Source: an uncultured Pseudomonadota bacterium (lineage in GTDB: Bacteria > Pseudomonadota > Alphaproteobacteria > Rs-D84). Taken from it: DNA of 64,000 bases. A program made the translations under genes and the position numbers. Positions within the stretch are counted from its first letter, which is position 1, and every line of letters starts with the position of its first letter. The stretch is taken from positions 8,085 through 72,084 of the forward strand of contig CACXVH010000005.1 of assembly GCA_902771095.1 (NCBI GenBank), written 5' to 3'. Below, piece by piece: positions 1-64,000 of this stretch. A model generated the notes under the pieces. It worked only from the letters and a program-made list of their open reading frames with translations, did not search any database and had not been told where the DNA came from.

Positions 1-31
1 AAAAATTCGTTTACATAAAATATCTTTACGG

Positions 32-247
32 GTGATGAACACAAAAACATTGTTTGTGAACAATTACCGTATGGAAATACCTAATTATGTGTATAACGAA
101 GAAAGTCAAGGATACACAGGAGATTTATCAATGAATTTATTAGGTGTTCAACGCGAAACAATAGAACCTTTGTGGTCAATATCCAGTAGTGAACAATTGC
201 CAATCACAATATTATCCATAACAACAGAAGGCAAATATTTAATATAA
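32..247 (+). CDS. hypothetical protein (phage region)
   Basis: ORF on the same strand as the phage block. No recognisable motif. It may be the tail of a longer gene starting outside the window. Confidence 0.3.
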   Translation: MMNTKTLFVNNYRMEIPNYVYNEESQGYTGDLSMNLLGVQRETIEPLWSISSSEQLPITILSITTEGKYLI

Positions 248-268
248 ATATAAAAAAGGAGATTTTTT

Positions 269-616
269 ATGGGACAACTAGTATCAGATGTTACAAGTGT
301 ATTAGATTATAATAATTCTAAGAAAACAGCAAAAAATGAACGACAAAAAATATTAGAACAAATTGCTTCTAATGAAAACACAAAAACAAATTTAATAAAA
401 AAAGTATTGGCTGAACAACGCGCAAAATATGGAGCCACAGGTAATTCTGGCACCAGTTTATCCGAAGATGCTGTATTAAAAAGATTGCGTAGTGAAACTG
501 CTGAGCCATACGAAGAAAAAAAGAAAACAAATCTTGAACAATTGAAAAAGATAAAAGTTAAAAAACCAAATCTTTTAAAGGCCTGGTTGTCCAAGGTAGA
601 TAAAATAGCAGGATAG
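269..616 (+). CDS. hypothetical phage protein, Lys/Glu-rich
   Basis: ATG is preceded by AAAGGAG. The ORF packs tightly with its neighbours. The antisense ORF 307-627 is a shadow. Confidence 0.4.
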   Translation: MGQLVSDVTSVLDYNNSKKTAKNERQKILEQIASNENTKTNLIKKVLAEQRAKYGATGNSGTSLSEDAVLKRLRSETAEPYEEKKKTNLEQLKKIKVKKPNLLKAWLSKVDKIAG

Positions 617-625
617 GGGGATTTC

Positions 626-1174
626 ATGTATAAAATATCTTATACTGGCGATGGGGCAACCACAGAATATGTTTTTGCTTTCCCTTTTTTTCAAAATGCA
701 GATGTCAAAGTTTGTATAAATAATGAATTACTGGATGATACACAATACGATATAAACCCAAACAATGATTTTACAGGCGGAACAGTGGAATTTGGTACGG
801 CACCACAATCTGGAGCAAATATAGATATTTTCAGACATATTTCTTTGGACAGAGTGATTGATTATCAGCCGACATTAAAAATAGACCCTGAAGATTTGAA
901 TTCTGATTTTAATTTTTTGTTGGCCGCGATAAAAGATTTAAATGCTGTGGATGTTGATACATCGCAATGGGCAAATATTCATGAAACAGTATTGAATCAA
1001 ATAAATTATGTTTTACAAACAATAGAAGATAAATTGTCTGGCGGCGCAGTATTAGGGCTGTATAATAATTTGCTATCCGTTTTAAATGGTGCATTACCAC
1101 AATTGATAAACGATTACGGTTCTGTTACAGAAGAAGCACCAAATGAAAATAATGACGATTACGGCAGCATATAG
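626..1174 (+). CDS. phage tail-fibre N-terminal-domain-like protein
   Basis: The N-terminus MYKISYTGDGATTEYVFAFPFF...VKVCINNELL...IDIFRHISLDRVIDYQP...EDLNSDFNFLL follows the pattern I recall for T7 gp17-type tail-fibre adaptor domains. This is similarity from memory only. Confidence 0.4.
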   Translation: MYKISYTGDGATTEYVFAFPFFQNADVKVCINNELLDDTQYDINPNNDFTGGTVEFGTAPQSGANIDIFRHISLDRVIDYQPTLKIDPEDLNSDFNFLLAAIKDLNAVDVDTSQWANIHETVLNQINYVLQTIEDKLSGGAVLGLYNNLLSVLNGALPQLINDYGSVTEEAPNENNDDYGSI

Positions 1175-1751
1175 TTTTTTAGAAGAATGGAATAAAATAC
1201 TGGGTTTCCCAACACCAACACACCATTATAAAATAATAAATTTTTTGGTGGATGTATTGAATGATGAACCGCATCGCGGTTTGTTAAATGCATTCAGACA
1301 CTCTGGAAAATCTACGGTTGTCGGTGTTTTTGCAGCATGTGTTTTGTATCATAACCCTAATATTAGGATATTAATATTGTCCGCAGAATCTGGTTTGGCA
1401 TCACGGATGGTATCTCATATAAAAAACATTTTGGAAAATCATCCTTGGTGTTCTGATATATTACCAGATGTAAAGAAAGAGTGGGGCAGTCATAAAATCA
1501 CAATAAAACGACCAGTCGGTATTCGTGAACCTTCTGTAATATGCCAAGGTATTACTGGCAACATAACTGGAATGCGTTCGGACTTGATAATTTGTGACGA
1601 TGTTGAAGTGCCTAATACTTGCGATACATACCAAAAACGAATCAAATTACGTGAAAGATTACGAGAATTGGATTTTATAGTGTCCCCAAAAGGCGCTATG
1701 ATTTACATAGGAACCCCGCATACAAAAGACACGATATATAAAACGGAATAG
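1143..1751 (+). CDS. terminase large subunit, ATPase half (ends at TAG 1749-1751)
   Basis: Walker A-like FRHSGKSTVVG, Walker B LIICDDVE and coupling motif YIGTPHTKDTIY. The ORF stops just before the point where the homologous sequence (...RGY..I.P.L) resumes at 5050+. Confidence 0.75.
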   Translation: MKIMTITAAYSFLEEWNKILGFPTPTHHYKIINFLVDVLNDEPHRGLLNAFRHSGKSTVVGVFAACVLYHNPNIRILILSAESGLASRMVSHIKNILENHPWCSDILPDVKKEWGSHKITIKRPVGIREPSVICQGITGNITGMRSDLIICDDVEVPNTCDTYQKRIKLRERLRELDFIVSPKGAMIYIGTPHTKDTIYKTE

Positions 1752-2396
1752 TTATGCAGATTGAGAAGACATAAAAGTTCGCAATCTTTTTAACATCTCT
1801 TTCCCAGAATCTCCAAACATTGGTAAAAATGTTTCATATTCTGGCATATCGGCTTGGATTTGTGCGCGATTGCGTTCTGTCAAAGTTTCTGATAATAACT
1901 CGCGCGCAGAATTCCATATCCTGTACGCTTTGTCAGTTTGAATAACAATGTCCCATTTTGCCAGCATATCTGGTTTCGATACAATTGCCGCTTTGATGTC
2001 TTGGGTCCAATCATTACCAAATTTGCGGATTATAGGCATGCTTTTAAGAGTGTTCAAACTTTCCATTGTCGGTTTGAAATTATCCAAAGCATTTTTAAGT
2101 TCATTCAATTCTGTATCGGTCAAAGAAAAACTTATTTCAATCCCTGACATCAAACCACCATATGGTAACAAATCTTTATCAATGGTGTTCATAGGGGTTT
2201 TCTTGTTCCTTAGATTATTTATATGTGCGACAAGTTTTTTCCCAGTGGGCATATTTTCCAATTCAGATATAACCTGGGCATCATTAGATTCTGCAAGAAA
2301 AACTTTGTTAACAGCAGACCAACCACCTTCAATAACATGTTCTTGACGATAAAGGTTTAACAATCTTTGTGCGATAATGTGTGCTTGTTGTGGCAT
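1752..2396 (-). CDS. hypothetical protein (first gene of the antisense cassette inside the terminase)
   Basis: 214-aa ORF with an ATG start. Its stop codon (1752-1754) directly abuts the TAG of the terminase ATPase half. No recognisable motif. Confidence 0.5.
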   Translation of the reverse strand: MPQQAHIIAQRLLNLYRQEHVIEGGWSAVNKVFLAESNDAQVISELENMPTGKKLVAHINNLRNKKTPMNTIDKDLLPYGGLMSGIEISFSLTDTELNELKNALDNFKPTMESLNTLKSMPIIRKFGNDWTQDIKAAIVSKPDMLAKWDIVIQTDKAYRIWNSARELLSETLTERNRAQIQADMPEYETFLPMFGDSGKEMLKRLRTFMSSQSA

Positions 2397-2429
2397 ATTT
2401 ATATCCCTCCTGTTAACCCCATGTTAAAT

Positions 2430-3437
2430 TTACCGCATAACAATCATAACAATCTTATGCATTGTCTTGGCATTTATCTTTTCTTCTGGATTAGATATAT
2501 GTCCGTATGTTTTACCATGTGCGTCTTGGCGAACAATAGCGATATTTGCATCAACAATTTCATCGGATTTTAATTTTGAAAAATCTGCATTTATACATAC
2601 CGCCAAATCACCAACCTTTGGTGTTATATTAGCATCTGCAAAAACATATGCGGTCTCAGGTATAAAACCGCCGACCCGTTTAGAATTTGGAATAACAGCA
2701 TATATGCCACTGCGTCCTTCCAAAGTTGACGGTGCAACAATCATTGTTTCATCAGATTTTTTCAGTTTTATAGATTTACCGTCTGGTGTTCCGAATACAG
2801 GAACCAATTTTTTACGCGCATTATCATACAATTGTGCGCCATACAAGCCGCCACTTATGTTAAGTCCGGAACTTGGGTTGCGGGGTTCTATAACGGATTT
2901 AACACGTTCGGTCACTTTGTTAATCTGTTTGGTAAGTTCGCCGCTGTTATAAAGTTTCGCGATTTCATCAAATAATTGTGATGCTGTATATCCAAAAGCA
3001 TTCGCCAAAACATCAATTTCATTTTCATAAACTTCGCGTTGACCAACTTCGATTTTATGATACACAGAAAGAGTCATATTGGCGGCATGCGCTGCATCAG
3101 CAATAGTTTTTTCTGAACGTTGACGGATTTTGCGAAGACCAGAACCAAAAACTTTTAATCCGCTGCCCGCATTGTCAGTTAAGCGCCGTTTGATTTCTTT
3201 TTGCCAATTTTGAGCAACTGCATCAGATTCATGAATGAATATATCAGATAATTTACAGCCCAAAATAGTGCAGACATTTAATAATTGTTTTTGGTTTAAT
3301 CTGCGAACACCTTTTTCAATTTTTGAAACAGCGGACAAAGACAAGTTAGCACGTCTAGCCAAATCTGTCATTTTCATACCTTTGGCAGCACGAATGTTGC
3401 GGATGTTGTTTGGAAAAATTATTTCTTCTTGTGCCAT
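2430..3437 (-). CDS. CI/XRE-type repressor with two HTH domains and a LexA/S24-like C-terminal fold
   Basis: There are two HTH_XRE-like segments: IRNIRAAKGMKMTDLARRANLSLSAVSKIEKG and LRKIRQRSEKTIADAAHAANMTLSVYHKIEVG. The C-terminal beta-rich part (VPVFG...VGDLAV...) resembles phage CI, but no clear Ser/Lys dyad is visible. Confidence 0.65.
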   Translation of the reverse strand: MAQEEIIFPNNIRNIRAAKGMKMTDLARRANLSLSAVSKIEKGVRRLNQKQLLNVCTILGCKLSDIFIHESDAVAQNWQKEIKRRLTDNAGSGLKVFGSGLRKIRQRSEKTIADAAHAANMTLSVYHKIEVGQREVYENEIDVLANAFGYTASQLFDEIAKLYNSGELTKQINKVTERVKSVIEPRNPSSGLNISGGLYGAQLYDNARKKLVPVFGTPDGKSIKLKKSDETMIVAPSTLEGRSGIYAVIPNSKRVGGFIPETAYVFADANITPKVGDLAVCINADFSKLKSDEIVDANIAIVRQDAHGKTYGHISNPEEKINAKTMHKIVMIVMR

Positions 3438-3449
3438 GTGCGAACTCCT

Positions 3450-3478
3450 TGTATATATGTTGACAAAATGATAGTCAA
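3450..3478 (-). promoter_or_regulatory. putative sigma70 promoter and operator of the repressor gene
   Basis: On the minus strand: TTGACT (3478-3473), 17 nt, TATACA (3455-3450), then AGGAG and the ATG. The inverted repeat TTGAC-N9-GTCAA (3460-3478) overlaps the spacer. Confidence 0.4.
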
Positions 3479-3503
3479 TTTTTATGAAGTTAGCAAGAAA
3501 AAA

Positions 3504-5051
3504 TTAAATAATATCATCTGGGATATCATTTATATCAATGCTGGACTGACTTTTGGTGTTTGCTGTTTGTGCATATTGTTGGTCAAAATCTGCATCTGGT
3601 GTTGGTTGCCCATTAAATTGCAAGTTGTCAAACAATGAATATTCACCGTTGAAACTAAGATGCACAGTTTCTGGTTTTCCATGACGATTCTTGGCCACGA
3701 TAACATCGGCCTTGTTTCGGGCACGATTCAAGCGATTTTGCCAATGTTGCAGAACATTTTCAGATGCATTGCCAGATAATCTTTGTTCTGGTGAATGACC
3801 ATCAAGATAATATTCTTCACGATATGTGAACATAACAATATCAGCATCTTGCTCAATAGACCCAGATTCACGCAAATCAGATAAAATTGGTCGCTTATCA
3901 TCACGGTCTTCAACCTTACGCGATAATTGAGATAACGCAATCACCGGAACATCCAATTCTTTGGCAAGTATTTTCAAACCACGGGTGATTTCAGATAACT
4001 CTTGAACACGATTATCGTTGCGTTTACCACCAGGAACAGTCATCAACTGTAAATAATCAATAACAATTAATGCCAGACCGCCAAACTGTCGTGCAATACG
4101 GCGGGCGCGTGTTTTTATTGCAGGAACAGACATCTCTGATGTATCATCAATAACAATCGGAACCTTGGCCAAAGCATCTGCATACTGAGACATTTTCATA
4201 AAATCTTCGTCTGTCAGGTTGCTACCTTCGCGCATGCGTGATGATGGTATCTTTGATTGAGAAGACAATATTCTTGCGGCTAGTTGAGGATAGGACATTT
4301 CCAAACTGAAAAACACAACTGCGCCTTTGTATTGTTGATTTGCGCGCCCATTAAGAATTGCGTTTGCTGCATTAAAAGCAATATTTAATGCCAAAGTAGT
4401 TTTTCCCATTGCTGGGCGTCCAGCGATAATGATTAAATCAGAATGGTGAAGACCGCTTATAGATTTATCCAAATCATCCAAACCTGTGGTCAAACCGGAC
4501 AATTTACCGTCCGCTTTATAGGCGATTTCTGCTTCTTGCAGCGCACTTTTTAATGCATCGCCTAATGTAACAATACTGCGTGTTGATTGACCTGTTGATG
4601 CCAGATTAAACAACTTTTGTTCTGCGGTTTCTATTTGGGTATTAACACTTTTATCCAAATCTTCGGTATAAGCATCGTCAACGATTTCTTGCCCCAAGTG
4701 TATTAAATCACGACGGCGTGCATTATCAAAAACTATGCGACCATAATGTTCAACATTAACAACTGTTGAACCCGCAGAAACCAATTTAGACAAATATTCT
4801 GTTCCACCAACAGATTCAAGAGTCCCTTGCTGTTCTAAATAAGTTTTCGCAGTAATGATATCAAAAGGTATCCCAAGCGCAAACTGACGCAGTGCCAATT
4901 TATAAATTTCTTGATGTGCCGGATGAAAAAAATGTTCTGGCAATAAAAATTCAGATACAGATTCCAGTGCGCGATTGTTCATCAATACCGCCGCCAGAAC
5001 TGCCTGTTCGGCTTCTAGATTAACTGGTAAAGTTTTCGGGGTAAAGTCCAT
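3504..5051 (-). CDS. dnaB: replicative DNA helicase DnaB
   Basis: N-terminus LPVNLEAEQAVLAAVLMNN, Walker A GRPAMGKTTLALN, then IVIDYLQLM, SQLSR and RESGSIEQDADIV. The start is taken at MDFTPK (ATG 5051). The 49 upstream in-frame codons look noncoding. Confidence 0.9.
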   Translation of the reverse strand: MDFTPKTLPVNLEAEQAVLAAVLMNNRALESVSEFLLPEHFFHPAHQEIYKLALRQFALGIPFDIITAKTYLEQQGTLESVGGTEYLSKLVSAGSTVVNVEHYGRIVFDNARRRDLIHLGQEIVDDAYTEDLDKSVNTQIETAEQKLFNLASTGQSTRSIVTLGDALKSALQEAEIAYKADGKLSGLTTGLDDLDKSISGLHHSDLIIIAGRPAMGKTTLALNIAFNAANAILNGRANQQYKGAVVFFSLEMSYPQLAARILSSQSKIPSSRMREGSNLTDEDFMKMSQYADALAKVPIVIDDTSEMSVPAIKTRARRIARQFGGLALIVIDYLQLMTVPGGKRNDNRVQELSEITRGLKILAKELDVPVIALSQLSRKVEDRDDKRPILSDLRESGSIEQDADIVMFTYREEYYLDGHSPEQRLSGNASENVLQHWQNRLNRARNKADVIVAKNRHGKPETVHLSFNGEYSLFDNLQFNGQPTPDADFDQQYAQTANTKSQSSIDINDIPDDII

Positions 5052-5898
5052 GTCTATTAGATTAAACGAAAATTTTGATAATTCAACCCCTTTTTTACGG
5101 GGATATAAAAAAATTAGAATACCGATATTGGATGATGCTGGAAATCCGGCTTGGCCAGAGATGTTTCCATTGGAAAAAATACACGAATTGGAAAACATTG
5201 TTGGACCACGCCACTTTTCTGCGCAAATGATGTTGGAATATGTCCCCGAAGAGCAGGTTTATCTAGACCCTGGGGCAATCAATTTTTATTGTGATGAATT
5301 TAATAATCATTTTGCACGAATTGGTTCCAATGAAATATCTGGGGTATCTTTTTATTGGGACCCGTCTTCTGGTCGTTCTACATCAGACGGCAGTGTGTGT
5401 GTATTAATTTATCGTGATGATAGAAATAGTACTGTGTTTATTCACGACATTTTATATATAACAGTCGCAGATGATGATTTATATCCGTTGGCAAGTCAGT
5501 GTGAAAAAGTCCTGCAATTTATGCAAGAACATAATTTGATAAGAATAGGGATAGAAATAAATGGTATTGGTAATGCGTTGCCAGAAATTATTCGAAATAC
5601 TGCAACAAAAAAGCAAATGCCAATAAACATTGTGCAAATTGCCAATCATACAAAAAAAGAAACAAGAATTTTAAATGCAATTGAACCAATTTTGACCACT
5701 GGTCGTCTTTACATGCATGAAAAGATAAAACAAACAATGTTGTTATCAGAAATGCTGGCTTGGACACCCATGGGTTCAAATGAACATGATGATGGTTTGG
5801 ATGCTGTTGCTGGCGCATTAACTATGAACCCACATCCAGTAAGAGCCATCAATCAACATAATCAAATTATTCATGCAAACACATATTTCAAAATATGA
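5050..5898 (+). CDS. terminase large subunit, nuclease half (own ATG at 5050)
   Basis: ...LRGYKKIRIPILDDAGNPAWPEMF...FSAQMMLEYVP...SFYWDPSSG...DGSVCVLIY...HDDGLDAVAGAL is a typical RNaseH-like terminase nuclease domain. It continues the homology broken at 1751. Confidence 0.7.
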   Translation: MSIRLNENFDNSTPFLRGYKKIRIPILDDAGNPAWPEMFPLEKIHELENIVGPRHFSAQMMLEYVPEEQVYLDPGAINFYCDEFNNHFARIGSNEISGVSFYWDPSSGRSTSDGSVCVLIYRDDRNSTVFIHDILYITVADDDLYPLASQCEKVLQFMQEHNLIRIGIEINGIGNALPEIIRNTATKKQMPINIVQIANHTKKETRILNAIEPILTTGRLYMHEKIKQTMLLSEMLAWTPMGSNEHDDGLDAVAGALTMNPHPVRAINQHNQIIHANTYFKI

Positions 5899-5917
5899 AT
5901 AACAAAAAGGAAAAACG

Positions 5918-7141
5918 ATGCAAAAAAATCTTATACAATTATATAAACGCGCATTGGACGAAAGAGAAGTTTGGTTGTCCAGATGGAAAAATGCTATGCG
6001 CTATACCATACCCACAGATGATACAGAAGTCGCAACATTGTTTGATGCAACTGCTGCTGATGCAGTAGATAATTTGGCGGCATCAATGTATTCTTTGCTG
6101 ACACCGCCAGAATCACTTTGGATAAACTTGGTGCGTGAAAGCGATTTGTCGCCAGACGCAGAAACCGCAACAAATGTATTGCGCGCACATCTTAATGATT
6201 CAAACTTTTACACGACTATACATCAATGCTATATAGATTTAGTCGTTCTTGGAACAGCATGTTTGTTTATGGCGGAAAATCCATTGGGGGCAGATTCTGC
6301 TTTTTCCTTTACGGCAATTCCAATGAAAGATTTAGCAATATTGCCAAATGCGGTGTTTCATACTACATCGCTACCTGCCTGTGAATTGATGGAAAAATAC
6401 CCAACAGTGACATTTCCAAACAATATAAAAGAAACAGTAAAAAATAATCCGCAAACACCGATAAAATTAGTTCAATCTTTGGTTGGCAAAGATTTTACGG
6501 CCTGGATAGATGTTGGTGGCGATTTCGAAAATAATGTTGTTGCACGCGGAACATTTGAAACAAATCCATACATAATTTTCCGTTGGTCACTTGTCAGTGG
6601 GGAATTATATGGTCGCGGTCCAGTATTGCGTGCTTTGCCTGATATCAAGACAGCAAACAAAGTTGTTGAATTGGTGTTAAAAAACGCAACAATCGCGGTA
6701 AGTGGTATCTGGCAAGCCGATGATGATGGGGTTATCAATCTTTCTAATATAAATTTAACACCTGGGGCAATTATACCAAAAGCAGTGGGCAGTTCTGGGT
6801 TAACACCTTTATCCAGTGGTGCGGACTTTGATGTTTCACAAATCGTTTTGCGTGATTTGCGTGATAGAATCAGACATACTCTTTTGGCAGATAGGTTAGG
6901 GTTGTTATCTGATAAAGAAATGACTGCCACAGAAATATTGGCGCGTAACGCAGATATGGTAAGAATTCTGGGGGCTACATATGGTCGTTTGCTGCATGAA
7001 TTTATAAGACCTTTGTGTGAACGCGGTTTGCAAATTTTATCGCGTCGCGGATTGATAGATAAAATTTCTTTGCATAGTGATGCTGAATTAAAATACATTG
7101 CGCCAATTGCACAAATGGCGCGTGAAGAAATGTCCATTTAA
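5918..7141 (+). CDS. phage portal (head-tail connector) protein
   Basis: It lies immediately downstream of the terminase and is 407 aa. The motif LYGRGPVLRALPDIKTANKV and the overall layout are recalled as podovirus portal-like. RBS AAAGGAAAAA precedes the start. Confidence 0.55.
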   Translation: MQKNLIQLYKRALDEREVWLSRWKNAMRYTIPTDDTEVATLFDATAADAVDNLAASMYSLLTPPESLWINLVRESDLSPDAETATNVLRAHLNDSNFYTTIHQCYIDLVVLGTACLFMAENPLGADSAFSFTAIPMKDLAILPNAVFHTTSLPACELMEKYPTVTFPNNIKETVKNNPQTPIKLVQSLVGKDFTAWIDVGGDFENNVVARGTFETNPYIIFRWSLVSGELYGRGPVLRALPDIKTANKVVELVLKNATIAVSGIWQADDDGVINLSNINLTPGAIIPKAVGSSGLTPLSSGADFDVSQIVLRDLRDRIRHTLLADRLGLLSDKEMTATEILARNADMVRILGATYGRLLHEFIRPLCERGLQILSRRGLIDKISLHSDAELKYIAPIAQMAREEMSI

Positions 7142-7152
7142 AAGGAATCATA

Positions 7153-7353
7153 ATGAACGAAATTGAAAAACAATATGTACGAACATTTTCCAGTGCGTCT
7201 GGCAAACAAGTTTTGACCCATCTGTGTTCTTTAACCATAGAACGTATTTTGGGGCAAAATGTGACAGATGAAGAATTGCGTTGGTGGGCAGCACAAAATG
7301 CACTGGTTCATCAGATAGAAAACTTAATCAAAAGAGGTAATAATCCAACATAA
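7153..7353 (+). CDS. small phage protein (possibly Bbp19-like)
   Basis: 66 aa, 12 nt after the portal. FSSASGKQVLTHLCSLT...WWAAQNALVHQIENLI is reminiscent of the Bbp19 family. This is weak and from memory. Confidence 0.3.
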   Translation: MNEIEKQYVRTFSSASGKQVLTHLCSLTIERILGQNVTDEELRWWAAQNALVHQIENLIKRGNNPT

Positions 7354-7384
7354 CATTTTATTTATGGTAAATTATTAAAACAAA

Positions 7385-7645
7385 ATGGCGAAACAGCAAA
7401 ATTTTTTTAACTTTCTAGATATATTGCGAGACAGTTGGTTTTTAATTGCTTTTGTCGCGGGTTTAATTTATTGGGTTGCGCGCCAAGATTCTTATGTTGC
7501 AGAAGTTGAAAGACAAGACCAAAGAATAACAGCATTGGAAAACCGAACAACAATATTGGAATCTGGTATCGGACAATTACAATTAAAAATAGATGGAATC
7601 AAAGAAGATGTCACATTGATTAAAAGTGCGGTTATAAAAAACTAG
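7385..7645 (+). CDS. single-pass membrane protein with coiled coil (phage- or host-derived)
   Basis: TM segment WFLIAFVAGLIYWV is followed by heptad-like ITALENRTTILESGIGQLQLKIDGIKEDV. It overlaps the yraN stop by 4 nt in convergent orientation. Confidence 0.4.
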   Translation: MAKQQNFFNFLDILRDSWFLIAFVAGLIYWVARQDSYVAEVERQDQRITALENRTTILESGIGQLQLKIDGIKEDVTLIKSAVIKN

Positions 7646-7995
7646 ATTGCATTTTTTGCCCAATATATTTTATGACCGCACACTATTATAACATCAAAAC
7701 GCGCATCACCGTTCCAACGATTTTGTATTAAATATGTTTCTGCGGCACGGCGCAGGCGCGCAGACTGTTGCGGTGTTATAGCATCCCAACCGGCATCAAC
7801 AGTTTTGCGCGCCTTGACTTCTATAAAAACAATAGTATTTTTATGTTTGGCGATAATATCTATTTCTGCACGGTTAGTGTTTTTACCGGTTACATATCTG
7901 CTTTTTAATATGCGATACCCGTGAAAACGCAAATACATACGCGCCAGAAATTCAGAATATAAACCAACTTGATAAGATGTTTTCTTAGAACGCAT
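7642..7995 (-). CDS. yraN: YraN-family (UPF0102) endonuclease-like protein
   Basis: GLYSEFLARMYLRFHGYRILKSRY...EIDIIAKHKNTIVFIEVKARK matches the YraN/UPF0102 pattern. Confidence 0.75.
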   Translation of the reverse strand: MRSKKTSYQVGLYSEFLARMYLRFHGYRILKSRYVTGKNTNRAEIDIIAKHKNTIVFIEVKARKTVDAGWDAITPQQSARLRRAAETYLIQNRWNGDARFDVIIVCGHKIYWAKNAI

Positions 7996-8806
7996 AAGGT
8001 TTTGCCTGGAAATTTTCGCGCGCCTGTTGAATGTTTAACGAAGAATCTGTTGTATTTAATCCATTATCAATCAGAACCAACTGACCATAATATGCCTGCA
8101 TCATTGGGTCATAGGCGTTTTCAGACGAAAGCCATTTATCTTCGCCAGAATTTGGAACACCATATTTATCAATCACACCCTGCCAAAAGGTCAGAATCTT
8201 TTTTTCGCGAATGTTTTCAAATTTTTCACTATCGCCTTCTGTGTTATTTACATCATTAGAATATACAACTTTCCAAACCAGGTTATCTGTGGCATTACTT
8301 GTAAAATAAACATCAATTGTTTCGTCGGTAAAACCGCGTTCCAAATGTATTTCAGACACGTATAACAACCCGCGATTTTTTGCCAAAGAATATATACACT
8401 TTTCCAATTTTTCTGGGATGAAAATATTGTTTTGGCGACATTCGTAATCAAGATTATATTTCCATTCTTTGTTTATAGTATAAACAACACTGTTCTTTGC
8501 GCGTGGTGCATAAAGCCCAGAACGATTAAAAAACAAATTATATACTTCGTCATAATCCATTCCCAACATTACGCCCGCAATATCAAAATGCTTAACATCA
8601 ACAGGTGTTCTGCCATAATCTAAAGACACACTTTCTGTATTAACATCTATATCGCCACTATCAACAGTAGCAAATTCGTCAAAAGATAAATCATCTGTCG
8701 TATCATCATATTCATATTCGTCATAAAAATCATCGTCTGCAAACAAAGCGGGCGAATATACCGCCATTGAACAAATTGATATTAAAAACAAAATTTTCTT
8801 TATCAT
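7985..8806 (-). CDS. secreted hypothetical protein with acidic N-terminal region
   Basis: Signal peptide MIKKILFLISICSMAVYSPALFA is followed by the D/E/Y-rich DDDFYDEYEYDDTTDD. It overlaps both neighbours, consistent with an operon. Confidence 0.5.
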   Translation of the reverse strand: MIKKILFLISICSMAVYSPALFADDDFYDEYEYDDTTDDLSFDEFATVDSGDIDVNTESVSLDYGRTPVDVKHFDIAGVMLGMDYDEVYNLFFNRSGLYAPRAKNSVVYTINKEWKYNLDYECRQNNIFIPEKLEKCIYSLAKNRGLLYVSEIHLERGFTDETIDVYFTSNATDNLVWKVVYSNDVNNTEGDSEKFENIREKKILTFWQGVIDKYGVPNSGEDKWLSSENAYDPMMQAYYGQLVLIDNGLNTTDSSLNIQQARENFQAKPYAF

Positions 8807-9486
8807 CTTTTTGTATTATCTCCAATATTAATTACACGAAACCTGAATAGCCCAGCAGGATTTCTGCCAGATTCCAAATATTTCCGGATGTCGTATTTTT
8901 TTCCATCAATGGTTTCGCGTAAGCCAGGTTCAAATTCAATTTCTAGATACAAAGTCCCTTGGTCATAAATTGCTTCTGTTTCTGGGGTATTAGAATCTGC
9001 CCAAGTTGATGTATAATAACGCACTTTGTAATATATACTCTGGTTTCTATTAGAATTTTGCCGTTTTTCTTCAGGTCTGTTATACATCGCGATGCCGTCA
9101 TCGTGCACACGCGCAATACGGAACATATTTTTTGAAGACATATCTGTAATAGTTTTTGCTTCTGTCTGTTTCCAGTAATTAAAAGCATTTGTGCCTGACA
9201 TTATACGTAATGTCGGTCTTTCAGTGATATTTTTATCACCTGGAATAACCTTAAAGTATTCAGAAACATATTTCTTTATCAATTTATTGCGCAACTCTGT
9301 CGCAGACATATCGTTTAAATTTTGTAATGTCCCAACGCGTTGCCCCGCATTATTAGCAGTTTGAAATATATAAGATTTTATCGAAGAACGTTCGCTGGCC
9401 TGGTATATAAGTGAAGATAACACAATCATGGCCAAAACAGCGATTAACAAAAATATTCCAACAAAAAATCCTTTTAATCTATTCAT
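8803..9486 (-). CDS. N-terminally membrane-anchored periplasmic protein (possibly a VirB8/NTF2-like fold)
   Basis: One TM segment (FFVGIFLLIAVLAMIVLSSLIY) is followed by a soluble domain of about 190 aa. It has 4-nt overlaps with both neighbours. The fold assignment is speculative. Confidence 0.45.
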   Translation of the reverse strand: MNRLKGFFVGIFLLIAVLAMIVLSSLIYQASERSSIKSYIFQTANNAGQRVGTLQNLNDMSATELRNKLIKKYVSEYFKVIPGDKNITERPTLRIMSGTNAFNYWKQTEAKTITDMSSKNMFRIARVHDDGIAMYNRPEEKRQNSNRNQSIYYKVRYYTSTWADSNTPETEAIYDQGTLYLEIEFEPGLRETIDGKKYDIRKYLESGRNPAGLFRFRVINIGDNTKR

Positions 9487-10181
9487 TGTGCAATCCGGTA
9501 TGAATTAAATTGATTTATGTAATATCCAAATGTGGCGGGATATAAATCAATATCTCGCTCAACATCCACGAAAATCAAGACATCAAAATTTCCCATAATT
9601 GAAGAATTTACAACCGCATAAACTTGCCATTTGCTGCTTTTTTCTGAAACTATGTTTGAAGTAATCAACAGCCCTTTGGCTGGTATAGTCCATTTTTCGC
9701 TGGCTTGGGTGACCCTGGCACGATAATTAGGCAAAACTTTTTTAATAAAATCAGCAAACACTGTATCTGCAGATTTACAAGACAATGCACATTTCTTTGT
9801 TGTCGGATTAAACTGAGCAGAATCTTGACATTCTTCGACAGAACATTTTTCCCATATGTTTTCGTTAGTATTCATATCATCGGATATAGTGAACCAATCT
9901 TTAACAAAATCGTGAACCAGTTTTTCTTGGATATATTGATACTGTGGTATCGGTTTTTCTTTTTCGCCAGGGTATGCGATAACATTCCAATCTTCGGTAA
10001 TAGGATTAATTGATATAAGAAATGGAAAATTTTTACGCGCATGGACAAATAACAGTAAAAATCCACATGCTACAACAATAAAGAAAAATACTATTGATAT
10101 CCAAATAGAAACAGTGCGGGTAAAAGCAATCGTTTTGCCCGCAGGAAATGCAGGTATATTAAAATTGTTTGGGTAATCCAA
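9483..10181 (-). CDS. N-terminally membrane-anchored periplasmic protein, Cys-containing; has the same architecture as 8803-9486
   Basis: TM segment VSIWISIVFFFIVVACGFLLLFV is followed by a domain of about 170 aa containing FVKDWFTISDD and a CxxxC-rich segment. Confidence 0.45.
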   Translation of the reverse strand: MDYPNNFNIPAFPAGKTIAFTRTVSIWISIVFFFIVVACGFLLLFVHARKNFPFLISINPITEDWNVIAYPGEKEKPIPQYQYIQEKLVHDFVKDWFTISDDMNTNENIWEKCSVEECQDSAQFNPTTKKCALSCKSADTVFADFIKKVLPNYRARVTQASEKWTIPAKGLLITSNIVSEKSSKWQVYAVVNSSIMGNFDVLIFVDVERDIDLYPATFGYYINQFNSYRIAQ

Positions 10182-10208
10182 TCAATCCCCCCATGTTTCA
10201 ATCAACCC

Positions 10209-10364
10209 TTAGGCCTGGTAAACCAAGATACAGGCACACGGACTTAATTTCAATTCGTTATTGTCATAACCAATGCTGACCGGTTCGCTGTCGTAAATTT
10301 GACCGCAACCTGATAATCCAAAGCCAACAATCGCCAATGTCAGAATTATTAAAAGTTTTTTCAT
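10209..10364 (-). CDS. small lipoprotein
   Basis: MKKLLIILTLAIVGFGLSGC carries a lipobox. RBS AAAGGAGAA lies upstream of ATG 10364. Confidence 0.45.
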   Translation of the reverse strand: MKKLLIILTLAIVGFGLSGCGQIYDSEPVSIGYDNNELKLSPCACILVYQA

Positions 10365-10429
10365 GTGTTCTCCTTTTCCTTTTCTTAAATTATAAGAAAT
10401 ATCCATCCCCCGCGTCAAGACAAAACAAT

Positions 10430-12709
10430 CTAGAATTGTGTTGCAAACGACAACAAGAATCGTCTTTCATCATCATATTTATTGACTTTTAATGGCCATC
10501 CCCAAGAGAAGTTCATTGGTCCCATTGGTGTGTTCCAATAAATACCAACACCAACAGATGTGCGCCAATCTTCGTCAATAATGTTTGGTTTGCCTTTGTA
10601 TTCATATTCTCTGCGTGGAGGTTTACCCAAAATTCCATAATCCATAAATACAAACCCCTTTATTTGATATTCATCAGGAATAAATATTGGGAAATTGATT
10701 TGGGTTGAACCATTTGCTTTCCATAATCCGCCCAAAGAATAACTTCTGTAAAACCAATTGCGCGAACCAACACCAGCAACATCAAATCCGCGTAAAGATT
10801 CACCGCCCAAGAAATAACGATAAACACGTGGAATATAATTATCGCTTTCCAAAGATTGTAAATATCCAAATTCCCATCCTGTGCGGAATTGCCATCTGTC
10901 ATCAAAGAATTTCCAAAGCGCGGTAATATCAGCACTGTATCGCATAAATGTATTTGTTCCGCCAAATCCAGTATATGCAACCCCCAAATCGCCAACGATA
11001 CCAGTATGAGTGTTTTGTTGGAAATTAGTGTTCAAATTATAATAACGCAAATTTGTGCCAAGTGTATAAAGGTCTGCCTTGCGCCAACCGCCCAGTTGTA
11101 AATCATAGTTTTGATCAAACGAAGCAGATAATCGCATTGTTTGCGTCCAATGGTCTGTTAATCGCCAGCCCAATCTTCCTGCAACGACAAAAGAATCGCG
11201 GTCGTATCCATATCCACCCAATTTAGAATATTTGTATTCTGTATAAGATATATCAAAACCACCAGACAGTTCGCGATTGAAAAGATATGGTTCTGTAAAA
11301 CTGAATAATGCCTGACGTTGATATTGTGCTATGGAACCTTTTAATTGAACAACTTGACCGCGCCCCATAAAATTATTTTCAGTGATTCCTGCATCAACCA
11401 TAAAACCGTTGATTGTAGACCATCCAAATCCGCCAGACAATTCGCCTGTGGGTTGTTCTTCAACCTTGACATCCAAATTCATCATATTGGCATCGGCCAG
11501 TCGTGTCGGAACCATTTGAACATCTTTGAAATAACGGGTGTGCATCAAATTTTGACGACCTGTTTCAATCGTTTGTAATGAAAAAGGATCACCTTCGCGC
11601 ATGGGTAAATGATGTTCGATAACATTATCAAAAGTCCGCACATTGCCCAATAAATTGATGTTATTGATATAAATTCGATTTGTTTTTTGAATCTTGAAAT
11701 TCATATCGACTGTGCGCGAATCTTCGTGTTTTGTTGGAATTGTTTCAACACTGATAAAAGCATAACCATGGTCTGCGACCTTGCTGCGTAAGGCATTCAT
11801 TGTGGCTTCGATTTCATCAATGTTATAAACATCTTTTTTTGATATTGTTAACGCTTTGGTTAATTCTTTATCTGGGACATCAGGGAAAGGATTATCAATT
11901 GTGACATTCCCGATTTTATATTGGTTACCTTCGTCCACAGTATATTTCACAGAATAATATTCACGATTTTGAGAAAATTCCCCCTTGGCATCTGTCACGC
12001 GAAAATCAAGGAATCCATTTCGTAAATAAAATTGCTGTAACAATTGTTGATCGTATTGAATTCTGTCTTCGTCATAAACATCAAACTGGGTCATAAAGCG
12101 CCACCAAGCATGTTCGCGCGATAATATCTCGCCACGCAAAGTGCGTGAACGGAATTTTTTGTTGTTTTCAAAATCAATATCTTTGATATAGGTTGGATGA
12201 CCTTCTTTGATTTCATAGACGATATTTACACGATTATTGTCCAAATCGATTTTTTTTGGATTAACCTTTGTTCCAAAAAAGCCCTTGCGTTGATACAGTG
12301 TCAATATGCGTTGAACATCCGCGCCAATTACAGATTTATCATATGAAGTGCGTTCTTTGGTTTTTATTTCTTTTTTCAAATCATCAGTATCAATTTCATC
12401 ATTACCTTCAACAGTCACCATATTGATAACAGGTGATTCATCAACTTTGATTTTTAAAACACTGCCGTCAAGGAAGGCATTTACTGATGAAAAATATCCA
12501 CTGGTTTGTAATTTTTTTGCTATTTCATTAACTGTTTCTGAATTTACATTATCGCCCACCTTGACATCAGATAAAATACGAACAGATTCTGCATCCATAC
12601 GTTGTGTCCCAGTGACATCAATGCGCGACAATACTGTTGCACAACAAGCATCAGTATAAACAATACCACAAACAGATAACAAACAATATGTTGATATACG
12701 ATGTTTCAT
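10430..12709 (-). CDS. bamA: outer membrane protein assembly factor BamA (Omp85)
   Basis: POTRA repeats (IDVTGTQR..., VEGNDEI...) are followed by a C-terminal beta-barrel ending ...FLLSFATQF. The gene sits downstream of rseP as in other proteobacteria. Confidence 0.9.
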   Translation of the reverse strand: MKHRISTYCLLSVCGIVYTDACCATVLSRIDVTGTQRMDAESVRILSDVKVGDNVNSETVNEIAKKLQTSGYFSSVNAFLDGSVLKIKVDESPVINMVTVEGNDEIDTDDLKKEIKTKERTSYDKSVIGADVQRILTLYQRKGFFGTKVNPKKIDLDNNRVNIVYEIKEGHPTYIKDIDFENNKKFRSRTLRGEILSREHAWWRFMTQFDVYDEDRIQYDQQLLQQFYLRNGFLDFRVTDAKGEFSQNREYYSVKYTVDEGNQYKIGNVTIDNPFPDVPDKELTKALTISKKDVYNIDEIEATMNALRSKVADHGYAFISVETIPTKHEDSRTVDMNFKIQKTNRIYINNINLLGNVRTFDNVIEHHLPMREGDPFSLQTIETGRQNLMHTRYFKDVQMVPTRLADANMMNLDVKVEEQPTGELSGGFGWSTINGFMVDAGITENNFMGRGQVVQLKGSIAQYQRQALFSFTEPYLFNRELSGGFDISYTEYKYSKLGGYGYDRDSFVVAGRLGWRLTDHWTQTMRLSASFDQNYDLQLGGWRKADLYTLGTNLRYYNLNTNFQQNTHTGIVGDLGVAYTGFGGTNTFMRYSADITALWKFFDDRWQFRTGWEFGYLQSLESDNYIPRVYRYFLGGESLRGFDVAGVGSRNWFYRSYSLGGLWKANGSTQINFPIFIPDEYQIKGFVFMDYGILGKPPRREYEYKGKPNIIDEDWRTSVGVGIYWNTPMGPMNFSWGWPLKVNKYDDERRFLLSFATQF

Positions 12710-12710
12710 T

Positions 12711-12959
12711 TTATCTTGCTCTTTTGGTAAGATTAACACAATATCTGGCTCTTTTTACGAGGGCTGTATAATATCTTAAATCTTGTTTTTCGTGATATTC
12801 TTCCAATGCTGCATCAACATTTGTATTTTTGTCTACGAACATAACAACATCATTAAGCACAGCCATAACCGTGCATTTGTTATCTTTTGATTTTTGAATT
12901 GCACAAACCAAAGCTTCTTTGATTGTCAACCCAGCAACAGGAATATATGTAATAACCAT
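12711..12959 (-). CDS. hypothetical small protein
   Basis: 82-aa ORF that exactly fills the rseP-bamA gap. No recognisable motif. Confidence 0.35.
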   Translation of the reverse strand: MVITYIPVAGLTIKEALVCAIQKSKDNKCTVMAVLNDVVMFVDKNTNVDAALEEYHEKQDLRYYTALVKRARYCVNLTKRAR

Positions 12960-12971
12960 GACTTATCCTTT

Positions 12972-14030
12972 CTAATTCCACCCAAACACGCGTGCAATAT
13001 CATTCCACATAGTAAAAGCGAACAATAATGCAATTAAAATCCATCCAACCAATATCGTAATTTCCATTGCTTTGCCACCCAATTTGCGACGAGTTATTGC
13101 TTCTATAATTAAAATGAGCAAATATCCACCATCAAGAACAGGCAATGGCAACAGATTGATTACACCCAAATTCACAGAAAGCAGGGCGATTATTGATAAA
13201 AACACAAAGAACCCGGCCTCTAATGCATGTCCAGAAACTTGGGCAATCGTGATAAATGACCCCAATTGTTTTGAAGAGCGTTCGCCAGTGATGATTTGTT
13301 TTAACACTATTAACAAAGTTTTTGATTGATGATATGTTTCGCGTAATCCAGAATATACTGCACCGAAAAATCCTTTCTTGCGGAACATAGTTTTGCTGCC
13401 GTCTGCAATCAAGCCCCATCTTTCTGCTGGTTGCAAAGTAACGCGAATTAACTTATCTTTACGCGCCAATAAAACATTTGCATCGTGTTTATCAGCCAAT
13501 TCTTTTGCGATAATCAATTCGCCCCAGTTTTCAATATTTGCATTATCTATTTTCATTATAACATCGCCAGCACGCACCCCTGCATTGAACGCGACGCTGT
13601 CGCGAACAACTTGACCGACCACTGGTAATTGAACCGTGCGCGGACGAAACATAAAATCAGTAGAATAAATCACCCATGCCAACATAAAGTTCATAAATAC
13701 CCCGGCCGCAATAATTATAAACTGTTTCCACGCAGGCACAGATAAATAATGTCCAATCTTTTTTTGTTTTGGTAATTCTTGATATTTTTTGCGGTTGAAC
13801 ATGTCTTCTTGACCGTATATGGAAACATATCCACCCAAAGGCAGACAGCATAACTTCCATACAGTATTATGTTTGTCGTGCCATTTTAAAAGTGCAGGTC
13901 CAAACCCAATAGAAAAAGCATCAACACGCACACCTGCCCAACGCGCAGCCATAAAATGACCCCATTCGTGGACAAAGACCACAATCCCCAGAACTATTAA
14001 CAAAGCGACTATCGTTAAAAGTGTATGCAT
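12972..14030 (-). CDS. rseP: RIP zinc metalloprotease RseP
   Basis: HEWGHF zinc motif in TM1, a PDZ-like segment (GVRAGDVIMKIDN) and the C-terminal LPLPVLDGG motif. Confidence 0.85.
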   Translation of the reverse strand: MHTLLTIVALLIVLGIVVFVHEWGHFMAARWAGVRVDAFSIGFGPALLKWHDKHNTVWKLCCLPLGGYVSIYGQEDMFNRKKYQELPKQKKIGHYLSVPAWKQFIIIAAGVFMNFMLAWVIYSTDFMFRPRTVQLPVVGQVVRDSVAFNAGVRAGDVIMKIDNANIENWGELIIAKELADKHDANVLLARKDKLIRVTLQPAERWGLIADGSKTMFRKKGFFGAVYSGLRETYHQSKTLLIVLKQIITGERSSKQLGSFITIAQVSGHALEAGFFVFLSIIALLSVNLGVINLLPLPVLDGGYLLILIIEAITRRKLGGKAMEITILVGWILIALLFAFTMWNDIARVFGWN

Positions 14031-14052
14031 GTTTTATCCTTTAATCCTTTAT

Positions 14053-14721
14053 TTAAATGAAAAACCAAATAAAAGGCAATACATAAATCCAACCATCAAA
14101 TCTGTCAAGTATTCCGCCATGTCCGGGTAATATATTGCTGAAATCTTTTATACCGAAACATCTTTTGATGAAACTGGCTGTTAAGTCACCATATTGAGAA
14201 AGCAGGGCGATTGTGCAACCAAACAAAACAGCAAACAAAGCGTCTTCGCCAAATGGTTTAAAATAAAGGAAAAATATCACAGACATAGCCGTTCCGCAAA
14301 GAATACCACCAATTTGCCCAGACCATGTTTTGTGCGCAGATAACCTTTCCCACATTTTGTCGCCACCGAATATCAGCCCAAAAAGCCATCCACCAACATC
14401 TGCGCCAACGATGATTAGCAACAACCACAACATAATCCACGGATGGGCGCCGACAAAATAAGCAGAAACAAGCATCAAAAATAACATCAATGTAAATATT
14501 ATGAAATATCCAGCATGCTTGTTAAACACATCTGAATTGACAGATTTTAAACATTTAAACATTTCATAGATTGTACCGATTGCGATTATAACACTTACCC
14601 AGCGAACGATGTGCCATGCTGGGAACCACGATTGCAATGCAATCACACCAACAAGCGCCAGTATCATTACCCCGGCAGATATAAACCGCAAAACACTATT
14701 AGATAATTCATTAGTTTTCAT
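14053..14721 (-). CDS. cdsA: phosphatidate cytidylyltransferase CdsA
   Basis: Polytopic protein with the C-terminal signature KRCFGIKDFSNILPGHGGILDRFD. Its ATG overlaps the uppS TGA (ATGA). Confidence 0.8.
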   Translation of the reverse strand: MKTNELSNSVLRFISAGVMILALVGVIALQSWFPAWHIVRWVSVIIAIGTIYEMFKCLKSVNSDVFNKHAGYFIIFTLMLFLMLVSAYFVGAHPWIMLWLLLIIVGADVGGWLFGLIFGGDKMWERLSAHKTWSGQIGGILCGTAMSVIFFLYFKPFGEDALFAVLFGCTIALLSQYGDLTASFIKRCFGIKDFSNILPGHGGILDRFDGWIYVLPFIWFFI

Positions 14722-15473
14722 TTTTTCTTCCCTAAATAGTTTTTCTTTTTTCCACCACCAAAACGACGATCGCGTTTTTGGTATTCGTTTAATACATGTT
14801 GCCATAATTTTTCAGATTTAACCAATTCTGGCCAATGTTCTGGTATAAACAACAATTCTGCATATGCTAATTTCCAAAGCAGGAAATTAGATATTCTATT
14901 TTCATTGCTTGTGCGAACCATCAAATCAATCGGTAATAAATCGCCCGTATCCATATATGTTTCAAATGTTTCTTTGTCCACAGGTTTGCCATCTTTGATT
15001 GCAGCATTCACAGCACGAATAATTTCATCTTGTCCGCCATAATTCAGCGCAAAAACAACCGTTCCGTTTGTGTTTTCTGCGGACTTTTCTTCCAATTCAT
15101 CACAAAGTTTTGCCAATTTTTTTGGTAATCTTTCGCGTGAACCAATAACACGATAACGCAAATTCTTTTCCATCGCGTTCTTCATATTTTTACTTAATTC
15201 GCTGTAAAACAAATCCATCAAAAAATTAACTTCTTCCTCACTGCGATTCCAGTTTTCTGTGGAAAAAATAAAGAAAGTAACTGTTGATACACCGCGTTTC
15301 ATAAACCAGTCAACCAAGTTTTCAAAATTGGATATGCCTGCACGATGTCCTTCTAATGGTGGCAGACCGTGATTTTCAGCCCACCTGCGATTTCCATCGC
15401 AAATAAAAGCGATATGTTGCGGAATTTTTGTTGAATTAGTTTCATTTTTTTGTTTTTTTAAAAATTTGAACAT
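14718..15473 (-). CDS. uppS: di-trans,poly-cis-undecaprenyl-diphosphate synthase UppS
   Basis: HIAFICDGNRRWA, TFFIFSTENWNR and RTSNENRISNFLLWKLAYAEL. Confidence 0.9.
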   Translation of the reverse strand: MFKFLKKQKNETNSTKIPQHIAFICDGNRRWAENHGLPPLEGHRAGISNFENLVDWFMKRGVSTVTFFIFSTENWNRSEEEVNFLMDLFYSELSKNMKNAMEKNLRYRVIGSRERLPKKLAKLCDELEEKSAENTNGTVVFALNYGGQDEIIRAVNAAIKDGKPVDKETFETYMDTGDLLPIDLMVRTSNENRISNFLLWKLAYAELLFIPEHWPELVKSEKLWQHVLNEYQKRDRRFGGGKKKNYLGKKK

Positions 15474-15517
15474 TTGTGCCACCTTTTTATATAAAATGTT
15501 AAGTTTTATATTGTAAT

Positions 15518-16078
15518 TTATACAGACATAATATCTGCTTCTTTTTGTTTAAGCATTGCATCAACTTCTGTTGCGCGTTTGTCGAAAACTTTCTGAATAT
15601 CTTCTTCGTATTTGCGTTGGTCGTCTTCGGATATTTCTTTATCAGTTACTGCGCGCTTGATTTTCGACATAGCATCTTGGCGAATATTACGAATAGATAT
15701 TTTTGCTTCTTCTGCGTATTTTCCGGCGACCTTGGTTAATTCACGTCTGCGTTCTTCTGTCAATGGTGGCAGATTAAGACGAATAACACCACCCGCAGTC
15801 ATTGGGTTTAACCCAAGTCCAGAATCACGAATCGCTTTTTCGACATATGCTGCATTATTTATATCCCAAACTGTCACAGATAATGTTTGATTGTCTGGTG
15901 TAGAAACGGTGGCAACCTGGTTCAATGGGATTTCAGAACCATAAACCGGAACCCGTATCCCATCCAGCAAATGCACGGATGCGCGCCCTGTGCGCAGACC
16001 TGCGAATTCGTTTTGCAAAACTTCCAGTGTCTGAGATGTCTTTTGTTCAACTTCTGATTTTAATGATGTATAATCCAT
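15518..16078 (-). CDS. frr: ribosome recycling factor
   Basis: LQNEFAGLRTGRASVHLLDGIRVPVYG...LNPMTAGGVIRLNLPPLTEERRRELTK. AAGGAG lies 6 nt upstream of ATG 16078. Confidence 0.9.
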   Translation of the reverse strand: MDYTSLKSEVEQKTSQTLEVLQNEFAGLRTGRASVHLLDGIRVPVYGSEIPLNQVATVSTPDNQTLSVTVWDINNAAYVEKAIRDSGLGLNPMTAGGVIRLNLPPLTEERRRELTKVAGKYAEEAKISIRNIRQDAMSKIKRAVTDKEISEDDQRKYEEDIQKVFDKRATEVDAMLKQKEADIMSV

Positions 16079-16169
16079 AAAAAACTCCTTCAAAAAATAT
16101 ACCTTAAGTAAAAGATTAGCAAAATGATTTGACTTTTGGCAAGAAGAAATATAAAATACCCTTTCGCAT

Positions 16170-16245
16170 GGGGTTGTAGCTCAGTTGGTAGAGCACTTGC
16201 ATGGCATGCAAGGGGTCGTCAGTTCGAGTCTGATCAGCTCCACCA
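16170..16245 (+). tRNA. tRNA-Ala (anticodon GGC), CCA encoded
   Basis: Hand-folded cloverleaf GGGGTTG/CAGCTCC with the G3:U70 pair, D-arm GCTCAGTTGGTAGAGC, anticodon loop AT-GGC-AT and T-arm GTCAGTTCGAGTCTGAT. Confidence 0.9.
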
Positions 16246-16344
16246 CCGATTTTCACCGCTGCAAAGCGAGGGCTGAAAATCGAGTGTCCACCGAAGCCTT
16301 TGGCGAAGGCGGACAAAAAATAGGGTTAAGTCCCAAAAAGTTAT

Positions 16345-16422
16345 GGCGGGTGTAGCTCAGTTGGTTAGAGCGTCGGTTTGTGGTACCGAATGTCGCCAGT
16401 TCGAATCTGGTCACCCGCCCCA
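16345..16422 (+). tRNA. tRNA-His (anticodon GTG) with encoded G-1 and CCA
   Basis: G-1 plus GCGGGTG/CACCCGC, C73, anticodon loop TT-GTG-GT and T-arm GCCAGTTCGAATCTGGT. Confidence 0.9.
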
Positions 16423-16433
16423 TAAATAAAAAA

Positions 16434-16456
16434 CGCACCGAATGGTGCGGTTTTTT
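16434..16456 (+). terminator. rho-independent terminator after the tRNA pair
   Basis: CGCACC-GAAT-GGTGCG stem-loop followed by TTTTTT. Confidence 0.6.
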
Positions 16457-16464
16457 ATTTATTT

Positions 16465-16595
16465 GGTCGGGTCAGATTCGAACTGACGAAAAAGCCAGTC
16501 GACCCGCAGGCGAGAGACAGACGAAAGTATGCCGGTGAGCGAAGCGAACGAGCCAAGGGGAATGGAGCAAAGCGGAATCAATCTGGTCACCCGCC
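16465..16595. repeat. tRNA-derived scar: an inverted tRNA-like T-arm/acceptor fragment at 16465-16489, and a 16-nt direct copy of the tRNA-His 3' end at 16580-16595
   Basis: aatctggtcacccgcc occurs at 16404-16419 (inside tRNA-His) and again at 16580-16595. The reverse complement of 16465-16489 reads cgTCAGTTCGAATCTGAcccgacca. Confidence 0.6.
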
Positions 16596-16686
16596 TTAAG
16601 ATATTTACAAAAAAACTTGACAACACTTTTTTTTGTGTAAAAATTATACCTGTAAAACAACCTTTGAAACAAAAAAAGGATAAAAA

Positions 16687-16980
16687 ATGAACAGAAATAA
16701 ACTGAAAAAAACGGGGAAAGATTTGTGGGAATTGCATCCTGTATTGTTGGCACAGGTGGGTCTTGTTCTGTTGGTTTTACCCCTTTTTGTTCCGATTGAA
16801 GACAACAACAAAGCTATTGCTGTGTTTGTTGCATCAGTGGTATTGATATTGTATGGCTGTGGTTTCGCAGTGGTTGATGAAATACAAAGACTTAAATCGT
16901 TCAGCAACAAAGAAATAGACAGAAAAGTTAAACAAGAATTAGCCAAACGCAAGCAAATGACATTGCAAAATCAACGTTAA
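16687..16980 (+). CDS. small two-TM membrane protein
   Basis: Two hydrophobic helices are followed by a Lys-rich tail. A TTGACA-like box lies upstream at about 16617. Confidence 0.45.
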   Translation: MNRNKLKKTGKDLWELHPVLLAQVGLVLLVLPLFVPIEDNNKAIAVFVASVVLILYGCGFAVVDEIQRLKSFSNKEIDRKVKQELAKRKQMTLQNQR

Positions 16981-16990
16981 AAATAAAAAA

Positions 16991-18187
16991 ATGGCAGATA
17001 AAACAAAAAAGATTGCAACCATTTATACGAAATATGCGCCAAAGAATATAACTTTGGCGGATTTTTCGTATATGATTGAACAAGATTCAAAATTGTTGAA
17101 TGCCATAGGCGGTAAATTTTCTACACGAAACTCAGAATTGGCGCAAATGTTCAAAGCACGTGGCAAAGGAAATGATACAGTTGACAATATTTTACGAAAA
17201 AAACTACATGATTCTATAAGCGAATCTGCAATGGAACAGATTGCCCAAGAACGCGCACAAATATGTACTGATATAATTTGCAATGATGATGAAATGCTAA
17301 AAAAAGCATGGACTTTTGAAGCGTTGACACGAAAACAGCAACAAGATTTTGCAAAAAAAATTATCAAAGGAACAAATGAATATTTCAACATAGAAGACAA
17401 AATCAAAGTTATGGTTGGGCGGCGTTCTTTGGCTACGGCTTTTATTGAAGACGCAATAGATTTTTTAATAAAGGTGCTGAAAGGTAAAAAATATCCTAAA
17501 AAATTGCGCAAGGGCTATTATAACAAATTATTGAAAGAAATAGGTTTGTTAAAATATGAATATTTTCCAGATTTTATTGCGTTGTTAAGTCATGAATATG
17601 GGCATTTCATAGATTACACACATCCAAATTTTGGTATGTTGGGTTCACAGGTTTCTTTTTATGGCAAAGTTGTTTATTCTTCCACAAGTGGTGTGGATGT
17701 ATACATGTTAAACCCGACAGAACGCAGTTCTCATAAAATTGCCTGGATTACAGAAAATCATATGTCCCATGCATTAAGAAATATGATACGCAAGAAACCA
17801 CAACTTTATATAGAATCGATAAAGATATTGGCTGATTATTCAAAGGCAAAAATCAAAACGATGGATTTTAAATATAAAAAATTGTTTAAATCTTTTGAAA
17901 ACGCTAAAAAAGAATATAATTCAGCAAAAGAAAATGCTTTGCAGAAACTTTATCCAAACCAGGACATTTCTAAGTTACCAACAAAAGAATATTTCAGTGT
18001 CCTTAGACAACTGGAACAACAACCAGATGTCGAAATCAAGTATAAAAACATGCGCGAATTGTTTGTTATGTTACCAATAGAATATGAAGATTTAAAATCT
18101 AATCTGGAAAGCTATAATAAAATGCTATATATTTATAATAACGACAGGAAAGGTTTTTACGATTTGATCGCCACAAAAGAATATTAG
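16991..18187 (+). CDS. hypothetical protein with an HExxH zincin-like motif
   Basis: LLSHEYGHFIDYTHPNFG is the only recognisable motif in 398 aa. It lies 10 nt after the preceding ORF. Confidence 0.45.
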   Translation: MADKTKKIATIYTKYAPKNITLADFSYMIEQDSKLLNAIGGKFSTRNSELAQMFKARGKGNDTVDNILRKKLHDSISESAMEQIAQERAQICTDIICNDDEMLKKAWTFEALTRKQQQDFAKKIIKGTNEYFNIEDKIKVMVGRRSLATAFIEDAIDFLIKVLKGKKYPKKLRKGYYNKLLKEIGLLKYEYFPDFIALLSHEYGHFIDYTHPNFGMLGSQVSFYGKVVYSSTSGVDVYMLNPTERSSHKIAWITENHMSHALRNMIRKKPQLYIESIKILADYSKAKIKTMDFKYKKLFKSFENAKKEYNSAKENALQKLYPNQDISKLPTKEYFSVLRQLEQQPDVEIKYKNMRELFVMLPIEYEDLKSNLESYNKMLYIYNNDRKGFYDLIATKEY

Positions 18188-18256
18188 TATTTTATTTCTC
18201 TTGCTTTATATTTTTTATGAATCTATAATCCTTTCAACGACGAAAGGAGAGTCACT

Positions 18257-19003
18257 ATGAAATTATCAGAAAAAATCAAAAATTTACCGTTGGTTTGGGT
18301 CATTATAATGGCTTTTGGTGTTGCGCTGGGGGGATTTTTTATTGGAAATGGGTTTTATAAATCTTTGGCAAAGCGCACTGTGACGGTAAAGGGTTTGGCG
18401 GAAATGGATGTCGTTGCAGACACTGCAATTTGGAACATCAAATTCAATCGTGTTGGTGGCGATTTGGTAAAGGTTCAAGCGGCAATCGATAACGATATTG
18501 AAAAGACACATAATTTCTTGCTGGATAACGGTTTTCACGAAGACGAATTACAGAATCTTCGTATAACTGTGCGTGATAAATATGCCGGATACAGCGATGC
18601 CCAGCGCCAGGGTCAAGATTCCAACGACAGATATGTTATTGAAACAGGTGTAATGGTTCGTTCGAACGAGGTTAACTTGGTTGATGGTGTGTCGCGCAAA
18701 ATGGGGGATTTGGTGCGTCAGGGTGTAACTGTTACCGAAGATTATGCTGGTCCAATATATGTGTTTAATGGATTAAACGATATCAAGATAAAAATGATAG
18801 AAATGGCAACGAAAAATGCGACTGCTGCGGGTGAACAGTTTGCCAAAGATGCAAATGCAAAATTGGGCAAGATTCAATCTGCGAACCAGGGGGTGTTTAG
18901 TATTTCTGCGCGCGACCAATCGGATGCGTGGTCTGATAATGAAAGACAATCAATAAATAAACGCGTTCGTGTTGTTACGACAATAACATTTTATCTGCGA
19001 TAG
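18257..19003 (+). CDS. SIMPL-domain (DUF541) periplasmic protein
   Basis: N-terminal anchor, then RTVTVKGLAEMDVVADTAIWNIKF... and a C-terminal ...VRVVTTITFYL, the pattern typical of SIMPL/26-kDa periplasmic proteins. Confidence 0.65.
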   Translation: MKLSEKIKNLPLVWVIIMAFGVALGGFFIGNGFYKSLAKRTVTVKGLAEMDVVADTAIWNIKFNRVGGDLVKVQAAIDNDIEKTHNFLLDNGFHEDELQNLRITVRDKYAGYSDAQRQGQDSNDRYVIETGVMVRSNEVNLVDGVSRKMGDLVRQGVTVTEDYAGPIYVFNGLNDIKIKMIEMATKNATAAGEQFAKDANAKLGKIQSANQGVFSISARDQSDAWSDNERQSINKRVRVVTTITFYLR

Positions 19004-19030
19004 TTTTTTATCGCGGACTGTCTTTTTTTT

Positions 19031-19133
19031 TCCCGTGGGGGAGGAAACCACGAAGTGGTGAGGGGGGTATACCCCCTTCGTCTCGCCCGCGCTTCGCTGA
19101 GGCGAGCCACTTCCCCACCGGGGCAGAATTGAT
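19031..19133. repeat. GC-rich hairpin-dense intergenic element (copy 1), related to 27921-27993
   Basis: The core gtgggggag-N-[accac GAA gtggt]-gaggggggta lies at 19035-19069, followed by further palindromes (ggggggtataccccc, ctcgcc...ggcgag). Confidence 0.6.
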
Positions 19134-19213
19134 AATAAGAAAAAAATAAAAAAAACACTTGCGGAAAAATTTTGAATTTGCTTCAATCAAAGAAAAAGGA
19201 AAGGGAAAAAGAT

Positions 19214-21073
<1,860 letters not shown>

Positions 21074-21099
21074 CAGAAAATAATTTTTCTTTAAATCTC

Positions 21100-23012
<1,913 letters not shown>

Positions 23013-23013
23013 A

Positions 23014-24774
23014 TTGCAAACAGAATTGGAAAACAAAAAAGAAAAAAAGAAAAAGCGCTCTTTTCGTGCGCGCCTTTTAATTTTGTTTATAAATTTATTG
23101 TTGATATGTGTGGCTTGTGTCGGGCTTTATGTTTTGTTTGTGTTTTTACAAATGCCGTCACTTGATTCTGTGCTGCATGAAACACGCGAACCTGCGATAA
23201 TCTTTCTGGACAAAGATGGTCGTGAAATCCGTGCGGACAGTCGTATAATGGGTGCGCCTGTTTCGGTTGATGGTTTGCCACCACATGTATGGCAGGCGAT
23301 TGTTGCAATCGAAGATAAAAATTTCTTTAAACACGGGGCAATATCATATCGTGGGACTTTCAGGGCGATTGTGATAAATTTATTTGATGGACGATTTGCC
23401 GCTGGTGGTTCTACAATAACCCAACAGACGGTAAAAAACATCTTTTTATCCAAGGATAAAAAGGTTTCGCGTAAAATCCAAGAATTGATATTATCAATGT
23501 GGCTGGAAAACAGATTCACGAAAAATCAGATTCTTGATTTGTATATGAACAGGATTTCTTTGGTTGGCGGAATGCGCGGTATTGATGCGGCGGCAACCAA
23601 CCTGTTTGGACATCCTGCGAATGAATTAACTTTGGCGGAATCTGCCCAGATTGCTGCGATGTTAAAGGCGCCAACTGTGTATAGTCCGCTGAAAAATCCA
23701 GACAAAAATATAAGACGCGCAAAAATTATTTTAAATGAAATGGCGCGTCAGAAATATATCACTTTGGAACAGGCGCAAAACGCAATCAAAAATTTAAAAC
23801 CAGCAACCCAGACAGCAGATAAAAACCTGTATCGTTATTGGACAGATTTTGTCAAAGATGAAGTTGAATCTCGTCTTGGTGAAATAAATCAAGATTTGTA
23901 TGTGTATACCACACTTGATACAAATTTACAGAAACGAGTTGCCGCGTCTTTAACCAAGCATATTGGTGATTATCAGGGTGCCATAGTCGCTATTTCGCGC
24001 GATGGGGCAATGCGCGCAATGGTTGGTGGCGATAATTATCAGGTCAGTCAATTTAATCGTGCCACTGCGCTTCGTCAACCCGGTTCTGCGTTCAAACCGG
24101 TGGTTTATCTGGTTGCGTTGGAAAATGGCATGACCCCAGAATCTTATGTGAATGATTCCCCGTTTTCAATTGGTGATTACAATCCAAAGAATTATGACGA
24201 AAGATATTATGGCGGAATAACTTTGGCAACTGCCTTTGCGAAAAGTGTTAATTCTGTGCCATTAAAACTAACCAAAGAATACGGTATAGATACGGTTTTG
24301 AATATGGCGGCGCGTCTTGGGGTAGGGGCTAATTTAAAGCGAGAATATTCAACTGTTTTGGGTGCTTCGGAAATGAGTTTGGTTGATTTAACAACGATTT
24401 ATTCAGTGATTTGGAACGATGGGGAATCTGTGCATCCATATGCGATTACAAAAATCAAAGATGGGGCGGGAAATGTGTTGTATTCGCGTGACCCATCTGA
24501 AACGATAACTATATTGCAACCACAAACAGTCGAATATATGAAGCAGTTGTTATACGAAGTTGTCACCAAAGGCACAGGCAAACGCGCATACACAGAAGGT
24601 GTGTTTGGTGGAAAAACCGGTACCAGTAATGATAATCGCGATGCGTGGTTTATTGGCGCAACAAGTGATTATGTTATGGGTGTTTGGGTTGGAAATGATG
24701 ACAGTTCGCCAATGGATTCCAAAATCACAGGTGGCACATTACCCGCCACAATATTCCACGATGCTGTGGAATGA
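23014..24774 (+). CDS. bifunctional penicillin-binding protein, PBP1A family (glycosyltransferase plus transpeptidase)
   Basis: GT51 motifs AIVAIEDKNFFKHGA and GGSTITQQTVKN. Transpeptidase motifs SAFKP, SVN and KTGTS. TTG start with an N-terminal TM anchor. Confidence 0.85.
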   Translation: MQTELENKKEKKKKRSFRARLLILFINLLLICVACVGLYVLFVFLQMPSLDSVLHETREPAIIFLDKDGREIRADSRIMGAPVSVDGLPPHVWQAIVAIEDKNFFKHGAISYRGTFRAIVINLFDGRFAAGGSTITQQTVKNIFLSKDKKVSRKIQELILSMWLENRFTKNQILDLYMNRISLVGGMRGIDAAATNLFGHPANELTLAESAQIAAMLKAPTVYSPLKNPDKNIRRAKIILNEMARQKYITLEQAQNAIKNLKPATQTADKNLYRYWTDFVKDEVESRLGEINQDLYVYTTLDTNLQKRVAASLTKHIGDYQGAIVAISRDGAMRAMVGGDNYQVSQFNRATALRQPGSAFKPVVYLVALENGMTPESYVNDSPFSIGDYNPKNYDERYYGGITLATAFAKSVNSVPLKLTKEYGIDTVLNMAARLGVGANLKREYSTVLGASEMSLVDLTTIYSVIWNDGESVHPYAITKIKDGAGNVLYSRDPSETITILQPQTVEYMKQLLYEVVTKGTGKRAYTEGVFGGKTGTSNDNRDAWFIGATSDYVMGVWVGNDDSSPMDSKITGGTLPATIFHDAVE

Positions 24775-24838
24775 TAAAAATAATCAATTTGCTTTTTAAA
24801 TTCAATGGTGTTATGGTGTCCCTTGCAAGAGAAAATAA

Positions 24839-25873
24839 ATGTCAGCAAAAACAAAACGTTTTTTTAGGAAATTGATTAATTATGCAGGATTGGTTTTCTT
24901 TCTGGTTGCCGCAGGTATGCTTTATTGGCAACTTCGTAATTATTCTCTGATGGATATTGCGCGCGCGTTATGGAATATCCCGTTTACCAATTTGGTTTTT
25001 GCATGTATCGCATGTTTTTTTGGCTATATCGCATTGTCTTTATATGATTATCTGGCGCTTGACTATGTTGGGCGCAAAGTATCCTGGTGGAAATGGATGT
25101 TGGCTGGAATGTTGGGCTTTGCAATAAGTAATAATGCCGGTCATGCGGTGGTAAGTGGCGGCGCGATAAGATACCGTTTGTATACGCGTTGGCGCGTTCC
25201 TGGATCTGATATTATAAAGATGTTGACTTTTTCTGGCTTTACATTTTTTCTTGGCTATGCCGCGATAGTGGTCATAGGGTATTGTTTGGTGCCGTCTGAC
25301 ATGTTTGCGCAGAGTGCGGGGGCATCATTCGGTGTGAACGGATTGTTTATCGTATGTGCGTCTGTGTTGTTTGCATACTATGCGATTTCAATCGCGTTCA
25401 AAAATAAATGTATTCGTATTGGTGAGATAAAGTTTTCAATCCCATCATTTGGTTTGTCCATTGTTCAAACATTTTTGGGAATTATGGATGCGCTTTGTGC
25501 TGGGTTGGTTCTTTATTTCTGTATAAAGAACTATATAGATATGCCATTTGGCATATTTATCGGTCTTTATGTCATAGCGATGGTGGCTGGTGTATTCAGC
25601 CAGGTTCCTGGTGGAATAGGTGTTTTTGAAACAGTGTTTATGGTGGCTTTGCCAGACACTGTGGACAAGGCAAATATTTTTGGTGCATTATTGGCATACA
25701 GAATAATCTATTATGTGTTGCCATTGATTGGTGTGGGTGGACTGTTCTTCATTTATGAACGCAGTTTGCGCGCGCGTATGAAACGTTGGCTGGAAGAGGC
25801 AAAACAAAAAATTCCTCATATTCCAATGCCGCATAAAAAACACAAATCAGAAAAAATCGAAGTCCAAAAATAA
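24839..25873 (+). CDS. polytopic membrane protein, lysylphosphatidylglycerol-synthase TM-region (UPF0104/flippase-like) family
   Basis: About 8 TM helices. The N-terminus and overall layout are recalled as MprF-N/UPF0104-like. This is from memory. Confidence 0.55.
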   Translation: MSAKTKRFFRKLINYAGLVFFLVAAGMLYWQLRNYSLMDIARALWNIPFTNLVFACIACFFGYIALSLYDYLALDYVGRKVSWWKWMLAGMLGFAISNNAGHAVVSGGAIRYRLYTRWRVPGSDIIKMLTFSGFTFFLGYAAIVVIGYCLVPSDMFAQSAGASFGVNGLFIVCASVLFAYYAISIAFKNKCIRIGEIKFSIPSFGLSIVQTFLGIMDALCAGLVLYFCIKNYIDMPFGIFIGLYVIAMVAGVFSQVPGGIGVFETVFMVALPDTVDKANIFGALLAYRIIYYVLPLIGVGGLFFIYERSLRARMKRWLEEAKQKIPHIPMPHKKHKSEKIEVQK

Positions 25874-26079
25874 AAACACCTTGCCTTTGGAATCACCATC
25901 TGCTATTCTTTACGAAGTTGTAAAAAATGGGGTAAATAAAGTGTTTGTATTGTCACTTTTTACTGTAATCCGAGTCGCGCTGTTTATCATCGTTGCGTGC
26001 ATCCTTGGCATGGGCGTAGATGCCCCATGGGAACGGGTTAGGTCCATTTTATACACCCACAACACAAAAGGATTATTAA

Positions 26080-27879
26080 ATGTCAAAAAAGATATATGTG
26101 GATGGTGTTCATCCCGAAGAAACACGGGTGGTGGTGGTAGATTCATCTACGAATCGTGTGTCTGATTTTGATGTGGAAACAACTACTAAACCCCAGATAA
26201 AAGGTAATATTTATCTGGCCAAGGTTATAAGGGTTGAACCATCGTTACAGGCTGCTTTTGTAGATTATGGAACAGGCAAAAACGGATTTTTGCCGTTTTC
26301 AGAAATTCATCCTGATTATTACCAGGTTACACCCGAACAAAAGAAAAAATTATTGGAATTGGCGCATGCTAATATCGTTGACGATGACGATGACCCAGAT
26401 GATGAAGCAGACGAAGTTGCAGAATACGATGACAGCAATGCGGGCGAAGATAATAAAGAATTTCTTAAACGCGCACGCGAATTTAAAATTCAAGATGTTA
26501 TTAAGCCAAAGCAAATCTTGTTAATCCAAGGTGTCAAAGAAGAACGCGGTCAAAAGGGCGCATCAATGACAACATATTTGTCTTTGGCGGGTCGTTTTGC
26601 GGTTTTGATGCCTAATTCCAGAAAACGCAACAGTTATGGTATTTCGAAAAAAATATCAGACAAGGCAGAACGGGCGCGTTTGCGTGAAATTTTGCATGGT
26701 CTTAAAATACCAAAAGGTATGACGGTTGTGTTAAGAACTGCTGCTTCTGGGGCAACAGGTGAAGATATTACCAAAGATTATGATTATTTAACATCGCTTT
26801 GGAACGATATTCGCAAAACGACTTTGGAATCGGTTGCGCCTGTGATAATTCATGCCGAAGATTCTCTGCTTCGTCGTGTTGTTCGTGACTTTATTTCGGA
26901 CAAAGACGATGTTATGTATGTTCAGGGGGCAGAAGCATTTGAAGAAGCAAAAACTTATTTCCAACAAATGTATGGTCGCGCACCGCGCAAACAATTGATT
27001 CAATACAAAGATGCCGCTGTTCCGTTGATGACCAAGGTGGGCATTGAAAAACAATTGGAAGGTTTGCATGGACCATATGTGGTTTTGCCATCTGGCGGTT
27101 CTATTGTTATCAATCAAACCGAAGCGATGGTGACAATCGATGTTAACTCTTCCCGCGCGATTAAAGAAAAAGATATCGAACAAACTGCATTGAATACTAA
27201 TTTAGAGGCAGCCGAAGAAATTGCACTTCAATTAAGATTGCGTGATATGGCGGGCATTGTTGCGATTGACTTTATTGATATGGAAGAAGAAAAGAACAAT
27301 CGTAAACTGGAACAAAAAATGCGTGAGGTTATGAAGCATGACCGCGCACGAACTCAGGTTGCAAAAATCAATGCCTTTGGTGTTTTGATGTTGTCGCGCC
27401 AAAGATTGCGCAGCACGATTTTGGAATCTTCTTATGTCACATGTCCGCACTGTATGGGGGCGGGAATTGTGCCAAGTATTCAAACGGCTTCAATCATATT
27501 GTTCCGTCATTTACAGGAAAAATTGTTGGCCAAGGCGGCACAAAAAATCATTATGACTGTGCCGACAGATGTCGCGATTTACCTGCTTAATCAAAAACGC
27601 GCAGAATTGGCGGCGATGGAAAAAGAATTCCAAACAGAAATCGTTATTGTTGGCGATGACAGTTTGATGAACATCGACCAATATTCGATTCAACGTGTGG
27701 CGGCTGAAAATGTCAAAACAGACGATGTTTTGAATGCACATGAACCATCAACAGATGCGAAAAAGAAAAACGCACAGCATAATGAGGCGAAACGTGTTAC
27801 GACATCTGCACCACGCCACAGAAAACCGATTAAAAAACAACAAAAGAAAAAATCTTTGTGGAAAAAATTGGTTGGATAA
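26080..27879 (+). CDS. ribonuclease E/G family endoribonuclease
   Basis: S1 domain (GNIYLAKVIRVEPSLQAAFVDYG), catalytic core (VTIDVNS, DFIDM) and Zn-link CPHCMGAG. It also has an acidic insert and a basic tail. A 5' leader of about 200 nt lies upstream. Confidence 0.85.
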   Translation: MSKKIYVDGVHPEETRVVVVDSSTNRVSDFDVETTTKPQIKGNIYLAKVIRVEPSLQAAFVDYGTGKNGFLPFSEIHPDYYQVTPEQKKKLLELAHANIVDDDDDPDDEADEVAEYDDSNAGEDNKEFLKRAREFKIQDVIKPKQILLIQGVKEERGQKGASMTTYLSLAGRFAVLMPNSRKRNSYGISKKISDKAERARLREILHGLKIPKGMTVVLRTAASGATGEDITKDYDYLTSLWNDIRKTTLESVAPVIIHAEDSLLRRVVRDFISDKDDVMYVQGAEAFEEAKTYFQQMYGRAPRKQLIQYKDAAVPLMTKVGIEKQLEGLHGPYVVLPSGGSIVINQTEAMVTIDVNSSRAIKEKDIEQTALNTNLEAAEEIALQLRLRDMAGIVAIDFIDMEEEKNNRKLEQKMREVMKHDRARTQVAKINAFGVLMLSRQRLRSTILESSYVTCPHCMGAGIVPSIQTASIILFRHLQEKLLAKAAQKIIMTVPTDVAIYLLNQKRAELAAMEKEFQTEIVIVGDDSLMNIDQYSIQRVAAENVKTDDVLNAHEPSTDAKKKNAQHNEAKRVTTSAPRHRKPIKKQQKKKSLWKKLVG

Positions 27880-27884
27880 TATAA

Positions 27885-27907
27885 ACCGCCCAAATGGGCG
27901 GTTTTTT
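27885..27907 (+). terminator. rho-independent terminator after the RNase E/G gene
   Basis: ACCGCCC-AAAT-GGGCGGT followed by TTTTT. Confidence 0.7.
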
Positions 27908-27920
27908 GCGGTCTGGTTTC

Positions 27921-27993
27921 TTACCCCCCCGCTGAAGCACCATAATTAATTCTCCCCCTGTGGGGGAGTACCGACGAAGTCGGGGAGGGGGGT
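27921..27993. repeat. GC-rich hairpin-dense intergenic element (copy 2)
   Basis: The core gtgggggag-N-[ccgac GAA gtcgg]-ggaggggggta lies at 27960-27993. The outer taccccccc...gggggggta arms are complementary. Confidence 0.6.
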
Positions 27994-28110
27994 AAAAAAA
28001 CCACTTTTATTCACAAAAGAAATATGATATAATAAGTCCGAACGAAAGGGGAAAAAATTGACGAAAAAAGTGGTAAATTTTTTTGAATCGGCTGAAACCC
28101 GCAGAAACCT

Positions 28111-28137
28111 ACACACACACACACACACACACACACA
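28111..28137 (+). repeat. (AC)13A dinucleotide microsatellite upstream of, or in the 5' end of, the paralogous gene
   Basis: Counted directly. It is flanked by the same 20-mer (28091-28110) and by gtaatct (28139-28145). Confidence 0.95.
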
Positions 28138-28149
28138 GGTAATCTTTTA

Positions 28150-28908
28150 ATGGCGTTTTTGTCAACAATATTCATTGTATCTGGTGCGTTCGCCGACCCA
28201 GATATAGATACAGCGACCGCATCTTGTAGTGATGATGTTTTTAATTCAAACACAGGACCGGTCAATATAGAAGTAAACTGGGAACCGAACGAACTTGAGC
28301 TTCATTGGTATAACGGCGATGAAGAAATACAAAATGTTGCCGTTGCATCACAAAATTGTACATACGATAGCAGTTTAACCCCACCATCAACAATACCAAC
28401 AAAGACAGGATATACATTCAGGGGGTGGAAACCAAAATGTGTTCGTTCAAATCTGGCAGATTTGGATACAAGTATAAGTAGTAATGACTGGGCAGCAAAA
28501 AGACTTATTGATGGATGGTGTAATGTGTCAGGCAATGGTGATTGCACCACATATGGTTTAACCGAAAATGGTGAATGGGCTATAAATTTTAGCTATGGAA
28601 TGTTAAAAGGTATGGCAATATGCACTGCTAGGCCAAGTAATAATGCCAGTGAAACATATACCAATGCAAGTTCTAATTGGCGCGCCCCTGTAAGTGAATT
28701 GACAACCGCTGGTGTCGGTGATAATTGTTGGTGTCAGGCCCAAACATTTACACGTAGTAGTGATGGAAAAAAATGTGTTTTGAATATGGATCCAATATTT
28801 GTTAGAACTTTAACTGATAATTGTTTATCTGCCTGTAATAGACGTTGCGCAAATCTGATAGGAGATCCTACTACAGATAAAAAACGAATTGTTTTGTATG
28901 TACAATAA
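28150..28908 (+). CDS. secreted Cys-rich protein: 1 Listeria-Bacteroides repeat plus 1 CWC module
   Basis: MAFLSTIFIVSGAFA, then TGYTFRGWKP. The CWC triplet lies at 28726-28734, followed by CLSACNRRCANLI. The start shown is the first ATG after the frameshifted leader. Confidence 0.65.
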   Translation: MAFLSTIFIVSGAFADPDIDTATASCSDDVFNSNTGPVNIEVNWEPNELELHWYNGDEEIQNVAVASQNCTYDSSLTPPSTIPTKTGYTFRGWKPKCVRSNLADLDTSISSNDWAAKRLIDGWCNVSGNGDCTTYGLTENGEWAINFSYGMLKGMAICTARPSNNASETYTNASSNWRAPVSELTTAGVGDNCWCQAQTFTRSSDGKKCVLNMDPIFVRTLTDNCLSACNRRCANLIGDPTTDKKRIVLYVQ

Positions 28909-28910
28909 AT

Positions 28911-30056
28911 TTATGTGTTTTTTCCAGCGACGAAACCACTGGCGAATGCCCACTGTAAATTAAATCCGCCCAAATCGCCGGTTATATCGATTACTTCGCC
29001 CGCGAAAAATAATCCGGGACACAATTTTGATTCCATTGTTTTTGATGATATTTTATCTGTTGATATACCACCCATCATTACTTCGGCGCTTTGGAATCCA
29101 ATCGCGATGCCGTCATTTATTTCAAAATGATTGATAGTGTTTGCGATTTGCTTTAATTCGCTATCCCGTAAATCTGCGATATTTCTGGCGTCGTTACATA
29201 AAAAGTGTGCCAGTTTATTTGGTAAAATTGTTGTGATTACCCCAGCAACTGATTTCTTTCCGTTTTTTTGTTTTACAGATTTTAATAATTCAAAAACATC
29301 TATATCCGGTGCAAAATTTATAGTCATTTCTTTGGAATTCAAAAGTGTTGCCCGATAAACCGCTGGCCCGCCAATACCAAAGTGAGTAAATAATAAATCA
29401 TCAGCGATTTTGTTTTTATCAACTGTAATTTCAACAGGCAAAGAAATTCCCGCTAATTCCGTATTAAATTCATTTGTCTTGATTGCGCAAAGAGCAGGGC
29501 GAATTGGCTCAATTTTATGTCCGAATTTTTTTGCGATTTGTTGCCCGATGTCTGATACACCCAAATGCGGATATGAAACACCACCTGTTGCGACAATAAC
29601 CGAACCAGATGCAAAATCACCAGAGTTTGTTTTTATAATGAATTTATCGCCATCTTTATCAACACCGATAACATTGGTATTGTATTTTATGGTTGCGCCT
29701 TTTGCGTCTTGTAAAAGCGCATTAATAATTTCATTTGCGCCATTTTTACAAAAATATCGCCCAGGTTCTTTTTCAATGTATTTAATGTTGTGTTTTTTGA
29801 CCCAATCTAACATATCTTTTGGTGAAAACTGATTCAGCGCAGATATAACAAATCGCTGATTTTTACCAAAATAATGTGTATAATCTGCCCGCAGATTTGT
29901 AAAATTACAATTTCCGCCCCCAGAAATTGCAACCTTACGCGCGGGCGCATCGCCCATATCAAGTATGAGAACTGATTTTTTGCGCATTGTTAACTGCGCT
30001 GCCGCCATCAACCCCGCTGCCCCAGCACCAATAATAATTGTATCAAATGTTTTCAT
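28911..30056 (-). CDS. HI0933/YhiN-family FAD-dependent oxidoreductase
   Basis: FDTIIIGAGAAGLMAA dinucleotide-binding motif, ISGGGNCNFTN and a C-terminal GLFFAGEVIDITGDLGGFNLQWAFASG. Confidence 0.75.
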   Translation of the reverse strand: MKTFDTIIIGAGAAGLMAAAQLTMRKKSVLILDMGDAPARKVAISGGGNCNFTNLRADYTHYFGKNQRFVISALNQFSPKDMLDWVKKHNIKYIEKEPGRYFCKNGANEIINALLQDAKGATIKYNTNVIGVDKDGDKFIIKTNSGDFASGSVIVATGGVSYPHLGVSDIGQQIAKKFGHKIEPIRPALCAIKTNEFNTELAGISLPVEITVDKNKIADDLLFTHFGIGGPAVYRATLLNSKEMTINFAPDIDVFELLKSVKQKNGKKSVAGVITTILPNKLAHFLCNDARNIADLRDSELKQIANTINHFEINDGIAIGFQSAEVMMGGISTDKISSKTMESKLCPGLFFAGEVIDITGDLGGFNLQWAFASGFVAGKNT

Positions 30057-30137
30057 GAATATAATTTTATCGAACAAATAAAAAATATCAATAATTTTGC
30101 ATTTGTGGTATAATATTCAAAAGAAAAAGGAAAAATA

Positions 30138-30614
30138 ATGAATAAATATATGCAAATGGCGATAGAGTTATCAAAGAAAAATTTAAAAAGCAATCATGGT
30201 GGTCCTTTTGGTGCTGTGGTTGTAAAAAATGGAAAAGTGATTGGTCGTGCATCAAATGCTGTTTTGAAAAGTAAAGATCCTACTGCGCATGCTGAAATAA
30301 TGGCAATAAGGGATGCGTGTAAAAAAATTAAATCATATGATTTAAGTGGTTGCGAATTATATACATCTTGTTATCCATGTCCTATGTGTTTGGCGGCGAT
30401 TATATGGTCTAATATAAAAATGGTATATTATGGGAACACCAAAATAGACGCGGCAAATATTGGTTTTCGGGATGATTTTATATATGAATATTTTAAAACA
30501 TTATCAAACAGTAAGCAAAATACTAAGATATTAAAATTAAAACCATTAAACCACAAAGAGGCAAAACTGGTATTTGATGATTTCAAGAATCAAAAGAACA
30601 AAACAATATATTGA
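30138..30614 (+). CDS. guaD: CDA-fold nucleoside deaminase, closest in pattern to guanine deaminase GuaD
   Basis: GGPFGAVVVKNGKVI...DPTAHAEIMAIR...LYTSCYPCPMCLAAIIW...GFRDDFIYEY parallels B. subtilis GuaD as I recall it. Confidence 0.65.
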   Translation: MNKYMQMAIELSKKNLKSNHGGPFGAVVVKNGKVIGRASNAVLKSKDPTAHAEIMAIRDACKKIKSYDLSGCELYTSCYPCPMCLAAIIWSNIKMVYYGNTKIDAANIGFRDDFIYEYFKTLSNSKQNTKILKLKPLNHKEAKLVFDDFKNQKNKTIY

Positions 30615-30654
30615 TTAAAATAAAAAAGCCGCCCAAAGGACGGTTTTTTATAAG

Positions 30655-30731
30655 TGGTGGGTTAGGTAGGACTCGAACCCACGACCAAAGCGTTATGAGC
30701 GCTCCGCTCTAACCAACTGAGCTACTAACCC
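30655..30731 (-). tRNA. tRNA with CAT anticodon (elongator Met, or Ile2 if lysidine-modified), CCA encoded
   Basis: Reverse complement GGGTTAG-TA-GCTCAGTTGGTTAGAGC-G-GAGCG-CTCATAA-CGCTT-TGGTC-GTGGGTTCGAGTCCTAC-CTAACCC-A-CCA. It lacks initiator features. Confidence 0.85.
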
Positions 30732-30825
30732 ACAGCAGAGAATATTATATATTTTTTATTTTTACTTGCAAGTTAAAAATTATCATATCTTGCTTTTTAT
30801 ATTTAATTATGCGAACATAGCCACT

Positions 30826-32097
30826 GTGTCTGAACTTGTTCCGATTTTGAACAAAAACCAAATGGATGCGTTTAATACAATTGAACGCACGCATTCTAAT
30901 ATTTTGATTCTGGGGCAGGCGGGAACTGGTAAATCAACATTTGTTCAATTCCTTAAAACTGCATCCAGCAAACGCATAGTGTGTGCGTGTCCAACTGCGG
31001 TGTCTGCTTTGAATATCGGGGGGCAGACGATACATTCTTTGTTTCAAATTCAACCACGTGATTTCATTATGCCAGAGCTTTTGAAATTAAAGGCAAAACC
31101 ACGTAATATCTTAAATGCGACTGATATTTTGGTGATTGATGAAATATCTATGGTTGCGCCTGATTTATTGGATGCAATTGATATCTTGGCGCGCATGGCA
31201 CGTCATAACAATGAACCCTTTGGCGGAATTCAAATTGTTGCAATTGGTGATATGTTTCAGTTGCCACCAGTAATCACGCGCGATAGTGAGCAATACTATG
31301 AAACCGCATACGAACATAAAAACGCGTATTTTTTTGATTCTAATGTGTATAAGCGCGCGGACTTTATAAAGTATGATTTTGATACTGTGTATCGCCAAAG
31401 TGATGCAGATTTATTAAAACATTTGATTCAACTGCGTAATAATGACAAAAGTGCCATAGATTTTTTTAACGCATGTAAAATAGAAGATGAAAACGCGCGT
31501 AAAAATGCCGTGATAATCACTCCGTTTCGCGCTGTCGCAGAACGCATAAACGCGGAAAGATTAAGCCAAATAAATGCGCCAGAGGTTGAATATGTTGGTG
31601 TGTTGGACGGTTCTTTTAATGCAAACGATGTCCCTGCACCGATGAATCTTAAATTAAAGCAGGGCGCACTGGTTATGTTCGTCAAAAACGGCGATAAATG
31701 GCATAATGGCTCTGTCGGAATTGTTGAACATCTTGGTGCCAAAGAAATCATAGTCCAATTGTTGGATGATGATAAAAATGATATTGTTGTGGTAAAACCA
31801 GAAAAGTGGGAAAAAATAGAATATTCGCGTGATGAAAACGACCGCATAATTGAAAATGAAATTGGATCATACAAACAATTTCCTTTAATGTTGGGTTATG
31901 CTATGACTATTCACAAGGCCCAAGGTAAAACATTATCAAAGGTTATAATTGATATTTCGCGTGGCGCTTTTGCACACGGTCAAACCTATGTCGCGTTATC
32001 GCGAACAAGACATGCAAAAGATATGCATATCATTAAACCATTAACACCGCGGGATATTATCTTTGATAAACGGATTTTGGATTTTGTAGAAAATTAA
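30826..32097 (+). CDS. PIF1/RecD-like SF1B DNA helicase
   Basis: Walker A GQAGTGKST, IHSLF, LVIDEISMV, GDMFQLPPV and a C-terminal MTIHKAQGKT...YVALSRT. The start is uncertain: GTG 30826 is chosen, and the TTG at 30766 looks like a promoter box. Confidence 0.7.
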   Translation: MSELVPILNKNQMDAFNTIERTHSNILILGQAGTGKSTFVQFLKTASSKRIVCACPTAVSALNIGGQTIHSLFQIQPRDFIMPELLKLKAKPRNILNATDILVIDEISMVAPDLLDAIDILARMARHNNEPFGGIQIVAIGDMFQLPPVITRDSEQYYETAYEHKNAYFFDSNVYKRADFIKYDFDTVYRQSDADLLKHLIQLRNNDKSAIDFFNACKIEDENARKNAVIITPFRAVAERINAERLSQINAPEVEYVGVLDGSFNANDVPAPMNLKLKQGALVMFVKNGDKWHNGSVGIVEHLGAKEIIVQLLDDDKNDIVVVKPEKWEKIEYSRDENDRIIENEIGSYKQFPLMLGYAMTIHKAQGKTLSKVIIDISRGAFAHGQTYVALSRTRHAKDMHIIKPLTPRDIIFDKRILDFVEN

Positions 32098-32389
32098 GCA
32101 CTTGCGTTTTTTTGTTCATATTAATTTTGATATTATCTTTTACAAAATATAACAGTGTTTTCGGTGTTGGATTTTTAAAAAAATATTCAACGAATAAATC
32201 TTCTTTTGCACCATCTTTTGTCACGATATTAAATTCAAGTTTTATTCTATAAAGTATATCAAGTAAATCAAGTGAATCCATACCAAGTTCTTGAACCAAA
32301 TTTGTATTCAATTTGATAGAACTTTTTTCACATGCAAGCAGTTCGGATATAAGTTTTTGTATTCTTTCAAATATTTCTTTTTCGTTCAT
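32057..32389 (-). CDS. acyl-carrier-protein-like (phosphopantetheine-binding) protein with C-terminal extension
   Basis: LVQELGMDSLDLLDILYRIKLEFNI contains the DSL attachment motif. Its 3' end overlaps the helicase 3' end by about 40 nt in convergent orientation. Confidence 0.5.
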   Translation of the reverse strand: MNEKEIFERIQKLISELLACEKSSIKLNTNLVQELGMDSLDLLDILYRIKLEFNIVTKDGAKEDLFVEYFFKNPTPKTLLYFVKDNIKINMNKKTQVLNFLQNPKSVYQR

Positions 32390-32403
32390 TTTGTTATCCT
32401 TTG

Positions 32404-32790
32404 TTAAATGGTTTTTGCCATTAAAATTGCGTCCACGCCATCATAGTATTTTGGGCGCGACCCGACCACTTTGAACCCCATACTTTCATATAATTTCTTG
32501 GCTGGCTCATTGTTTAAAGCAACTTCTAAAAATATTTTTTTAACCCCTTGGTTTTTGAGGTTTTTTTCAATTATTCCAATCATTGCAGATGCGATACCGT
32601 TGCGCCGCATTTCGGGGTTGACACCGATGGTTATTATCTCTGCTTCGTCCACTGCAATTCTGTAAACGATAAAGCCATTTTCAGACATAATAATTTCGCA
32701 TCCAGAATTTTTCAAATCACGAAAATCTTCCGCCGACCAAGGACGATTTGGAAAACATTTTTGATGAAGATGTGCGAGTTCAGTAAACAT
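32404..32790 (-). CDS. rimI: GNAT acetyltransferase, RimI-like
   Basis: IGVNPEMRRNGIASAMI...LEVALNNEPAKKLYESMGF is a GNAT core. It lies near tsaB, as is usual for rimI. Confidence 0.65.
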   Translation of the reverse strand: MFTELAHLHQKCFPNRPWSAEDFRDLKNSGCEIIMSENGFIVYRIAVDEAEIITIGVNPEMRRNGIASAMIGIIEKNLKNQGVKKIFLEVALNNEPAKKLYESMGFKVVGSRPKYYDGVDAILMAKTI

Positions 32791-32793
32791 TGT

Positions 32794-33120
32794 TTAACGA
32801 TGTTGATTATTGTATAATTGTTCCATGTAAAGAAAAATTTTTTCTGCCAATTTTGTGTTTGCTTGGTTAAGGATAACTCTGTTGCTGCTACCCATCCATA
32901 AAGACACAAAATGAAAAACATTTTTTTCAACCGCAATGTCTACTGTACTGCTTTCTATTTTAAATGGGTACTCTGTATAAAAAGTATGTTTTTCTAGATT
33001 GAATTGAATGTTTTTGCTGTATGTATCAAGTATTATATACAAAGCATTTTCGGAAAAGCCAGTATTCAAAATTTTTTTGGCCTTTATCAAATTTTTTATT
33101 TGTTTTATATTTGATGCCAT
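32794..33120 (-). CDS. hypothetical protein
   Basis: 108-aa ORF packed between tsaB and rimI. No recognisable motif. Confidence 0.4.
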   Translation of the reverse strand: MASNIKQIKNLIKAKKILNTGFSENALYIILDTYSKNIQFNLEKHTFYTEYPFKIESSTVDIAVEKNVFHFVSLWMGSSNRVILNQANTKLAEKIFLYMEQLYNNQHR

Positions 33121-33135
33121 ATCTTTTATCCTTTT

Positions 33136-33666
33136 TTATTTTTCGGCATAACTTGGTCGTAAATACATCGGTATAACAGGTTCGATTTTTTTGTTTTTAA
33201 TTTTATCTTCGACTATGTTTTTTGCGTGCATTAAATTGTATGGTTTATGACCAACTGTCATCGGACATTTCATTTGTTCTGTTTCGATTTCATCAATTGT
33301 CATAGTGCATGGTTCGTGTAATTTTGATGCCGCAAAGAAATCGCCACGACCAGAATCAATCGCGACAAATGCATCTGGATTTTCATACAAATACAATTCA
33401 AAAAGATTAACGGGTATAACAGGAATATTTAGCCCGATTCCTAAACCTTTGGCATATGCTATTCCCATACGAATCCCAGTGAAAGAACCAGGCCCAACAA
33501 CAACACCAACCGCTGTTAAATCAGACATTTTGACATTGTTTTGTTCCATAAAGTTCATAACAGCGGTCGGCAATCCAATCGCCTGTTTTTCAGCGTCCAC
33601 ATGCGACGATTTGTCGCCCAACACTAAATCTATACCGTTTCCCGAAGTATTTATAACTAAAATCAT
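33136..33666 (-). CDS. tsaB: tRNA t6A biosynthesis protein TsaB (YeaZ)
   Basis: MILVINTS...VGVVVGPGSFTGIRMGIAYAKGLG matches the TsaB pattern. Confidence 0.8.
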   Translation of the reverse strand: MILVINTSGNGIDLVLGDKSSHVDAEKQAIGLPTAVMNFMEQNNVKMSDLTAVGVVVGPGSFTGIRMGIAYAKGLGIGLNIPVIPVNLFELYLYENPDAFVAIDSGRGDFFAASKLHEPCTMTIDEIETEQMKCPMTVGHKPYNLMHAKNIVEDKIKNKKIEPVIPMYLRPSYAEK

Positions 33667-33677
33667 TTTTTTCGCCC

Positions 33678-35438
33678 TTATAATCTTGCGCTAAATCCGA
33701 TTTTTGATGATATACCTGGGTTTTTGTGCACAGATAATAATTCATCTATCTTATCAATTGTAAATTCTGTTCGGGTATCCATACCGTTGTTTTGTAATAA
33801 ACTGCGTCGCAGTATTGCAGCAATCTCGCGTTGTAATTCGCGGACCCCTTGTTCGCTGGTAAAATTTCTGATTATATGCGCAATCGCATCATCGCTAATC
33901 ACAATATTGTTTACATCCCACCCAGTATCATTTGCAGCGCGCTTTATCAAATGTTCGCGGGCAATCTTGATTTTTTCATCTTCGCTGTATCCTGGAATTT
34001 CAATGATTTCCATACGGTCTTTTAATGCAGAAGACATATTCAAAGAATTAGATGTCGCAATAAACAAAACATTTGATAAATCAAAATCAACTTCTAAATA
34101 ATGGTCGCGGAAAGTTTTGTTTTGTTCTGGGTCTAATACTTCTAACAAGGCAGATTCTGGATCACCGCGCCAATCGCGACCCATTTTATCAATTTCGTCC
34201 AAAACAATCACTGGGTTATTAGATTTGCACCGTTTCAGCGCGTCCATAATACGACCACATTGCGCGCCGATATATGTTTTTCGATGTCCACGAAAATGCG
34301 CTTCGTCCGATATGCCACCAAGTGAGATTCTGCAATATTTGCGTCCCAGTGCGTTTGCAATAGATTTACAAAGAGATGTTTTTCCAACCCCAGGTGCACC
34401 AACAAAACAAAGGATAGAACCACTGTTTTTACCTGTCTTTTTCATTACGGCAATGTGTTCCAGTATACGCTCTTTAACGCCAGCCATCCCAGAATGTTCT
34501 GAATCTAAAATTGTCCGCGCATTTTGTAAATCAATTGGTGCGTTGTCTGATTTGCCCCATGGCATCGCCAACAATTCTTCGATATATGTTTTAAGCAAAG
34601 CACCTTCTTGGGACATGGGTGACATGGCGCGCATGCGTTTGAATTCAGACAGTGCTTTTTCTTTTGCTTCGGTTGGCATATTTGATTGAGCGATTTGTTT
34701 GCGTAAATTGTTTGTGTTTGTTTCGTCATCTGTATCTTCGCCCAATTCGCGCTGTATCGCACGCATTTTTTCTTGTAAAATTGCTTGTCTTTGACCACCT
34801 TCCATTTGATTTTGAACGCGGCGGTTTATACTTGCCTCGATTTTTTCTGTTTCGATAGATATTGTCACTTGTTCCAGTAAAGCAATTAATTTTTCATGCC
34901 AAGTTTGTTTTTTCAAAATATTCAAAGCGACACTGGTTTCAAGATGAATCATCTGCATCACAGCATCAACAAACGCAGGCATAGGATAATTTTGAATAAT
35001 TGCCTGAATTTTATCTGTTTTTAATTTGTGTTGACTGGACAAAACCTGCAAGGCATTCATAATTTTATCGCGCAATGCTATGTTTTGGTCTGAATCGCAA
35101 TCGTTTGATATATCCAAAGGTGTTGCTTCGCCAAAAAAGACACCATGATTAACGGTAATATTAGATAAATTCACAACTTTTTCAGTTTTTATTATTGCAT
35201 GAACTGCGCCATCTGGCATACGCAAAACTTGTGCTATTTCGCCCAAGGTCCCTGTTTCAAAAATATCATCTGGGGTGGATGGGTATGCCCAACCATGTTG
35301 TGGACACAAAACCAAAGTGTGACTGTGTGCCACAGCCGATTCAATACAATCAATAGATATCGGATTATCAACATACACCGGAACCGTCAGGCCAGGATGA
35401 ACGACTAAATCACGAACAGGTAAAATATATTCTTTCAT
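33678..35438 (-). CDS. LonA-like protein with the LON N-domain and AAA+ module but no protease domain
   Basis: ILPVRDLVVHPGLTVPVYV (LON N-domain), GAPGVGKTSL, VIVLDEIDKM, DPESALLEVLDPEQN and GVRELQREI. The ORF stops about 40 aa later. No PKDGPSAG-type Ser protease region is present, and tsaB starts 12 nt downstream. Confidence 0.8.
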   Translation of the reverse strand: MKEYILPVRDLVVHPGLTVPVYVDNPISIDCIESAVAHSHTLVLCPQHGWAYPSTPDDIFETGTLGEIAQVLRMPDGAVHAIIKTEKVVNLSNITVNHGVFFGEATPLDISNDCDSDQNIALRDKIMNALQVLSSQHKLKTDKIQAIIQNYPMPAFVDAVMQMIHLETSVALNILKKQTWHEKLIALLEQVTISIETEKIEASINRRVQNQMEGGQRQAILQEKMRAIQRELGEDTDDETNTNNLRKQIAQSNMPTEAKEKALSEFKRMRAMSPMSQEGALLKTYIEELLAMPWGKSDNAPIDLQNARTILDSEHSGMAGVKERILEHIAVMKKTGKNSGSILCFVGAPGVGKTSLCKSIANALGRKYCRISLGGISDEAHFRGHRKTYIGAQCGRIMDALKRCKSNNPVIVLDEIDKMGRDWRGDPESALLEVLDPEQNKTFRDHYLEVDFDLSNVLFIATSNSLNMSSALKDRMEIIEIPGYSEDEKIKIAREHLIKRAANDTGWDVNNIVISDDAIAHIIRNFTSEQGVRELQREIAAILRRSLLQNNGMDTRTEFTIDKIDELLSVHKNPGISSKIGFSARL

Positions 35439-35529
35439 AGCAATTCTAAATATAGAATATTTTACAAGATTTGCAAGACATAAAAAAATTCCCCACATTT
35501 TGTGGGGAATTATCAATTTTTACTGTCGA

Positions 35530-35763
35530 TTAACGACGGCGAAAACCATTGTTGTGCATAGCAACATTGTTGCTGCTGGACTTTTTTGATAAATAACGCG
35601 CAGCAATTAAAACCAGCCATTCAACTGCCAATAATGCCAAACCGATGACCTGTTCTTGGCAAGTGTCCAAGTATGCCAACACATAAACAAATTGAGCAAT
35701 ATAAGATAAATACAAAACGCCAAAGACGCCTGTAAAGAATATTTTTTTAATTTTTCCAAACAT
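35530..35763 (-). CDS. small two-TM membrane protein
   Basis: Two hydrophobic helices and a basic tail. AAAGGAAC lies upstream of the ATG. Confidence 0.4.
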   Translation of the reverse strand: MFGKIKKIFFTGVFGVLYLSYIAQFVYVLAYLDTCQEQVIGLALLAVEWLVLIAARYLSKKSSSNNVAMHNNGFRRR

Positions 35764-35794
35764 TTTTTGTTCCTTTTATTTGTTCATATTTAGT

Positions 35795-36111
35795 TATCGG
35801 GTTTCTGGTGCCAGGTACCCGATGAACCCCGCAAAAGCTAAACGAAATATATCAACAATTGCCAATATATTTCAAAGCCGTATTAGGCAGCCATTGCAAA
35901 GCGAACATTGTCGTTCGCAGCGATTCTATCGCCATTCAGTTTTTATTTAGTTTTTACGGAACCACCCGGATTCAATCGATTTGCCTTTATTTCGCCTGTC
36001 GAAACTATGTCAGCCCCATAGATAAAATTGGTGGAGCTGTGGGGTACCGCCCCCCAGTCCAAAACGATTATTCCGCAACGAATTCAGAATCATCACCATT
36101 TTTCAACGGCA
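35795..36111 (-). ncRNA. ssrA: two-piece (circularly permuted) tmRNA gene: acceptor piece about 36111-36029, 11-nt spacer, coding piece 36017 to about 35795
   Basis: The minus strand reads ...GGAC-TGGGG-GGCGGTA-CCCCA-CAGCTCCACCA, then attttatctat, then GGGGCTGACATAGTTTCGACAGGCG... The G3:U70 pair is present. The tag ORF at 35921-35883 is GCT GCG AAC GAC AAT GTT CGC TTT GCA ATG GCT GCC TAA, giving AANDNVRFAMAA. The outer ends are approximate. Confidence 0.85.
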
Positions 36112-36117
36112 ATGTAT

Positions 36118-36146
36118 ATTATAAATATTCTTACTGGAAATTGCAA
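36118..36146 (-). promoter_or_regulatory. sigma70-type promoter of ssrA
   Basis: On the minus strand: TTGCAA (36146-36141), 17 nt, TATAAT (36123-36118). Confidence 0.55.
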
Positions 36147-36154
36147 GTTTTTAA

Positions 36155-37186
<1,032 letters not shown>

Positions 37187-37198
37187 AAGGAAATTGAT

Positions 37199-37750
37199 AT
37201 GATGGAAACAATGAAAGTTAAAAATCCACTTTCTGATTTTTGGAAATCACCAAAGGACGGTCACAAATTGACATGGGACCAAGCGACTGCATTTTTTATT
37301 ACAACTTTTTTGCATGATTTGAACCAAGGTGTATATGCAATAGATGAAAAGTTGAATAAAATCAAACTGGGTGAAGAGGGTGCAGAACATTATGATGTGG
37401 ACAAAGTTGCGGGATTTTGGCGCATTCAAAAAAAACTGCCATATAAAATCACGCGTGTTCGTGATAAAGATATGGTTTTGATAAAGAAATTAGACAGGGT
37501 GGAAAACACTTTGTTTGAATTTTGGTCTGCGAAAATGGTTAATTATAATTGCTATGGCCCGTTTGTCATAGATTATGAAAGACCTGATTACATTGTTGCG
37601 CAATATGAAACGGACAGGGAAACTTACCTTGGCTATGGTCAAACGATAGAGGCAGCACGCGCATATTTGGGATTAAAACTTTATGACGAATACAAAGAAG
37701 TAATAAATGCCATTGCTTGCAAAAATAAAATAAAGAAAACATCAAGATAA
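37199..37750 (+). CDS. hypothetical protein
   Basis: 183-aa ORF 12 nt after obg, preceded by AAAGGAAA. No recognisable motif. Confidence 0.45.
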   Translation: MMETMKVKNPLSDFWKSPKDGHKLTWDQATAFFITTFLHDLNQGVYAIDEKLNKIKLGEEGAEHYDVDKVAGFWRIQKKLPYKITRVRDKDMVLIKKLDRVENTLFEFWSAKMVNYNCYGPFVIDYERPDYIVAQYETDRETYLGYGQTIEAARAYLGLKLYDEYKEVINAIACKNKIKKTSR

Positions 37751-37752
37751 AA

Positions 37753-37777
37753 AAGCCCCAAATCTGGGGCTTTTTTA
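37753..37777. terminator. bidirectional rho-independent terminator between convergent genes
   Basis: AAAAA-GCCCCA-AATC-TGGGGC-TTTTTT. Confidence 0.65.
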
Positions 37778-37789
37778 TTATATTCAGCA

Positions 37790-40700
37790 TTATATATGAC
37801 CGAATGCCGCTTCTCTAAATTCCGAGGAATTCTGTATACCTTCCGCGCAATTCAGTGCACAAACATTTTCACAATCTATTTGACCTGGTTCATCTATATA
37901 TACCCAATTCGGATGTGATATAGTGCATTGGTCCTCGTATCCTTCATAACTGGTTATTCCACACCAACAATATCCGCCCGCGGTTGTGGACGGGGTGCCA
38001 TGTTGCCCCTGGGTGGTGCCGGATGTGGTACTGCATCTGGCTTCGCCATAAATAGTCCCCCAATCAAATTCTGTTGCAAAAGTATTTGTTTGGGTTAAGT
38101 TATACTCCCCGGTATTACTCGAATTTGAATTACCATCAACATAGCCGTAACCTATTCCATCTGAACCTGTTTCCAAACCATATAAACTGCATAATTTCCA
38201 CCCCATAAAGACATAACCAGTCCGTGTGGGTTGTGGAACGGTCAGGGTAGAACCATAATTGCAAGAACTGGAATCCGAATCGAAATACACAGGGATATTA
38301 TTTCCGGTACAGTTTTTATAAACAGCGACATTACCTGTGATAGTGCCTGCCGCCCAACCAGTTGAAGCGCTGATGTTTCCATTTGTACATCCGTTCCAGC
38401 CATTGCAAGTATATCCTGTTCTGGTGGGTGTTGGCAAAGACACAGCGGCTGATGATGTATATGTTGTTGGGGTAAGACCGCTTAAAGCAGTGCTGCAATC
38501 AGAAGTATCATGATAAGTTATAGTATATGAAGATGCCTGACATGAAATATGGCTGTCCCAATAAGATTCATAGCCAGTGGTATATAGTTGCATACCAGAT
38601 GGACAGCCGGTAGATGTTGTCCTTAATGAACCAGTATTAGAGAATAATCCTTCCATCATATCTGTTGTATATGGATGGTTGTTTGCAATTAATCCTGCAA
38701 AGAAATCTGTTGGTATATATCCAGTTAACCCTGTACAGTTTGCGAATGTTTGCTGGAACATATTATTTGCTGTGGATGTAATTCGTGCAAACAACCCATC
38801 TGGCAGTGATGTTATTCCAGAACAACCATAAAACGTTCTGTTAAACATACCTGATTGACCTGTCACACTATTGCTGTTGTGAAAATTAAATAGTGTGGAT
38901 GGAATGTTTTGTAAACTACTGCAATAGGAAAAGGTGCCAGAAAACAGAGATGATGCACCAGATGTAATATTTGAAAACAGACCGGCTGGAATAGATGCTA
39001 AATTGGTACAATTTTTGAATGTCGCTTCAAACATACCGTCGTTCCCAGTTGCGATATGATTGCCAAAAGAAAACAAATCGGACGGTAAAGATGTCAATCC
39101 AGAACAGCCAAGAAATGTTTCCGCAAACATGTAGCTTCTGTCTAGCCCCCCAACTTGTTCAACTACCAGATCCTGAGTGAATGTAAACAGACCATTTGGC
39201 AATGATGTTAATCCAGAACAACCATAAAAAGTACTTAAAAACATAGATGTCCCACCGCCGGAAAAACTACCAAACAGACCGCTCGGTATGGAAGTCAACG
39301 AAGTGCAACCACTAAATGTTGAATTAAACATACCATGTGCACCCGCCACAGTGTTTCCACCAAAATTAAACAAACCACCTGGCAACTGTGTCAGACCAGA
39401 ACACCCAGCAAATGTGCTTTCAAACAAACCTGCTGCGCTGGATGTGACACGTGAAAACAAATTGGATGGAATTGCATTTGTCCCAGTTAGTCCGGTACAA
39501 TTAGCAAATGTTTCCGAAAACATGTAATCTGCCCCAGATACATTACTACCGTTGAAATTAAATAGACCACTTGGGATAGATGTTAATCCAGTACAGCCCC
39601 TAAATGTTTCATTAAACATAGAACTACCACCACCAGTCAAGGATGAAAACAAAGTGTTTGGAATTGATGTTAAATGTGTGCAATTTAGGAATGTCCCATT
39701 AAATCGCGGAAATTGCCCAACAGATGAACCAAGATATGGGAATATTTGTGACAAGCTACCGCTGATACTTGCCACCTTGGTGTGACTGTTGGTAACAGCA
39801 TTATAAAAACTAATTGCTGCATAGTTGGTATTATCGGTTGAATAATACGCAGTTGCCAAACCACCAAACCTTATCGTTTTTTGACCGTTGCTGGAATATC
39901 TACAGCTATATGTTTCAACAGTTGCGCTGTTCTTTGTGATTGTGTTACTAGGTATAATATATCTGTTAGGTCCTTCCAAATACAAAGCTCCGCCACTACC
40001 ACAATCAATATAAAAGGTTCCAACCGCAGATATATCAAACGTAAATGTTCTGTCACTTGCGGTCAAACTGGTTGTTGTTAAAGCGAATGGATAGGTAATC
40101 TGTGTCCATTGCGCAGTACATGTCACATTTGCCGCCGGCATTGGAAATGTCGAACCGGCCGCCTTGTTTCCGATACCTTGATTACAATTCCAGCCAGTGA
40201 ACATATAACCACTGGTTGGAGTAAATTCATTTGCTGGCAAAGTTATTGTGTCGCCATAATGTTTGTTGGTTTGACTGGACATTGTGCCACTGCCATTTGT
40301 CCCCGCCGCAAAAGATACAGTATAATTATTTTGTGTCCATTGTGCATAAAGTGTTTTGTCCGTGCTGAAATTAAAAGTATATTGCGTGTTGGCATTCATT
40401 GTTGTTCCTGTTCCATTCGCATTCCAAGTCCAATTCGCAAAAGTATAACCAGTTCTTGAACATGCATTTGATGCCGGGGTGGTAAATGTCCCGCCATTTG
40501 CCACTGTGCCTAATGGAAATGATGCTTCCGAAGCACCTTCGCCACTGTTACATTCGTATGATATGTTATATGTAGTATTAGATATATAACAAAGCCCAAT
40601 ATCATTATAGGTAGGGATATTCTCATAAACAGCTCTGGCACATTCCTCTGCACAATTATCCAAACAATTTTGCATATAGCCCATATCGCTGTATCCTTGG

Positions 40701-41464
40701 ATTTGGAACCATGTTGTCATATCTGGTTGGACACTGGCATTAACACCATCGTCATAGCCGGTAAAACCACAATAACAATACTGACCCGATAACGTGCTTG
40801 GGACTGGATTGCCATCAACAAAACTACATGCGGATATCCCGTGTATTCTTTTGCCGCCTTCCAGCTCTACGTCCCAGTCGGGATTGTTTACAGTATAATC
40901 TTGTTGCGGGACATTCAGAAAATCTTGGTCTAAATCTAAAAATGTGGTAACAGGATCTGGACATTCTTCTTCTGTGTATTCTTGGCAAATTCCAGCATTT
41001 CGATCTGTCCAAAATGCAATGACATCCCCAAGATCTTCCATGACTTGAACACATCGCATAGCGCAATCGGAATCGCAACCGCCACCCAAATCGTCCAAAT
41101 ATACCCACACTGGTGTATCGGACGAATAACTAAGTCGATCATCGTAATTTCTGTATGTTTTTAAACCACACCAACAATAGCTACCAGGGTCAACAGAGGG
41201 GGTGGGGATGCTATCATATTCGGCACTACAAAAAGATGTTCCGGCTAATGATTGGTTATTTTCCATCACAATAGACCAATCTGGGTCATATTGATTAACA
41301 TTCGATTGGCCATAGTCAATTGTATGAGTTGTGGCATTTGGGTCCAAATCTCCTATTAGTATAATTTCTGGACATTCTGGAAAATAATCAGCATATGCAA
41401 CACCGACACCGCCGAATACGGCGAAAAATAAAGCAAATACAGACAAGAAAAAATTCCTTTTCAT
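37790..41464 (-). CDS. giant secreted surface protein: 2 CWC modules, Flg_new repeats, about 12 BspA-type leucine-rich repeats, more Flg_new repeats and a C-terminal CWC module
   Basis: Signal peptide MKRNFFLSVFALFFAVFGGVGVAYA. C[WY]C triplets lie at 41168-41176, 40769-40777 and 37961-37969. The repeating unit is F..TF.GC.GLTS[IL]P.GLF. Flg_new endings are GYTFANW, GYMFTGW, GYTCNGW and GYVFMGW. Confidence 0.75.
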   Translation of the reverse strand: MKRNFFLSVFALFFAVFGGVGVAYADYFPECPEIILIGDLDPNATTHTIDYGQSNVNQYDPDWSIVMENNQSLAGTSFCSAEYDSIPTPSVDPGSYCWCGLKTYRNYDDRLSYSSDTPVWVYLDDLGGGCDSDCAMRCVQVMEDLGDVIAFWTDRNAGICQEYTEEECPDPVTTFLDLDQDFLNVPQQDYTVNNPDWDVELEGGKRIHGISACSFVDGNPVPSTLSGQYCYCGFTGYDDGVNASVQPDMTTWFQIQGYSDMGYMQNCLDNCAEECARAVYENIPTYNDIGLCYISNTTYNISYECNSGEGASEASFPLGTVANGGTFTTPASNACSRTGYTFANWTWNANGTGTTMNANTQYTFNFSTDKTLYAQWTQNNYTVSFAAGTNGSGTMSSQTNKHYGDTITLPANEFTPTSGYMFTGWNCNQGIGNKAAGSTFPMPAANVTCTAQWTQITYPFALTTTSLTASDRTFTFDISAVGTFYIDCGSGGALYLEGPNRYIIPSNTITKNSATVETYSCRYSSNGQKTIRFGGLATAYYSTDNTNYAAISFYNAVTNSHTKVASISGSLSQIFPYLGSSVGQFPRFNGTFLNCTHLTSIPNTLFSSLTGGGSSMFNETFRGCTGLTSIPSGLFNFNGSNVSGADYMFSETFANCTGLTGTNAIPSNLFSRVTSSAAGLFESTFAGCSGLTQLPGGLFNFGGNTVAGAHGMFNSTFSGCTSLTSIPSGLFGSFSGGGTSMFLSTFYGCSGLTSLPNGLFTFTQDLVVEQVGGLDRSYMFAETFLGCSGLTSLPSDLFSFGNHIATGNDGMFEATFKNCTNLASIPAGLFSNITSGASSLFSGTFSYCSSLQNIPSTLFNFHNSNSVTGQSGMFNRTFYGCSGITSLPDGLFARITSTANNMFQQTFANCTGLTGYIPTDFFAGLIANNHPYTTDMMEGLFSNTGSLRTTSTGCPSGMQLYTTGYESYWDSHISCQASSYTITYHDTSDCSTALSGLTPTTYTSSAAVSLPTPTRTGYTCNGWNGCTNGNISASTGWAAGTITGNVAVYKNCTGNNIPVYFDSDSSSCNYGSTLTVPQPTRTGYVFMGWKLCSLYGLETGSDGIGYGYVDGNSNSSNTGEYNLTQTNTFATEFDWGTIYGEARCSTTSGTTQGQHGTPSTTAGGYCWCGITSYEGYEDQCTISHPNWVYIDEPGQIDCENVCALNCAEGIQNSSEFREAAFGHI

Positions 41465-41606
41465 CCCCATCTTCCTTTCCTATGTTATTATTATGCTACT
41501 AAAAAACAAAATTCCGGGTCAAGAACAATTTTTCAATTCTATTGATTTTTTTTATCGGTTCTGTTATTCTTGCCTTTGTGATGAATAACCAAAGGAGAAT
41601 TATAAA

Positions 41607-42227
41607 ATGGTATCTTTAAAAGGAACACAAACAGAAAAAAATTTACTAATCGCATTTGCCGGTGAATCTCAGGCGCGTAATCGTTATACTTTCTTTGCGT
41701 CCCAGGCAAAAAAAGATGGGTTTGAGGCGATTGGTAAAATTTTCGAAGAAACTGCCGCCCAAGAAAAAGAACATGCAGAACGTCTGTTCAAATATTTGGA
41801 AGGGGGCGAATTGGAAATTACTGCCGCTTTCCCAGCCGGTAAAATTGGCGATACGCTTGAAAATTTAAAGGCCGCCGCATTTGGTGAACACGAAGAAAAC
41901 ACAGATATGTATCCGCGCTTTGCTGAAATCGCTGCCAAAGAGGGTTTTACCGCAATCGCAGAAGTTCTTAAAAATATCGGATATGCAGAACGTTATCATG
42001 AATCAAGATTTCGCGCTTTGGCAGAAGCAATCGAAAACGGAACATTGTTTAAATCTGATAAAATCGTAATGTGGCGTTGTACAAACTGTGGCAATTGGCA
42101 CATTGGTAAAGAAGCACCAGAAGTTTGTCCTGCGTGTTTGCATACCAAAGGATACTTTATCAGCGAAGGCGTGATATCGCGTTGCGACACCAGCGAAGGT
42201 TTCTGCGAATACGCAAACAAAGATTAA
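41607..42227 (+). CDS. rubrerythrin
   Basis: Ferritin-like diiron N-domain (EKNLLIAFAGESQARNRY...EKEHAE) and a rubredoxin-like C-terminus (CTNCG...CPAC). Confidence 0.85.
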   Translation: MVSLKGTQTEKNLLIAFAGESQARNRYTFFASQAKKDGFEAIGKIFEETAAQEKEHAERLFKYLEGGELEITAAFPAGKIGDTLENLKAAAFGEHEENTDMYPRFAEIAAKEGFTAIAEVLKNIGYAERYHESRFRALAEAIENGTLFKSDKIVMWRCTNCGNWHIGKEAPEVCPACLHTKGYFISEGVISRCDTSEGFCEYANKD

Positions 42228-42230
42228 AAT

Positions 42231-42259
42231 AAAAAACACCGCAATCGCGGTGTTTTTTT
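42231..42259. terminator. bidirectional rho-independent terminator
   Basis: AAAAAA-CACCGC-AATC-GCGGTG-TTTTTTT between convergent genes. Confidence 0.6.
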
Positions 42260-42791
42260 ATTGTGCTTTTGGTGCAAGGACAACCAAATTGTTTTCTTGT
42301 TTTTTCTTTTTCGGTTTTATGGCTGATTTTTGAACAGATTGTTTTTCTGATTCTTTCATTTCTAATTCGTCCAAAATCTTGTTCAATTTGCGTAAAGACG
42401 AATTTGCGCATCCGCGTCCCCGCCAAGTTAGAATTTCATTATTGTTTGCCCTGTCTATGATTGATACATTAAAATTCCACCACCAGAAACCATTAAACAT
42501 ACACCATATTGGACGAAGAAATTCTCTGCGTTCTTTAACATTTATTGCGTATCTTGCACCGTTTGGAATTTGATATGTTTCTGCCCCAGAAACCTCAGAA
42601 ACACGGGTCAATCTTCCAACACTAACATTATATCCGCGCTCTTCCATGGTTTGTTTTATTGAACGTGCCATAGAAAAACCAGCGCGTGGTGCATAAACCA
42701 GTTCCGATTTATTCAATGTTCCTGGTTTCATATAAACACTATTACAACCGGCTAGTGATAAACACAAAGTGATAAAAATAAAAATACGCAT
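42258..42791 (-). CDS. lipoprotein, function unknown
   Basis: MRIFIFITLCLSLAGC carries a lipobox. The C-terminal tail is Lys-rich. Confidence 0.55.
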   Translation of the reverse strand: MRIFIFITLCLSLAGCNSVYMKPGTLNKSELVYAPRAGFSMARSIKQTMEERGYNVSVGRLTRVSEVSGAETYQIPNGARYAINVKERREFLRPIWCMFNGFWWWNFNVSIIDRANNNEILTWRGRGCANSSLRKLNKILDELEMKESEKQSVQKSAIKPKKKKQENNLVVLAPKAQ

Positions 42792-42889
42792 AATTTTCTT
42801 CCTTTTTTTTGCTGATTTATAACACGATGCAAAAATAAATCAAGCATAAAAAAACCGCCCAATCGGGCGGTCTAATAATTTATATTGAA

Positions 42890-43777
42890 TTAAATGCTAT
42901 CTGCGTTAATCCATTTGCCCGCCTTTAACAAACCTGGGGACATACCTTTGTCATTGCGCAACGCATCAATAACACGACGCGCGCCCGCTGCGTCAAGGTC
43001 GATAATACGAACCTTGTACATATCGTTTTCACGAACAACAGTCGCATTTCCATAAGATGCCAATTCGCGTGCCAATGCGTTTGCATTATCTTCGCTGTAA
43101 ACCGCAGCAACCTGGACACTGTAATCGCCAGCAACCGGTGCAGTAGCAACTGGTGTTGGTGCCGGGGCAGGTGTTTCGCTTACTGTTTCTTGGACAGTTG
43201 TTGTTTCTGTCTTTACTGTTTCACCCAATGTAGCATTTTTTACAGCAATTGATTCATCAGACATAACCTGAATTTGAACCTTTGCTGTGCCTTTTAACCC
43301 GATTTTTTCAGCCGCTGCAGAAGACAAATCCATAATACGAGTATTTACAAATGGACCACGATTATTCACACGAACAACTACTGAATTTCCGTTGTCAAGA
43401 TTTGTAACCTTTACAATAGATGGTAATGGCAAAGTTTTACTGGTTGCGACCATTTGATTTGAATCAAATGTTTCACCATCGCTTGTTTTTGAACCGTTCA
43501 ATTCCATTGGAATTATGCCGGCAATACCGGTCTGATTATAAGACAAATCTTCGCCAGGGATATATTGAACATCTTCAACCTTGTACGGACTGCCGATATA
43601 ATATTTTGGTGCAGCCGCCATCAAATATGCGTTTGTATTTAATGTGCTTTCCGCAGGTGCCAATTGTTCTTCGGCAAACCCGTCATAGCCATATGTAGCA
43701 TTGTTATCTTTGGAATTTAAATCCATACATCCAGCAACCAAAGCGGTCAACACCGCCAAAGATACCACTTTTTTCAT
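42890..43777 (-). CDS. rlpA: septal ring lytic transglycosylase RlpA (DPBB plus SPOR domains)
   Basis: Lipobox LVAGC. DPBB core ATSKTLPLPSIVKVTNLDNGNSVVVRVNNRGPF. C-terminal SPOR-like YSVQVAAVYSEDNANALAREL. Confidence 0.8.
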   Translation of the reverse strand: MKKVVSLAVLTALVAGCMDLNSKDNNATYGYDGFAEEQLAPAESTLNTNAYLMAAAPKYYIGSPYKVEDVQYIPGEDLSYNQTGIAGIIPMELNGSKTSDGETFDSNQMVATSKTLPLPSIVKVTNLDNGNSVVVRVNNRGPFVNTRIMDLSSAAAEKIGLKGTAKVQIQVMSDESIAVKNATLGETVKTETTTVQETVSETPAPAPTPVATAPVAGDYSVQVAAVYSEDNANALARELASYGNATVVRENDMYKVRIIDLDAAGARRVIDALRNDKGMSPGLLKAGKWINADSI

Positions 43778-43856
43778 ATTCTCACTCCTTTTGTGGGGCA
43801 ACCCCGTTTATTCTTACATTCGCTATTGTATCATAAATAAAAGCGACTTGCAAACT

Positions 43857-45323
43857 TTATTTTATAATAAATCTATCAATTACAAACGCGATGGGCAGGT
43901 ATAAAATCCCAAAGGCACAAATTGCGATACCAAGTACCCAAACATTTGCGATACTAAACATTGATAATAATCCACCAAGTGCCACCGCCAACAAGGCAAA
44001 AACAAACATTGAAATAATTGTTTTTCTGTCTGTTTTGACAAGTGCGCGTTTGCGACATACGCGTCCCAAAAGATAGTTTTTAACATAACCACTGATTACA
44101 ACACCAATTGGAATAGATAAATATCCAACAACTGGGAATAATGCCAAATAGATAACTGTCGCAACACCCAAAGAGACAACACTTGTCCGGACCGGGGTAT
44201 TAACATCTTGGGAAGCATATAATGTTTTACTGTAAATCTGGCTTATTAACATCGCAGGCAATACCAAACATTGAACCTTAATCGCCAGCGCAACCGCCTG
44301 GGTAGATTCTGGGGTCCACGCACCGTGTTGAAACAAAATTCTGATAATTGGTTCTGCCAACACAAAAAGTCCAACTACACAAGGCATAATAAGCATCATA
44401 GAGCGGCGCATAGATGAATTTTGTTGTAAATAAACGCTTCGCATATTTTTTTCAGTCAATGCCTTTGAAATAGAAGAAATTAAAACTGTTCCAACCGCCA
44501 GCCCAATCATCGCAAATGGTAATTGAACCATACGGTCTGAATAATAAAGCCACGATACAGCACCGCTTTGCCAACTGGCGACCAATGTTCCAACAATAAT
44601 CGTTATTTGATAAAAACCAGAACCAACCAAACTGACCCCAAATCTTTTGAACATATTTTTAATCTGACTGTTCCAATGAGGAATTATCAGACGCAGACCA
44701 AAATGTTTGCTGCGTATCCGTTTCCAAAGAGTCAAGAACTGGATGATTCCAGAAAGAACCACGGTTCCTGCCATTACATAGATAATATACTGATTCCCAT
44801 ACCAAATAGACGCAACCAAGGCACAAATTAACATAATGTTTAACAATACTGGCATAAAAGCCGCCAATAAAAATCGTGAATGTGCATTTAACACAGCCGA
44901 TAAAAACGCCGCCCCACAAATGAATATAACATAAAAGAACATTATGCGCGCAATGGTCACTGTTAATTGTAGTTTTCCAGGGTCTTCGGAAAAGCCAGGT
45001 GCCAACGCCCATATAATCAACGGCATAAAGATTTCAAAAACAATTGTTATGCCAAGCAATATAACCATTAACCAAGAAAAAACATTTTTTGCAAAACCTT
45101 CATCCTTTTTCATATCAGTGTACATCGGGATGAATATCGCAGACAATGCACCTTCGCCCAATAAATCACGAAACAGGTTAGGTAGTTTGAATGCGGCAAA
45201 GAATATGTCTGATAATCGTCCAGCACCCAAAAAGCGCGCAATTAACATATCGCGGACAAATCCAAATACGCGACTTACCCCAGTCATTGCGCCAACACCG
45301 AATATATTTTTTCCTAATTTCAT
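43857..45323 (-). CDS. murJ: lipid II flippase MurJ
   Basis: SRVFGFVRDMLIARFLGAG...SDIFFAAFKLPNLFRDLLGEGALSAIFIPMY, with about 14 TM helices. Confidence 0.85.
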   Translation of the reverse strand: MKLGKNIFGVGAMTGVSRVFGFVRDMLIARFLGAGRLSDIFFAAFKLPNLFRDLLGEGALSAIFIPMYTDMKKDEGFAKNVFSWLMVILLGITIVFEIFMPLIIWALAPGFSEDPGKLQLTVTIARIMFFYVIFICGAAFLSAVLNAHSRFLLAAFMPVLLNIMLICALVASIWYGNQYIIYVMAGTVVLSGIIQFLTLWKRIRSKHFGLRLIIPHWNSQIKNMFKRFGVSLVGSGFYQITIIVGTLVASWQSGAVSWLYYSDRMVQLPFAMIGLAVGTVLISSISKALTEKNMRSVYLQQNSSMRRSMMLIMPCVVGLFVLAEPIIRILFQHGAWTPESTQAVALAIKVQCLVLPAMLISQIYSKTLYASQDVNTPVRTSVVSLGVATVIYLALFPVVGYLSIPIGVVISGYVKNYLLGRVCRKRALVKTDRKTIISMFVFALLAVALGGLLSMFSIANVWVLGIAICAFGILYLPIAFVIDRFIIK

Positions 45324-45395
45324 GATAAAACCTATTTTTTGCTTTTATTTTTTTATCTGATTTATTATACTGCGATTGTTTAAGGAATTTCAAGT

Positions 45396-46115
45396 ATGAA
45401 AAAAATCATTTTATTATTTTGTTGTGTTCCCTTGCTATACGCATGTAGCGGGGGCGAAGAAATCAAATCAGATAGACCTTTGGAAGAAATTTATGCGGAT
45501 GCGTATAAAGAATTTAATGACAAAGATTATGATGATGCCGCAGAATTGTTCCAAACCGCGGAATCACAATATCCATCCAGTCCATGGGCGGCGGATGCGC
45601 TGGTTATGATGGCTTATTCACGATATATGGATAAAGATTTTGCAGGGGCTATATTGGCAATCGATAGATATATGCGTTTCCATCCGGGGCACAAAGATGT
45701 CCCATATATGATGTATCTGCGTGGAATGTGCTATTATCGTCAGGTAAGTGATGTTCGTCGTGATCCTGGAATGTCTGCGTATGCTTTGCAACAGTTTCAA
45801 CAGTTGGTGGATAGATTCCCATCATCTGAATATGCCAAAAATGCAAAAAACAAAATTTTGATTTTGAAAAACTATATCGCGGGCAAGGTTATGTATGCTG
45901 CACACGAAGATATGCAGCGGGAAAATTGGACTGCGGCAATAACCAGATTACAATCTATTGTCGCTACTGCCCAAGAAACAGTTATGACGCCAGAAGCGAT
46001 GTTTCGTTTAACCGAATGTTACACCGCGATTGGCTTGCCAGAGCAGGCGAACGGCTATGCCGAAATGTTGCGTAAAAATTTCCCAGATAACGAATGGACA
46101 AAAAAGTTAAAATAA
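45396..46115 (+). CDS. bamD: outer membrane protein assembly factor BamD
   Basis: Lipobox LLYACSG and TPR-like repeats, YPSSPWAADALVMMAYSRY...RFHPGHKDVPYMMYLRGMCYY. Confidence 0.8.
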   Translation: MKKIILLFCCVPLLYACSGGEEIKSDRPLEEIYADAYKEFNDKDYDDAAELFQTAESQYPSSPWAADALVMMAYSRYMDKDFAGAILAIDRYMRFHPGHKDVPYMMYLRGMCYYRQVSDVRRDPGMSAYALQQFQQLVDRFPSSEYAKNAKNKILILKNYIAGKVMYAAHEDMQRENWTAAITRLQSIVATAQETVMTPEAMFRLTECYTAIGLPEQANGYAEMLRKNFPDNEWTKKLK

Positions 46116-46137
46116 AAAATGCCCAAACGGGCATTTT

Positions 46138-46674
46138 TTAACGACTTAATGCTTGTAGTTGCTTTTTACGCAAAGCAATTAGTTGTGTTTTAGTAAATAA
46201 ATATTTCTTTGGAATTGCTTTGTATTTAATACCAACTTCGTTAAATATATCAAAAGAAATATCTAACTCATCGCGCCAACCAGGGATACCTTTTTTGCTT
46301 TTATCCAAATCTATGTAAAATACTTCGCGAATCCCAGCTTGGGCGATCATTTTTGCACAGTTTGGACAAGGTGGTTGAGTTACATACAAAATCCCATTAT
46401 CGATTTTTGCGCCATTTCTTCCTGCGTTAATGATAGCATTTGCTTCTGCATGAACAACGCGCGGATATTTTTGAGCGCGATCATTTAATCTTTCTGGGGT
46501 ATCTGCTACACCGCGTGGAAATCCGTTATACCCTTCGGATAAAACAAACCTGTCTGGGGAAACAATTATACAGCCAACCTTGGTGCTGGGGTCTTTGGAT
46601 CGCGTTGACATCAATTGCGCTTGTTGCATAAACGCGATGTTCCAATCGTAATTAAAAGTGAATTTTTGTTCCAT
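46138..46674 (-). CDS. deoxycytidylate (dCMP) deaminase, ComEB-like
   Basis: VGCIIV...YNGFPRG...HAEANAI...PCPNCAKMIAQAGI. Confidence 0.8.
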   Translation of the reverse strand: MEQKFTFNYDWNIAFMQQAQLMSTRSKDPSTKVGCIIVSPDRFVLSEGYNGFPRGVADTPERLNDRAQKYPRVVHAEANAIINAGRNGAKIDNGILYVTQPPCPNCAKMIAQAGIREVFYIDLDKSKKGIPGWRDELDISFDIFNEVGIKYKAIPKKYLFTKTQLIALRKKQLQALSR

Positions 46675-46766
46675 TTTTTTGTGCCTTTTTTGTTTGTATT
46701 CAGGACAAGCATAGAATATTTATTCGATTTTTCAAGGTTTTTGTTGTTTTTCGGAAATCGTGTGCT

Positions 46767-47669
46767 ATGGTTTTTTGTATGACGAAAACATATTCTGGTT
46801 TTATAGCAATTATCGGACCGACAAATGCCGGTAAATCAACCTTGCTTAATCAAATCATGGAACGCAAGGTGTCAATTGTTTCGCACAAGGTGCAAACCAC
46901 GCGGACTCGCCTTCGCGCGATTAAAATGGTCGGCAATAAACAGTTGATTTTTGTTGATACCCCGGGTGTTTTTAAACCATCGCGTCGCCTTGATAGGGCG
47001 ATGGTGGGTGCGGCTATGTCTGCGATTGATGATTCTGATGCGGTATTATTATTGATTGATGCGCAAAAGGGTATAACACAAACTGTGCGTGATTTAATCG
47101 AAAAAATCAAAAATCACAAGAATTTATTTGTTGCACTTAACAAGGTTGATGCAATTTCCAAAGAAACGCTTTTGCCGATGGTCGCTGAATTGACACAACT
47201 GGCTGAATTTCGGGAAATATTTATGATTTCTGCGCTTAAAAATGATGGTGTAAAACAAATGCTACAATCACTGGCCGATGTTATGCCAGAATCTCCATAT
47301 TTGTTTGAAACGCGTGATGCGGTTGATGTTCCTGATATGCTGTATCTGGCGGAACTTACACGGGAAAAGGTATACAAATATATTCACCAAGAATTGCCTT
47401 ATCATATCAATGTTGTGACGGAAAAAGTTGAAACAGACGCCGAAGGTGTTCTGGAAATATATCAAAAAATTGTTGTTCAAAACGAAGGACACAAAAAAAT
47501 TGTTGTTGGTCGTGGTGGCACCCAGTTAAAAAAGATTGGAACCGCGGCGCGTCATGATATCCAAGATCAATGGGGTGTAAATGCGCGCCTGCACCTGTTT
47601 GTTCGTGTTGAACCAAACTGGGAAGATGTGGCAGAAAACTACACTGACCAAGGATTAGAATTTAAATAA
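46767..47669 (+). CDS. era: GTPase Era
   Basis: GFIAIIGPTNAGKSTL, DTPG, NKVD and a C-terminal KH domain (VVGRGGTQLKKIG). The start could instead be ATG 46779. Confidence 0.9.
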   Translation: MVFCMTKTYSGFIAIIGPTNAGKSTLLNQIMERKVSIVSHKVQTTRTRLRAIKMVGNKQLIFVDTPGVFKPSRRLDRAMVGAAMSAIDDSDAVLLLIDAQKGITQTVRDLIEKIKNHKNLFVALNKVDAISKETLLPMVAELTQLAEFREIFMISALKNDGVKQMLQSLADVMPESPYLFETRDAVDVPDMLYLAELTREKVYKYIHQELPYHINVVTEKVETDAEGVLEIYQKIVVQNEGHKKIVVGRGGTQLKKIGTAARHDIQDQWGVNARLHLFVRVEPNWEDVAENYTDQGLEFK

Positions 47670-47687
47670 AATAAAAAGGAGCGCAAA

Positions 47688-48062
47688 ATGAAAGTAAAAT
47701 ATAAATTGATTTTTATTGTACCTGCAATGGCTTTGACAATGGGTGCTTGTAAAACTTATTTGAATACTGTCACAAATGTTTTTGATGGTAAAAAAATATT
47801 GATGGAAAATGCCGAAGGCGAAGAACGCATGATTGATTGTTCCAAAAAAACACAACAAACAGAACAATTATTAAAAGATATTCCTTATTTCAGAAAGGGC
47901 GATCAGATCAAATTAAAGCAAGCAAAAGTATTTGGCAATAATTATGATGGTCGCCGTGTCTTTACAACCGAAGATTACAAAGTTGTGTATCCGTTGGATA
48001 CTATCCAAATCAGAAAAGATCAAGAAATAATCGCTAAAGAAAAAGCAACACATGTAAGATAA
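47688..48062 (+). CDS. lipoprotein, function unknown
   Basis: MKVKYKLIFIVPAMALTMGAC carries a lipobox. AAAGGAG RBS. Confidence 0.5.
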   Translation: MKVKYKLIFIVPAMALTMGACKTYLNTVTNVFDGKKILMENAEGEERMIDCSKKTQQTEQLLKDIPYFRKGDQIKLKQAKVFGNNYDGRRVFTTEDYKVVYPLDTIQIRKDQEIIAKEKATHVR

Positions 48063-49076
48063 ATGTATCATACATCTGATTTTGATTTTGAATTACCAAA
48101 CGAATTAATCGCGTCACATCCTTTGGAAAGACGCGATTCTTCGCGTATGCTGGTGATTGATAATGGAAAAAGTCGCGATCAACATATCCGTGATTTTATA
48201 TCTTATTTGCAACCGGGTGATGTGGTGGTATTCAATAATTCCCGTGTAATACCGGCACGATTTGACGCATCTGGACACGAGATAACTTTGCATACTGCCA
48301 AGACAGATAAAGATTGGTGGGGGCTTTGTAAAAAGTTTAATAAAATCAATATCGGCGATATTTTAACTATGGAAGACGGCACAGAAATAGTTGTTGTCGA
48401 TAAAGATGATGAAAGCGGACTGTTGTTGCACTTTGTTTGCGATAATGTTTTTGATTTATTGGACAAGGTTGGCAAAATGCCGTTGCCACCGTATATGAAA
48501 CGCGAAGAAGAATCAGCGGACAGGGACAGATATCAAACGGTGTATGCAGAACCTTTGGGGTCAATGGCTGCGCCAACTGCGGGTCTTCATTTCACAGATG
48601 AATTGATGCACGAAATTGAAAAAGCAGGGGCAAAGATTGTAAAAATTACTTTGCATGTTGGCGCTGGAACGTGGATGCCGGTTAAAACAGAAAATCTGAA
48701 CGAACATAAAATGCATTCTGAGTGGTGCTGTATTACACCAGAACAAGCGGAAATTATAAACAATGCAAAACGTGTAATCGCAGTTGGAACAACATCTTTG
48801 CGCACCTTGGAAAGCGCACATAGATTGACGGATGGTAATCATCGTGTTGCGCCAATTTGCCAAACGACTGATATATTTATTACACCGGGATATAAATTTG
48901 GTGCGGTGGATGTGTTGTTGACTAATTTTCATTTGCCAAAATCAACATTATTTATGTTGGTATCTGCTTTTGCAGGACTTGACGAAATGAAAACCGCATA
49001 TGCACATGCTGTCGCCGAAAAATACAGATTTTTCAGTTATGGTGATTGCTGTTTGCTTTTTAAAAAGGATGTGTAA
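48063..49076 (+). CDS. queA: S-adenosylmethionine:tRNA ribosyltransferase-isomerase QueA
   Basis: DFDFELPNELIASHPLERRDSSRMLV...LPPYM...YQTVYA...GSMAAPTAGLHFT. Confidence 0.9.
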   Translation: MYHTSDFDFELPNELIASHPLERRDSSRMLVIDNGKSRDQHIRDFISYLQPGDVVVFNNSRVIPARFDASGHEITLHTAKTDKDWWGLCKKFNKINIGDILTMEDGTEIVVVDKDDESGLLLHFVCDNVFDLLDKVGKMPLPPYMKREEESADRDRYQTVYAEPLGSMAAPTAGLHFTDELMHEIEKAGAKIVKITLHVGAGTWMPVKTENLNEHKMHSEWCCITPEQAEIINNAKRVIAVGTTSLRTLESAHRLTDGNHRVAPICQTTDIFITPGYKFGAVDVLLTNFHLPKSTLFMLVSAFAGLDEMKTAYAHAVAEKYRFFSYGDCCLLFKKDV

Positions 49077-50505
<1,429 letters not shown>

Positions 50506-50572
50506 AAAACTATTGAAATCTGTTTGATAATTTTTGTATCATTATGTGTGTAAAAACAAAAGGAGAAACATA

Positions 50573-50893
50573 ATGAACAAATATTTTAAAACATTGTTAT
50601 GGTCGGTTGTCGCATTTGTTGCGTCTTATTTTGGTATTATTTGGGCGGGATTCAAAGGAACAGTCCCTGTAAAATGTGCCGCCTTGGGCAGTATGTCTAT
50701 GCGGGCTTTTTTACCGCTAAGAACACCTTGGTTTTCTTTTGAAATATGGCTTGCCTTGATAATCGCTATGTTTGTTTTCGCAATTCTTTTACCAAAAGAA
50801 AGCAAATATACAAAAATGTCATGGTCTGTATTTTTCATAACACTTGGTATTTATATCTGTTATGTCGCTTTGAATTGGCCATCTTGTTTTTAA
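50573..50893 (+). CDS. small polytopic membrane protein
   Basis: ATG follows AAAGGAGAAACATA. It has three or four hydrophobic helices. Confidence 0.45.
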   Translation: MNKYFKTLLWSVVAFVASYFGIIWAGFKGTVPVKCAALGSMSMRAFLPLRTPWFSFEIWLALIIAMFVFAILLPKESKYTKMSWSVFFITLGIYICYVALNWPSCF

Positions 50894-50920
50894 TAAACAT
50901 TGATTAAAAAGGGAAAAATT

Positions 50921-51904
50921 ATGGCAAGAAAAGAAGTAGAAGTAATTGATCGCGGTGGCGCAAAAACTGTCGCCAAAAAAACATCTGTGATTAAGGTGAC
51001 TAAGCGCACATTTGCGATTATATCGGTTATATGGTTGATATTTGTTGCTTGGTTCCCGTTGCATGTAAAAAACACTTATGCGGGTCCAATTAAAAAGTCA
51101 ATGGTTGTATCAATGTTCTTTGATTTGCAAAGAAATATTGTTGAACAATATGAAAAATTATTGGCAGGAATCAAAGATGCTATCAACCTTGAAAAACCAA
51201 TTGGTGTTGCAATTGAAAAGGTGAAAATTGTTGAAAATCAGGTTGGCAAGGTGACAGATACCACTGCCAAGGCAAAAGAACAAACAAACAAAGTTAAACA
51301 AGAAACAGAAAAAGTTTCTGCTTTGGCTGGGTTTGCAAATAAATTGGGTATTAAGACAGGTGGTGTTGATAAAGCAGTTGATCAAGCGAATAAAGCAGTT
51401 GCAACAGCTGATAAAGGCATTGCCAAGGTTGATGCTGTGGCAGACCAAGTGAACAAAAAACTTGATTCTGTTAAAACAGAATTGGTAAAGGTTTCTCAAA
51501 TCGAAGTTGATAAAATGATTGATGAAGCCATCAAAAAACAACTGGATAAAAATTCTGGGGGATTGGGGACAACTTTGTTAACCAATTATGGTATTAAACA
51601 TGTATATCCATGGCGTCCGTCTTCTTGGCCTGTGGCAGTAAAAATCTATAATGATTTGGAAAAATCTAATTTGGGTGTTGTCCAAATTTTGACCAATACG
51701 GTTAACAAATATTTCGGTTATGTCGCTTGGGGATTGGTGATAGCTGCATGGGTTGCTGGGTTTATTATTTGGATGTTCGCGTTCAGCAAGGTTAATGCGT
51801 TCTTAAAACCGTTCTTGGTATGTCCGCGCTGTGGTCACACAATTGCAGACAAACGCACTGCTATGGGACTGCTTAGTGCTTTCCAACCATGGAAATGGTT
51901 TTAA
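50921..51904 (+). CDS. membrane protein with a long Lys/Ala/Val-rich coiled-coil and a C-terminal CxxC segment
   Basis: N-terminal TM, then a low-complexity helical region (KAVDQANKAVATADKGIAKVDAVADQVNKK), two TM helices and CPRCGH. Confidence 0.45.
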   Translation: MARKEVEVIDRGGAKTVAKKTSVIKVTKRTFAIISVIWLIFVAWFPLHVKNTYAGPIKKSMVVSMFFDLQRNIVEQYEKLLAGIKDAINLEKPIGVAIEKVKIVENQVGKVTDTTAKAKEQTNKVKQETEKVSALAGFANKLGIKTGGVDKAVDQANKAVATADKGIAKVDAVADQVNKKLDSVKTELVKVSQIEVDKMIDEAIKKQLDKNSGGLGTTLLTNYGIKHVYPWRPSSWPVAVKIYNDLEKSNLGVVQILTNTVNKYFGYVAWGLVIAAWVAGFIIWMFAFSKVNAFLKPFLVCPRCGHTIADKRTAMGLLSAFQPWKWF

Positions 51905-51927
51905 TTGAAATATAAAAGACCATATAA

Positions 51928-51956
51928 ACACCGCCCGTTTGGGCGGTGTTTTTTTT
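51928..51956 (+). terminator. rho-independent terminator
   Basis: ACACCGCCC-GTTT-GGGCGGTGT followed by T7. Confidence 0.7.
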
Positions 51957-52022
51957 GAATAAAATTGCCGACAAAATAAAAAAAACATCCTTCCGGATGT
52001 CTTTTAAAATTTTGGTGCGGGC

Positions 52023-52099
52023 AATGGGGCTCGAACCCACGACCTCAACCTTGGCAAGGTTGCGCTCTAGCCAACTGAGCTACGCCCGCATGTGGGGTT
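52023..52099 (-). tRNA. tRNA-Gly (anticodon GCC), CCA encoded
   Basis: Reverse complement GCGGGCG-TA-GCTCAGTTGGCTAGAGC-G-CAACC-TTGCCAA-GGTTG-AGGTC-GTGGGTTCGAGCCCCAT-TGCCCGC-A-CCA. Confidence 0.9.
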
Positions 52100-52205
52100 A
52101 TTCTGACATACTTTTTTACACAATGCAAGTGTTTTTTATTGTTATTTAATTTATTGAAATACTACTTTGGTTTGGGCTATAATCACATGTGCAAAGGAGC
52201 TTTTT

Positions 52206-53315
52206 ATGACACAGATATTACATGAAATTAATCTTGATTATTCTGATATTTTAATAAGACCAAAAATGGGTATAAACCTTAATTCCAGAAAAGATGTAAT
52301 TTTACAGCGAATTTTCAAATTCAAACATGGGCAAACACGCACTGGCCTTGGGGTGTTTAATGCTAATATGGCGACAGTTGGTAATTTCAAAGTTGCTAAA
52401 AAACTGTTGTCTAAGGGGATGTTTGCAACACTTCATAAACATTATACTGTGGAAGAAATAGGGGGCTTTATTTCAAACGCACGGCGCGAAAATATCCCAC
52501 TTGATAATTTATTCATAACAATCGGGTTAAAAAATATTGATGATGAAATAAAAAAATTAAAAGAACTGGAATCACAATACGATTGGAAATCGCCGCGTAA
52601 TATTTGTATTGATGCCCCTAATTTTTATATTCAAAAGGCATTGGATGTTTTGGCGCGTGTGCGTCGTGAATTTCCAGATGCTGTGATTATGGCTGGAAAT
52701 ATTGCCAGTGGGGATATATGTCTTAAATTATTGGATTATGCAGACATTATTAAATGTGGTATTGGCAGTGGTTCTGCGTGTTTAACGCGTAAGCAAACGG
52801 GATGTGGAACACCAATGGTATCATTGATTTTGGAATGTGCGGATATTGCACATTCTGTCGGTGGACACATTTGTGCAGATGGTGGTATTGTTGATATTGG
52901 CGATATATGCAAAGCATTTTGTTTGAATTCCGATTTTGTGATGGCGGGCGGAATGTTTGCTGGAACAGACGAAGCCGAAGGCGAAACAATAGAAAAGCAT
53001 TTTGAAACAAATGAAATTGTTGATAATAAACATGTAATTCAAACAAAATATTTCAAGCAATATTATGGTATGTCTTCGGAATATGCGAATAATAAATTTG
53101 CCGGTGGTATGTGCAATTATAAAACATCCGAAGGGCGCGAATTGTTGATACCATATACCGGTTCCATAGATAAGATTTTGCAAGACATTAACGGCGGAAT
53201 CGCATCTTGTTGCACTTATATTGGTGCCACATCGGTAAAGCATATGTCAAAGTGCGCAACAATTATCCAGGTGCATAACCAGTTAAACAAGGTCTTTGAA
53301 AAATATTCAGTATAG
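52206..53315 (+). CDS. guaC: GMP reductase (IMPDH/GMPR family, no CBS insert)
   Basis: DYSDILIRPK...FKFKH...ANMATVG...TLHKHYTVEE...IKCGIGSGSACLTR...ICADGG...YGMSSE parallels E. coli GuaC. Confidence 0.8.
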   Translation: MTQILHEINLDYSDILIRPKMGINLNSRKDVILQRIFKFKHGQTRTGLGVFNANMATVGNFKVAKKLLSKGMFATLHKHYTVEEIGGFISNARRENIPLDNLFITIGLKNIDDEIKKLKELESQYDWKSPRNICIDAPNFYIQKALDVLARVRREFPDAVIMAGNIASGDICLKLLDYADIIKCGIGSGSACLTRKQTGCGTPMVSLILECADIAHSVGGHICADGGIVDIGDICKAFCLNSDFVMAGGMFAGTDEAEGETIEKHFETNEIVDNKHVIQTKYFKQYYGMSSEYANNKFAGGMCNYKTSEGRELLIPYTGSIDKILQDINGGIASCCTYIGATSVKHMSKCATIIQVHNQLNKVFEKYSV

Positions 53316-53440
53316 GATAAAAAACATTTGCTTTTGTAAAATAATACTGTAATATATACGGGGTAAAACAAAGACGGGGATAAACCTTGAAATTGATAAA
53401 AAAATCTTACAATTAAGGGTGCGACCATCAAACAAATTTG

Positions 53441-53471
53441 ACGGACGCATCTTTTATGTGTCCGTTTTTTT
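53441..53471 (+). terminator. strong intrinsic terminator 26 nt upstream of the lysS start (guaC terminator and/or lysS leader attenuator)
   Basis: 10-bp stem ACGGACGCAT/ATGTGTCCGT, 5-nt loop, then T6-7. Confidence 0.6.
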
Positions 53472-53497
53472 ATAATAAACCAAAAAAGGAAACAGAA

Positions 53498-54964
53498 ATG
53501 TCAGAAAACACAAATATATCTACAAACGAATTACAGGCCAGATTACAAAAGGTTGAAAATATTAAAAAACGCGATGGTGTCGTTTGGAAAGATAAATTTG
53601 AACGTTCTCATACTATCAAAGATGCGCGCGAATTGGCTGATGAAACGCCTGTGGTGTTGGCTGGTCGTGTTACAGCGCTTCGTTGGTTGGGCAAATTAAT
53701 GTTTGGTCGCATTTATGATATCGAAGGTGAAATTCAATTTTCTATGTCCCGCGAAGAATTGGGCGAAGATAATTATAAGTTTATGAAAGCCAATGTAGAC
53801 CTTGGGGATTTTATTGGAATTACCGGTACACTTTACCACACTACTGCGGGCGAATTAACTGTGCGTGTGTCGAAATATGTTATATTGTCCAAGGCCTTGC
53901 GTCCTTTGCCTGAAAAGTATCACGGGCTGACAGATATGGAAACGCGTTATCGCCAGAGATATTTGGATGTAATTTCTAATCCTGATTCCAGAAATGCGTT
54001 GCTTGGTCGTTTCAAAATGACCCAGAATTTGCGTGAATTTATGAATGAACATGGGTTCTTGGAAATTGAAACCCCAATTATGCAAAATGTTGCTTCTGGT
54101 GCTGCGGCAAGACCATTTATGACGCACCATAATGCGTTGGATGTTGATTTTCAGCTGCGTATTTCCCCAGAATTGTTTTTAAAGGAAGCGATTGGTGCCG
54201 GCTTTGACAAGGTTTATGAGGTTGCCAAAGATTTCCGTAATGAGGGTATGGATGCAATGCACCTGCAAGAATTCACAATGATTGAATGGTATGCAGCATA
54301 TTGGGATTATAAAAAGAACATTGAATTTACATGGGCTTTGGTTCAAAATCTGATTCAAAAAGCACGTGGAACATTACAGATTGAATACCAAGGGACCAAG
54401 TTAGATTTTTCAAAATATGAAATGATTGATTACACTGCGAAAATGAACGAATTTTTCGGGTGCAATATTTTGGATTTTGACAATGTTGATACTTTGCGCC
54501 AAAAATTGGTTGATGAGGGTATGTTCCCGATGTCTGAATTGGAAGATTTAAAATCTTTGCCGACACTGGTTGATTATGTTTATAAACGCAAGATTCGTGA
54601 CAAGATTATTCAGCCGACTTTCCTTTATAACTATCCAACATATATGGTGCCATTGGCGCGTCACAATGATAAGGACGACAGATGTTTGGATATGTATCAA
54701 TTATTGGTTGCTGGTGCAGAATTAAGCAAAGGTTATTCCGAGTTGGTAAACCCAATTCAACAATTACATGCTTTTGAAGAACAAGCAAAAAATATTGCTG
54801 ATGGTGACGAAGAAGCATTTAACCCAGATAACGATTTCGTTCGCGCAATGGAACATGGTTTTCCACCAATTTCTGGTGTTGGTGTCGGTATTGACAGATT
54901 GGCATGTATTGTTTTTGACCAGCCAACTTTGCGCGATGTAATCTTGTTCCCAATGATGAAATAA
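53498..54964 (+). CDS. lysS: lysyl-tRNA synthetase, class II
   Basis: OB-fold N-domain (VVLAGRVTALRWLGKLMFGRIYD). Class II motifs FLEIETPIM, DFRNEG and GVGIGIDRL. Confidence 0.9.
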   Translation: MSENTNISTNELQARLQKVENIKKRDGVVWKDKFERSHTIKDARELADETPVVLAGRVTALRWLGKLMFGRIYDIEGEIQFSMSREELGEDNYKFMKANVDLGDFIGITGTLYHTTAGELTVRVSKYVILSKALRPLPEKYHGLTDMETRYRQRYLDVISNPDSRNALLGRFKMTQNLREFMNEHGFLEIETPIMQNVASGAAARPFMTHHNALDVDFQLRISPELFLKEAIGAGFDKVYEVAKDFRNEGMDAMHLQEFTMIEWYAAYWDYKKNIEFTWALVQNLIQKARGTLQIEYQGTKLDFSKYEMIDYTAKMNEFFGCNILDFDNVDTLRQKLVDEGMFPMSELEDLKSLPTLVDYVYKRKIRDKIIQPTFLYNYPTYMVPLARHNDKDDRCLDMYQLLVAGAELSKGYSELVNPIQQLHAFEEQAKNIADGDEEAFNPDNDFVRAMEHGFPPISGVGVGIDRLACIVFDQPTLRDVILFPMMK

Positions 54965-54975
54965 AAGGTTAAAAA

Positions 54976-56382
54976 ATGCCGCCTGCCAAAGATGTTGTTG
55001 CCACGACCAAATTACACGATGAAGAAAATCTAGAATATTTGGATAATGCGTTAAAATCTGGTCGTATTGATGAAGCGACACATAAATATTTAACAAACCT
55101 TTATTCTGATTCTATGAATTGGTTTCGCGAAGTATTTATGTCTATCGGTAAATGTTTTGGTGCGCCAAAGGCAGCTGTGCATGTTTATGATTATGAGAAA
55201 GATACAGCATTACATACACCAATAACTATTCCAGATATTAATCCGTTGGAACCATATGTGGTGAATCATCGTCTGGATGCAGACCCAATGCGTAATCAAT
55301 TTTTCGTATCAACCCAGGGACACAAAATAGATTTGGCTGTGTCATCAATTGTTACAGTTATTGTTGGTGCGCAAAAAAGTGTTTCACGCGCGGTGGATAA
55401 AATCACTGGGAAATATTACAAAGATTATATCAATGAAGTTGCACAAACCGCATATAATGTGATTTCAAAGACAGAACGCGTTGCAGCTGCCCAGGCGGTG
55501 CACGATAAAATTGTGGAAGTGTTTTCAAAATCTTTTATTACAGATGCTTCGTCCACAGTGCTTGGTATAATTGGGTGCAGACATCAAAAGATTGCGGCAA
55601 ATCTTGTGCGTGCTTTGGATAAAATTCGGACACCTTATGCACGTTTGGAAGATGTGTGGCGTATAAAATGTTTGTTTGATTTGGTGCCCCAGGCACGAAC
55701 ATTTATTGAACGCATAAGCAAGATGTGGCCTGATAAAATTATTGCTGTGCGCGATAAATTTTTTGACATCACAAATCCACGCGGATACAGGGACGCAAAG
55801 TTAATTATAAACATTGGTCGCGATGGCAAAATAATCCCAATGGAAATTATTTGTCAGGTTAGAACTTTTTTTGAATATGAACACAGAACTAATATGGCTT
55901 ATGAAAAAGCGCGTGGTGTCGAAAATAAAAAAAGTAAGAAAGCGAATACTGTGGCATCTGTATCAATGCATACAGAAAGTTTGCATATCGAAGGTGTCAA
56001 AACATACAATCTTATGATATGTGATTGTGTCGAAGGATTATTTGACAGAATTGGTTGGAATATTTTATACAGTGATGGTAACGAAGATATGTTGTTCGAA
56101 GGGTTCCCGAAAATATTCACTGTGTATTATCCGCAAAAAATTGTCGATATTATTATGAGAAAGGTTGATACTGCTGTGGAAAACGAAGTTTTTTATGTCG
56201 AAAATGCGCCAGCAAAATTAACGCGTGACCAAGAAATTCGAATTTTTAGATGGATGGCGCGGTTTATTCTTGTTGCTGCAATGCCTTATTCTCATGCTGA
56301 TTGGAATGTAAAAACAGATACAATGGCTGGTAAATTCTTTGAATTTATTATGAAAGAATTGCAGCGATATTATAAAAAGTAG
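54976..56382 (+). CDS. divergent RelA/SpoT-fold (alarmone-synthetase-like nucleotidyltransferase) domain protein
   Basis: The central segment RHQKIAANLVRALDKI...DVWRIKCLF...NPRGYRDAKLIINIG...MEIICQVRTFFEYEHRTNMAYEKAR mirrors the RSH synthetase motif order (R.K...K / D..G.R / GY...H / EIQIRT...H..YK). It starts 11 nt after lysS. Confidence 0.5.
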   Translation: MPPAKDVVATTKLHDEENLEYLDNALKSGRIDEATHKYLTNLYSDSMNWFREVFMSIGKCFGAPKAAVHVYDYEKDTALHTPITIPDINPLEPYVVNHRLDADPMRNQFFVSTQGHKIDLAVSSIVTVIVGAQKSVSRAVDKITGKYYKDYINEVAQTAYNVISKTERVAAAQAVHDKIVEVFSKSFITDASSTVLGIIGCRHQKIAANLVRALDKIRTPYARLEDVWRIKCLFDLVPQARTFIERISKMWPDKIIAVRDKFFDITNPRGYRDAKLIINIGRDGKIIPMEIICQVRTFFEYEHRTNMAYEKARGVENKKSKKANTVASVSMHTESLHIEGVKTYNLMICDCVEGLFDRIGWNILYSDGNEDMLFEGFPKIFTVYYPQKIVDIIMRKVDTAVENEVFYVENAPAKLTRDQEIRIFRWMARFILVAAMPYSHADWNVKTDTMAGKFFEFIMKELQRYYKK

Positions 56383-56498
56383 TGTATCGTTTTTCCTATT
56401 ATATTCACTTGCGTTTTTGTGTGGAATAGTTGTAAAATAACACTAAGTTATTGATGGGGTATACAATAACTATAACAAGCATAGGAAAGGATTAAATT

Positions 56499-56843
56499 AT
56501 GCGTCAAGGAAAGGTTAAATGGTATAATAGTAAAAAGTGCTTTGGTTTTATTGCACCAGATACACCAAATGAAGATGGAAATACAGATGATGTATTCGTT
56601 CACTCTTCGGCATTAAAAGCAGCAGATATTCGTTTCTTGAATGAAAACGATATTGTCGAATTCGAAGAAGAAGTAAGAAATGGTAAATTGTCTGTCACAA
56701 CATTGAAATTGATTCAAAGGGATGAAGAAGCCGCAAGAAGATTTCATGAACGGCGCGCAGAACGCAGACGCGCACGTGAAGAAAGAAAATCTAGGGAAGA
56801 ACACAAGGAAAAACGTTCTGGATTTGCTTTCTGGAAAAAATAA
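56499..56843 (+). CDS. cold-shock-domain protein with Arg/Glu-rich C-terminal extension
   Basis: GKVKWYNSKKCFGFIAP...VFVHSSAL carries the RNP1/RNP2 motifs. The tail is ERRAERRRAREERKSREEHKEKR. Confidence 0.85.
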   Translation: MRQGKVKWYNSKKCFGFIAPDTPNEDGNTDDVFVHSSALKAADIRFLNENDIVEFEEEVRNGKLSVTTLKLIQRDEEAARRFHERRAERRRAREERKSREEHKEKRSGFAFWKK

Positions 56844-56845
56844 TT

Positions 56846-56874
56846 AAAAAAAACCGCCAAATTGGCGGTTTTTT
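56846..56874. terminator. bidirectional rho-independent terminator
   Basis: A8-CCGCCAA-AT-TTGGCGG-T6 between convergent genes. Confidence 0.65.
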
Positions 56875-57787
56875 AATCATCGCTATTTGCTAATGGATGT
56901 GCGTGTTTATATGCATCCATAATTTCTGCCATATTAACCTTGGTATACAATTGCGTTGTTGACAATGATGCGTGTCCCAATAATTCTTGTAAACTTCGTA
57001 AATCCGCACCACCAGCAAGCAGGGCGGTAGCAAAAGTATGTCGCAAAGCATGTGGTGTCACATAATCTGGCAATTGTAAATAATGGCGCAAATTCTCAAT
57101 CACTTTTTCTGCCATCCGTGGTGACATTGGTAATCCGCGGATACTGCGAAACAACGGGTCGTTATCACGATTGCCATATGGGTTGATTTTTATATATTTT
57201 TCAATCGCTGTGTTTACTGCGGGCAATACAGGAACGATGCGTTCTTTGTTCCCTTTGCCAATTATACGCAAAGATTCTGGTGCGCCCATAACATCGCGGT
57301 TTTTTAACGATAATGCTTCGCTTATACGCAGACCACATCCAAAAATCAAAACCACCAGCGCCCAATCGCGTGCCGCAATCCATGGTTCGTTCATATCTAT
57401 TGCGCGAATTGCACCATGCATATCAGAAACATCTGTGGTTTCAATTGCTTTTGATAATTTGCGTTCGACCTTTGGTGAAGATATAAGACCAATCGCATCA
57501 TTTTGAATATTTTTATATCGCCCAAGCCATTTATAGAAAGTCCGCAAAGAAGATAAAGCCCGTGCAGTTGATTTATGTGTTAATTTGCGCTTTGCACGGT
57601 CTGCAAGCCAGCCACGAAAAGCAAAAGTATCGGCGCGTGCAATATCGTTCAATTCTGCGGCATCGCTAAAACGCGTAACAAATTTTATAAAATCACGAAT
57701 ATCAGTTTCATATGCCGTTGCAGTATGTGTTGAATAATTTTTCGTATTCAACAAATAATCTGTAAACTCAGCAATTATTTCGTTCAT
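56873..57787 (-). CDS. tyrosine recombinase, XerC/XerD family
   Basis: N-terminal SAM-like domain (TATAYETDIRDFIKF) and catalytic region HALRHTFATALLAGGADLRSLQELLGHASLSTTQLYT. Confidence 0.85.
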   Translation of the reverse strand: MNEIIAEFTDYLLNTKNYSTHTATAYETDIRDFIKFVTRFSDAAELNDIARADTFAFRGWLADRAKRKLTHKSTARALSSLRTFYKWLGRYKNIQNDAIGLISSPKVERKLSKAIETTDVSDMHGAIRAIDMNEPWIAARDWALVVLIFGCGLRISEALSLKNRDVMGAPESLRIIGKGNKERIVPVLPAVNTAIEKYIKINPYGNRDNDPLFRSIRGLPMSPRMAEKVIENLRHYLQLPDYVTPHALRHTFATALLAGGADLRSLQELLGHASLSTTQLYTKVNMAEIMDAYKHAHPLANSDD

Positions 57788-58524
57788 TTTATTTCAAAAG
57801 TTGCAGATACAGTGACGGTGATTTCTGTATCTTTGGAAACCAAACTGCCACCAGTGTCCATAGATTCTTCCATTGCACCCATAGCCATTTTCGCGCTCAT
57901 TACCCTGTAATTAGCAACAGGTCTTTCGTTATAAGAAATGTTTCCATAAGATACATTTAATAATTTGCCCGCTTTTAATCCATCGTCCACAACCAGAGCA
58001 TTTGCGCGTGCGCGTGCATCAATAACAGCTGCGCCAAGACATTTATCCATTACTGGTTTTAATGCCTCAGAACTTGTGAACATACGGAAATTTTCGGTAT
58101 AAACATTTTCTTGCCCTGCATATTTATTCAATACAGATTCAATTAATTCTGGATTTGATGCAGAAACTTCAACCGCGATTCGTGTTTCTGTCCCTAAATT
58201 TTCATCTTGCTCTAATGCGCGATTCCATCTGGTTTTTTCATAAGAATTAAATTCAGTCGTCTGCATTTTAACATCGATTGTTTTCAGATAATCAGTGATT
58301 TGCGCCATTTTTTCGGTAGCCAAACGCATAGAGGTTGCGGCATTTTTATCCAATGTTGTGACCCGTAAAGTAATCGCTGTTCTGTCTTTTGGAACAGAAG
58401 TCAAACATTCTCCGCTTACATTTATTTTTCGAACTTCCTTTGGTTTTTCAAATACACCAAAAATCAAATCTAGTATAGCTGCAGTTCCGATGATAACAGT
58501 TGTTAATGCAAGTGTTCTTTTCAT
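57784..58524 (-). CDS. SIMPL-domain (DUF541) protein, second paralogue
   Basis: N-terminal anchor, INVSGECLTSVPKDRTAITLRV..., and C-terminal EITVTVSATFEI. The architecture matches 18257-19003. Confidence 0.6.
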   Translation of the reverse strand: MKRTLALTTVIIGTAAILDLIFGVFEKPKEVRKINVSGECLTSVPKDRTAITLRVTTLDKNAATSMRLATEKMAQITDYLKTIDVKMQTTEFNSYEKTRWNRALEQDENLGTETRIAVEVSASNPELIESVLNKYAGQENVYTENFRMFTSSEALKPVMDKCLGAAVIDARARANALVVDDGLKAGKLLNVSYGNISYNERPVANYRVMSAKMAMGAMEESMDTGGSLVSKDTEITVTVSATFEIK

Positions 58525-58528
58525 TTTT

Positions 58529-59524
58529 TCAACCCAACATTTTCTTTTTCACTTTGGTCAGTGTGCGCGCCGCCACAACGCGTGCGCGTTCTGCACCTTG
58601 GTTTAATATCGCATCAATTTCAGATGGATTAGTCATTAAATATTCGTATCTTTTGCGTGGTTCACTTAACACAGAATCAATTTTTTCAAATAATATCGTT
58701 TTTGCTTCGCCGTATCCCATACCGCCGTCTAAAAACCGTTTACGCAATGCCGCAATTTCATCAGCGCTCGCAAAGTGCGAATACATCTGAAATATCGTAG
58801 ATTCGTCCGGATTTTTTGATTCTTCGGGTGTTTTGGAATCTGTGATAATACGCATAACTTTCTTTTTTAATTCATTGCTTGGGCAAAGTAGGGGAATGGT
58901 ATTGTCATAAGATTTACTCATCTTGCGACCGTCCAGCCCAGGAATTAAACCACAATCTTCACCGATTATTGGTTCTGGCAATTTGAAAGTTTCACCATAA
59001 ATATTGTTAAAATACCCAGCAATATCGCGTGCGAATTCCACATGTTGTTTTTGGTCTTTGCCAACAGGAACAATATCAGAATTATAAAGCAAAATATCAG
59101 CCGCCATTAAAACAGGATAAGTATATAATCCCATATTAACCCCAGAATCTATATCTACCCCAGTTTCTGTGTTTTTTTCAATCATCGCTTTATATGAATG
59201 TGCGCGGTTCATCAATCCCTTTGGTGTAACATTCATTAAAAATTCGGTTAATTGGTATATTTCATTGATATCTGATTGACGGAACAAAATAGTGTTTTCA
59301 AGATTTAATCCCATTGTAATCATCAGCGCAGCAATTTCATAAGTATGTTGTTTTATTTCTTTGGCATCATGTATACTGTTTAACGCGTGTAAATCTGCGA
59401 TGAACATAAATGTCTTATGGTTTTGCGACATGTCAATCAATGGTCGCAAAGCCCCAATATAGTTTCCAATATGTGGCGTGCCAGTTGGTTTGATACCTGT
59501 TAAAACAATTTTTTCATCAGTCAT
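58529..59524 (-). CDS. trpS: tryptophanyl-tRNA synthetase
   Basis: TGIKPTGTPHIGNYIGA (HIGH) and KMSKS. Confidence 0.9.
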   Translation of the reverse strand: MTDEKIVLTGIKPTGTPHIGNYIGALRPLIDMSQNHKTFMFIADLHALNSIHDAKEIKQHTYEIAALMITMGLNLENTILFRQSDINEIYQLTEFLMNVTPKGLMNRAHSYKAMIEKNTETGVDIDSGVNMGLYTYPVLMAADILLYNSDIVPVGKDQKQHVEFARDIAGYFNNIYGETFKLPEPIIGEDCGLIPGLDGRKMSKSYDNTIPLLCPSNELKKKVMRIITDSKTPEESKNPDESTIFQMYSHFASADEIAALRKRFLDGGMGYGEAKTILFEKIDSVLSEPRKRYEYLMTNPSEIDAILNQGAERARVVAARTLTKVKKKMLG

Positions 59525-59627
59525 TTTTTGCCTTTTTTATTATACGAATAATAACACTTTTGCCGTTGCGATTTCAATAAAAAAAATCCCACAAATGCGT
59601 GGGATTTTAAATCTGTTCCGTTTTTTA

Positions 59628-60260
59628 TTATCTGGAATAGAATTCAACGACCAATTCTGGGAACATTTGCACAGGATATGGAACGTCTTCAAATGCCGGA
59701 ACACGAGTATATGTTGCTGTGAAAGCATTGCTGTCCACAGTGATATAATCTGGGGTGTTGCGTTCGCCAGATTCAAGTGCCAACACCACCAAAGGCATTT
59801 GTTTTGCTTTTTCGCTTACCGTGATAACATCGCCAGGATTTACGCGGTAAGAAGCAATTTTAACGCGTTTTCCATTGACATAAATGTGTCCATGGCTGAC
59901 CAATTGACGGGCAGAAAACACTGTTGGTGCCAATTTAGAACGATATACAACTGCATCCAAGCGTCTTTCCAACAAACCAATCAAATTATCTGGTGTGTCG
60001 CCTTTCATATTATCTGCTTCTTTGTAATAGGCATAGAATTTTTTTTCGCCGATATTACCATAATAACCTTTTAATGTCTGTTTCGCGCGCATCTGTTTTG
60101 CGTAATCAGACGAAGAAGACCCACGTGAAGTTGGTCCATGTTGACCAGGTTTATATTTTCTTTTGTTAAATGGGGATTTTGCCTGACCCCAAAGATTGCA
60201 ACCCAATGAGCGGCCAATCTTTAATTTACGAGTGCTACGTTTTGCACCAGCTCTTGCCAT
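59628..60260 (-). CDS. rpsD: 30S ribosomal protein S4
   Basis: YKPGQHG, RLDAVVYRSKLAPTVFSARQLVSHGHIYVNGKRV (S4 domain). Confidence 0.9.
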   Translation of the reverse strand: MARAGAKRSTRKLKIGRSLGCNLWGQAKSPFNKRKYKPGQHGPTSRGSSSSDYAKQMRAKQTLKGYYGNIGEKKFYAYYKEADNMKGDTPDNLIGLLERRLDAVVYRSKLAPTVFSARQLVSHGHIYVNGKRVKIASYRVNPGDVITVSEKAKQMPLVVLALESGERNTPDYITVDSNAFTATYTRVPAFEDVPYPVQMFPELVVEFYSR

Positions 60261-60404
60261 AATTTTATCCTTTTGTTTTGGTTTTTTTATTGTGCCGAAC
60301 TTTCATCAGAATCCTTATCTCAAACGGGACCAAAAGACACCGTCGATTAATCAGTTCTGGTTATCCAGCGAGGCATATTCTACATATTTTTTTAAGAAAT
60401 GCAA

Positions 60405-60434
60405 GAAAAAATCGCCCCGTTTAGGGCGGTTTTT
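60405..60434 (-). terminator. rho-independent terminator after the 62292-60452 operon
   Basis: The minus strand reads CGCCC-TAAACG-GGGCG followed by TTTTTT. Confidence 0.55.
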
Positions 60435-60451
60435 ACTTTTTTTGAAACATT

Positions 60452-61006
60452 TTACTTTATAATCCATATTTCTGCATTGTCAGAAACAGTTTGACCACTG
60501 GCGTTTTTAATCGGGGCATACAACAGATTGGTTTTTTTGACATTTAATTTATTACCGTCCTTCTTTACATCATTAACATATGGTCCTGAACCGTTTTCAA
60601 CAATGGCTGTAATGACATTAGCATTATTTGTTTCTAATCTTTCTACTCTTTGAACCAGTGAATTAAAGTCGCTTCCTGATATATTACCAGATACAGGATT
60701 TGCGTTTGTATTGGTATTAGTATTAGTGTTGATGTTTTGAGTTGTCCCAATAATTTTGTTTTTGGGCTTTATCGATGGGAATCTGGCAGAAGTGTTAGAT
60801 AAATCTGTGTTTGGTTTAGAAACTTCTAAATTTTTAGCAACTCTCGCAGTATTTGATTTTATTACAGTTTGATTTTTTTGTGCAGTTGCGACAGGTTTTG
60901 CAACAGTAACACTGGGTTTGTTTTTACCTAACAACGCAGTGCTTGGTGCCGCGACAGCGCTAACCACAAAACAAAAAGGCAATAAATATATCAATTTTTT
61001 CAGCAT
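60452..61006 (-). CDS. secreted Asn/Thr/Lys-rich protein, translationally coupled to the upstream CWC gene
   Basis: Signal peptide MLKKLIYLLPFCFVVSAVAAP. It contains an NINTNTNTNTNANP stretch. Its ATG shares one base with the upstream TAA (TAATG at 61004-61008). Confidence 0.5.
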   Translation of the reverse strand: MLKKLIYLLPFCFVVSAVAAPSTALLGKNKPSVTVAKPVATAQKNQTVIKSNTARVAKNLEVSKPNTDLSNTSARFPSIKPKNKIIGTTQNINTNTNTNTNANPVSGNISGSDFNSLVQRVERLETNNANVITAIVENGSGPYVNDVKKDGNKLNVKKTNLLYAPIKNASGQTVSDNAEIWIIK

Positions 61007-62292
61007 TATTTTCTCCTTTGAACTGTGTTATCATGTATAGAATATTCAACACCATCAATTCTGGTTCTTAAAAAATGTCCTGCTGGTTGTTCTATTTGGG
61101 ACAAAGGTGTTGTTTTTGCATAGTATACTTTGCCATCTATTTTGACCGCCAGGGCAGGTGTAGTTTGCTGTTTCTGGGTCAGATAAAGAACATCTTTGCC
61201 AACCAACATTTTTTTACCGCAATTATCGGAAGAAATTGTTCCTGTGGGTGATACCAATCCAGTGGGGCAAGGTTGCATAATAGGATTTGCTCCACCAACA
61301 CAATAATTATTTTCTTCGCATATTGCACAGGTATCAGAATCTTGAGGTAAATAATAACCTGGCTCACATTCAGATCCTGGCACAACTATCGGTGTTTCGG
61401 TTTCAGTAAATTTAGCATATAGAACTTTGTCTTCCGTTGAACCTGTTGCGATTTGTTCAACGGCATCGCCACTAAATTCAGCATTATAATACCAGCCAAC
61501 AAACTCCATACCTTCTGGGGCAGATGGCGTTGGTAATGTTATTGTTTCACTTTCGATGGTGTATGTTGTAGCAACAGAATTTTCAAACTCAGTTATTGTA
61601 TTACCATCCTTGTCCTTGTAAGTAATGGTATACATTATTGGTTTGCATTCATTATCTTGTAATGTGTATCCAATTTCATCACAAGTTAATTGATCATCTG
61701 GTGAACATTGTTTTACAGATTTGTAAATTGTGGCACGCAATCCAGCAGTTTTATAGTATAACCCAATAAGAGCTGCCGAAGTATCCCCAACAGAAGCACA
61801 TATATAACCACAGGCCTGCAAAGTGCACGGTTCATTATTATCAACAGGCATTTGAATGTAATTTGCATCTATTTCCTGAAATGGTGCATCTCTTGATACT
61901 GTGAAGGGTTGCCATGCGGTAACTTTACACCAACATGTTGAACCTGTCTTTGTTGTATCAACATTTTCAGATATATGGAAAGTGTTTTCATCGCAAACCT
62001 TTTGTGAAGGCATAGGATATTGTTCTTGTAAACAATATGCATTACCTTTTATAGCAATAAAGTCACCAAAATCAAATCCGGCACTCCATTCCCCATTTGA
62101 TGAAGAAGTTGTGATACCATTCCCGTTCTGTGCAATATCACAACCCGCCCAACGCGAAAAAGGATTTGTTTGAGTTTTATATCCTGTTGAACAATTTGCG
62201 GCGGCTTGTGCCGATAATTGTATGCCAAACATCAGAGATACAAAAACACATGTTGGGATAATATTACATAAAAAGTGTAAAAATGATGACAC
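61006..62292 (-). CDS. secreted Cys-rich protein: 1 CWC module, 1 Flg_new repeat and a Cys-rich C-terminal region
   Basis: GTG 62292 follows AGGAAG. The signal-like sequence is SSFLHFLCNIIPTCVFVSLMFGIQLSAQAAA. The CWC triplet lies at 61927-61935, followed by CTLQACGYICASV and GMEFVGWYY. Confidence 0.65.
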   Translation of the reverse strand: MSSFLHFLCNIIPTCVFVSLMFGIQLSAQAAANCSTGYKTQTNPFSRWAGCDIAQNGNGITTSSSNGEWSAGFDFGDFIAIKGNAYCLQEQYPMPSQKVCDENTFHISENVDTTKTGSTCWCKVTAWQPFTVSRDAPFQEIDANYIQMPVDNNEPCTLQACGYICASVGDTSAALIGLYYKTAGLRATIYKSVKQCSPDDQLTCDEIGYTLQDNECKPIMYTITYKDKDGNTITEFENSVATTYTIESETITLPTPSAPEGMEFVGWYYNAEFSGDAVEQIATGSTEDKVLYAKFTETETPIVVPGSECEPGYYLPQDSDTCAICEENNYCVGGANPIMQPCPTGLVSPTGTISSDNCGKKMLVGKDVLYLTQKQQTTPALAVKIDGKVYYAKTTPLSQIEQPAGHFLRTRIDGVEYSIHDNTVQRRK

Positions 62293-62316
62293 TATACTTT
62301 CTCTTCCTTTGCACAC

Positions 62317-62346
62317 ATCATAAAAAAATTCGTGCGTTTGTGTCAA
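62317..62346 (-). promoter_or_regulatory. sigma70-type promoter of the 62292-60452 operon
   Basis: On the minus strand: TTGACA (62346-62341), 18 nt, TATGAT (62322-62317). The TTG that the ORF track uses as a start is this -35 box. Confidence 0.45.
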
Positions 62347-62362
62347 ATGCTTTTTACATATA

Positions 62363-62390
62363 AAAAATCGCCCCGTTTGGGGCGGTTTTT
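62363..62390 (-). terminator. rho-independent terminator after rnj
   Basis: The minus strand reads ACCGCCCC-AAAC-GGGGCGAT followed by TTTTTT. Confidence 0.6.
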
Positions 62391-64000
62391 ATTTCATCAC
62401 AAAATGAACATTGTATTGTGGTTTTTTATCTGCGCCAAGTGCCGCGCGTATAACCTTGTTCGATGCCACTTGAACCGCTTTGTGTAAGTTATCGTGATTT
62501 TTGCGTTCTGTTTTTGTTAATTTATCAATCGCATTAGTGATTTCAATTTGAATTTGACGTTTCATAAAACCTGTATCATCAGATTCAAAGATACCAGCGC
62601 TTGAAACTTCTGGAACGCCTTTCAAGAAACCTTTCTTGTCAATTGGCAATGTGACGAATATTGCGCCGTTTGATGCGATTTTCTTGCGGTTTTTGTATAC
62701 CTGGTCATCGGCACTTCGTTCTGTTTCGCCCTCCATAACAACAAATCCAGTTGGTATAGATTCGCATACATATGGTTCTTCACCATCTTTTAATGCAATC
62801 ATATCGCCATTATGAACAATCATCATATGTTTTGCACCACCGCGTTCCATTGCCATTTTTCCATTTAACATTTCAGATATATATTCCCCGTGCATTGGGA
62901 TAGAAACCTGGGGATGGACCATGTCATAGAATTTTTCGAATTCAGGGCGACCCGCGTGTCCGCTTGCGTGAATGTGATCTGTATCAAATATAGTATATGT
63001 TTTGATACCCATGCGTGCCAATTTGTTATAAAGATAAGAAACATCTTGTTCGCGACCAGGAATAATAATTGCGCTGAACACCACAGTATCAGTTGGTAAT
63101 AGTTTTAATTCTTTGACATGGCCGTTGCAAAGACGCGTCAACATAGCATACTTTTCGCCCTGGGAACCAGTTAAAAATACCGCTTGTTTTTCTGCAGGCA
63201 AATCTTTGATTTCTTCAAATGTTAAAACATCATTTTGGTTAAGGTATCCATATTCGATACCAATTTCACGGAATTCAGGAAGCCCGACATAAGGCACAGG
63301 ATTTGGATTGCTGCGTTCTTTAATTGCGGCAACTCGTCCCGCGGCATGTGCTGCCTCAGCGAACATCTTGATGCGCGCTAAACTTCTAGAATAACCGGTC
63401 ACAAATACACGTCCTGGGGCTTTTTTCATGACTTCAGTCAGCGCATCACGAACCTGAATCTCTGTTGTTTGTGGTGTCTGTCTTTCAGATGATGTAGAAT
63501 CACAAACGCAAGCCAAAAGGGCAGGGTCAGAACCGATTTCCTTTAATCTTGCATAATCTGTTCCTGGTTCTATCGGGTTATCATCATTAAAAGTCCAATC
63601 CCCAGTGTGTAAAATTTTCCCCGCTGGTGTTTTTATGATTAACATTTGTGCCTCTGGAATAGAGTGGGAAACATGAAAAGTTTCAACAACAAATGGATCC
63701 AGATTTAATTCAGTACCCGCCGCATCAAATTCAATAATATCTTTTTCTGGATTATAATCCATTTCCAAGCCATCGAATGTTCTTCGCAAAATTTCCGCAG
63801 GAAAACGCGTGCAATAGATTGGTTTCCTAAACTTTGGCCAAATGTATTTTAATGCGCCAATATGGTCTTCGTGACCATGTGTCATAACAAAGGCAACGAC
63901 ATCTTTTTTATGCTTTTCAAGCCAAGTTGTATCACAGTATTGAACATCGCCAGCACCGATTTCTTCTTCCAAGAAACCCATACCACAATCAACAATTAAA
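62389..64000 (-). CDS. rnj: ribonuclease J (5' end outside the window)
   Basis: Metallo-beta-lactamase THGHEDHIGAL, beta-CASP region and ASGHAGR. The frame stays open to position 64000 (...LIVDCGMGF...). Confidence 0.85.
   Translation of the reverse strand, partial: LIVDCGMGFLEEEIGAGDVQYCDTTWLEKHKKDVVAFVMTHGHEDHIGALKYIWPKFRKPIYCTRFPAEILRRTFDGLEMDYNPEKDIIEFDAAGTELNLDPFVVETFHVSHSIPEAQMLIIKTPAGKILHTGDWTFNDDNPIEPGTDYARLKEIGSDPALLACVCDSTSSERQTPQTTEIQVRDALTEVMKKAPGRVFVTGYSRSLARIKMFAEAAHAAGRVAAIKERSNPNPVPYVGLPEFREIGIEYGYLNQNDVLTFEEIKDLPAEKQAVFLTGSQGEKYAMLTRLCNGHVKELKLLPTDTVVFSAIIIPGREQDVSYLYNKLARMGIKTYTIFDTDHIHASGHAGRPEFEKFYDMVHPQVSIPMHGEYISEMLNGKMAMERGGAKHMMIVHNGDMIALKDGEEPYVCESIPTGFVVMEGETERSADDQVYKNRKKIASNGAIFVTLPIDKKGFLKGVPEVSSAGIFESDDTGFMKRQIQIEITNAIDKLTKTERKNHDNLHKAVQVASNKVIRAALGADKKPQYNVHFVMK

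Follow-up and report, generated by a model that had tools for sequence, protein, structure and literature searches.

Organization of the locus

The window, a stretch of 64,000 nucleotides, begins inside a putatively domesticated cluster of T7-like virion genes, since its first base already falls within the tail tubular protein B gene. The features of this end of the window are listed in Table 1, and all ORF coordinates given in an earlier sequence-only reading were confirmed, including the ATG at 5050 and the TAG at 1751. The complete tail tubular protein B of a related locus (L004, 7393-9105, 570 aa) matches the phrog_376 tail protein (5.5e-88). The 115-aa coiled-coil-like protein has no family match in profile searches. 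The Bbp19-like gene also follows the portal gene in unsplit relatives, and beyond the end of the cluster lie host genes, YraN (7642-7995) and then BamA.

Table 1. Features of the split terminase locus (window coordinates)
Feature	Position	Strand	Basis
Tail tubular protein B, T7-like, 3' end	1-247	+	ORF 32-247 identical to C-terminus of L004 7393-9105
115-aa coiled-coil-like protein, function unknown	269-616	+	Present in 80/80 loci
Short T7-type tail fibre protein, N-terminal adaptor domain	626-1174	+	Pfam Phage_T7_tail, phrog_1640
TerL-N, 202 aa	1143-1751	+	NF033889 (223 bits), phrog_38, T7 gp19 alignment, motifs
orf214, all-helical, conserved	1752-2396	-	ORF; 1083 homologues; AF2 model
Double-HTH regulator, 335 aa	2430-3437	-	Pfam HTH_3, two stretches
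Predicted HTH-gene promoter and overlapping palindromic operator	3460-3496	-	Conserved block, PWM scan
dnaB, host-type (alphaproteobacterial) replicative DNA helicase, 515 aa	3504-5051	-	NCBIfam PRK09165
CATG, overlapping divergent start codons of dnaB (-) and TerL-C (+)	5049-5052		Sequence
TerL-C, 282 aa	5050-5898	+	Pfam, phrog_38, motif conservation, AF2 of unsplit relative
T7-type portal (head-to-tail connector), 407 aa	5918-7141	+	Pfam Head-tail_con, 6e-81
Bbp19-like small phage protein	7153-7353	+	Pfam PF25181
86-aa conserved protein, last gene of the cluster	7385-7645	+	

The gap between the two halves of the large terminase gene holds three genes, orf214, the HTH gene and dnaB, all on the opposite strand, as the earlier reading had it. 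Essentially no spare DNA had been seen at either junction, and most related loci are similarly compact. On the left, the TAG of TerL-N abuts the stop codon of orf214 with 0 nt between them; of 81 related loci, 37 have the two converging stop codons sharing 4 nt (TTAA or CTAG), and a gap of 0-9 nt separates them in most of the rest. On the right, the ATG codons of dnaB and TerL-C share the CATG, a feature retained at the anchored site in 66 of 70 related loci.

The two halves of the terminase

Both ORFs belong to one terminase family and occupy adjoining ranges of the same profiles. In the phrog_38 TerL profile, TerL-N matches positions 276-459 and TerL-C follows at 468-707. In the NCBIfam termin_lrg_T7 profile (NF033889), the N half covers 5-190 (223 bits, cutoff 150), while the best stretch of TerL-C is 333-500. 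TerL-N also aligns to residues 27-211 of T7 gp19 (4BIJ). A search for uninterrupted versions among relatives found unsplit proteins of 481-505 aa, with which the 484 aa of the two halves align end to end; where at most a few residues had been thought to be missing, none is. As judged from these alignments, TerL-N and TerL-C are contiguous halves of one T7-type large terminase.

TerL-N contains Walker A (RHSGKST), Walker B with the catalytic Glu (LIICDDVE) and motif III (GTPH), and it ends 10 residues past motif III with ...IYIGTPHTKDTIYKTE, followed by TAG. TerL-C starts with a variable N-terminal tail (residues 1-12), continues with the last strand and the lid helices of the ATPase domain (about 13-95) and then enters the RNaseH-like nuclease domain (about 97-260), which has the motifs WDP, E-NG-G and DDGLDA and is matched by the Pfam families Terminase-T7_RNaseH-like (127-220) and Terminase_6C (102-259). 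The gene had been described as split into an ATPase and a nuclease gene. The split stands, but not its placement at the domain boundary: the nuclease starts at about residue 97-102 of TerL-C, and the ATPase domain itself is interrupted, in a disordered loop just past motif III. TerL-N, lacking the last ATPase strand and the lid, probably cannot work as an ATPase by itself.

The junction corresponds to a loop of variable length, which is 3-7 residues longer in the window than in the relatives. In the AF2 model of an unsplit relative, P0243 (pLDDT 89), residues 187-211 are without secondary structure and the pLDDT dips to 76. Past this loop, the model has a strand (212-216), helices (233-252) and the nuclease fold from about residue 270, and solved ATPase-domain structures align over about 250-280 of its columns, well beyond the split site. 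The model thus predicts that the fission site is a permissive surface loop.

No recombinase, intron, intein or homing-endonuclease signature had been visible at the locus, and the dedicated searches were equally empty. Rfam gave no intron, domain and profile searches revealed neither inteins nor endonuclease domains, no recombinase domain was detected among the products of the intervening genes, and the two junctions have neither direct nor inverted flanking repeats. Because the genes in between are read from the opposite strand, RNA splicing cannot rejoin the halves, and there is no intein because the halves sum to a full-length protein. A search of metagenome contigs returned no match to the rejoined terL junction, nor to the native-junction control.

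The intervening genes

The product of orf214 has 1083 homologues, all unnamed, and a dN/dS of 0.12. Its AF2 model (pLDDT 79) is all alpha, and a fold search of PDB and BFVD gave no match with E<0.9. The gene is probably co-transcribed with the HTH gene, whose product has two XRE-type HTH domains and a C-terminal domain of about 150 aa that is uncharacterised. PDB matches are confined to the HTH domains, and HTH1 is almost invariant among 77 orthologues. Of the earlier description as a double-HTH CI-like repressor, only the XRE-type HTH domains are borne out; no S24 peptidase domain was detected in the protein. A promoter and a palindromic operator had been assigned to this gene, and candidates for both can be placed on the minus strand: a -35 element TTGCTA (3496-3491), a 17-nt spacer and a -10 element TATCAT (3473-3468), with the predicted operator TTGACAAAATGATAGTCAA (TTGAC-N9-GTCAA) at 3460-3478 overlapping them. 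The block TTGCyA...ATTGACTAnnATTTTGTCAA is kept in nearly all of 83 loci (77 aligned operator instances), and a PWM scan found the operator there in 72 loci and almost nowhere else. For TerL-C and portal, or for dnaB, no convincing promoter is found in the compact version of the locus, where it would need to lie within coding sequence.

DnaB is full-length, as had been noted, with both its N-terminal and C-terminal domains complete. It scores 610 bits against the NCBIfam PRK09165 equivalog (cutoff 540) and 512 against TIGR00665 (cutoff 385), which by these profiles makes it a host-type alphaproteobacterial replicative helicase. The possibility that dnaB is phage cargo was rejected, as its score of 409 with the phage_DnaB model is under the cutoff of 499, while the PRK09165 equivalog is passed.

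The three genes had been regarded as a cassette. They are not a mobile or otherwise fixed unit, since the content, size and orientation of the gap vary in basal lineages: L154 has dnaB without its orf214 and HTH companions, plus other genes; dnaB is inverted in L094; the gap is 9.2 kb in L092; and in L089 the locus is broken, so that TerL-C is not adjacent to TerL-N.

Distribution and selection

The genomes compared belong to Ca. Enterousia and its relatives in the order Rs-D84, gut Alphaproteobacteria with genomes under 1 Mb. The layout TerL-N (+), orf214 (-), double-HTH gene (-), dnaB (-), TerL-C (+), portal (+) is present in 67 of 70 GTDB species-level loci and 44 of 44 IMG/VR contigs, counting informative loci and contigs only. 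More than 110 independent contigs repeat it with intact ORFs, among them a circular long-read (metaFlye) MAG, OZ007020.1, and the recurring junctions span amino-acid identities down to 67% for TerL-N and 72% for DnaB. Even in the distant L154, whose DnaB is 57% identical, dnaB lies between the terminase halves. The split layout is ancient and fixed across the whole bacterial lineage. Two strains (L012/L013) have adjacent half-genes with an ATGGGTGA stop/start overlap, and in L168 the halves are 265 nt apart with a non-coding spacer; both are split at the same loop, with no inserted genes. Quick NJ trees, built without support values, put both outside the Enterousia and L154 clade, suggesting that their genes underwent fission separately.

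Strong purifying selection acts on both halves, which also co-diverge with dnaB. TerL-N has a dN/dS of 0.06 and TerL-C one of 0.15, compared with 0.04 (portal) and 0.07 (dnaB); all cluster genes fall at 0.04-0.17, with dS above 1.3, that is, saturated between lineages. Pairwise distances at 63 loci correlate with those of DnaB (r 0.64-0.80), and the rates relative to DnaB are 0.62x for the major capsid protein (MCP), 0.77x for portal, 0.96x for TerL-N and 1.64x for TerL-C, the last indicating that TerL-C is less constrained than TerL-N. Walker A, Walker B, motif III and the acidic motifs of the nuclease are at least 98% conserved in 72-83 orthologues (83 for TerL-N), while the least conserved parts of both halves are their termini. 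An old, possibly functional two-polypeptide terminase had been favoured over a fresh disruption. The recurrence of the layout, the low dN/dS at saturated dS, the kept motifs and the splits at the same loop in other lineages all agree with this, and with every catalytic motif retained at low dN/dS, both halves look still functional.

The surrounding cluster of about 13 kb is chromosomal in Ca. Enterousia and its relatives and runs from endolysin through a small membrane protein, scaffold, major capsid, tail tubular proteins A and B and fibre to terminase and portal. No integrase, polymerase or RNAP was found within 10 kb on either side (L001-L009), and no small terminase (TerS) or internal core protein was identified in the cluster. 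Because it is chromosomally fixed, vertically inherited and under purifying selection, the cluster is a candidate gene transfer agent (GTA), a putatively domesticated element that would produce particles, in keeping with the domestication raised earlier.

Origin of the split arrangement

The most probable explanation, to which we give a probability of about 0.7, is an ancient fission that led to a two-chain terminase in a vertically inherited, domesticated cluster, with host genes lodging later in the gap. The large-terminase gene would first have broken in the disordered surface loop just past motif III, and the gap between the halves would then have been ordinary intergenic chromosome, with the host dnaB as its first occupant and the autoregulated double-HTH regulator and orf214 as later arrivals. 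Genome reduction may subsequently have removed all spacer, leaving overlapping stops on the left and the overlapping starts of CATG on the right. That fission preceded insertion is inferred from the other lineages. TerL-N, the P-loop core, and TerL-C, with the last ATPase strand, lid and nuclease, would reassemble non-covalently into a working packaging motor, and TerL-C and portal would be transcribed separately from the left arm.

The halves could instead have been recruited as a stand-alone ATPase and nuclease, for example in repair or defence, the terminase itself being dead. They do belong to separate transcription units, their rates differ (0.96x and 1.64x of dnaB), and the lone split pair of L012/L013 has defence-like genes around it and no capsid gene in its vicinity. 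In the Enterousia lineage, however, they are always accompanied by a full set of head, tail and lysis genes that is equally or more strongly selected, no PADLOC defence model matches either half, and TerL-N as modelled would be a poor ATPase by itself; this reading is unlikely. Less likely still is a rearrangement switch, in which the 3.3 kb element, like the skin and nifD elements, would be excised or inverted in particle-producing cells so that an intact terL is rebuilt and dnaB removed or silenced. The very tidy, conserved junctions would suit it, the loss of dnaB would be tolerable if lytic particle production is a terminal fate, and the function of orf214 is unknown. Yet the three genes have no recombinase domain, orf214 being all-helical with no fold match, and the junctions have no repeats; the halves carry stop and start codons of their own and are least conserved at their ends, the gap varies or the halves are separated in the basal lineages, and insert-free splits persist elsewhere.

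A decaying prophage remnant, whose disrupted terminase is kept passively because the essential dnaB and its host neighbours make deletion costly, is already strongly disfavoured and is the least probable of these biological alternatives. A dnaB within the cluster would shield the flanks from large deletions, and TerS and core proteins are not recognised, but decay predicts a dN/dS of about 1, frameshifts and patchy loss, against the low dN/dS, saturated dS, intact ORFs and invariant catalytic residues observed, in host genomes below 1 Mb, where useless DNA soon disappears (PMC12306168). An artefact of assembly or binning near 1751 or 5050, which the sequence-only reading had named as a possible refutation, is excluded, because the same junctions recur in assemblies made independently, with several assemblers, from many animals.

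Comparison with known systems

Throughout a lineage of small-genome gut bacteria, the halves of a packaging-enzyme gene flank the host's own replication helicase gene. Intervening elements that are excised during development include skin in sigK of B. subtilis, the nifD element of Anabaena and phage regulatory switches. These similarly interrupt a gene with kilobases of unrelated genes and clean borders, whereas here recombinase and border repeats are lacking, the halves end and begin with stop and start codons of their own, what fills the gap differs between lineages, and in one lineage the halves are unlinked. In Aeromonas phage Aeh1, nrdA is split by mobE, and its two polypeptides reassemble into an active enzyme. 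A group I intron, an intein or a homing endonuclease that splits terL likewise leaves an essential phage gene in fragments, but the present locus has no intron, intein or endonuclease gene, and the genes between its halves run on the opposite strand. In the Jug jumbo phages, the terL fragments are co-transcribed and spliced (PMC12880540).

The cluster resembles the alphaproteobacterial GTAs RcGTA and BaGTA (Bartonella), a comparison that draws in part on PMC12946183, in being a chromosomal, phage-derived set of head, tail and packaging genes that is under purifying selection, co-diverges with host genes and lacks a replication or integration module. It differs in its T7-like podovirus descent, theirs being HK97-like siphovirus, in its split terminase and in having no recognised TerS. 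FpGTA of Faecalibacterium prausnitzii, a gut GTA-like element thought to have podovirus-like morphology and called the first such, is from another phylum and has two loci, and neither a T7-type nor a split TerL is reported for it (PMC12946183).

T7 gp19 (4BIJ) and PhiV-1 TerL (8DGC) belong to the same family and likewise have an RNaseH-like nuclease after Walker A, Walker B and motif III. Modelled with AF2, the nearest unsplit relative has 8DGC_E as its top PDB fold match (E 1e-28). Unlike these T7-type enzymes, the terminase described here comes from two genes separated by 3.3 kb that carries host genes on the opposite strand. It resides in the chromosome, outside any phage genome, is inherited vertically and has a total length of only 484 aa, compared with 586 aa in T7 gp19.

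Organization of the split terminase genes

Large terminases are commonly treated as two-domain motors on one chain. The T7-type large terminase of the window departs from this single-polypeptide form, since it is encoded by two ORFs 3.3 kb apart, TerL-N with its own stop codon and TerL-C with its own start codon. Three genes on the opposite strand, orf214, a double-HTH regulator and dnaB, lie between them. This layout, first proposed in a sequence-only reading, is matched exactly by the ORF map and the sequence, including the two tight junctions: a spacer of 0 nt separates TerL-N and orf214, and the start codons of dnaB and TerL-C share the tetranucleotide CATG. Among the comparison loci, the CATG start-start overlap occurs in 66/70, while the convergent stop codons at the left junction share 4 nt (TTAA or CTAG) in 37/81 and are separated by 0-9 nt in most others.

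Features of the window and of comparison loci, with dN/dS for the window versus comparison locus L001; genes of the split locus are from the ORF map
Locus	Feature	Position	Strand	dN/dS	Remark
Window	TerL-N	1143-1751	+	0.06	C-terminal end ...GTPHTKDTIYKTE, then TAG (ORF map and sequence)
Window	orf214	1752-2396	-	0.12	214 aa
Window	Double-HTH protein	2430-3437	-	0.09	335 aa
Window	Predicted operator	3460-3478			Right half-site TTGTCAA
Window	dnaB	3504-5051	-	0.07	
Window	TerL-C	5050-5898	+	0.15	
Window	T7-type portal	5918-7141	+	0.04	3' of TerL-C
Window	LigA, first ORF	21114-21884			NF005932 profile 2-207
Window	LigA, second ORF	21897-23012			NF005932 profile 294-662; same strand as first ORF
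Window	Two-piece (permuted) tmRNA	35792-36121			Tag peptide AANDNVRFAMAA
L004	Strongly conserved non-coding block	~2100-2300			TTGACGAATCGAAATATAATACA, two TTGTCAA heptamers, then CCTAGGAAATGGTACT
L004	Biotin-protein ligase gene and preceding ORF	2610-3684			Ligase 229 aa, BPL_LplA_LipB; preceding ORF 139 aa
L004	Histone-H1-like ORF	5203-5490			Lys/Ala-rich; Pfam HC2, 9e-11
L154	Split terminase region	4731-13855			Distant relative, GC 51%
L092	Split terminase region	12517-19737			Termite-associated MAG
L012, L013	Adjacent TerL halves	9549-11480			Lone 149-aa gene, TerL-N (210 aa), TerL-C (271-284 aa)
L168	Split TerL	8179-9925			265-nt non-coding spacer

The two halves are consecutive parts of one protein family. 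In profile searches the N half covers positions 276-459 of phrog_38 and the C half positions 468-707, and on the NCBIfam model termin_lrg_T7 (NF033889) the N half covers 5-190 at 223 bits (cutoff 150), and the C half gives its best stretch at 333-500. Together they amount to 484 aa and align over the full length of unsplit relatives (481-505 aa), with the junction in a variable-length, poorly conserved loop. The earlier estimate that at most a few residues are missing can be tightened to none. The N half has the ATPase motifs RHSGKST (Walker A), LIICDDVE (Walker B and the catalytic Glu) and GTPH (motif III), each at least 98% conserved among 83 orthologues. TerL-C has an RNaseH-like nuclease domain (PF22530, 9.5e-10; PF17289, 2.6e-06), whose motifs WDP, E-NG-G and DDGLDA are likewise at least 98% conserved (72 orthologues).

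Position of the cut in the protein

The split had been described as one between ATPase and nuclease. The nuclease is indeed on the C half, but the cut falls within the ATPase domain, because the AF2 model of P0243 (pLDDT 89), the nearest relative with an unsplit TerL, alignments with solved structures and the Pfam start of the nuclease all place the end of that domain beyond it. In the P0243 model the motif III strand ends at residue 186 and is followed by a 25-residue stretch without secondary structure, where pLDDT drops to 76; the fission maps to about residue 199, inside this stretch. Beyond the cut are a strand (212-216), two helices (233-252) and, from about residue 270, the nuclease fold. 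The ATPase-domain structures of P74-26 and T4 gp17 align across about 250-280 columns of the model, the region of T7 gp19 aligned to the N half is residues 27-211, and the Pfam nuclease domain begins at residue 102 of TerL-C. In the modeled fold, TerL-C thus holds the last ATPase strand and the lid in addition to the nuclease, and this strand (TerL-C residues about 22-27) would complete the TerL-N sheet and join the two chains.

The same loop is split in other lineages. In two strains of an unrelated bacterium (L012 and L013) the TerL halves are adjacent, with a ATGGGTGA stop/start overlap. In L168, an IMG/VR contig, the halves are separated by a spacer that has no ORF and no Rfam match, and in L014 an in-frame TAA stands at that position of the loop. 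In about 20 other relatives TerL is one continuous ORF. The fissions in L012 and L168 look independent of that in Enterousia, since neighbor-joining trees, quick ones without support values, put both outside the Enterousia clade. The L168 capsid is 72% identical to that of the window, and its TerL groups elsewhere in the trees. In L012 and L013 the start of the C half is followed by PKFPE repeats, variable in number; the split genes have OLD-TOPRIM, M78 peptidase and Beta_protein genes as neighbors, and no capsid genes are found near them.

Distribution and selection

The arrangement is widespread and old. All 120 listed TerL-N homologues are 194-212 aa long, with 82-100% identity, and the contigs bearing them share one gene order, as does a lineage with a DnaB of only 72% identity. 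Scanning the GTDB species genomes gives 80 loci, of which 70 are long enough to judge; the order TerL-N, orf214, HTH gene, dnaB, TerL-C, with the three middle genes reversed, is kept in 67/70, and in IMG/VR in 44/44 informative contigs. One split locus sits in a circular long-read MAG (OZ007020.1).

Comparison of the window with L001 gives saturated synonymous sites (dS 1.2-2.9) and a low dN/dS for all six genes (table). Over 63 species loci, the phage-derived proteins evolve at a rate close to that of DnaB or below it; relative to DnaB, the rates are 0.62x for the major capsid protein, 0.77x for the portal, 0.96x for TerL-N and 1.64x for TerL-C. As expected from vertical inheritance, pairwise distances among these proteins correlate with the DnaB distances (r 0.64-0.80, 63 species loci). 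Both halves are evidently functional genes.

Genes between the two halves

The DnaB between the halves is a host-type replicative helicase. It scores 610 bits against PRK09165, the alphaproteobacterial replicative-helicase equivalog (cutoff 540), and falls below the cutoff of phage_DnaB. Both PF00772 and PF03796 are present, in accordance with its earlier description as full length, and no second DnaB is found elsewhere in the 64 kb window. For orf214, sequence searches return unnamed orthologues only; its AF2 model is all-helical and has no Foldseek match with E<0.9 in PDB or BFVD.

The three opposite-strand genes had been called a cassette. They are present as such in the window but are not a mobile unit, and the content of the gap varies in basal lineages. 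In L154 the order is TerL-N, dnaB(-), an 834-aa gene(-) and TerL-C, with the HTH gene and orf214 absent; L092 has a 9.2 kb gap with extra genes; in L094 dnaB is inverted; and in L089 (termite MAG Nt197P3bin78) the locus is broken after the HTH gene. Because dnaB is the common element of these variable gaps, it appears to be their oldest occupant. The 834-aa protein of L154 is Cys-rich and looks secreted, and TerL-C is followed there by a pilin-like gene, a ParA-like ATPase gene and the portal. The extra genes of L092 include one for a putative helicase-like protein of 776 aa, between dnaB and TerL-C, and a putative beta-lactamase-like ORF.

The very tight packing in the window is more in keeping with genome streamlining than with a mechanistic requirement. 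In the ungapped conservation profile no promoter is resolved near CATG; the dnaB side shows ordinary codon periodicity and the TerL-C side low conservation. GC skew, examined as a pointer to an origin, simply tracks gene orientation.

Origin of the split

The reading favored here, with a probability of about 0.7, is an ancient terminase fission inside a domesticated T7-like cluster, with a host dnaB and a regulator lodged between halves that most likely form a two-chain enzyme. This retains, with corrections, the proposal of an old, possibly functional two-polypeptide terminase or a domesticated remnant: the split is fixed, dN/dS is low and the motifs are conserved. An intron, intein or homing endonuclease does not account for this split; in the searched literature terL is split only by spliced introns or inteins (PMC12880540). 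The Rfam search of positions 1-8000 gives 0 matches at E<=1, searches of Pfam, phrog, NCBIfam and PADLOC give no Hint, HNH, LAGLIDADG or GIY-YIG match, the inserted genes are antisense, and the two halves together make up the full length. The absence of such signatures, and of a recombinase, had been correctly anticipated.

A DNA excision switch that rejoins terL, in the manner of the skin or nifD elements, is very unlikely. No recombinase family is matched among the gap genes (Pfam, phrog, NCBIfam), no repeats occur at the borders of the insert, and orf214 is without a fold match. An exact-pattern search of JGI metagenome contigs, uninformative because its positive control for the native junction gives 0, finds no rejoined junction. 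Exaptation of the two separate genes to other functions is a less remote alternative, though still an improbable one. A passive remnant is least plausible of these, given the low dN/dS. Misassembly, which would place a false junction at one end of the gap, is excluded, as the layout recurs in independent contigs including the circular long-read MAG.

The double-HTH regulator and its predicted operator

A sigma-70-like promoter (TTGCTA-17-TATCAT) precedes the HTH gene, and a palindrome, TTGAC-N9-GTCAA, overlaps the -10 box. This block of promoter and palindrome is conserved in nearly all loci, and a PWM scan finds the full palindrome at the HTH promoter and almost nowhere else. Because the conserved palindrome overlaps the gene's own -10 box, autorepression through this predicted operator would fit.

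The description of the protein as a CI-like repressor holds in part. Two HTH_3 domains (Pfam) and a palindrome over its own promoter, at which it presumably binds, are features in common with lambda CI, whereas the self-cleaving S24 (LexA-like) peptidase domain of the latter is not found: Peptidase_S24 has no Pfam match at E<=0.01. The C-terminal 150 aa have no sequence match in Pfam, NCBIfam, PADLOC or PDB, and a resemblance of this domain to S24 peptidases, seen by eye only, is unsupported by profile or PDB sequence searches.

Elsewhere only a pair of half-sites is found, at the left edge of the cluster, where two TTGTCAA heptamers 12-13 nt apart precede an 80-aa Cro/C1-type HTH gene in 50/58 loci. 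This hints that the double-HTH regulator may also act there. In L004, which covers the cluster upstream of the window, the heptamers lie within a conserved non-coding block (table).

The T7-like cluster

The window is bacterial chromosome, with tRNAs, BamA, frr, PBP1 and RNase E besides tmRNA, and the MAGs that contribute the TerL-N and DnaB homologues are named Alphaproteobacteria bacterium or Candidatus Enterousia. They belong to the order Rs-D84, whose members live in the gut, are uncultured and have genomes of about 0.75-1 Mb (PMC12306168). Upstream of the window, as seen in L004, the cluster comprises an endolysin-like gene, a small membrane protein, a T7 scaffold, the major capsid (phrog_3437), tail tubular A and B, a 115-aa protein and a short fibre. 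Together with the genes for the terminase, the portal and a Bbp19-like protein, it is by gene content a minimal podovirus without replication, transcription and integration genes, at a fixed chromosomal site adjoining yraN and bamA. In L001-L009, the genes called up to 10 kb to each side include no integrase, DNA polymerase or RNA polymerase.

The most economical reading of this cluster is a candidate gene transfer agent (GTA). GTA particles carry random host DNA, in fragments too short to hold their own gene cluster, into other cells; here such packaging and transfer are putative. The cluster lies in the chromosome, is passed on vertically and is maintained by purifying selection (synteny in 67/70 species loci, r 0.64-0.80, dN/dS 0.04-0.17), and it has no replication, integration or excision genes of its own, the embedded dnaB being of host type. 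A bolder version, which seems doubtful, is an order-wide T7-like GTA with a two-chain motor, in which transcription for replication and for particles would be mutually exclusive and the double-HTH regulator would set a switch between replicating and packaging with lysis. The exclusivity in that version would follow from the head-to-head CATG overlap of dnaB with terL-C/portal and from dnaB being antisense to the left arm.

Nothing on fissioned T7-type terminases, phage-like elements of Rs-D84 or Enterousia, or T7-derived GTAs appears in the searched literature; a podovirus-like GTA-like element of Faecalibacterium is described as the first with such morphology (PMC12946183). A domesticated T7-like particle cluster, more tightly conserved than dnaB throughout an order of uncultured gut bacteria whose genomes stay below 1 Mb, is apparently undescribed. 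If it is a GTA, it would be the first derived from T7, as far as that literature shows, and a major route of gene exchange in reduced genomes. A presumably essential replicative helicase gene inside the element is a striking physical interlocking of host and ex-viral genes. Two separately encoded terminase chains, kept by selection for very long, are a natural experiment on communication among ATPase core, lid and nuclease, and the loop, split in other lineages as well, is a ready-made split site for engineering.

Related clusters and other features

Compact T7-like clusters of 10-13 kb with unsplit TerL are present in L010 and the IMG/VR contigs L155-L174, which range from 34 to 74% GC. Their order is portal, Bbp19-like, scaffold, MCP, tubular A and B, fibre, TerL and endolysin, and a bacterial genome has one such cluster beside topA and argG. 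These clusters may represent a widespread family of mini T7-like elements, undescribed so far, related to the present cluster and residing in other hosts.

In L004 a histone-H1-like ORF lies between the scaffold and capsid genes. All loci have this scaffold-capsid gap, of 0.6-0.8 kb, but the ORF can be recognized in the closest species alone. The biotin-protein ligase gene of L004 is overlapped by a preceding 139-aa ORF without a family match, whose C-terminal segment is winged-helix-like by eye; the pair may be a BirA with its DNA-binding part as a separate gene.

Within the window, LigA (NAD-dependent DNA ligase) occupies two adjacent ORFs; another gene fission, a frameshift and a pseudogene are all conceivable in this reduced genome. 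The tmRNA is of the two-piece form expected in Alphaproteobacteria.

Follow-up and report, generated by a model that had tools for sequence, protein, structure and literature searches.

The gene that we refer to as locus 2 carries a pure AC repeat at its 5′ end, and at the present length of that repeat neither of the two reading frames that enter it from upstream continues into the protein-coding body beyond. Does the length of the repeat decide whether the protein is made, or is the gene expressed in some other way, with the repeat incidental or acting on something else? Locus 2 lies in a 64-kb stretch of DNA from an uncultured alphaproteobacterium (below, the window is that whole stretch), which also holds a second cassette of the same kind, locus 1. 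The original prediction took the two loci to be the same slipped-strand switch, with locus 1 caught in frame and locus 2 out of frame, and comparison with relatives supports that view. The best explanation of the sequences compared here is that locus 2 is the 5′ end of a gene for a secreted or surface protein equipped with a family-wide SSR phase-variation module, and we consider it probable that this module is a tract-length–dependent translational switch that is now out of frame.

Tandem Repeats Finder reports two period-2 arrays in the window, one at each locus: (AC)14A at 19266–19294 (14.5 copies) and (AC)13A at locus 2 (13.5 copies), both 100% pure. A regular-expression scan across the same 64 kb returned no further dinucleotide run of more than 5 units. 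Both arrays are preceded by the exact sequence GCTGAAACCCGCAGAAACCT, of which the window has no third copy, and the 26-mer GCTGAAACCCGCAGAAACCTACACAC occurs in two exact copies starting at 19246 and 28091, against zero expected from 100 shuffles; at locus 1, this 26-nt block together with (AC)14A covers 19246–19294. The cassette at locus 2 is thus, as had been claimed, the cassette at locus 1 minus one AC unit. Its tract has the properties of an SSR of this type, being pure, long enough for hypermutability, and built from a unit not divisible by 3. The 19-nt block ahead of each tract has two open frames, which read AETRRNL (frame A) and LKPAETY (frame B), with TGA closing the third; the block is nucleotide-identical, yet is read in one frame or the other depending on gene and state.

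The features of the two loci are collected in Table 1.

Table 1. Features of locus 1 and locus 2, with positions in the window.
Feature	Position	Strand	Remarks
Locus 1, module in fused state, frame B	19214..21073	+	ATG 19214 with Shine–Dalgarno (SD) sequence; block 19247-19265; (AC)14A 19266-19294
Terminator-like hairpin AAAACAAATCG-GAA-CGATTTGTTTT	19314..19340	+	Within locus 1 signal-peptide codons
Hairpin ccgcccaaatgggcgg plus tttttt, ending the upstream RNase E/G gene	27886..27907	+	Read from the sequence; conserved in L105 and L106
G+C-rich palindromic mini-element(s) CCCCC…GGGGG, stem CTCCCCCACAGGGGGAG	27916..27991	.	Between the RNase E/G terminator and the locus 2 promoter
Inferred extended -10 promoter element TGATATAAT	28025..28033	+	Recurrence of TGnTAnAAT in relatives
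Shine–Dalgarno-like AAAGGGG	28045..28051	+	6 nt ahead of TTG 28058; AAAGGAG at the same position in relatives
Leader ORF, cassette frame A, TTG start	28058..28150	+	LTKKVVNFFESAETRRNL(HT)4QVIF; stop TAA 28148-28150
Second upstream frame, cassette frame B, SD-less TTG	28083..28142	+	LNRLKPAETY(TH)4R; stop TAA 28140-28142
Conserved 19-nt block CTGAAACCCGCAGAAACCT	28092..28110	+	Exact copies in the window and in relatives
(AC)13A tract, mutable element	28111..28137	+	27, 29, and 31-equivalent nt at orthologous loci
Gene body, frame open from the tract end	28138..28908	+	GNLL, M(ATG 28150)AFLSTIFIVSGAFA, then DPD…; 252 aa from ATG
TAATG stop/start overlap	28148..28152	+	ATG is a strain-specific substitution

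Upstream of locus 2, the hairpin that ends the RNase E/G gene suggests that locus 2 is a transcription unit separate from that gene. G+C-rich palindromic elements similar to those that follow this hairpin are found upstream of many family members and are missing from the same slot in strain L105. A two-hexamer promoter scan found no -35/-10 pair at either locus, which at locus 2 fits a promoter of the extended -10 type; because that scan came back empty, the promoter call rests on the recurrence of TGnTAnAAT in relatives. There the motif (tgatataat, tggtacaat, tgatacaat, tgataaaat) lies approximately 20–25 nt 5′ of the start codon, with AAAGGAG about 15–20 nt 3′ of the motif.

Walking the codons through the tract confirms the predicted frames in each particular. 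The frame of TTG 28083 ends at TAA 28140–28142, and that of TTG 28058, the SD-linked start, passes through the tract, out of frame with the body, to a TAA that overlaps ATG 28150. The body frame itself opens at 28138 with GGT AAT CTT TTA ATG (GNLLM), and the addition of 2 bases to the tract, that is, of one AC unit, would join the frame of TTG 28083 to it as GNLL-MAFLSTIFIVSGAFA-DPD. Both upstream frames have counterparts in relatives. The leader homologous to that of TTG 28058 has an ATG start in paralogue L076 (MTKNITKIFESAETRRNL) and a TTG start in positional orthologue L106, where it is fused to the body in a protein of 287 aa, and the codon equivalent to TTG 28083 is an SD-linked ATG in L051 and L015.

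Had exactly 13 units been conserved in all relatives, the case for a mutable switch would be difficult to make. Instead, the slot that extends from the RNase E/G gene to the HI0933-like gene contains tracts of 27 nt (window), 29 nt (L107/L108), and 31-equivalent nt (L106) in three strains, so that each of the three frames is represented, and two of the three strains read through as a …GNLL-I/M-AFLSTIFIVSGAFA-DPD fusion. In L106, the homologous gene directly follows the RNase E/G gene, with the promoter, AAAGGGG, and TTG leader as in the window; its tract, (AC)15 followed by G, is equivalent to 31 nt and gives the frame A fusion of 287 aa counted above from TTG; the annotated protein, P0028, begins at a GTG four codons further on. 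In L107/L108, the gene lies directly before the HI0933-like flavoprotein gene, and its 29-nt tract of 14 units is fused solely with the SD-less TTG. The product, P0022 (MNLLKPAETY…GNLLIAFLSTIFIVSGAFADPD), reads MNLLKPAETY(TH)nGNLLIAFLSTIFIVSGAFADPD and differs by two residues from the ON fusion that had been predicted for locus 2. The expectation that 14 units would turn locus 2 on therefore stands for TTG 28083, and fails for the SD-linked TTG 28058, which needs 12 or 15 units, as in L106; with TTG 28058 as the SD-linked start, the well-supported ON state would be at one of those two lengths.

Further length differences are seen elsewhere among the relatives. In L109, the leader starts with ATG, the tract is 31 nt long, and the gene is fused (P0003); two pairs of loci differ in tract length behind identical 75-nt upstream sequences (15 nt in L085 vs. 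23 nt in L097, and 39 nt in L050 vs. 33 nt in L087). Within the strain of the window itself, the tract lengths are the same in three other public assemblies; since these are 100% identical to the window over 2.8–7.5 kb and so represent the same strain, possibly the same data, we did not count them, all with 27 nt at locus 2, as an independent census. Public contigs were looked up with the 252-aa protein, RNase E/G, the SIMPL protein, and the HI0933-like protein as queries; all of those that cover the locus 2 tract are 100% identical to the window, and L009 and L112 end before or inside the tract.

How widely the cassette is distributed was determined by scanning one genome per GTDB species with the 18-mer CTGAAACCCGCAGAAACC. 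This gave about 19 matches followed by (AC)n, all in metagenome-assembled genomes (MAGs) of gut or rumen alphaproteobacteria, several of them labelled Candidatus Enterousia, with up to four cassette copies per MAG; the other 44 matches have no tract and look like chance. A scan of metagenomes for block plus tract yielded 26 more contigs, apparently also of gut or rumen origin, judging from their sequence relatives. The taxonomic placement of the window is based on the cassettes that it shares with MAGs labelled Ca. Enterousia or Alphaproteobacteria, and on its 75%–85% identity in nucleotides to a contig from one of these (L015).

The layout is uniform over 34 distinct loci (about 35 relatives) that were found by DNA pattern alone. 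In all 34, an SD-linked start codon (ATG in 31, GTG in 2, TTG in 1) lies upstream of the block, from which it is separated by a leader of 3–12 codons; the tract measures 8–43 nt between near-identical flanks, and the body frame, encoding a signal peptide and a protein of 240–600 aa, begins precisely where the tract ends. Stops close both remaining frames 3–18 nt past the tract, as at locus 2 with TAA 28140 and TAA 28148. With a start upstream and a body that opens at the tract end, the tract would belong to the translated 5′ end of the gene and to neither a 5′ UTR nor a promoter spacer; a role of the latter kind was rejected because the SD and start codon are upstream of the tract. The SD-linked start is in frame A in some genes and in frame B in others, and the rule for fusion is simple: frame A is fused when the tract length is ≡1 mod 3, and frame B when it is ≡2. 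Fused proteins of both kinds are present in the database, for example P0009, P0028, and P0003 in frame A and P0006, P0013, and P0022 in frame B. We also considered dual start codons as a designed feature of the leaders and rejected the idea: a frame B start occurs in about half of the frame A leaders, which equals the chance expectation as roughly estimated for short, T-rich leaders.

In several members (L041, L079/L099, L024, and L106/L107/L109), the first usable in-frame start 3′ of the tract comes no earlier than the middle or end of the hydrophobic core, and an exportable product would require ribosomes to initiate 5′ of the tract. Many paralogues have an in-frame TTG directly after the tract, so that OFF states may be leaky across the family; many unfused database forms begin at an internal TTG ("MLSPKQIGT…") according to gene callers. 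The proportion of loci in frame is uninformative, speaking neither for nor against the switch model: 10 of 34 are fused, against one third expected if frame were irrelevant (binomial p=0.72). When loci are divided by tract type, however, 4 of 6 with short or interrupted, and so more stable, tracts are fused vs. 6 of 28 with long tracts (Fisher one-sided p=0.048, in a small sample). Within the limits of that sample, such a difference would be expected if long tracts are free to flip and function lies with the fused state.

Starting from the observed anatomy, frames, orthologous length polymorphism, and fused orthologues, we infer the promoter, start-codon use, switching rate, reversibility, and effect on expression of a switch that would operate as follows. 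Transcription would begin just 3′ of the extended -10 element at 28025–28033, and ribosomes would load at AAAGGGG and TTG 28058 and translate a short leader, then the 19-nt block, and then the (AC)n tract, whose length modulo 3 would decide whether translation extends to the signal peptide and mature protein. At 27 nt, the SD-linked frame would end at TAA 28148 and the frame of the SD-less TTG 28083 at TAA 28140; with both upstream frames stopped, the full-length pre-protein would not be made. Slipped-strand mispairing during replication would alter the tract in 2-nt steps. Loss of one unit or gain of two would fuse TTG 28058 to the body, as in L106, and gain of a single unit would fuse TTG 28083 alone, as in L107/L108. 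Locus 1 is the same module in its fused state, open from ATG 19214 through the tract to 21073 and encoding a Cys-rich, putative surface protein of 619 aa.

A different account of locus 2, unlikely in our estimation, is that the protein is expressed from ATG 28150 at any tract length, either because the upstream SD-linked ORF, as a short leader (uORF), delivers ribosomes to TAATG or because the CA-rich run, being unstructured, enhances translation independently of an SD; the tract would then tune the level of expression at most, and there would be no ON/OFF switch at this locus. Martin-Farmer and Janssen reportedly found in 1999 that CA repeats enhance translation in E. coli. The stop/start overlap is indeed present, with an AGGT 9 nt 5′ of ATG 28150, but that ATG is a private feature of this strain, with ATG GCG in the window against ATA GCA in L106, L107, and L109, and these three orthologues read through from upstream. 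Since the orthologues have TAATA, the UAAUG-type overlap is not a conserved arrangement. The product that would begin at ATG 28150 retains the hydrophobic core and the AFA|D cleavage motif, but is without any charged n-region, and in several paralogues no post-tract start would leave the signal peptide functional. At locus 2, TTG is the codon at both candidate upstream starts, and the family-wide in-frame fraction is about 1/3, as expected if frame were irrelevant; against this, an SD and a start codon 5′ of the block are kept in every member. Coupled reinitiation at TAATG, which the original prediction had thought conceivable, is therefore plausible in this strain but is no feature of the family. 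Under the switch reading, an ATA-to-ATG change at 28150 in this strain would have created a start that overlaps the leader stop, and from that ATG a protein whose signal peptide is minimal (MAFLSTIFIVSGAFA) may be expressed to some degree, through coupling or independently of the tract. Because the ATG is strain-private and has AGGT upstream, the present state may be "low" rather than "off."

Far less probable still is that locus 2 is decaying or frozen, an incipient pseudogene whose frameshift is a fixed lesion and not one state of a reversible switch. Its candidate start codons are TTG instead of ATG, but the ON-state positional orthologue L106 likewise uses TTG; the tract is 27 nt long in all available assemblies of the strain, but it is also long and perfectly pure, and hence still mutable. 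Degenerate family members do exist, such as L081, with its short tract and broken ORF. The body of locus 2, however, is intact over 252 codons, and its new in-frame ATG suggests continued selection for expression.

Some 20 nt beyond the tract, most family members, locus 1 included, have a terminator-like hairpin that is absent from locus 2. Such a hairpin could couple leader translation to transcription, as in S. gallolyticus pil1 (PMC3894217). Covariation lends modest support to the hairpin at locus 1 and in paralogues: 96% of cells are paired, 3 pairs are changed on both sides, and 0 of 500 shuffles reach the score. Folding of the post-tract regions is unremarkable (z about -1.1 to -1.5), so that the case for the hairpin comes from covariation. 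On the + strand after the locus 2 tract, no terminator-like site was found. A scan of 18900–28400 for known RNA families in Rfam at a permissive threshold returned chance-level matches only (SCARNA7, on the strand opposite the tract, the Phe leader, and the L20 leader), all far below gathering scores. We give hardly any credence to an action of the tract on transcription in place of the reading frame, whether by way of promoter spacing, Z-DNA formation, or attenuation: (AC)n is able to adopt Z-DNA, and the hairpin of the paralogues could serve attenuation, but the tract comes after the -10 element, SD, and start codon, locus 2 has no such hairpin or terminator, and fused ORFs are found in both frames.

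Returning to the translational switch, one may ask whether the module does more than shift a frame between two states. An extended version, in which it is at once a three-state dimmer, a hairpin-based transcription control, and a recombination joint, strikes us as doubtful when all three parts are taken together. As to the first part, start codons in both frames of many leaders could let two of the three length classes yield product, one class through a strong SD-linked start and one through a weak start, leaving a third class OFF. The terminator-like hairpin of most paralogues could add a ribosome-dependent control of transcription. Finally, block and tract may serve as a joint at which promoter–leader modules and passenger genes are shuffled.

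The proteins behind these modules are variable. The locus 2 product is Cys-rich, has a signal-peptide-like N-terminus as read by eye, and contains a segment resembling Flg_new (InlB B-repeat) in Pfam (E=1.1e-5, with 25.9 bits vs. a gathering cut-off of 27); the locus 1 product has Pfam Flg_new and Flg_new_2. Homologues, which NCBI names "InlB B-repeat-containing protein," are only 30%–62% identical, and unrelated passengers from at least three families stand behind the same module (L018, L073, L100). Locus 2 is itself a mosaic, sharing its leader with L106 and its mature N-terminus with L109. After the RNase E/G gene, close strains have a different family member (L105) or none (L104), and the locus 1 gene is missing in five related strains (L006, L007, L010–L012) whose neighbouring genes are 98%–99% identical. 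Taken together, mosaicism, divergence, and strain-level presence or absence look like hallmarks of a putative variable surface-antigen family.

Among known systems, the closest match is oipA (hopH) of H. pylori, which like other Hop genes contains CT dinucleotide repeats in the signal-peptide coding region; slipped-strand mispairing toggles its frame between ON and OFF, and repeat number varies among strains (PMC10564699). The likeness is that of a dinucleotide repeat at the 5′ end of a putative surface-protein gene, in the stretch coding for the signal sequence. In contrast to oipA, the repeat here is AC, is much longer (6–21 units), and sits in an N-terminal extension that precedes the signal peptide proper. 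The 19-nt block before it, whose nucleotide sequence is conserved, is read in two different frames across genes, and the organism, an uncultured alphaproteobacterium, has a reduced genome. Pfam searches of loci 1 and 2 gave Flg_new and Flg_new_2 only and no homology to Hop/OipA. We would accordingly say that the module seems to work like oipA, a resemblance in mechanism only, and not that it is a member of that family.

The opa genes of Neisseria, a multigene set of variable surface proteins, contain pentamer repeats (CTCTT) in the part that codes for the signal peptide; every copy is equipped with a repeat, the majority of copies are out of frame at any given time, and 5′ ends are conserved and bodies mosaic and variable. 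The family described here would resemble opa in being multigene, in having a leader-region repeat for each copy, and in its conserved 5′ ends and variable bodies. It differs in repeat unit, protein fold, and lineage, and in the range of unrelated passengers that the module heads. In S. gallolyticus pil1, GCAGA repeats form part of a leader-peptide/terminator switch that acts by transcription attenuation (PMC3894217). The shared features are a repeat inside a short SD-linked leader ORF and, for locus 1 and most of the paralogues, a subsequent terminator-like hairpin that a translating ribosome would melt. The pil1 leader is a separate ORF, whereas the leader in the present family is joined in frame to the structural gene, and locus 2, having no hairpin, shows no intrinsic terminator. 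Searches of the literature on Enterousia, Rs-D84, and RF32 together with phase variation found no report, and those on bacterial AC/CA repeat phase variation found no specific precedent. The mechanism would be that of a classical contingency locus, and its occurrence in this bacterial group appears to be unreported.

Candidatus Enterousia and the wider Rs-D84 group are uncultured alphaproteobacteria of gut and rumen with genomes of less than approximately 1 Mb (PMC12306168). A switch of this kind would, if real, account for the assembly breaks at these loci. In practice, gene callers misannotate these genes, with OFF copies begun at an internal TTG or ATG and with a His-Thr repeat at the N-terminus of ON copies, and tract length would be a ready marker of population heterogeneity in metagenomic reads. 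For the organisms themselves, the switch would imply fluctuating selection on the cell surface, whether by host immunity, phage, or a partner cell, and the switch-bearing Cys-rich proteins would be the likeliest mediators of that contact.

About 20 nt 3' of the (AC)n tract at locus 1, within the signal-peptide codons (KQIGTICF), lies a perfect hairpin that our scan flagged as terminator-like, and the equivalent position is occupied by a hairpin in approximately 24 related loci. Across an alignment of 13 distinct hairpin variants, 96% of the cells at paired positions are paired, and three pairs show changes on both sides; locus 2 has no counterpart of the locus-1 hairpin. This structure could link translation of the leader to transcription or to the fate of the mRNA. 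Further into the locus-1 coding sequence, a G8 homopolymer (…CCATGGGGGGGGCCTTG…) is a possible second mutable tract of the same gene.

Sequence features of the window (window coordinates)
Feature	Position	Details
G+C-rich palindromic elements	19030-19130; 27916-27991	CCCCC…GGGGG
Hairpin, perfect, 11-12 bp	19314-19340	locus 1; AAAACAAATCG-GAA-CGATTTGTTTT, then T-rich run
G8 homopolymer	19809-19816	locus 1
ligA ORFs	21114-21884; 21897-23012	
Segment interrupting ligA	21737-21883	147 nt, 63% G+C
Gene turnover between strains	16465-18242; 19003-21097; slot after 27879	

Some variants of the cassette look locked. The tract of two related contigs (L090 and L095) is interrupted (ACACACAC-G-CACACACACACACA-AGT) and in frame, and in the database protein P0027 the TGA of the conserved 19-nt block is changed to TGG, the tract is just 7 nt long, and the third frame is read.

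Upstream of the cassettes sit short palindromic elements that are G+C-rich, whereas the surrounding region of the genome has 34-44% G+C; such elements are also found in the contigs L049, L067, L085, L097, and L098. In some relatives an insertion of the element separates the SD from the -10 element (L098 compared with L082), and in appearance these elements resemble REP- or MITE-like mini-elements. Gene content near the cassettes also turns over between strains: a 398-aa ORF and the entire locus-1 gene are missing from five contigs (L006, L007, and L010-L012) whose SIMPL genes are 98-99% identical, and strains whose RNase E/G protein is identical have in the locus-2 slot either another cassette gene (L105, with a 19-nt tract) or none (L104).

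In the window ligA is split into two ORFs, apparently by a chimeric join or a gap-fill in the local assembly and not by biology: in place of the interrupting segment, L005 has 258 nt that leave ligA intact (664 aa), while the rest of this contig matches the window at 100% identity, and L004 terminates exactly at the segment junction. Many public contigs stop within or beside the cassette or its tract (L009, L015, L038, L051, L085, L096, L101, and L112), which is consistent with assembly being disrupted by a multi-copy repeat, by length heterogeneity, or by both; the count of cassette copies per genome is therefore probably too low.

The promoter–leader–(AC)n module also stands at the head of proteins that are not related to the locus-2 family (L018, L073, and L100, as well as L024, L035, and L093). 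The passenger in L018 and L073 belongs to an Ala/Gly-rich family of approximately 320 aa, and that in L035 and L093 carries a different C-terminal domain, with the terminal sequence …FFTNAGTGSF(I/V)AGP. Because the same module precedes such unrelated proteins, it behaves as a portable unit.
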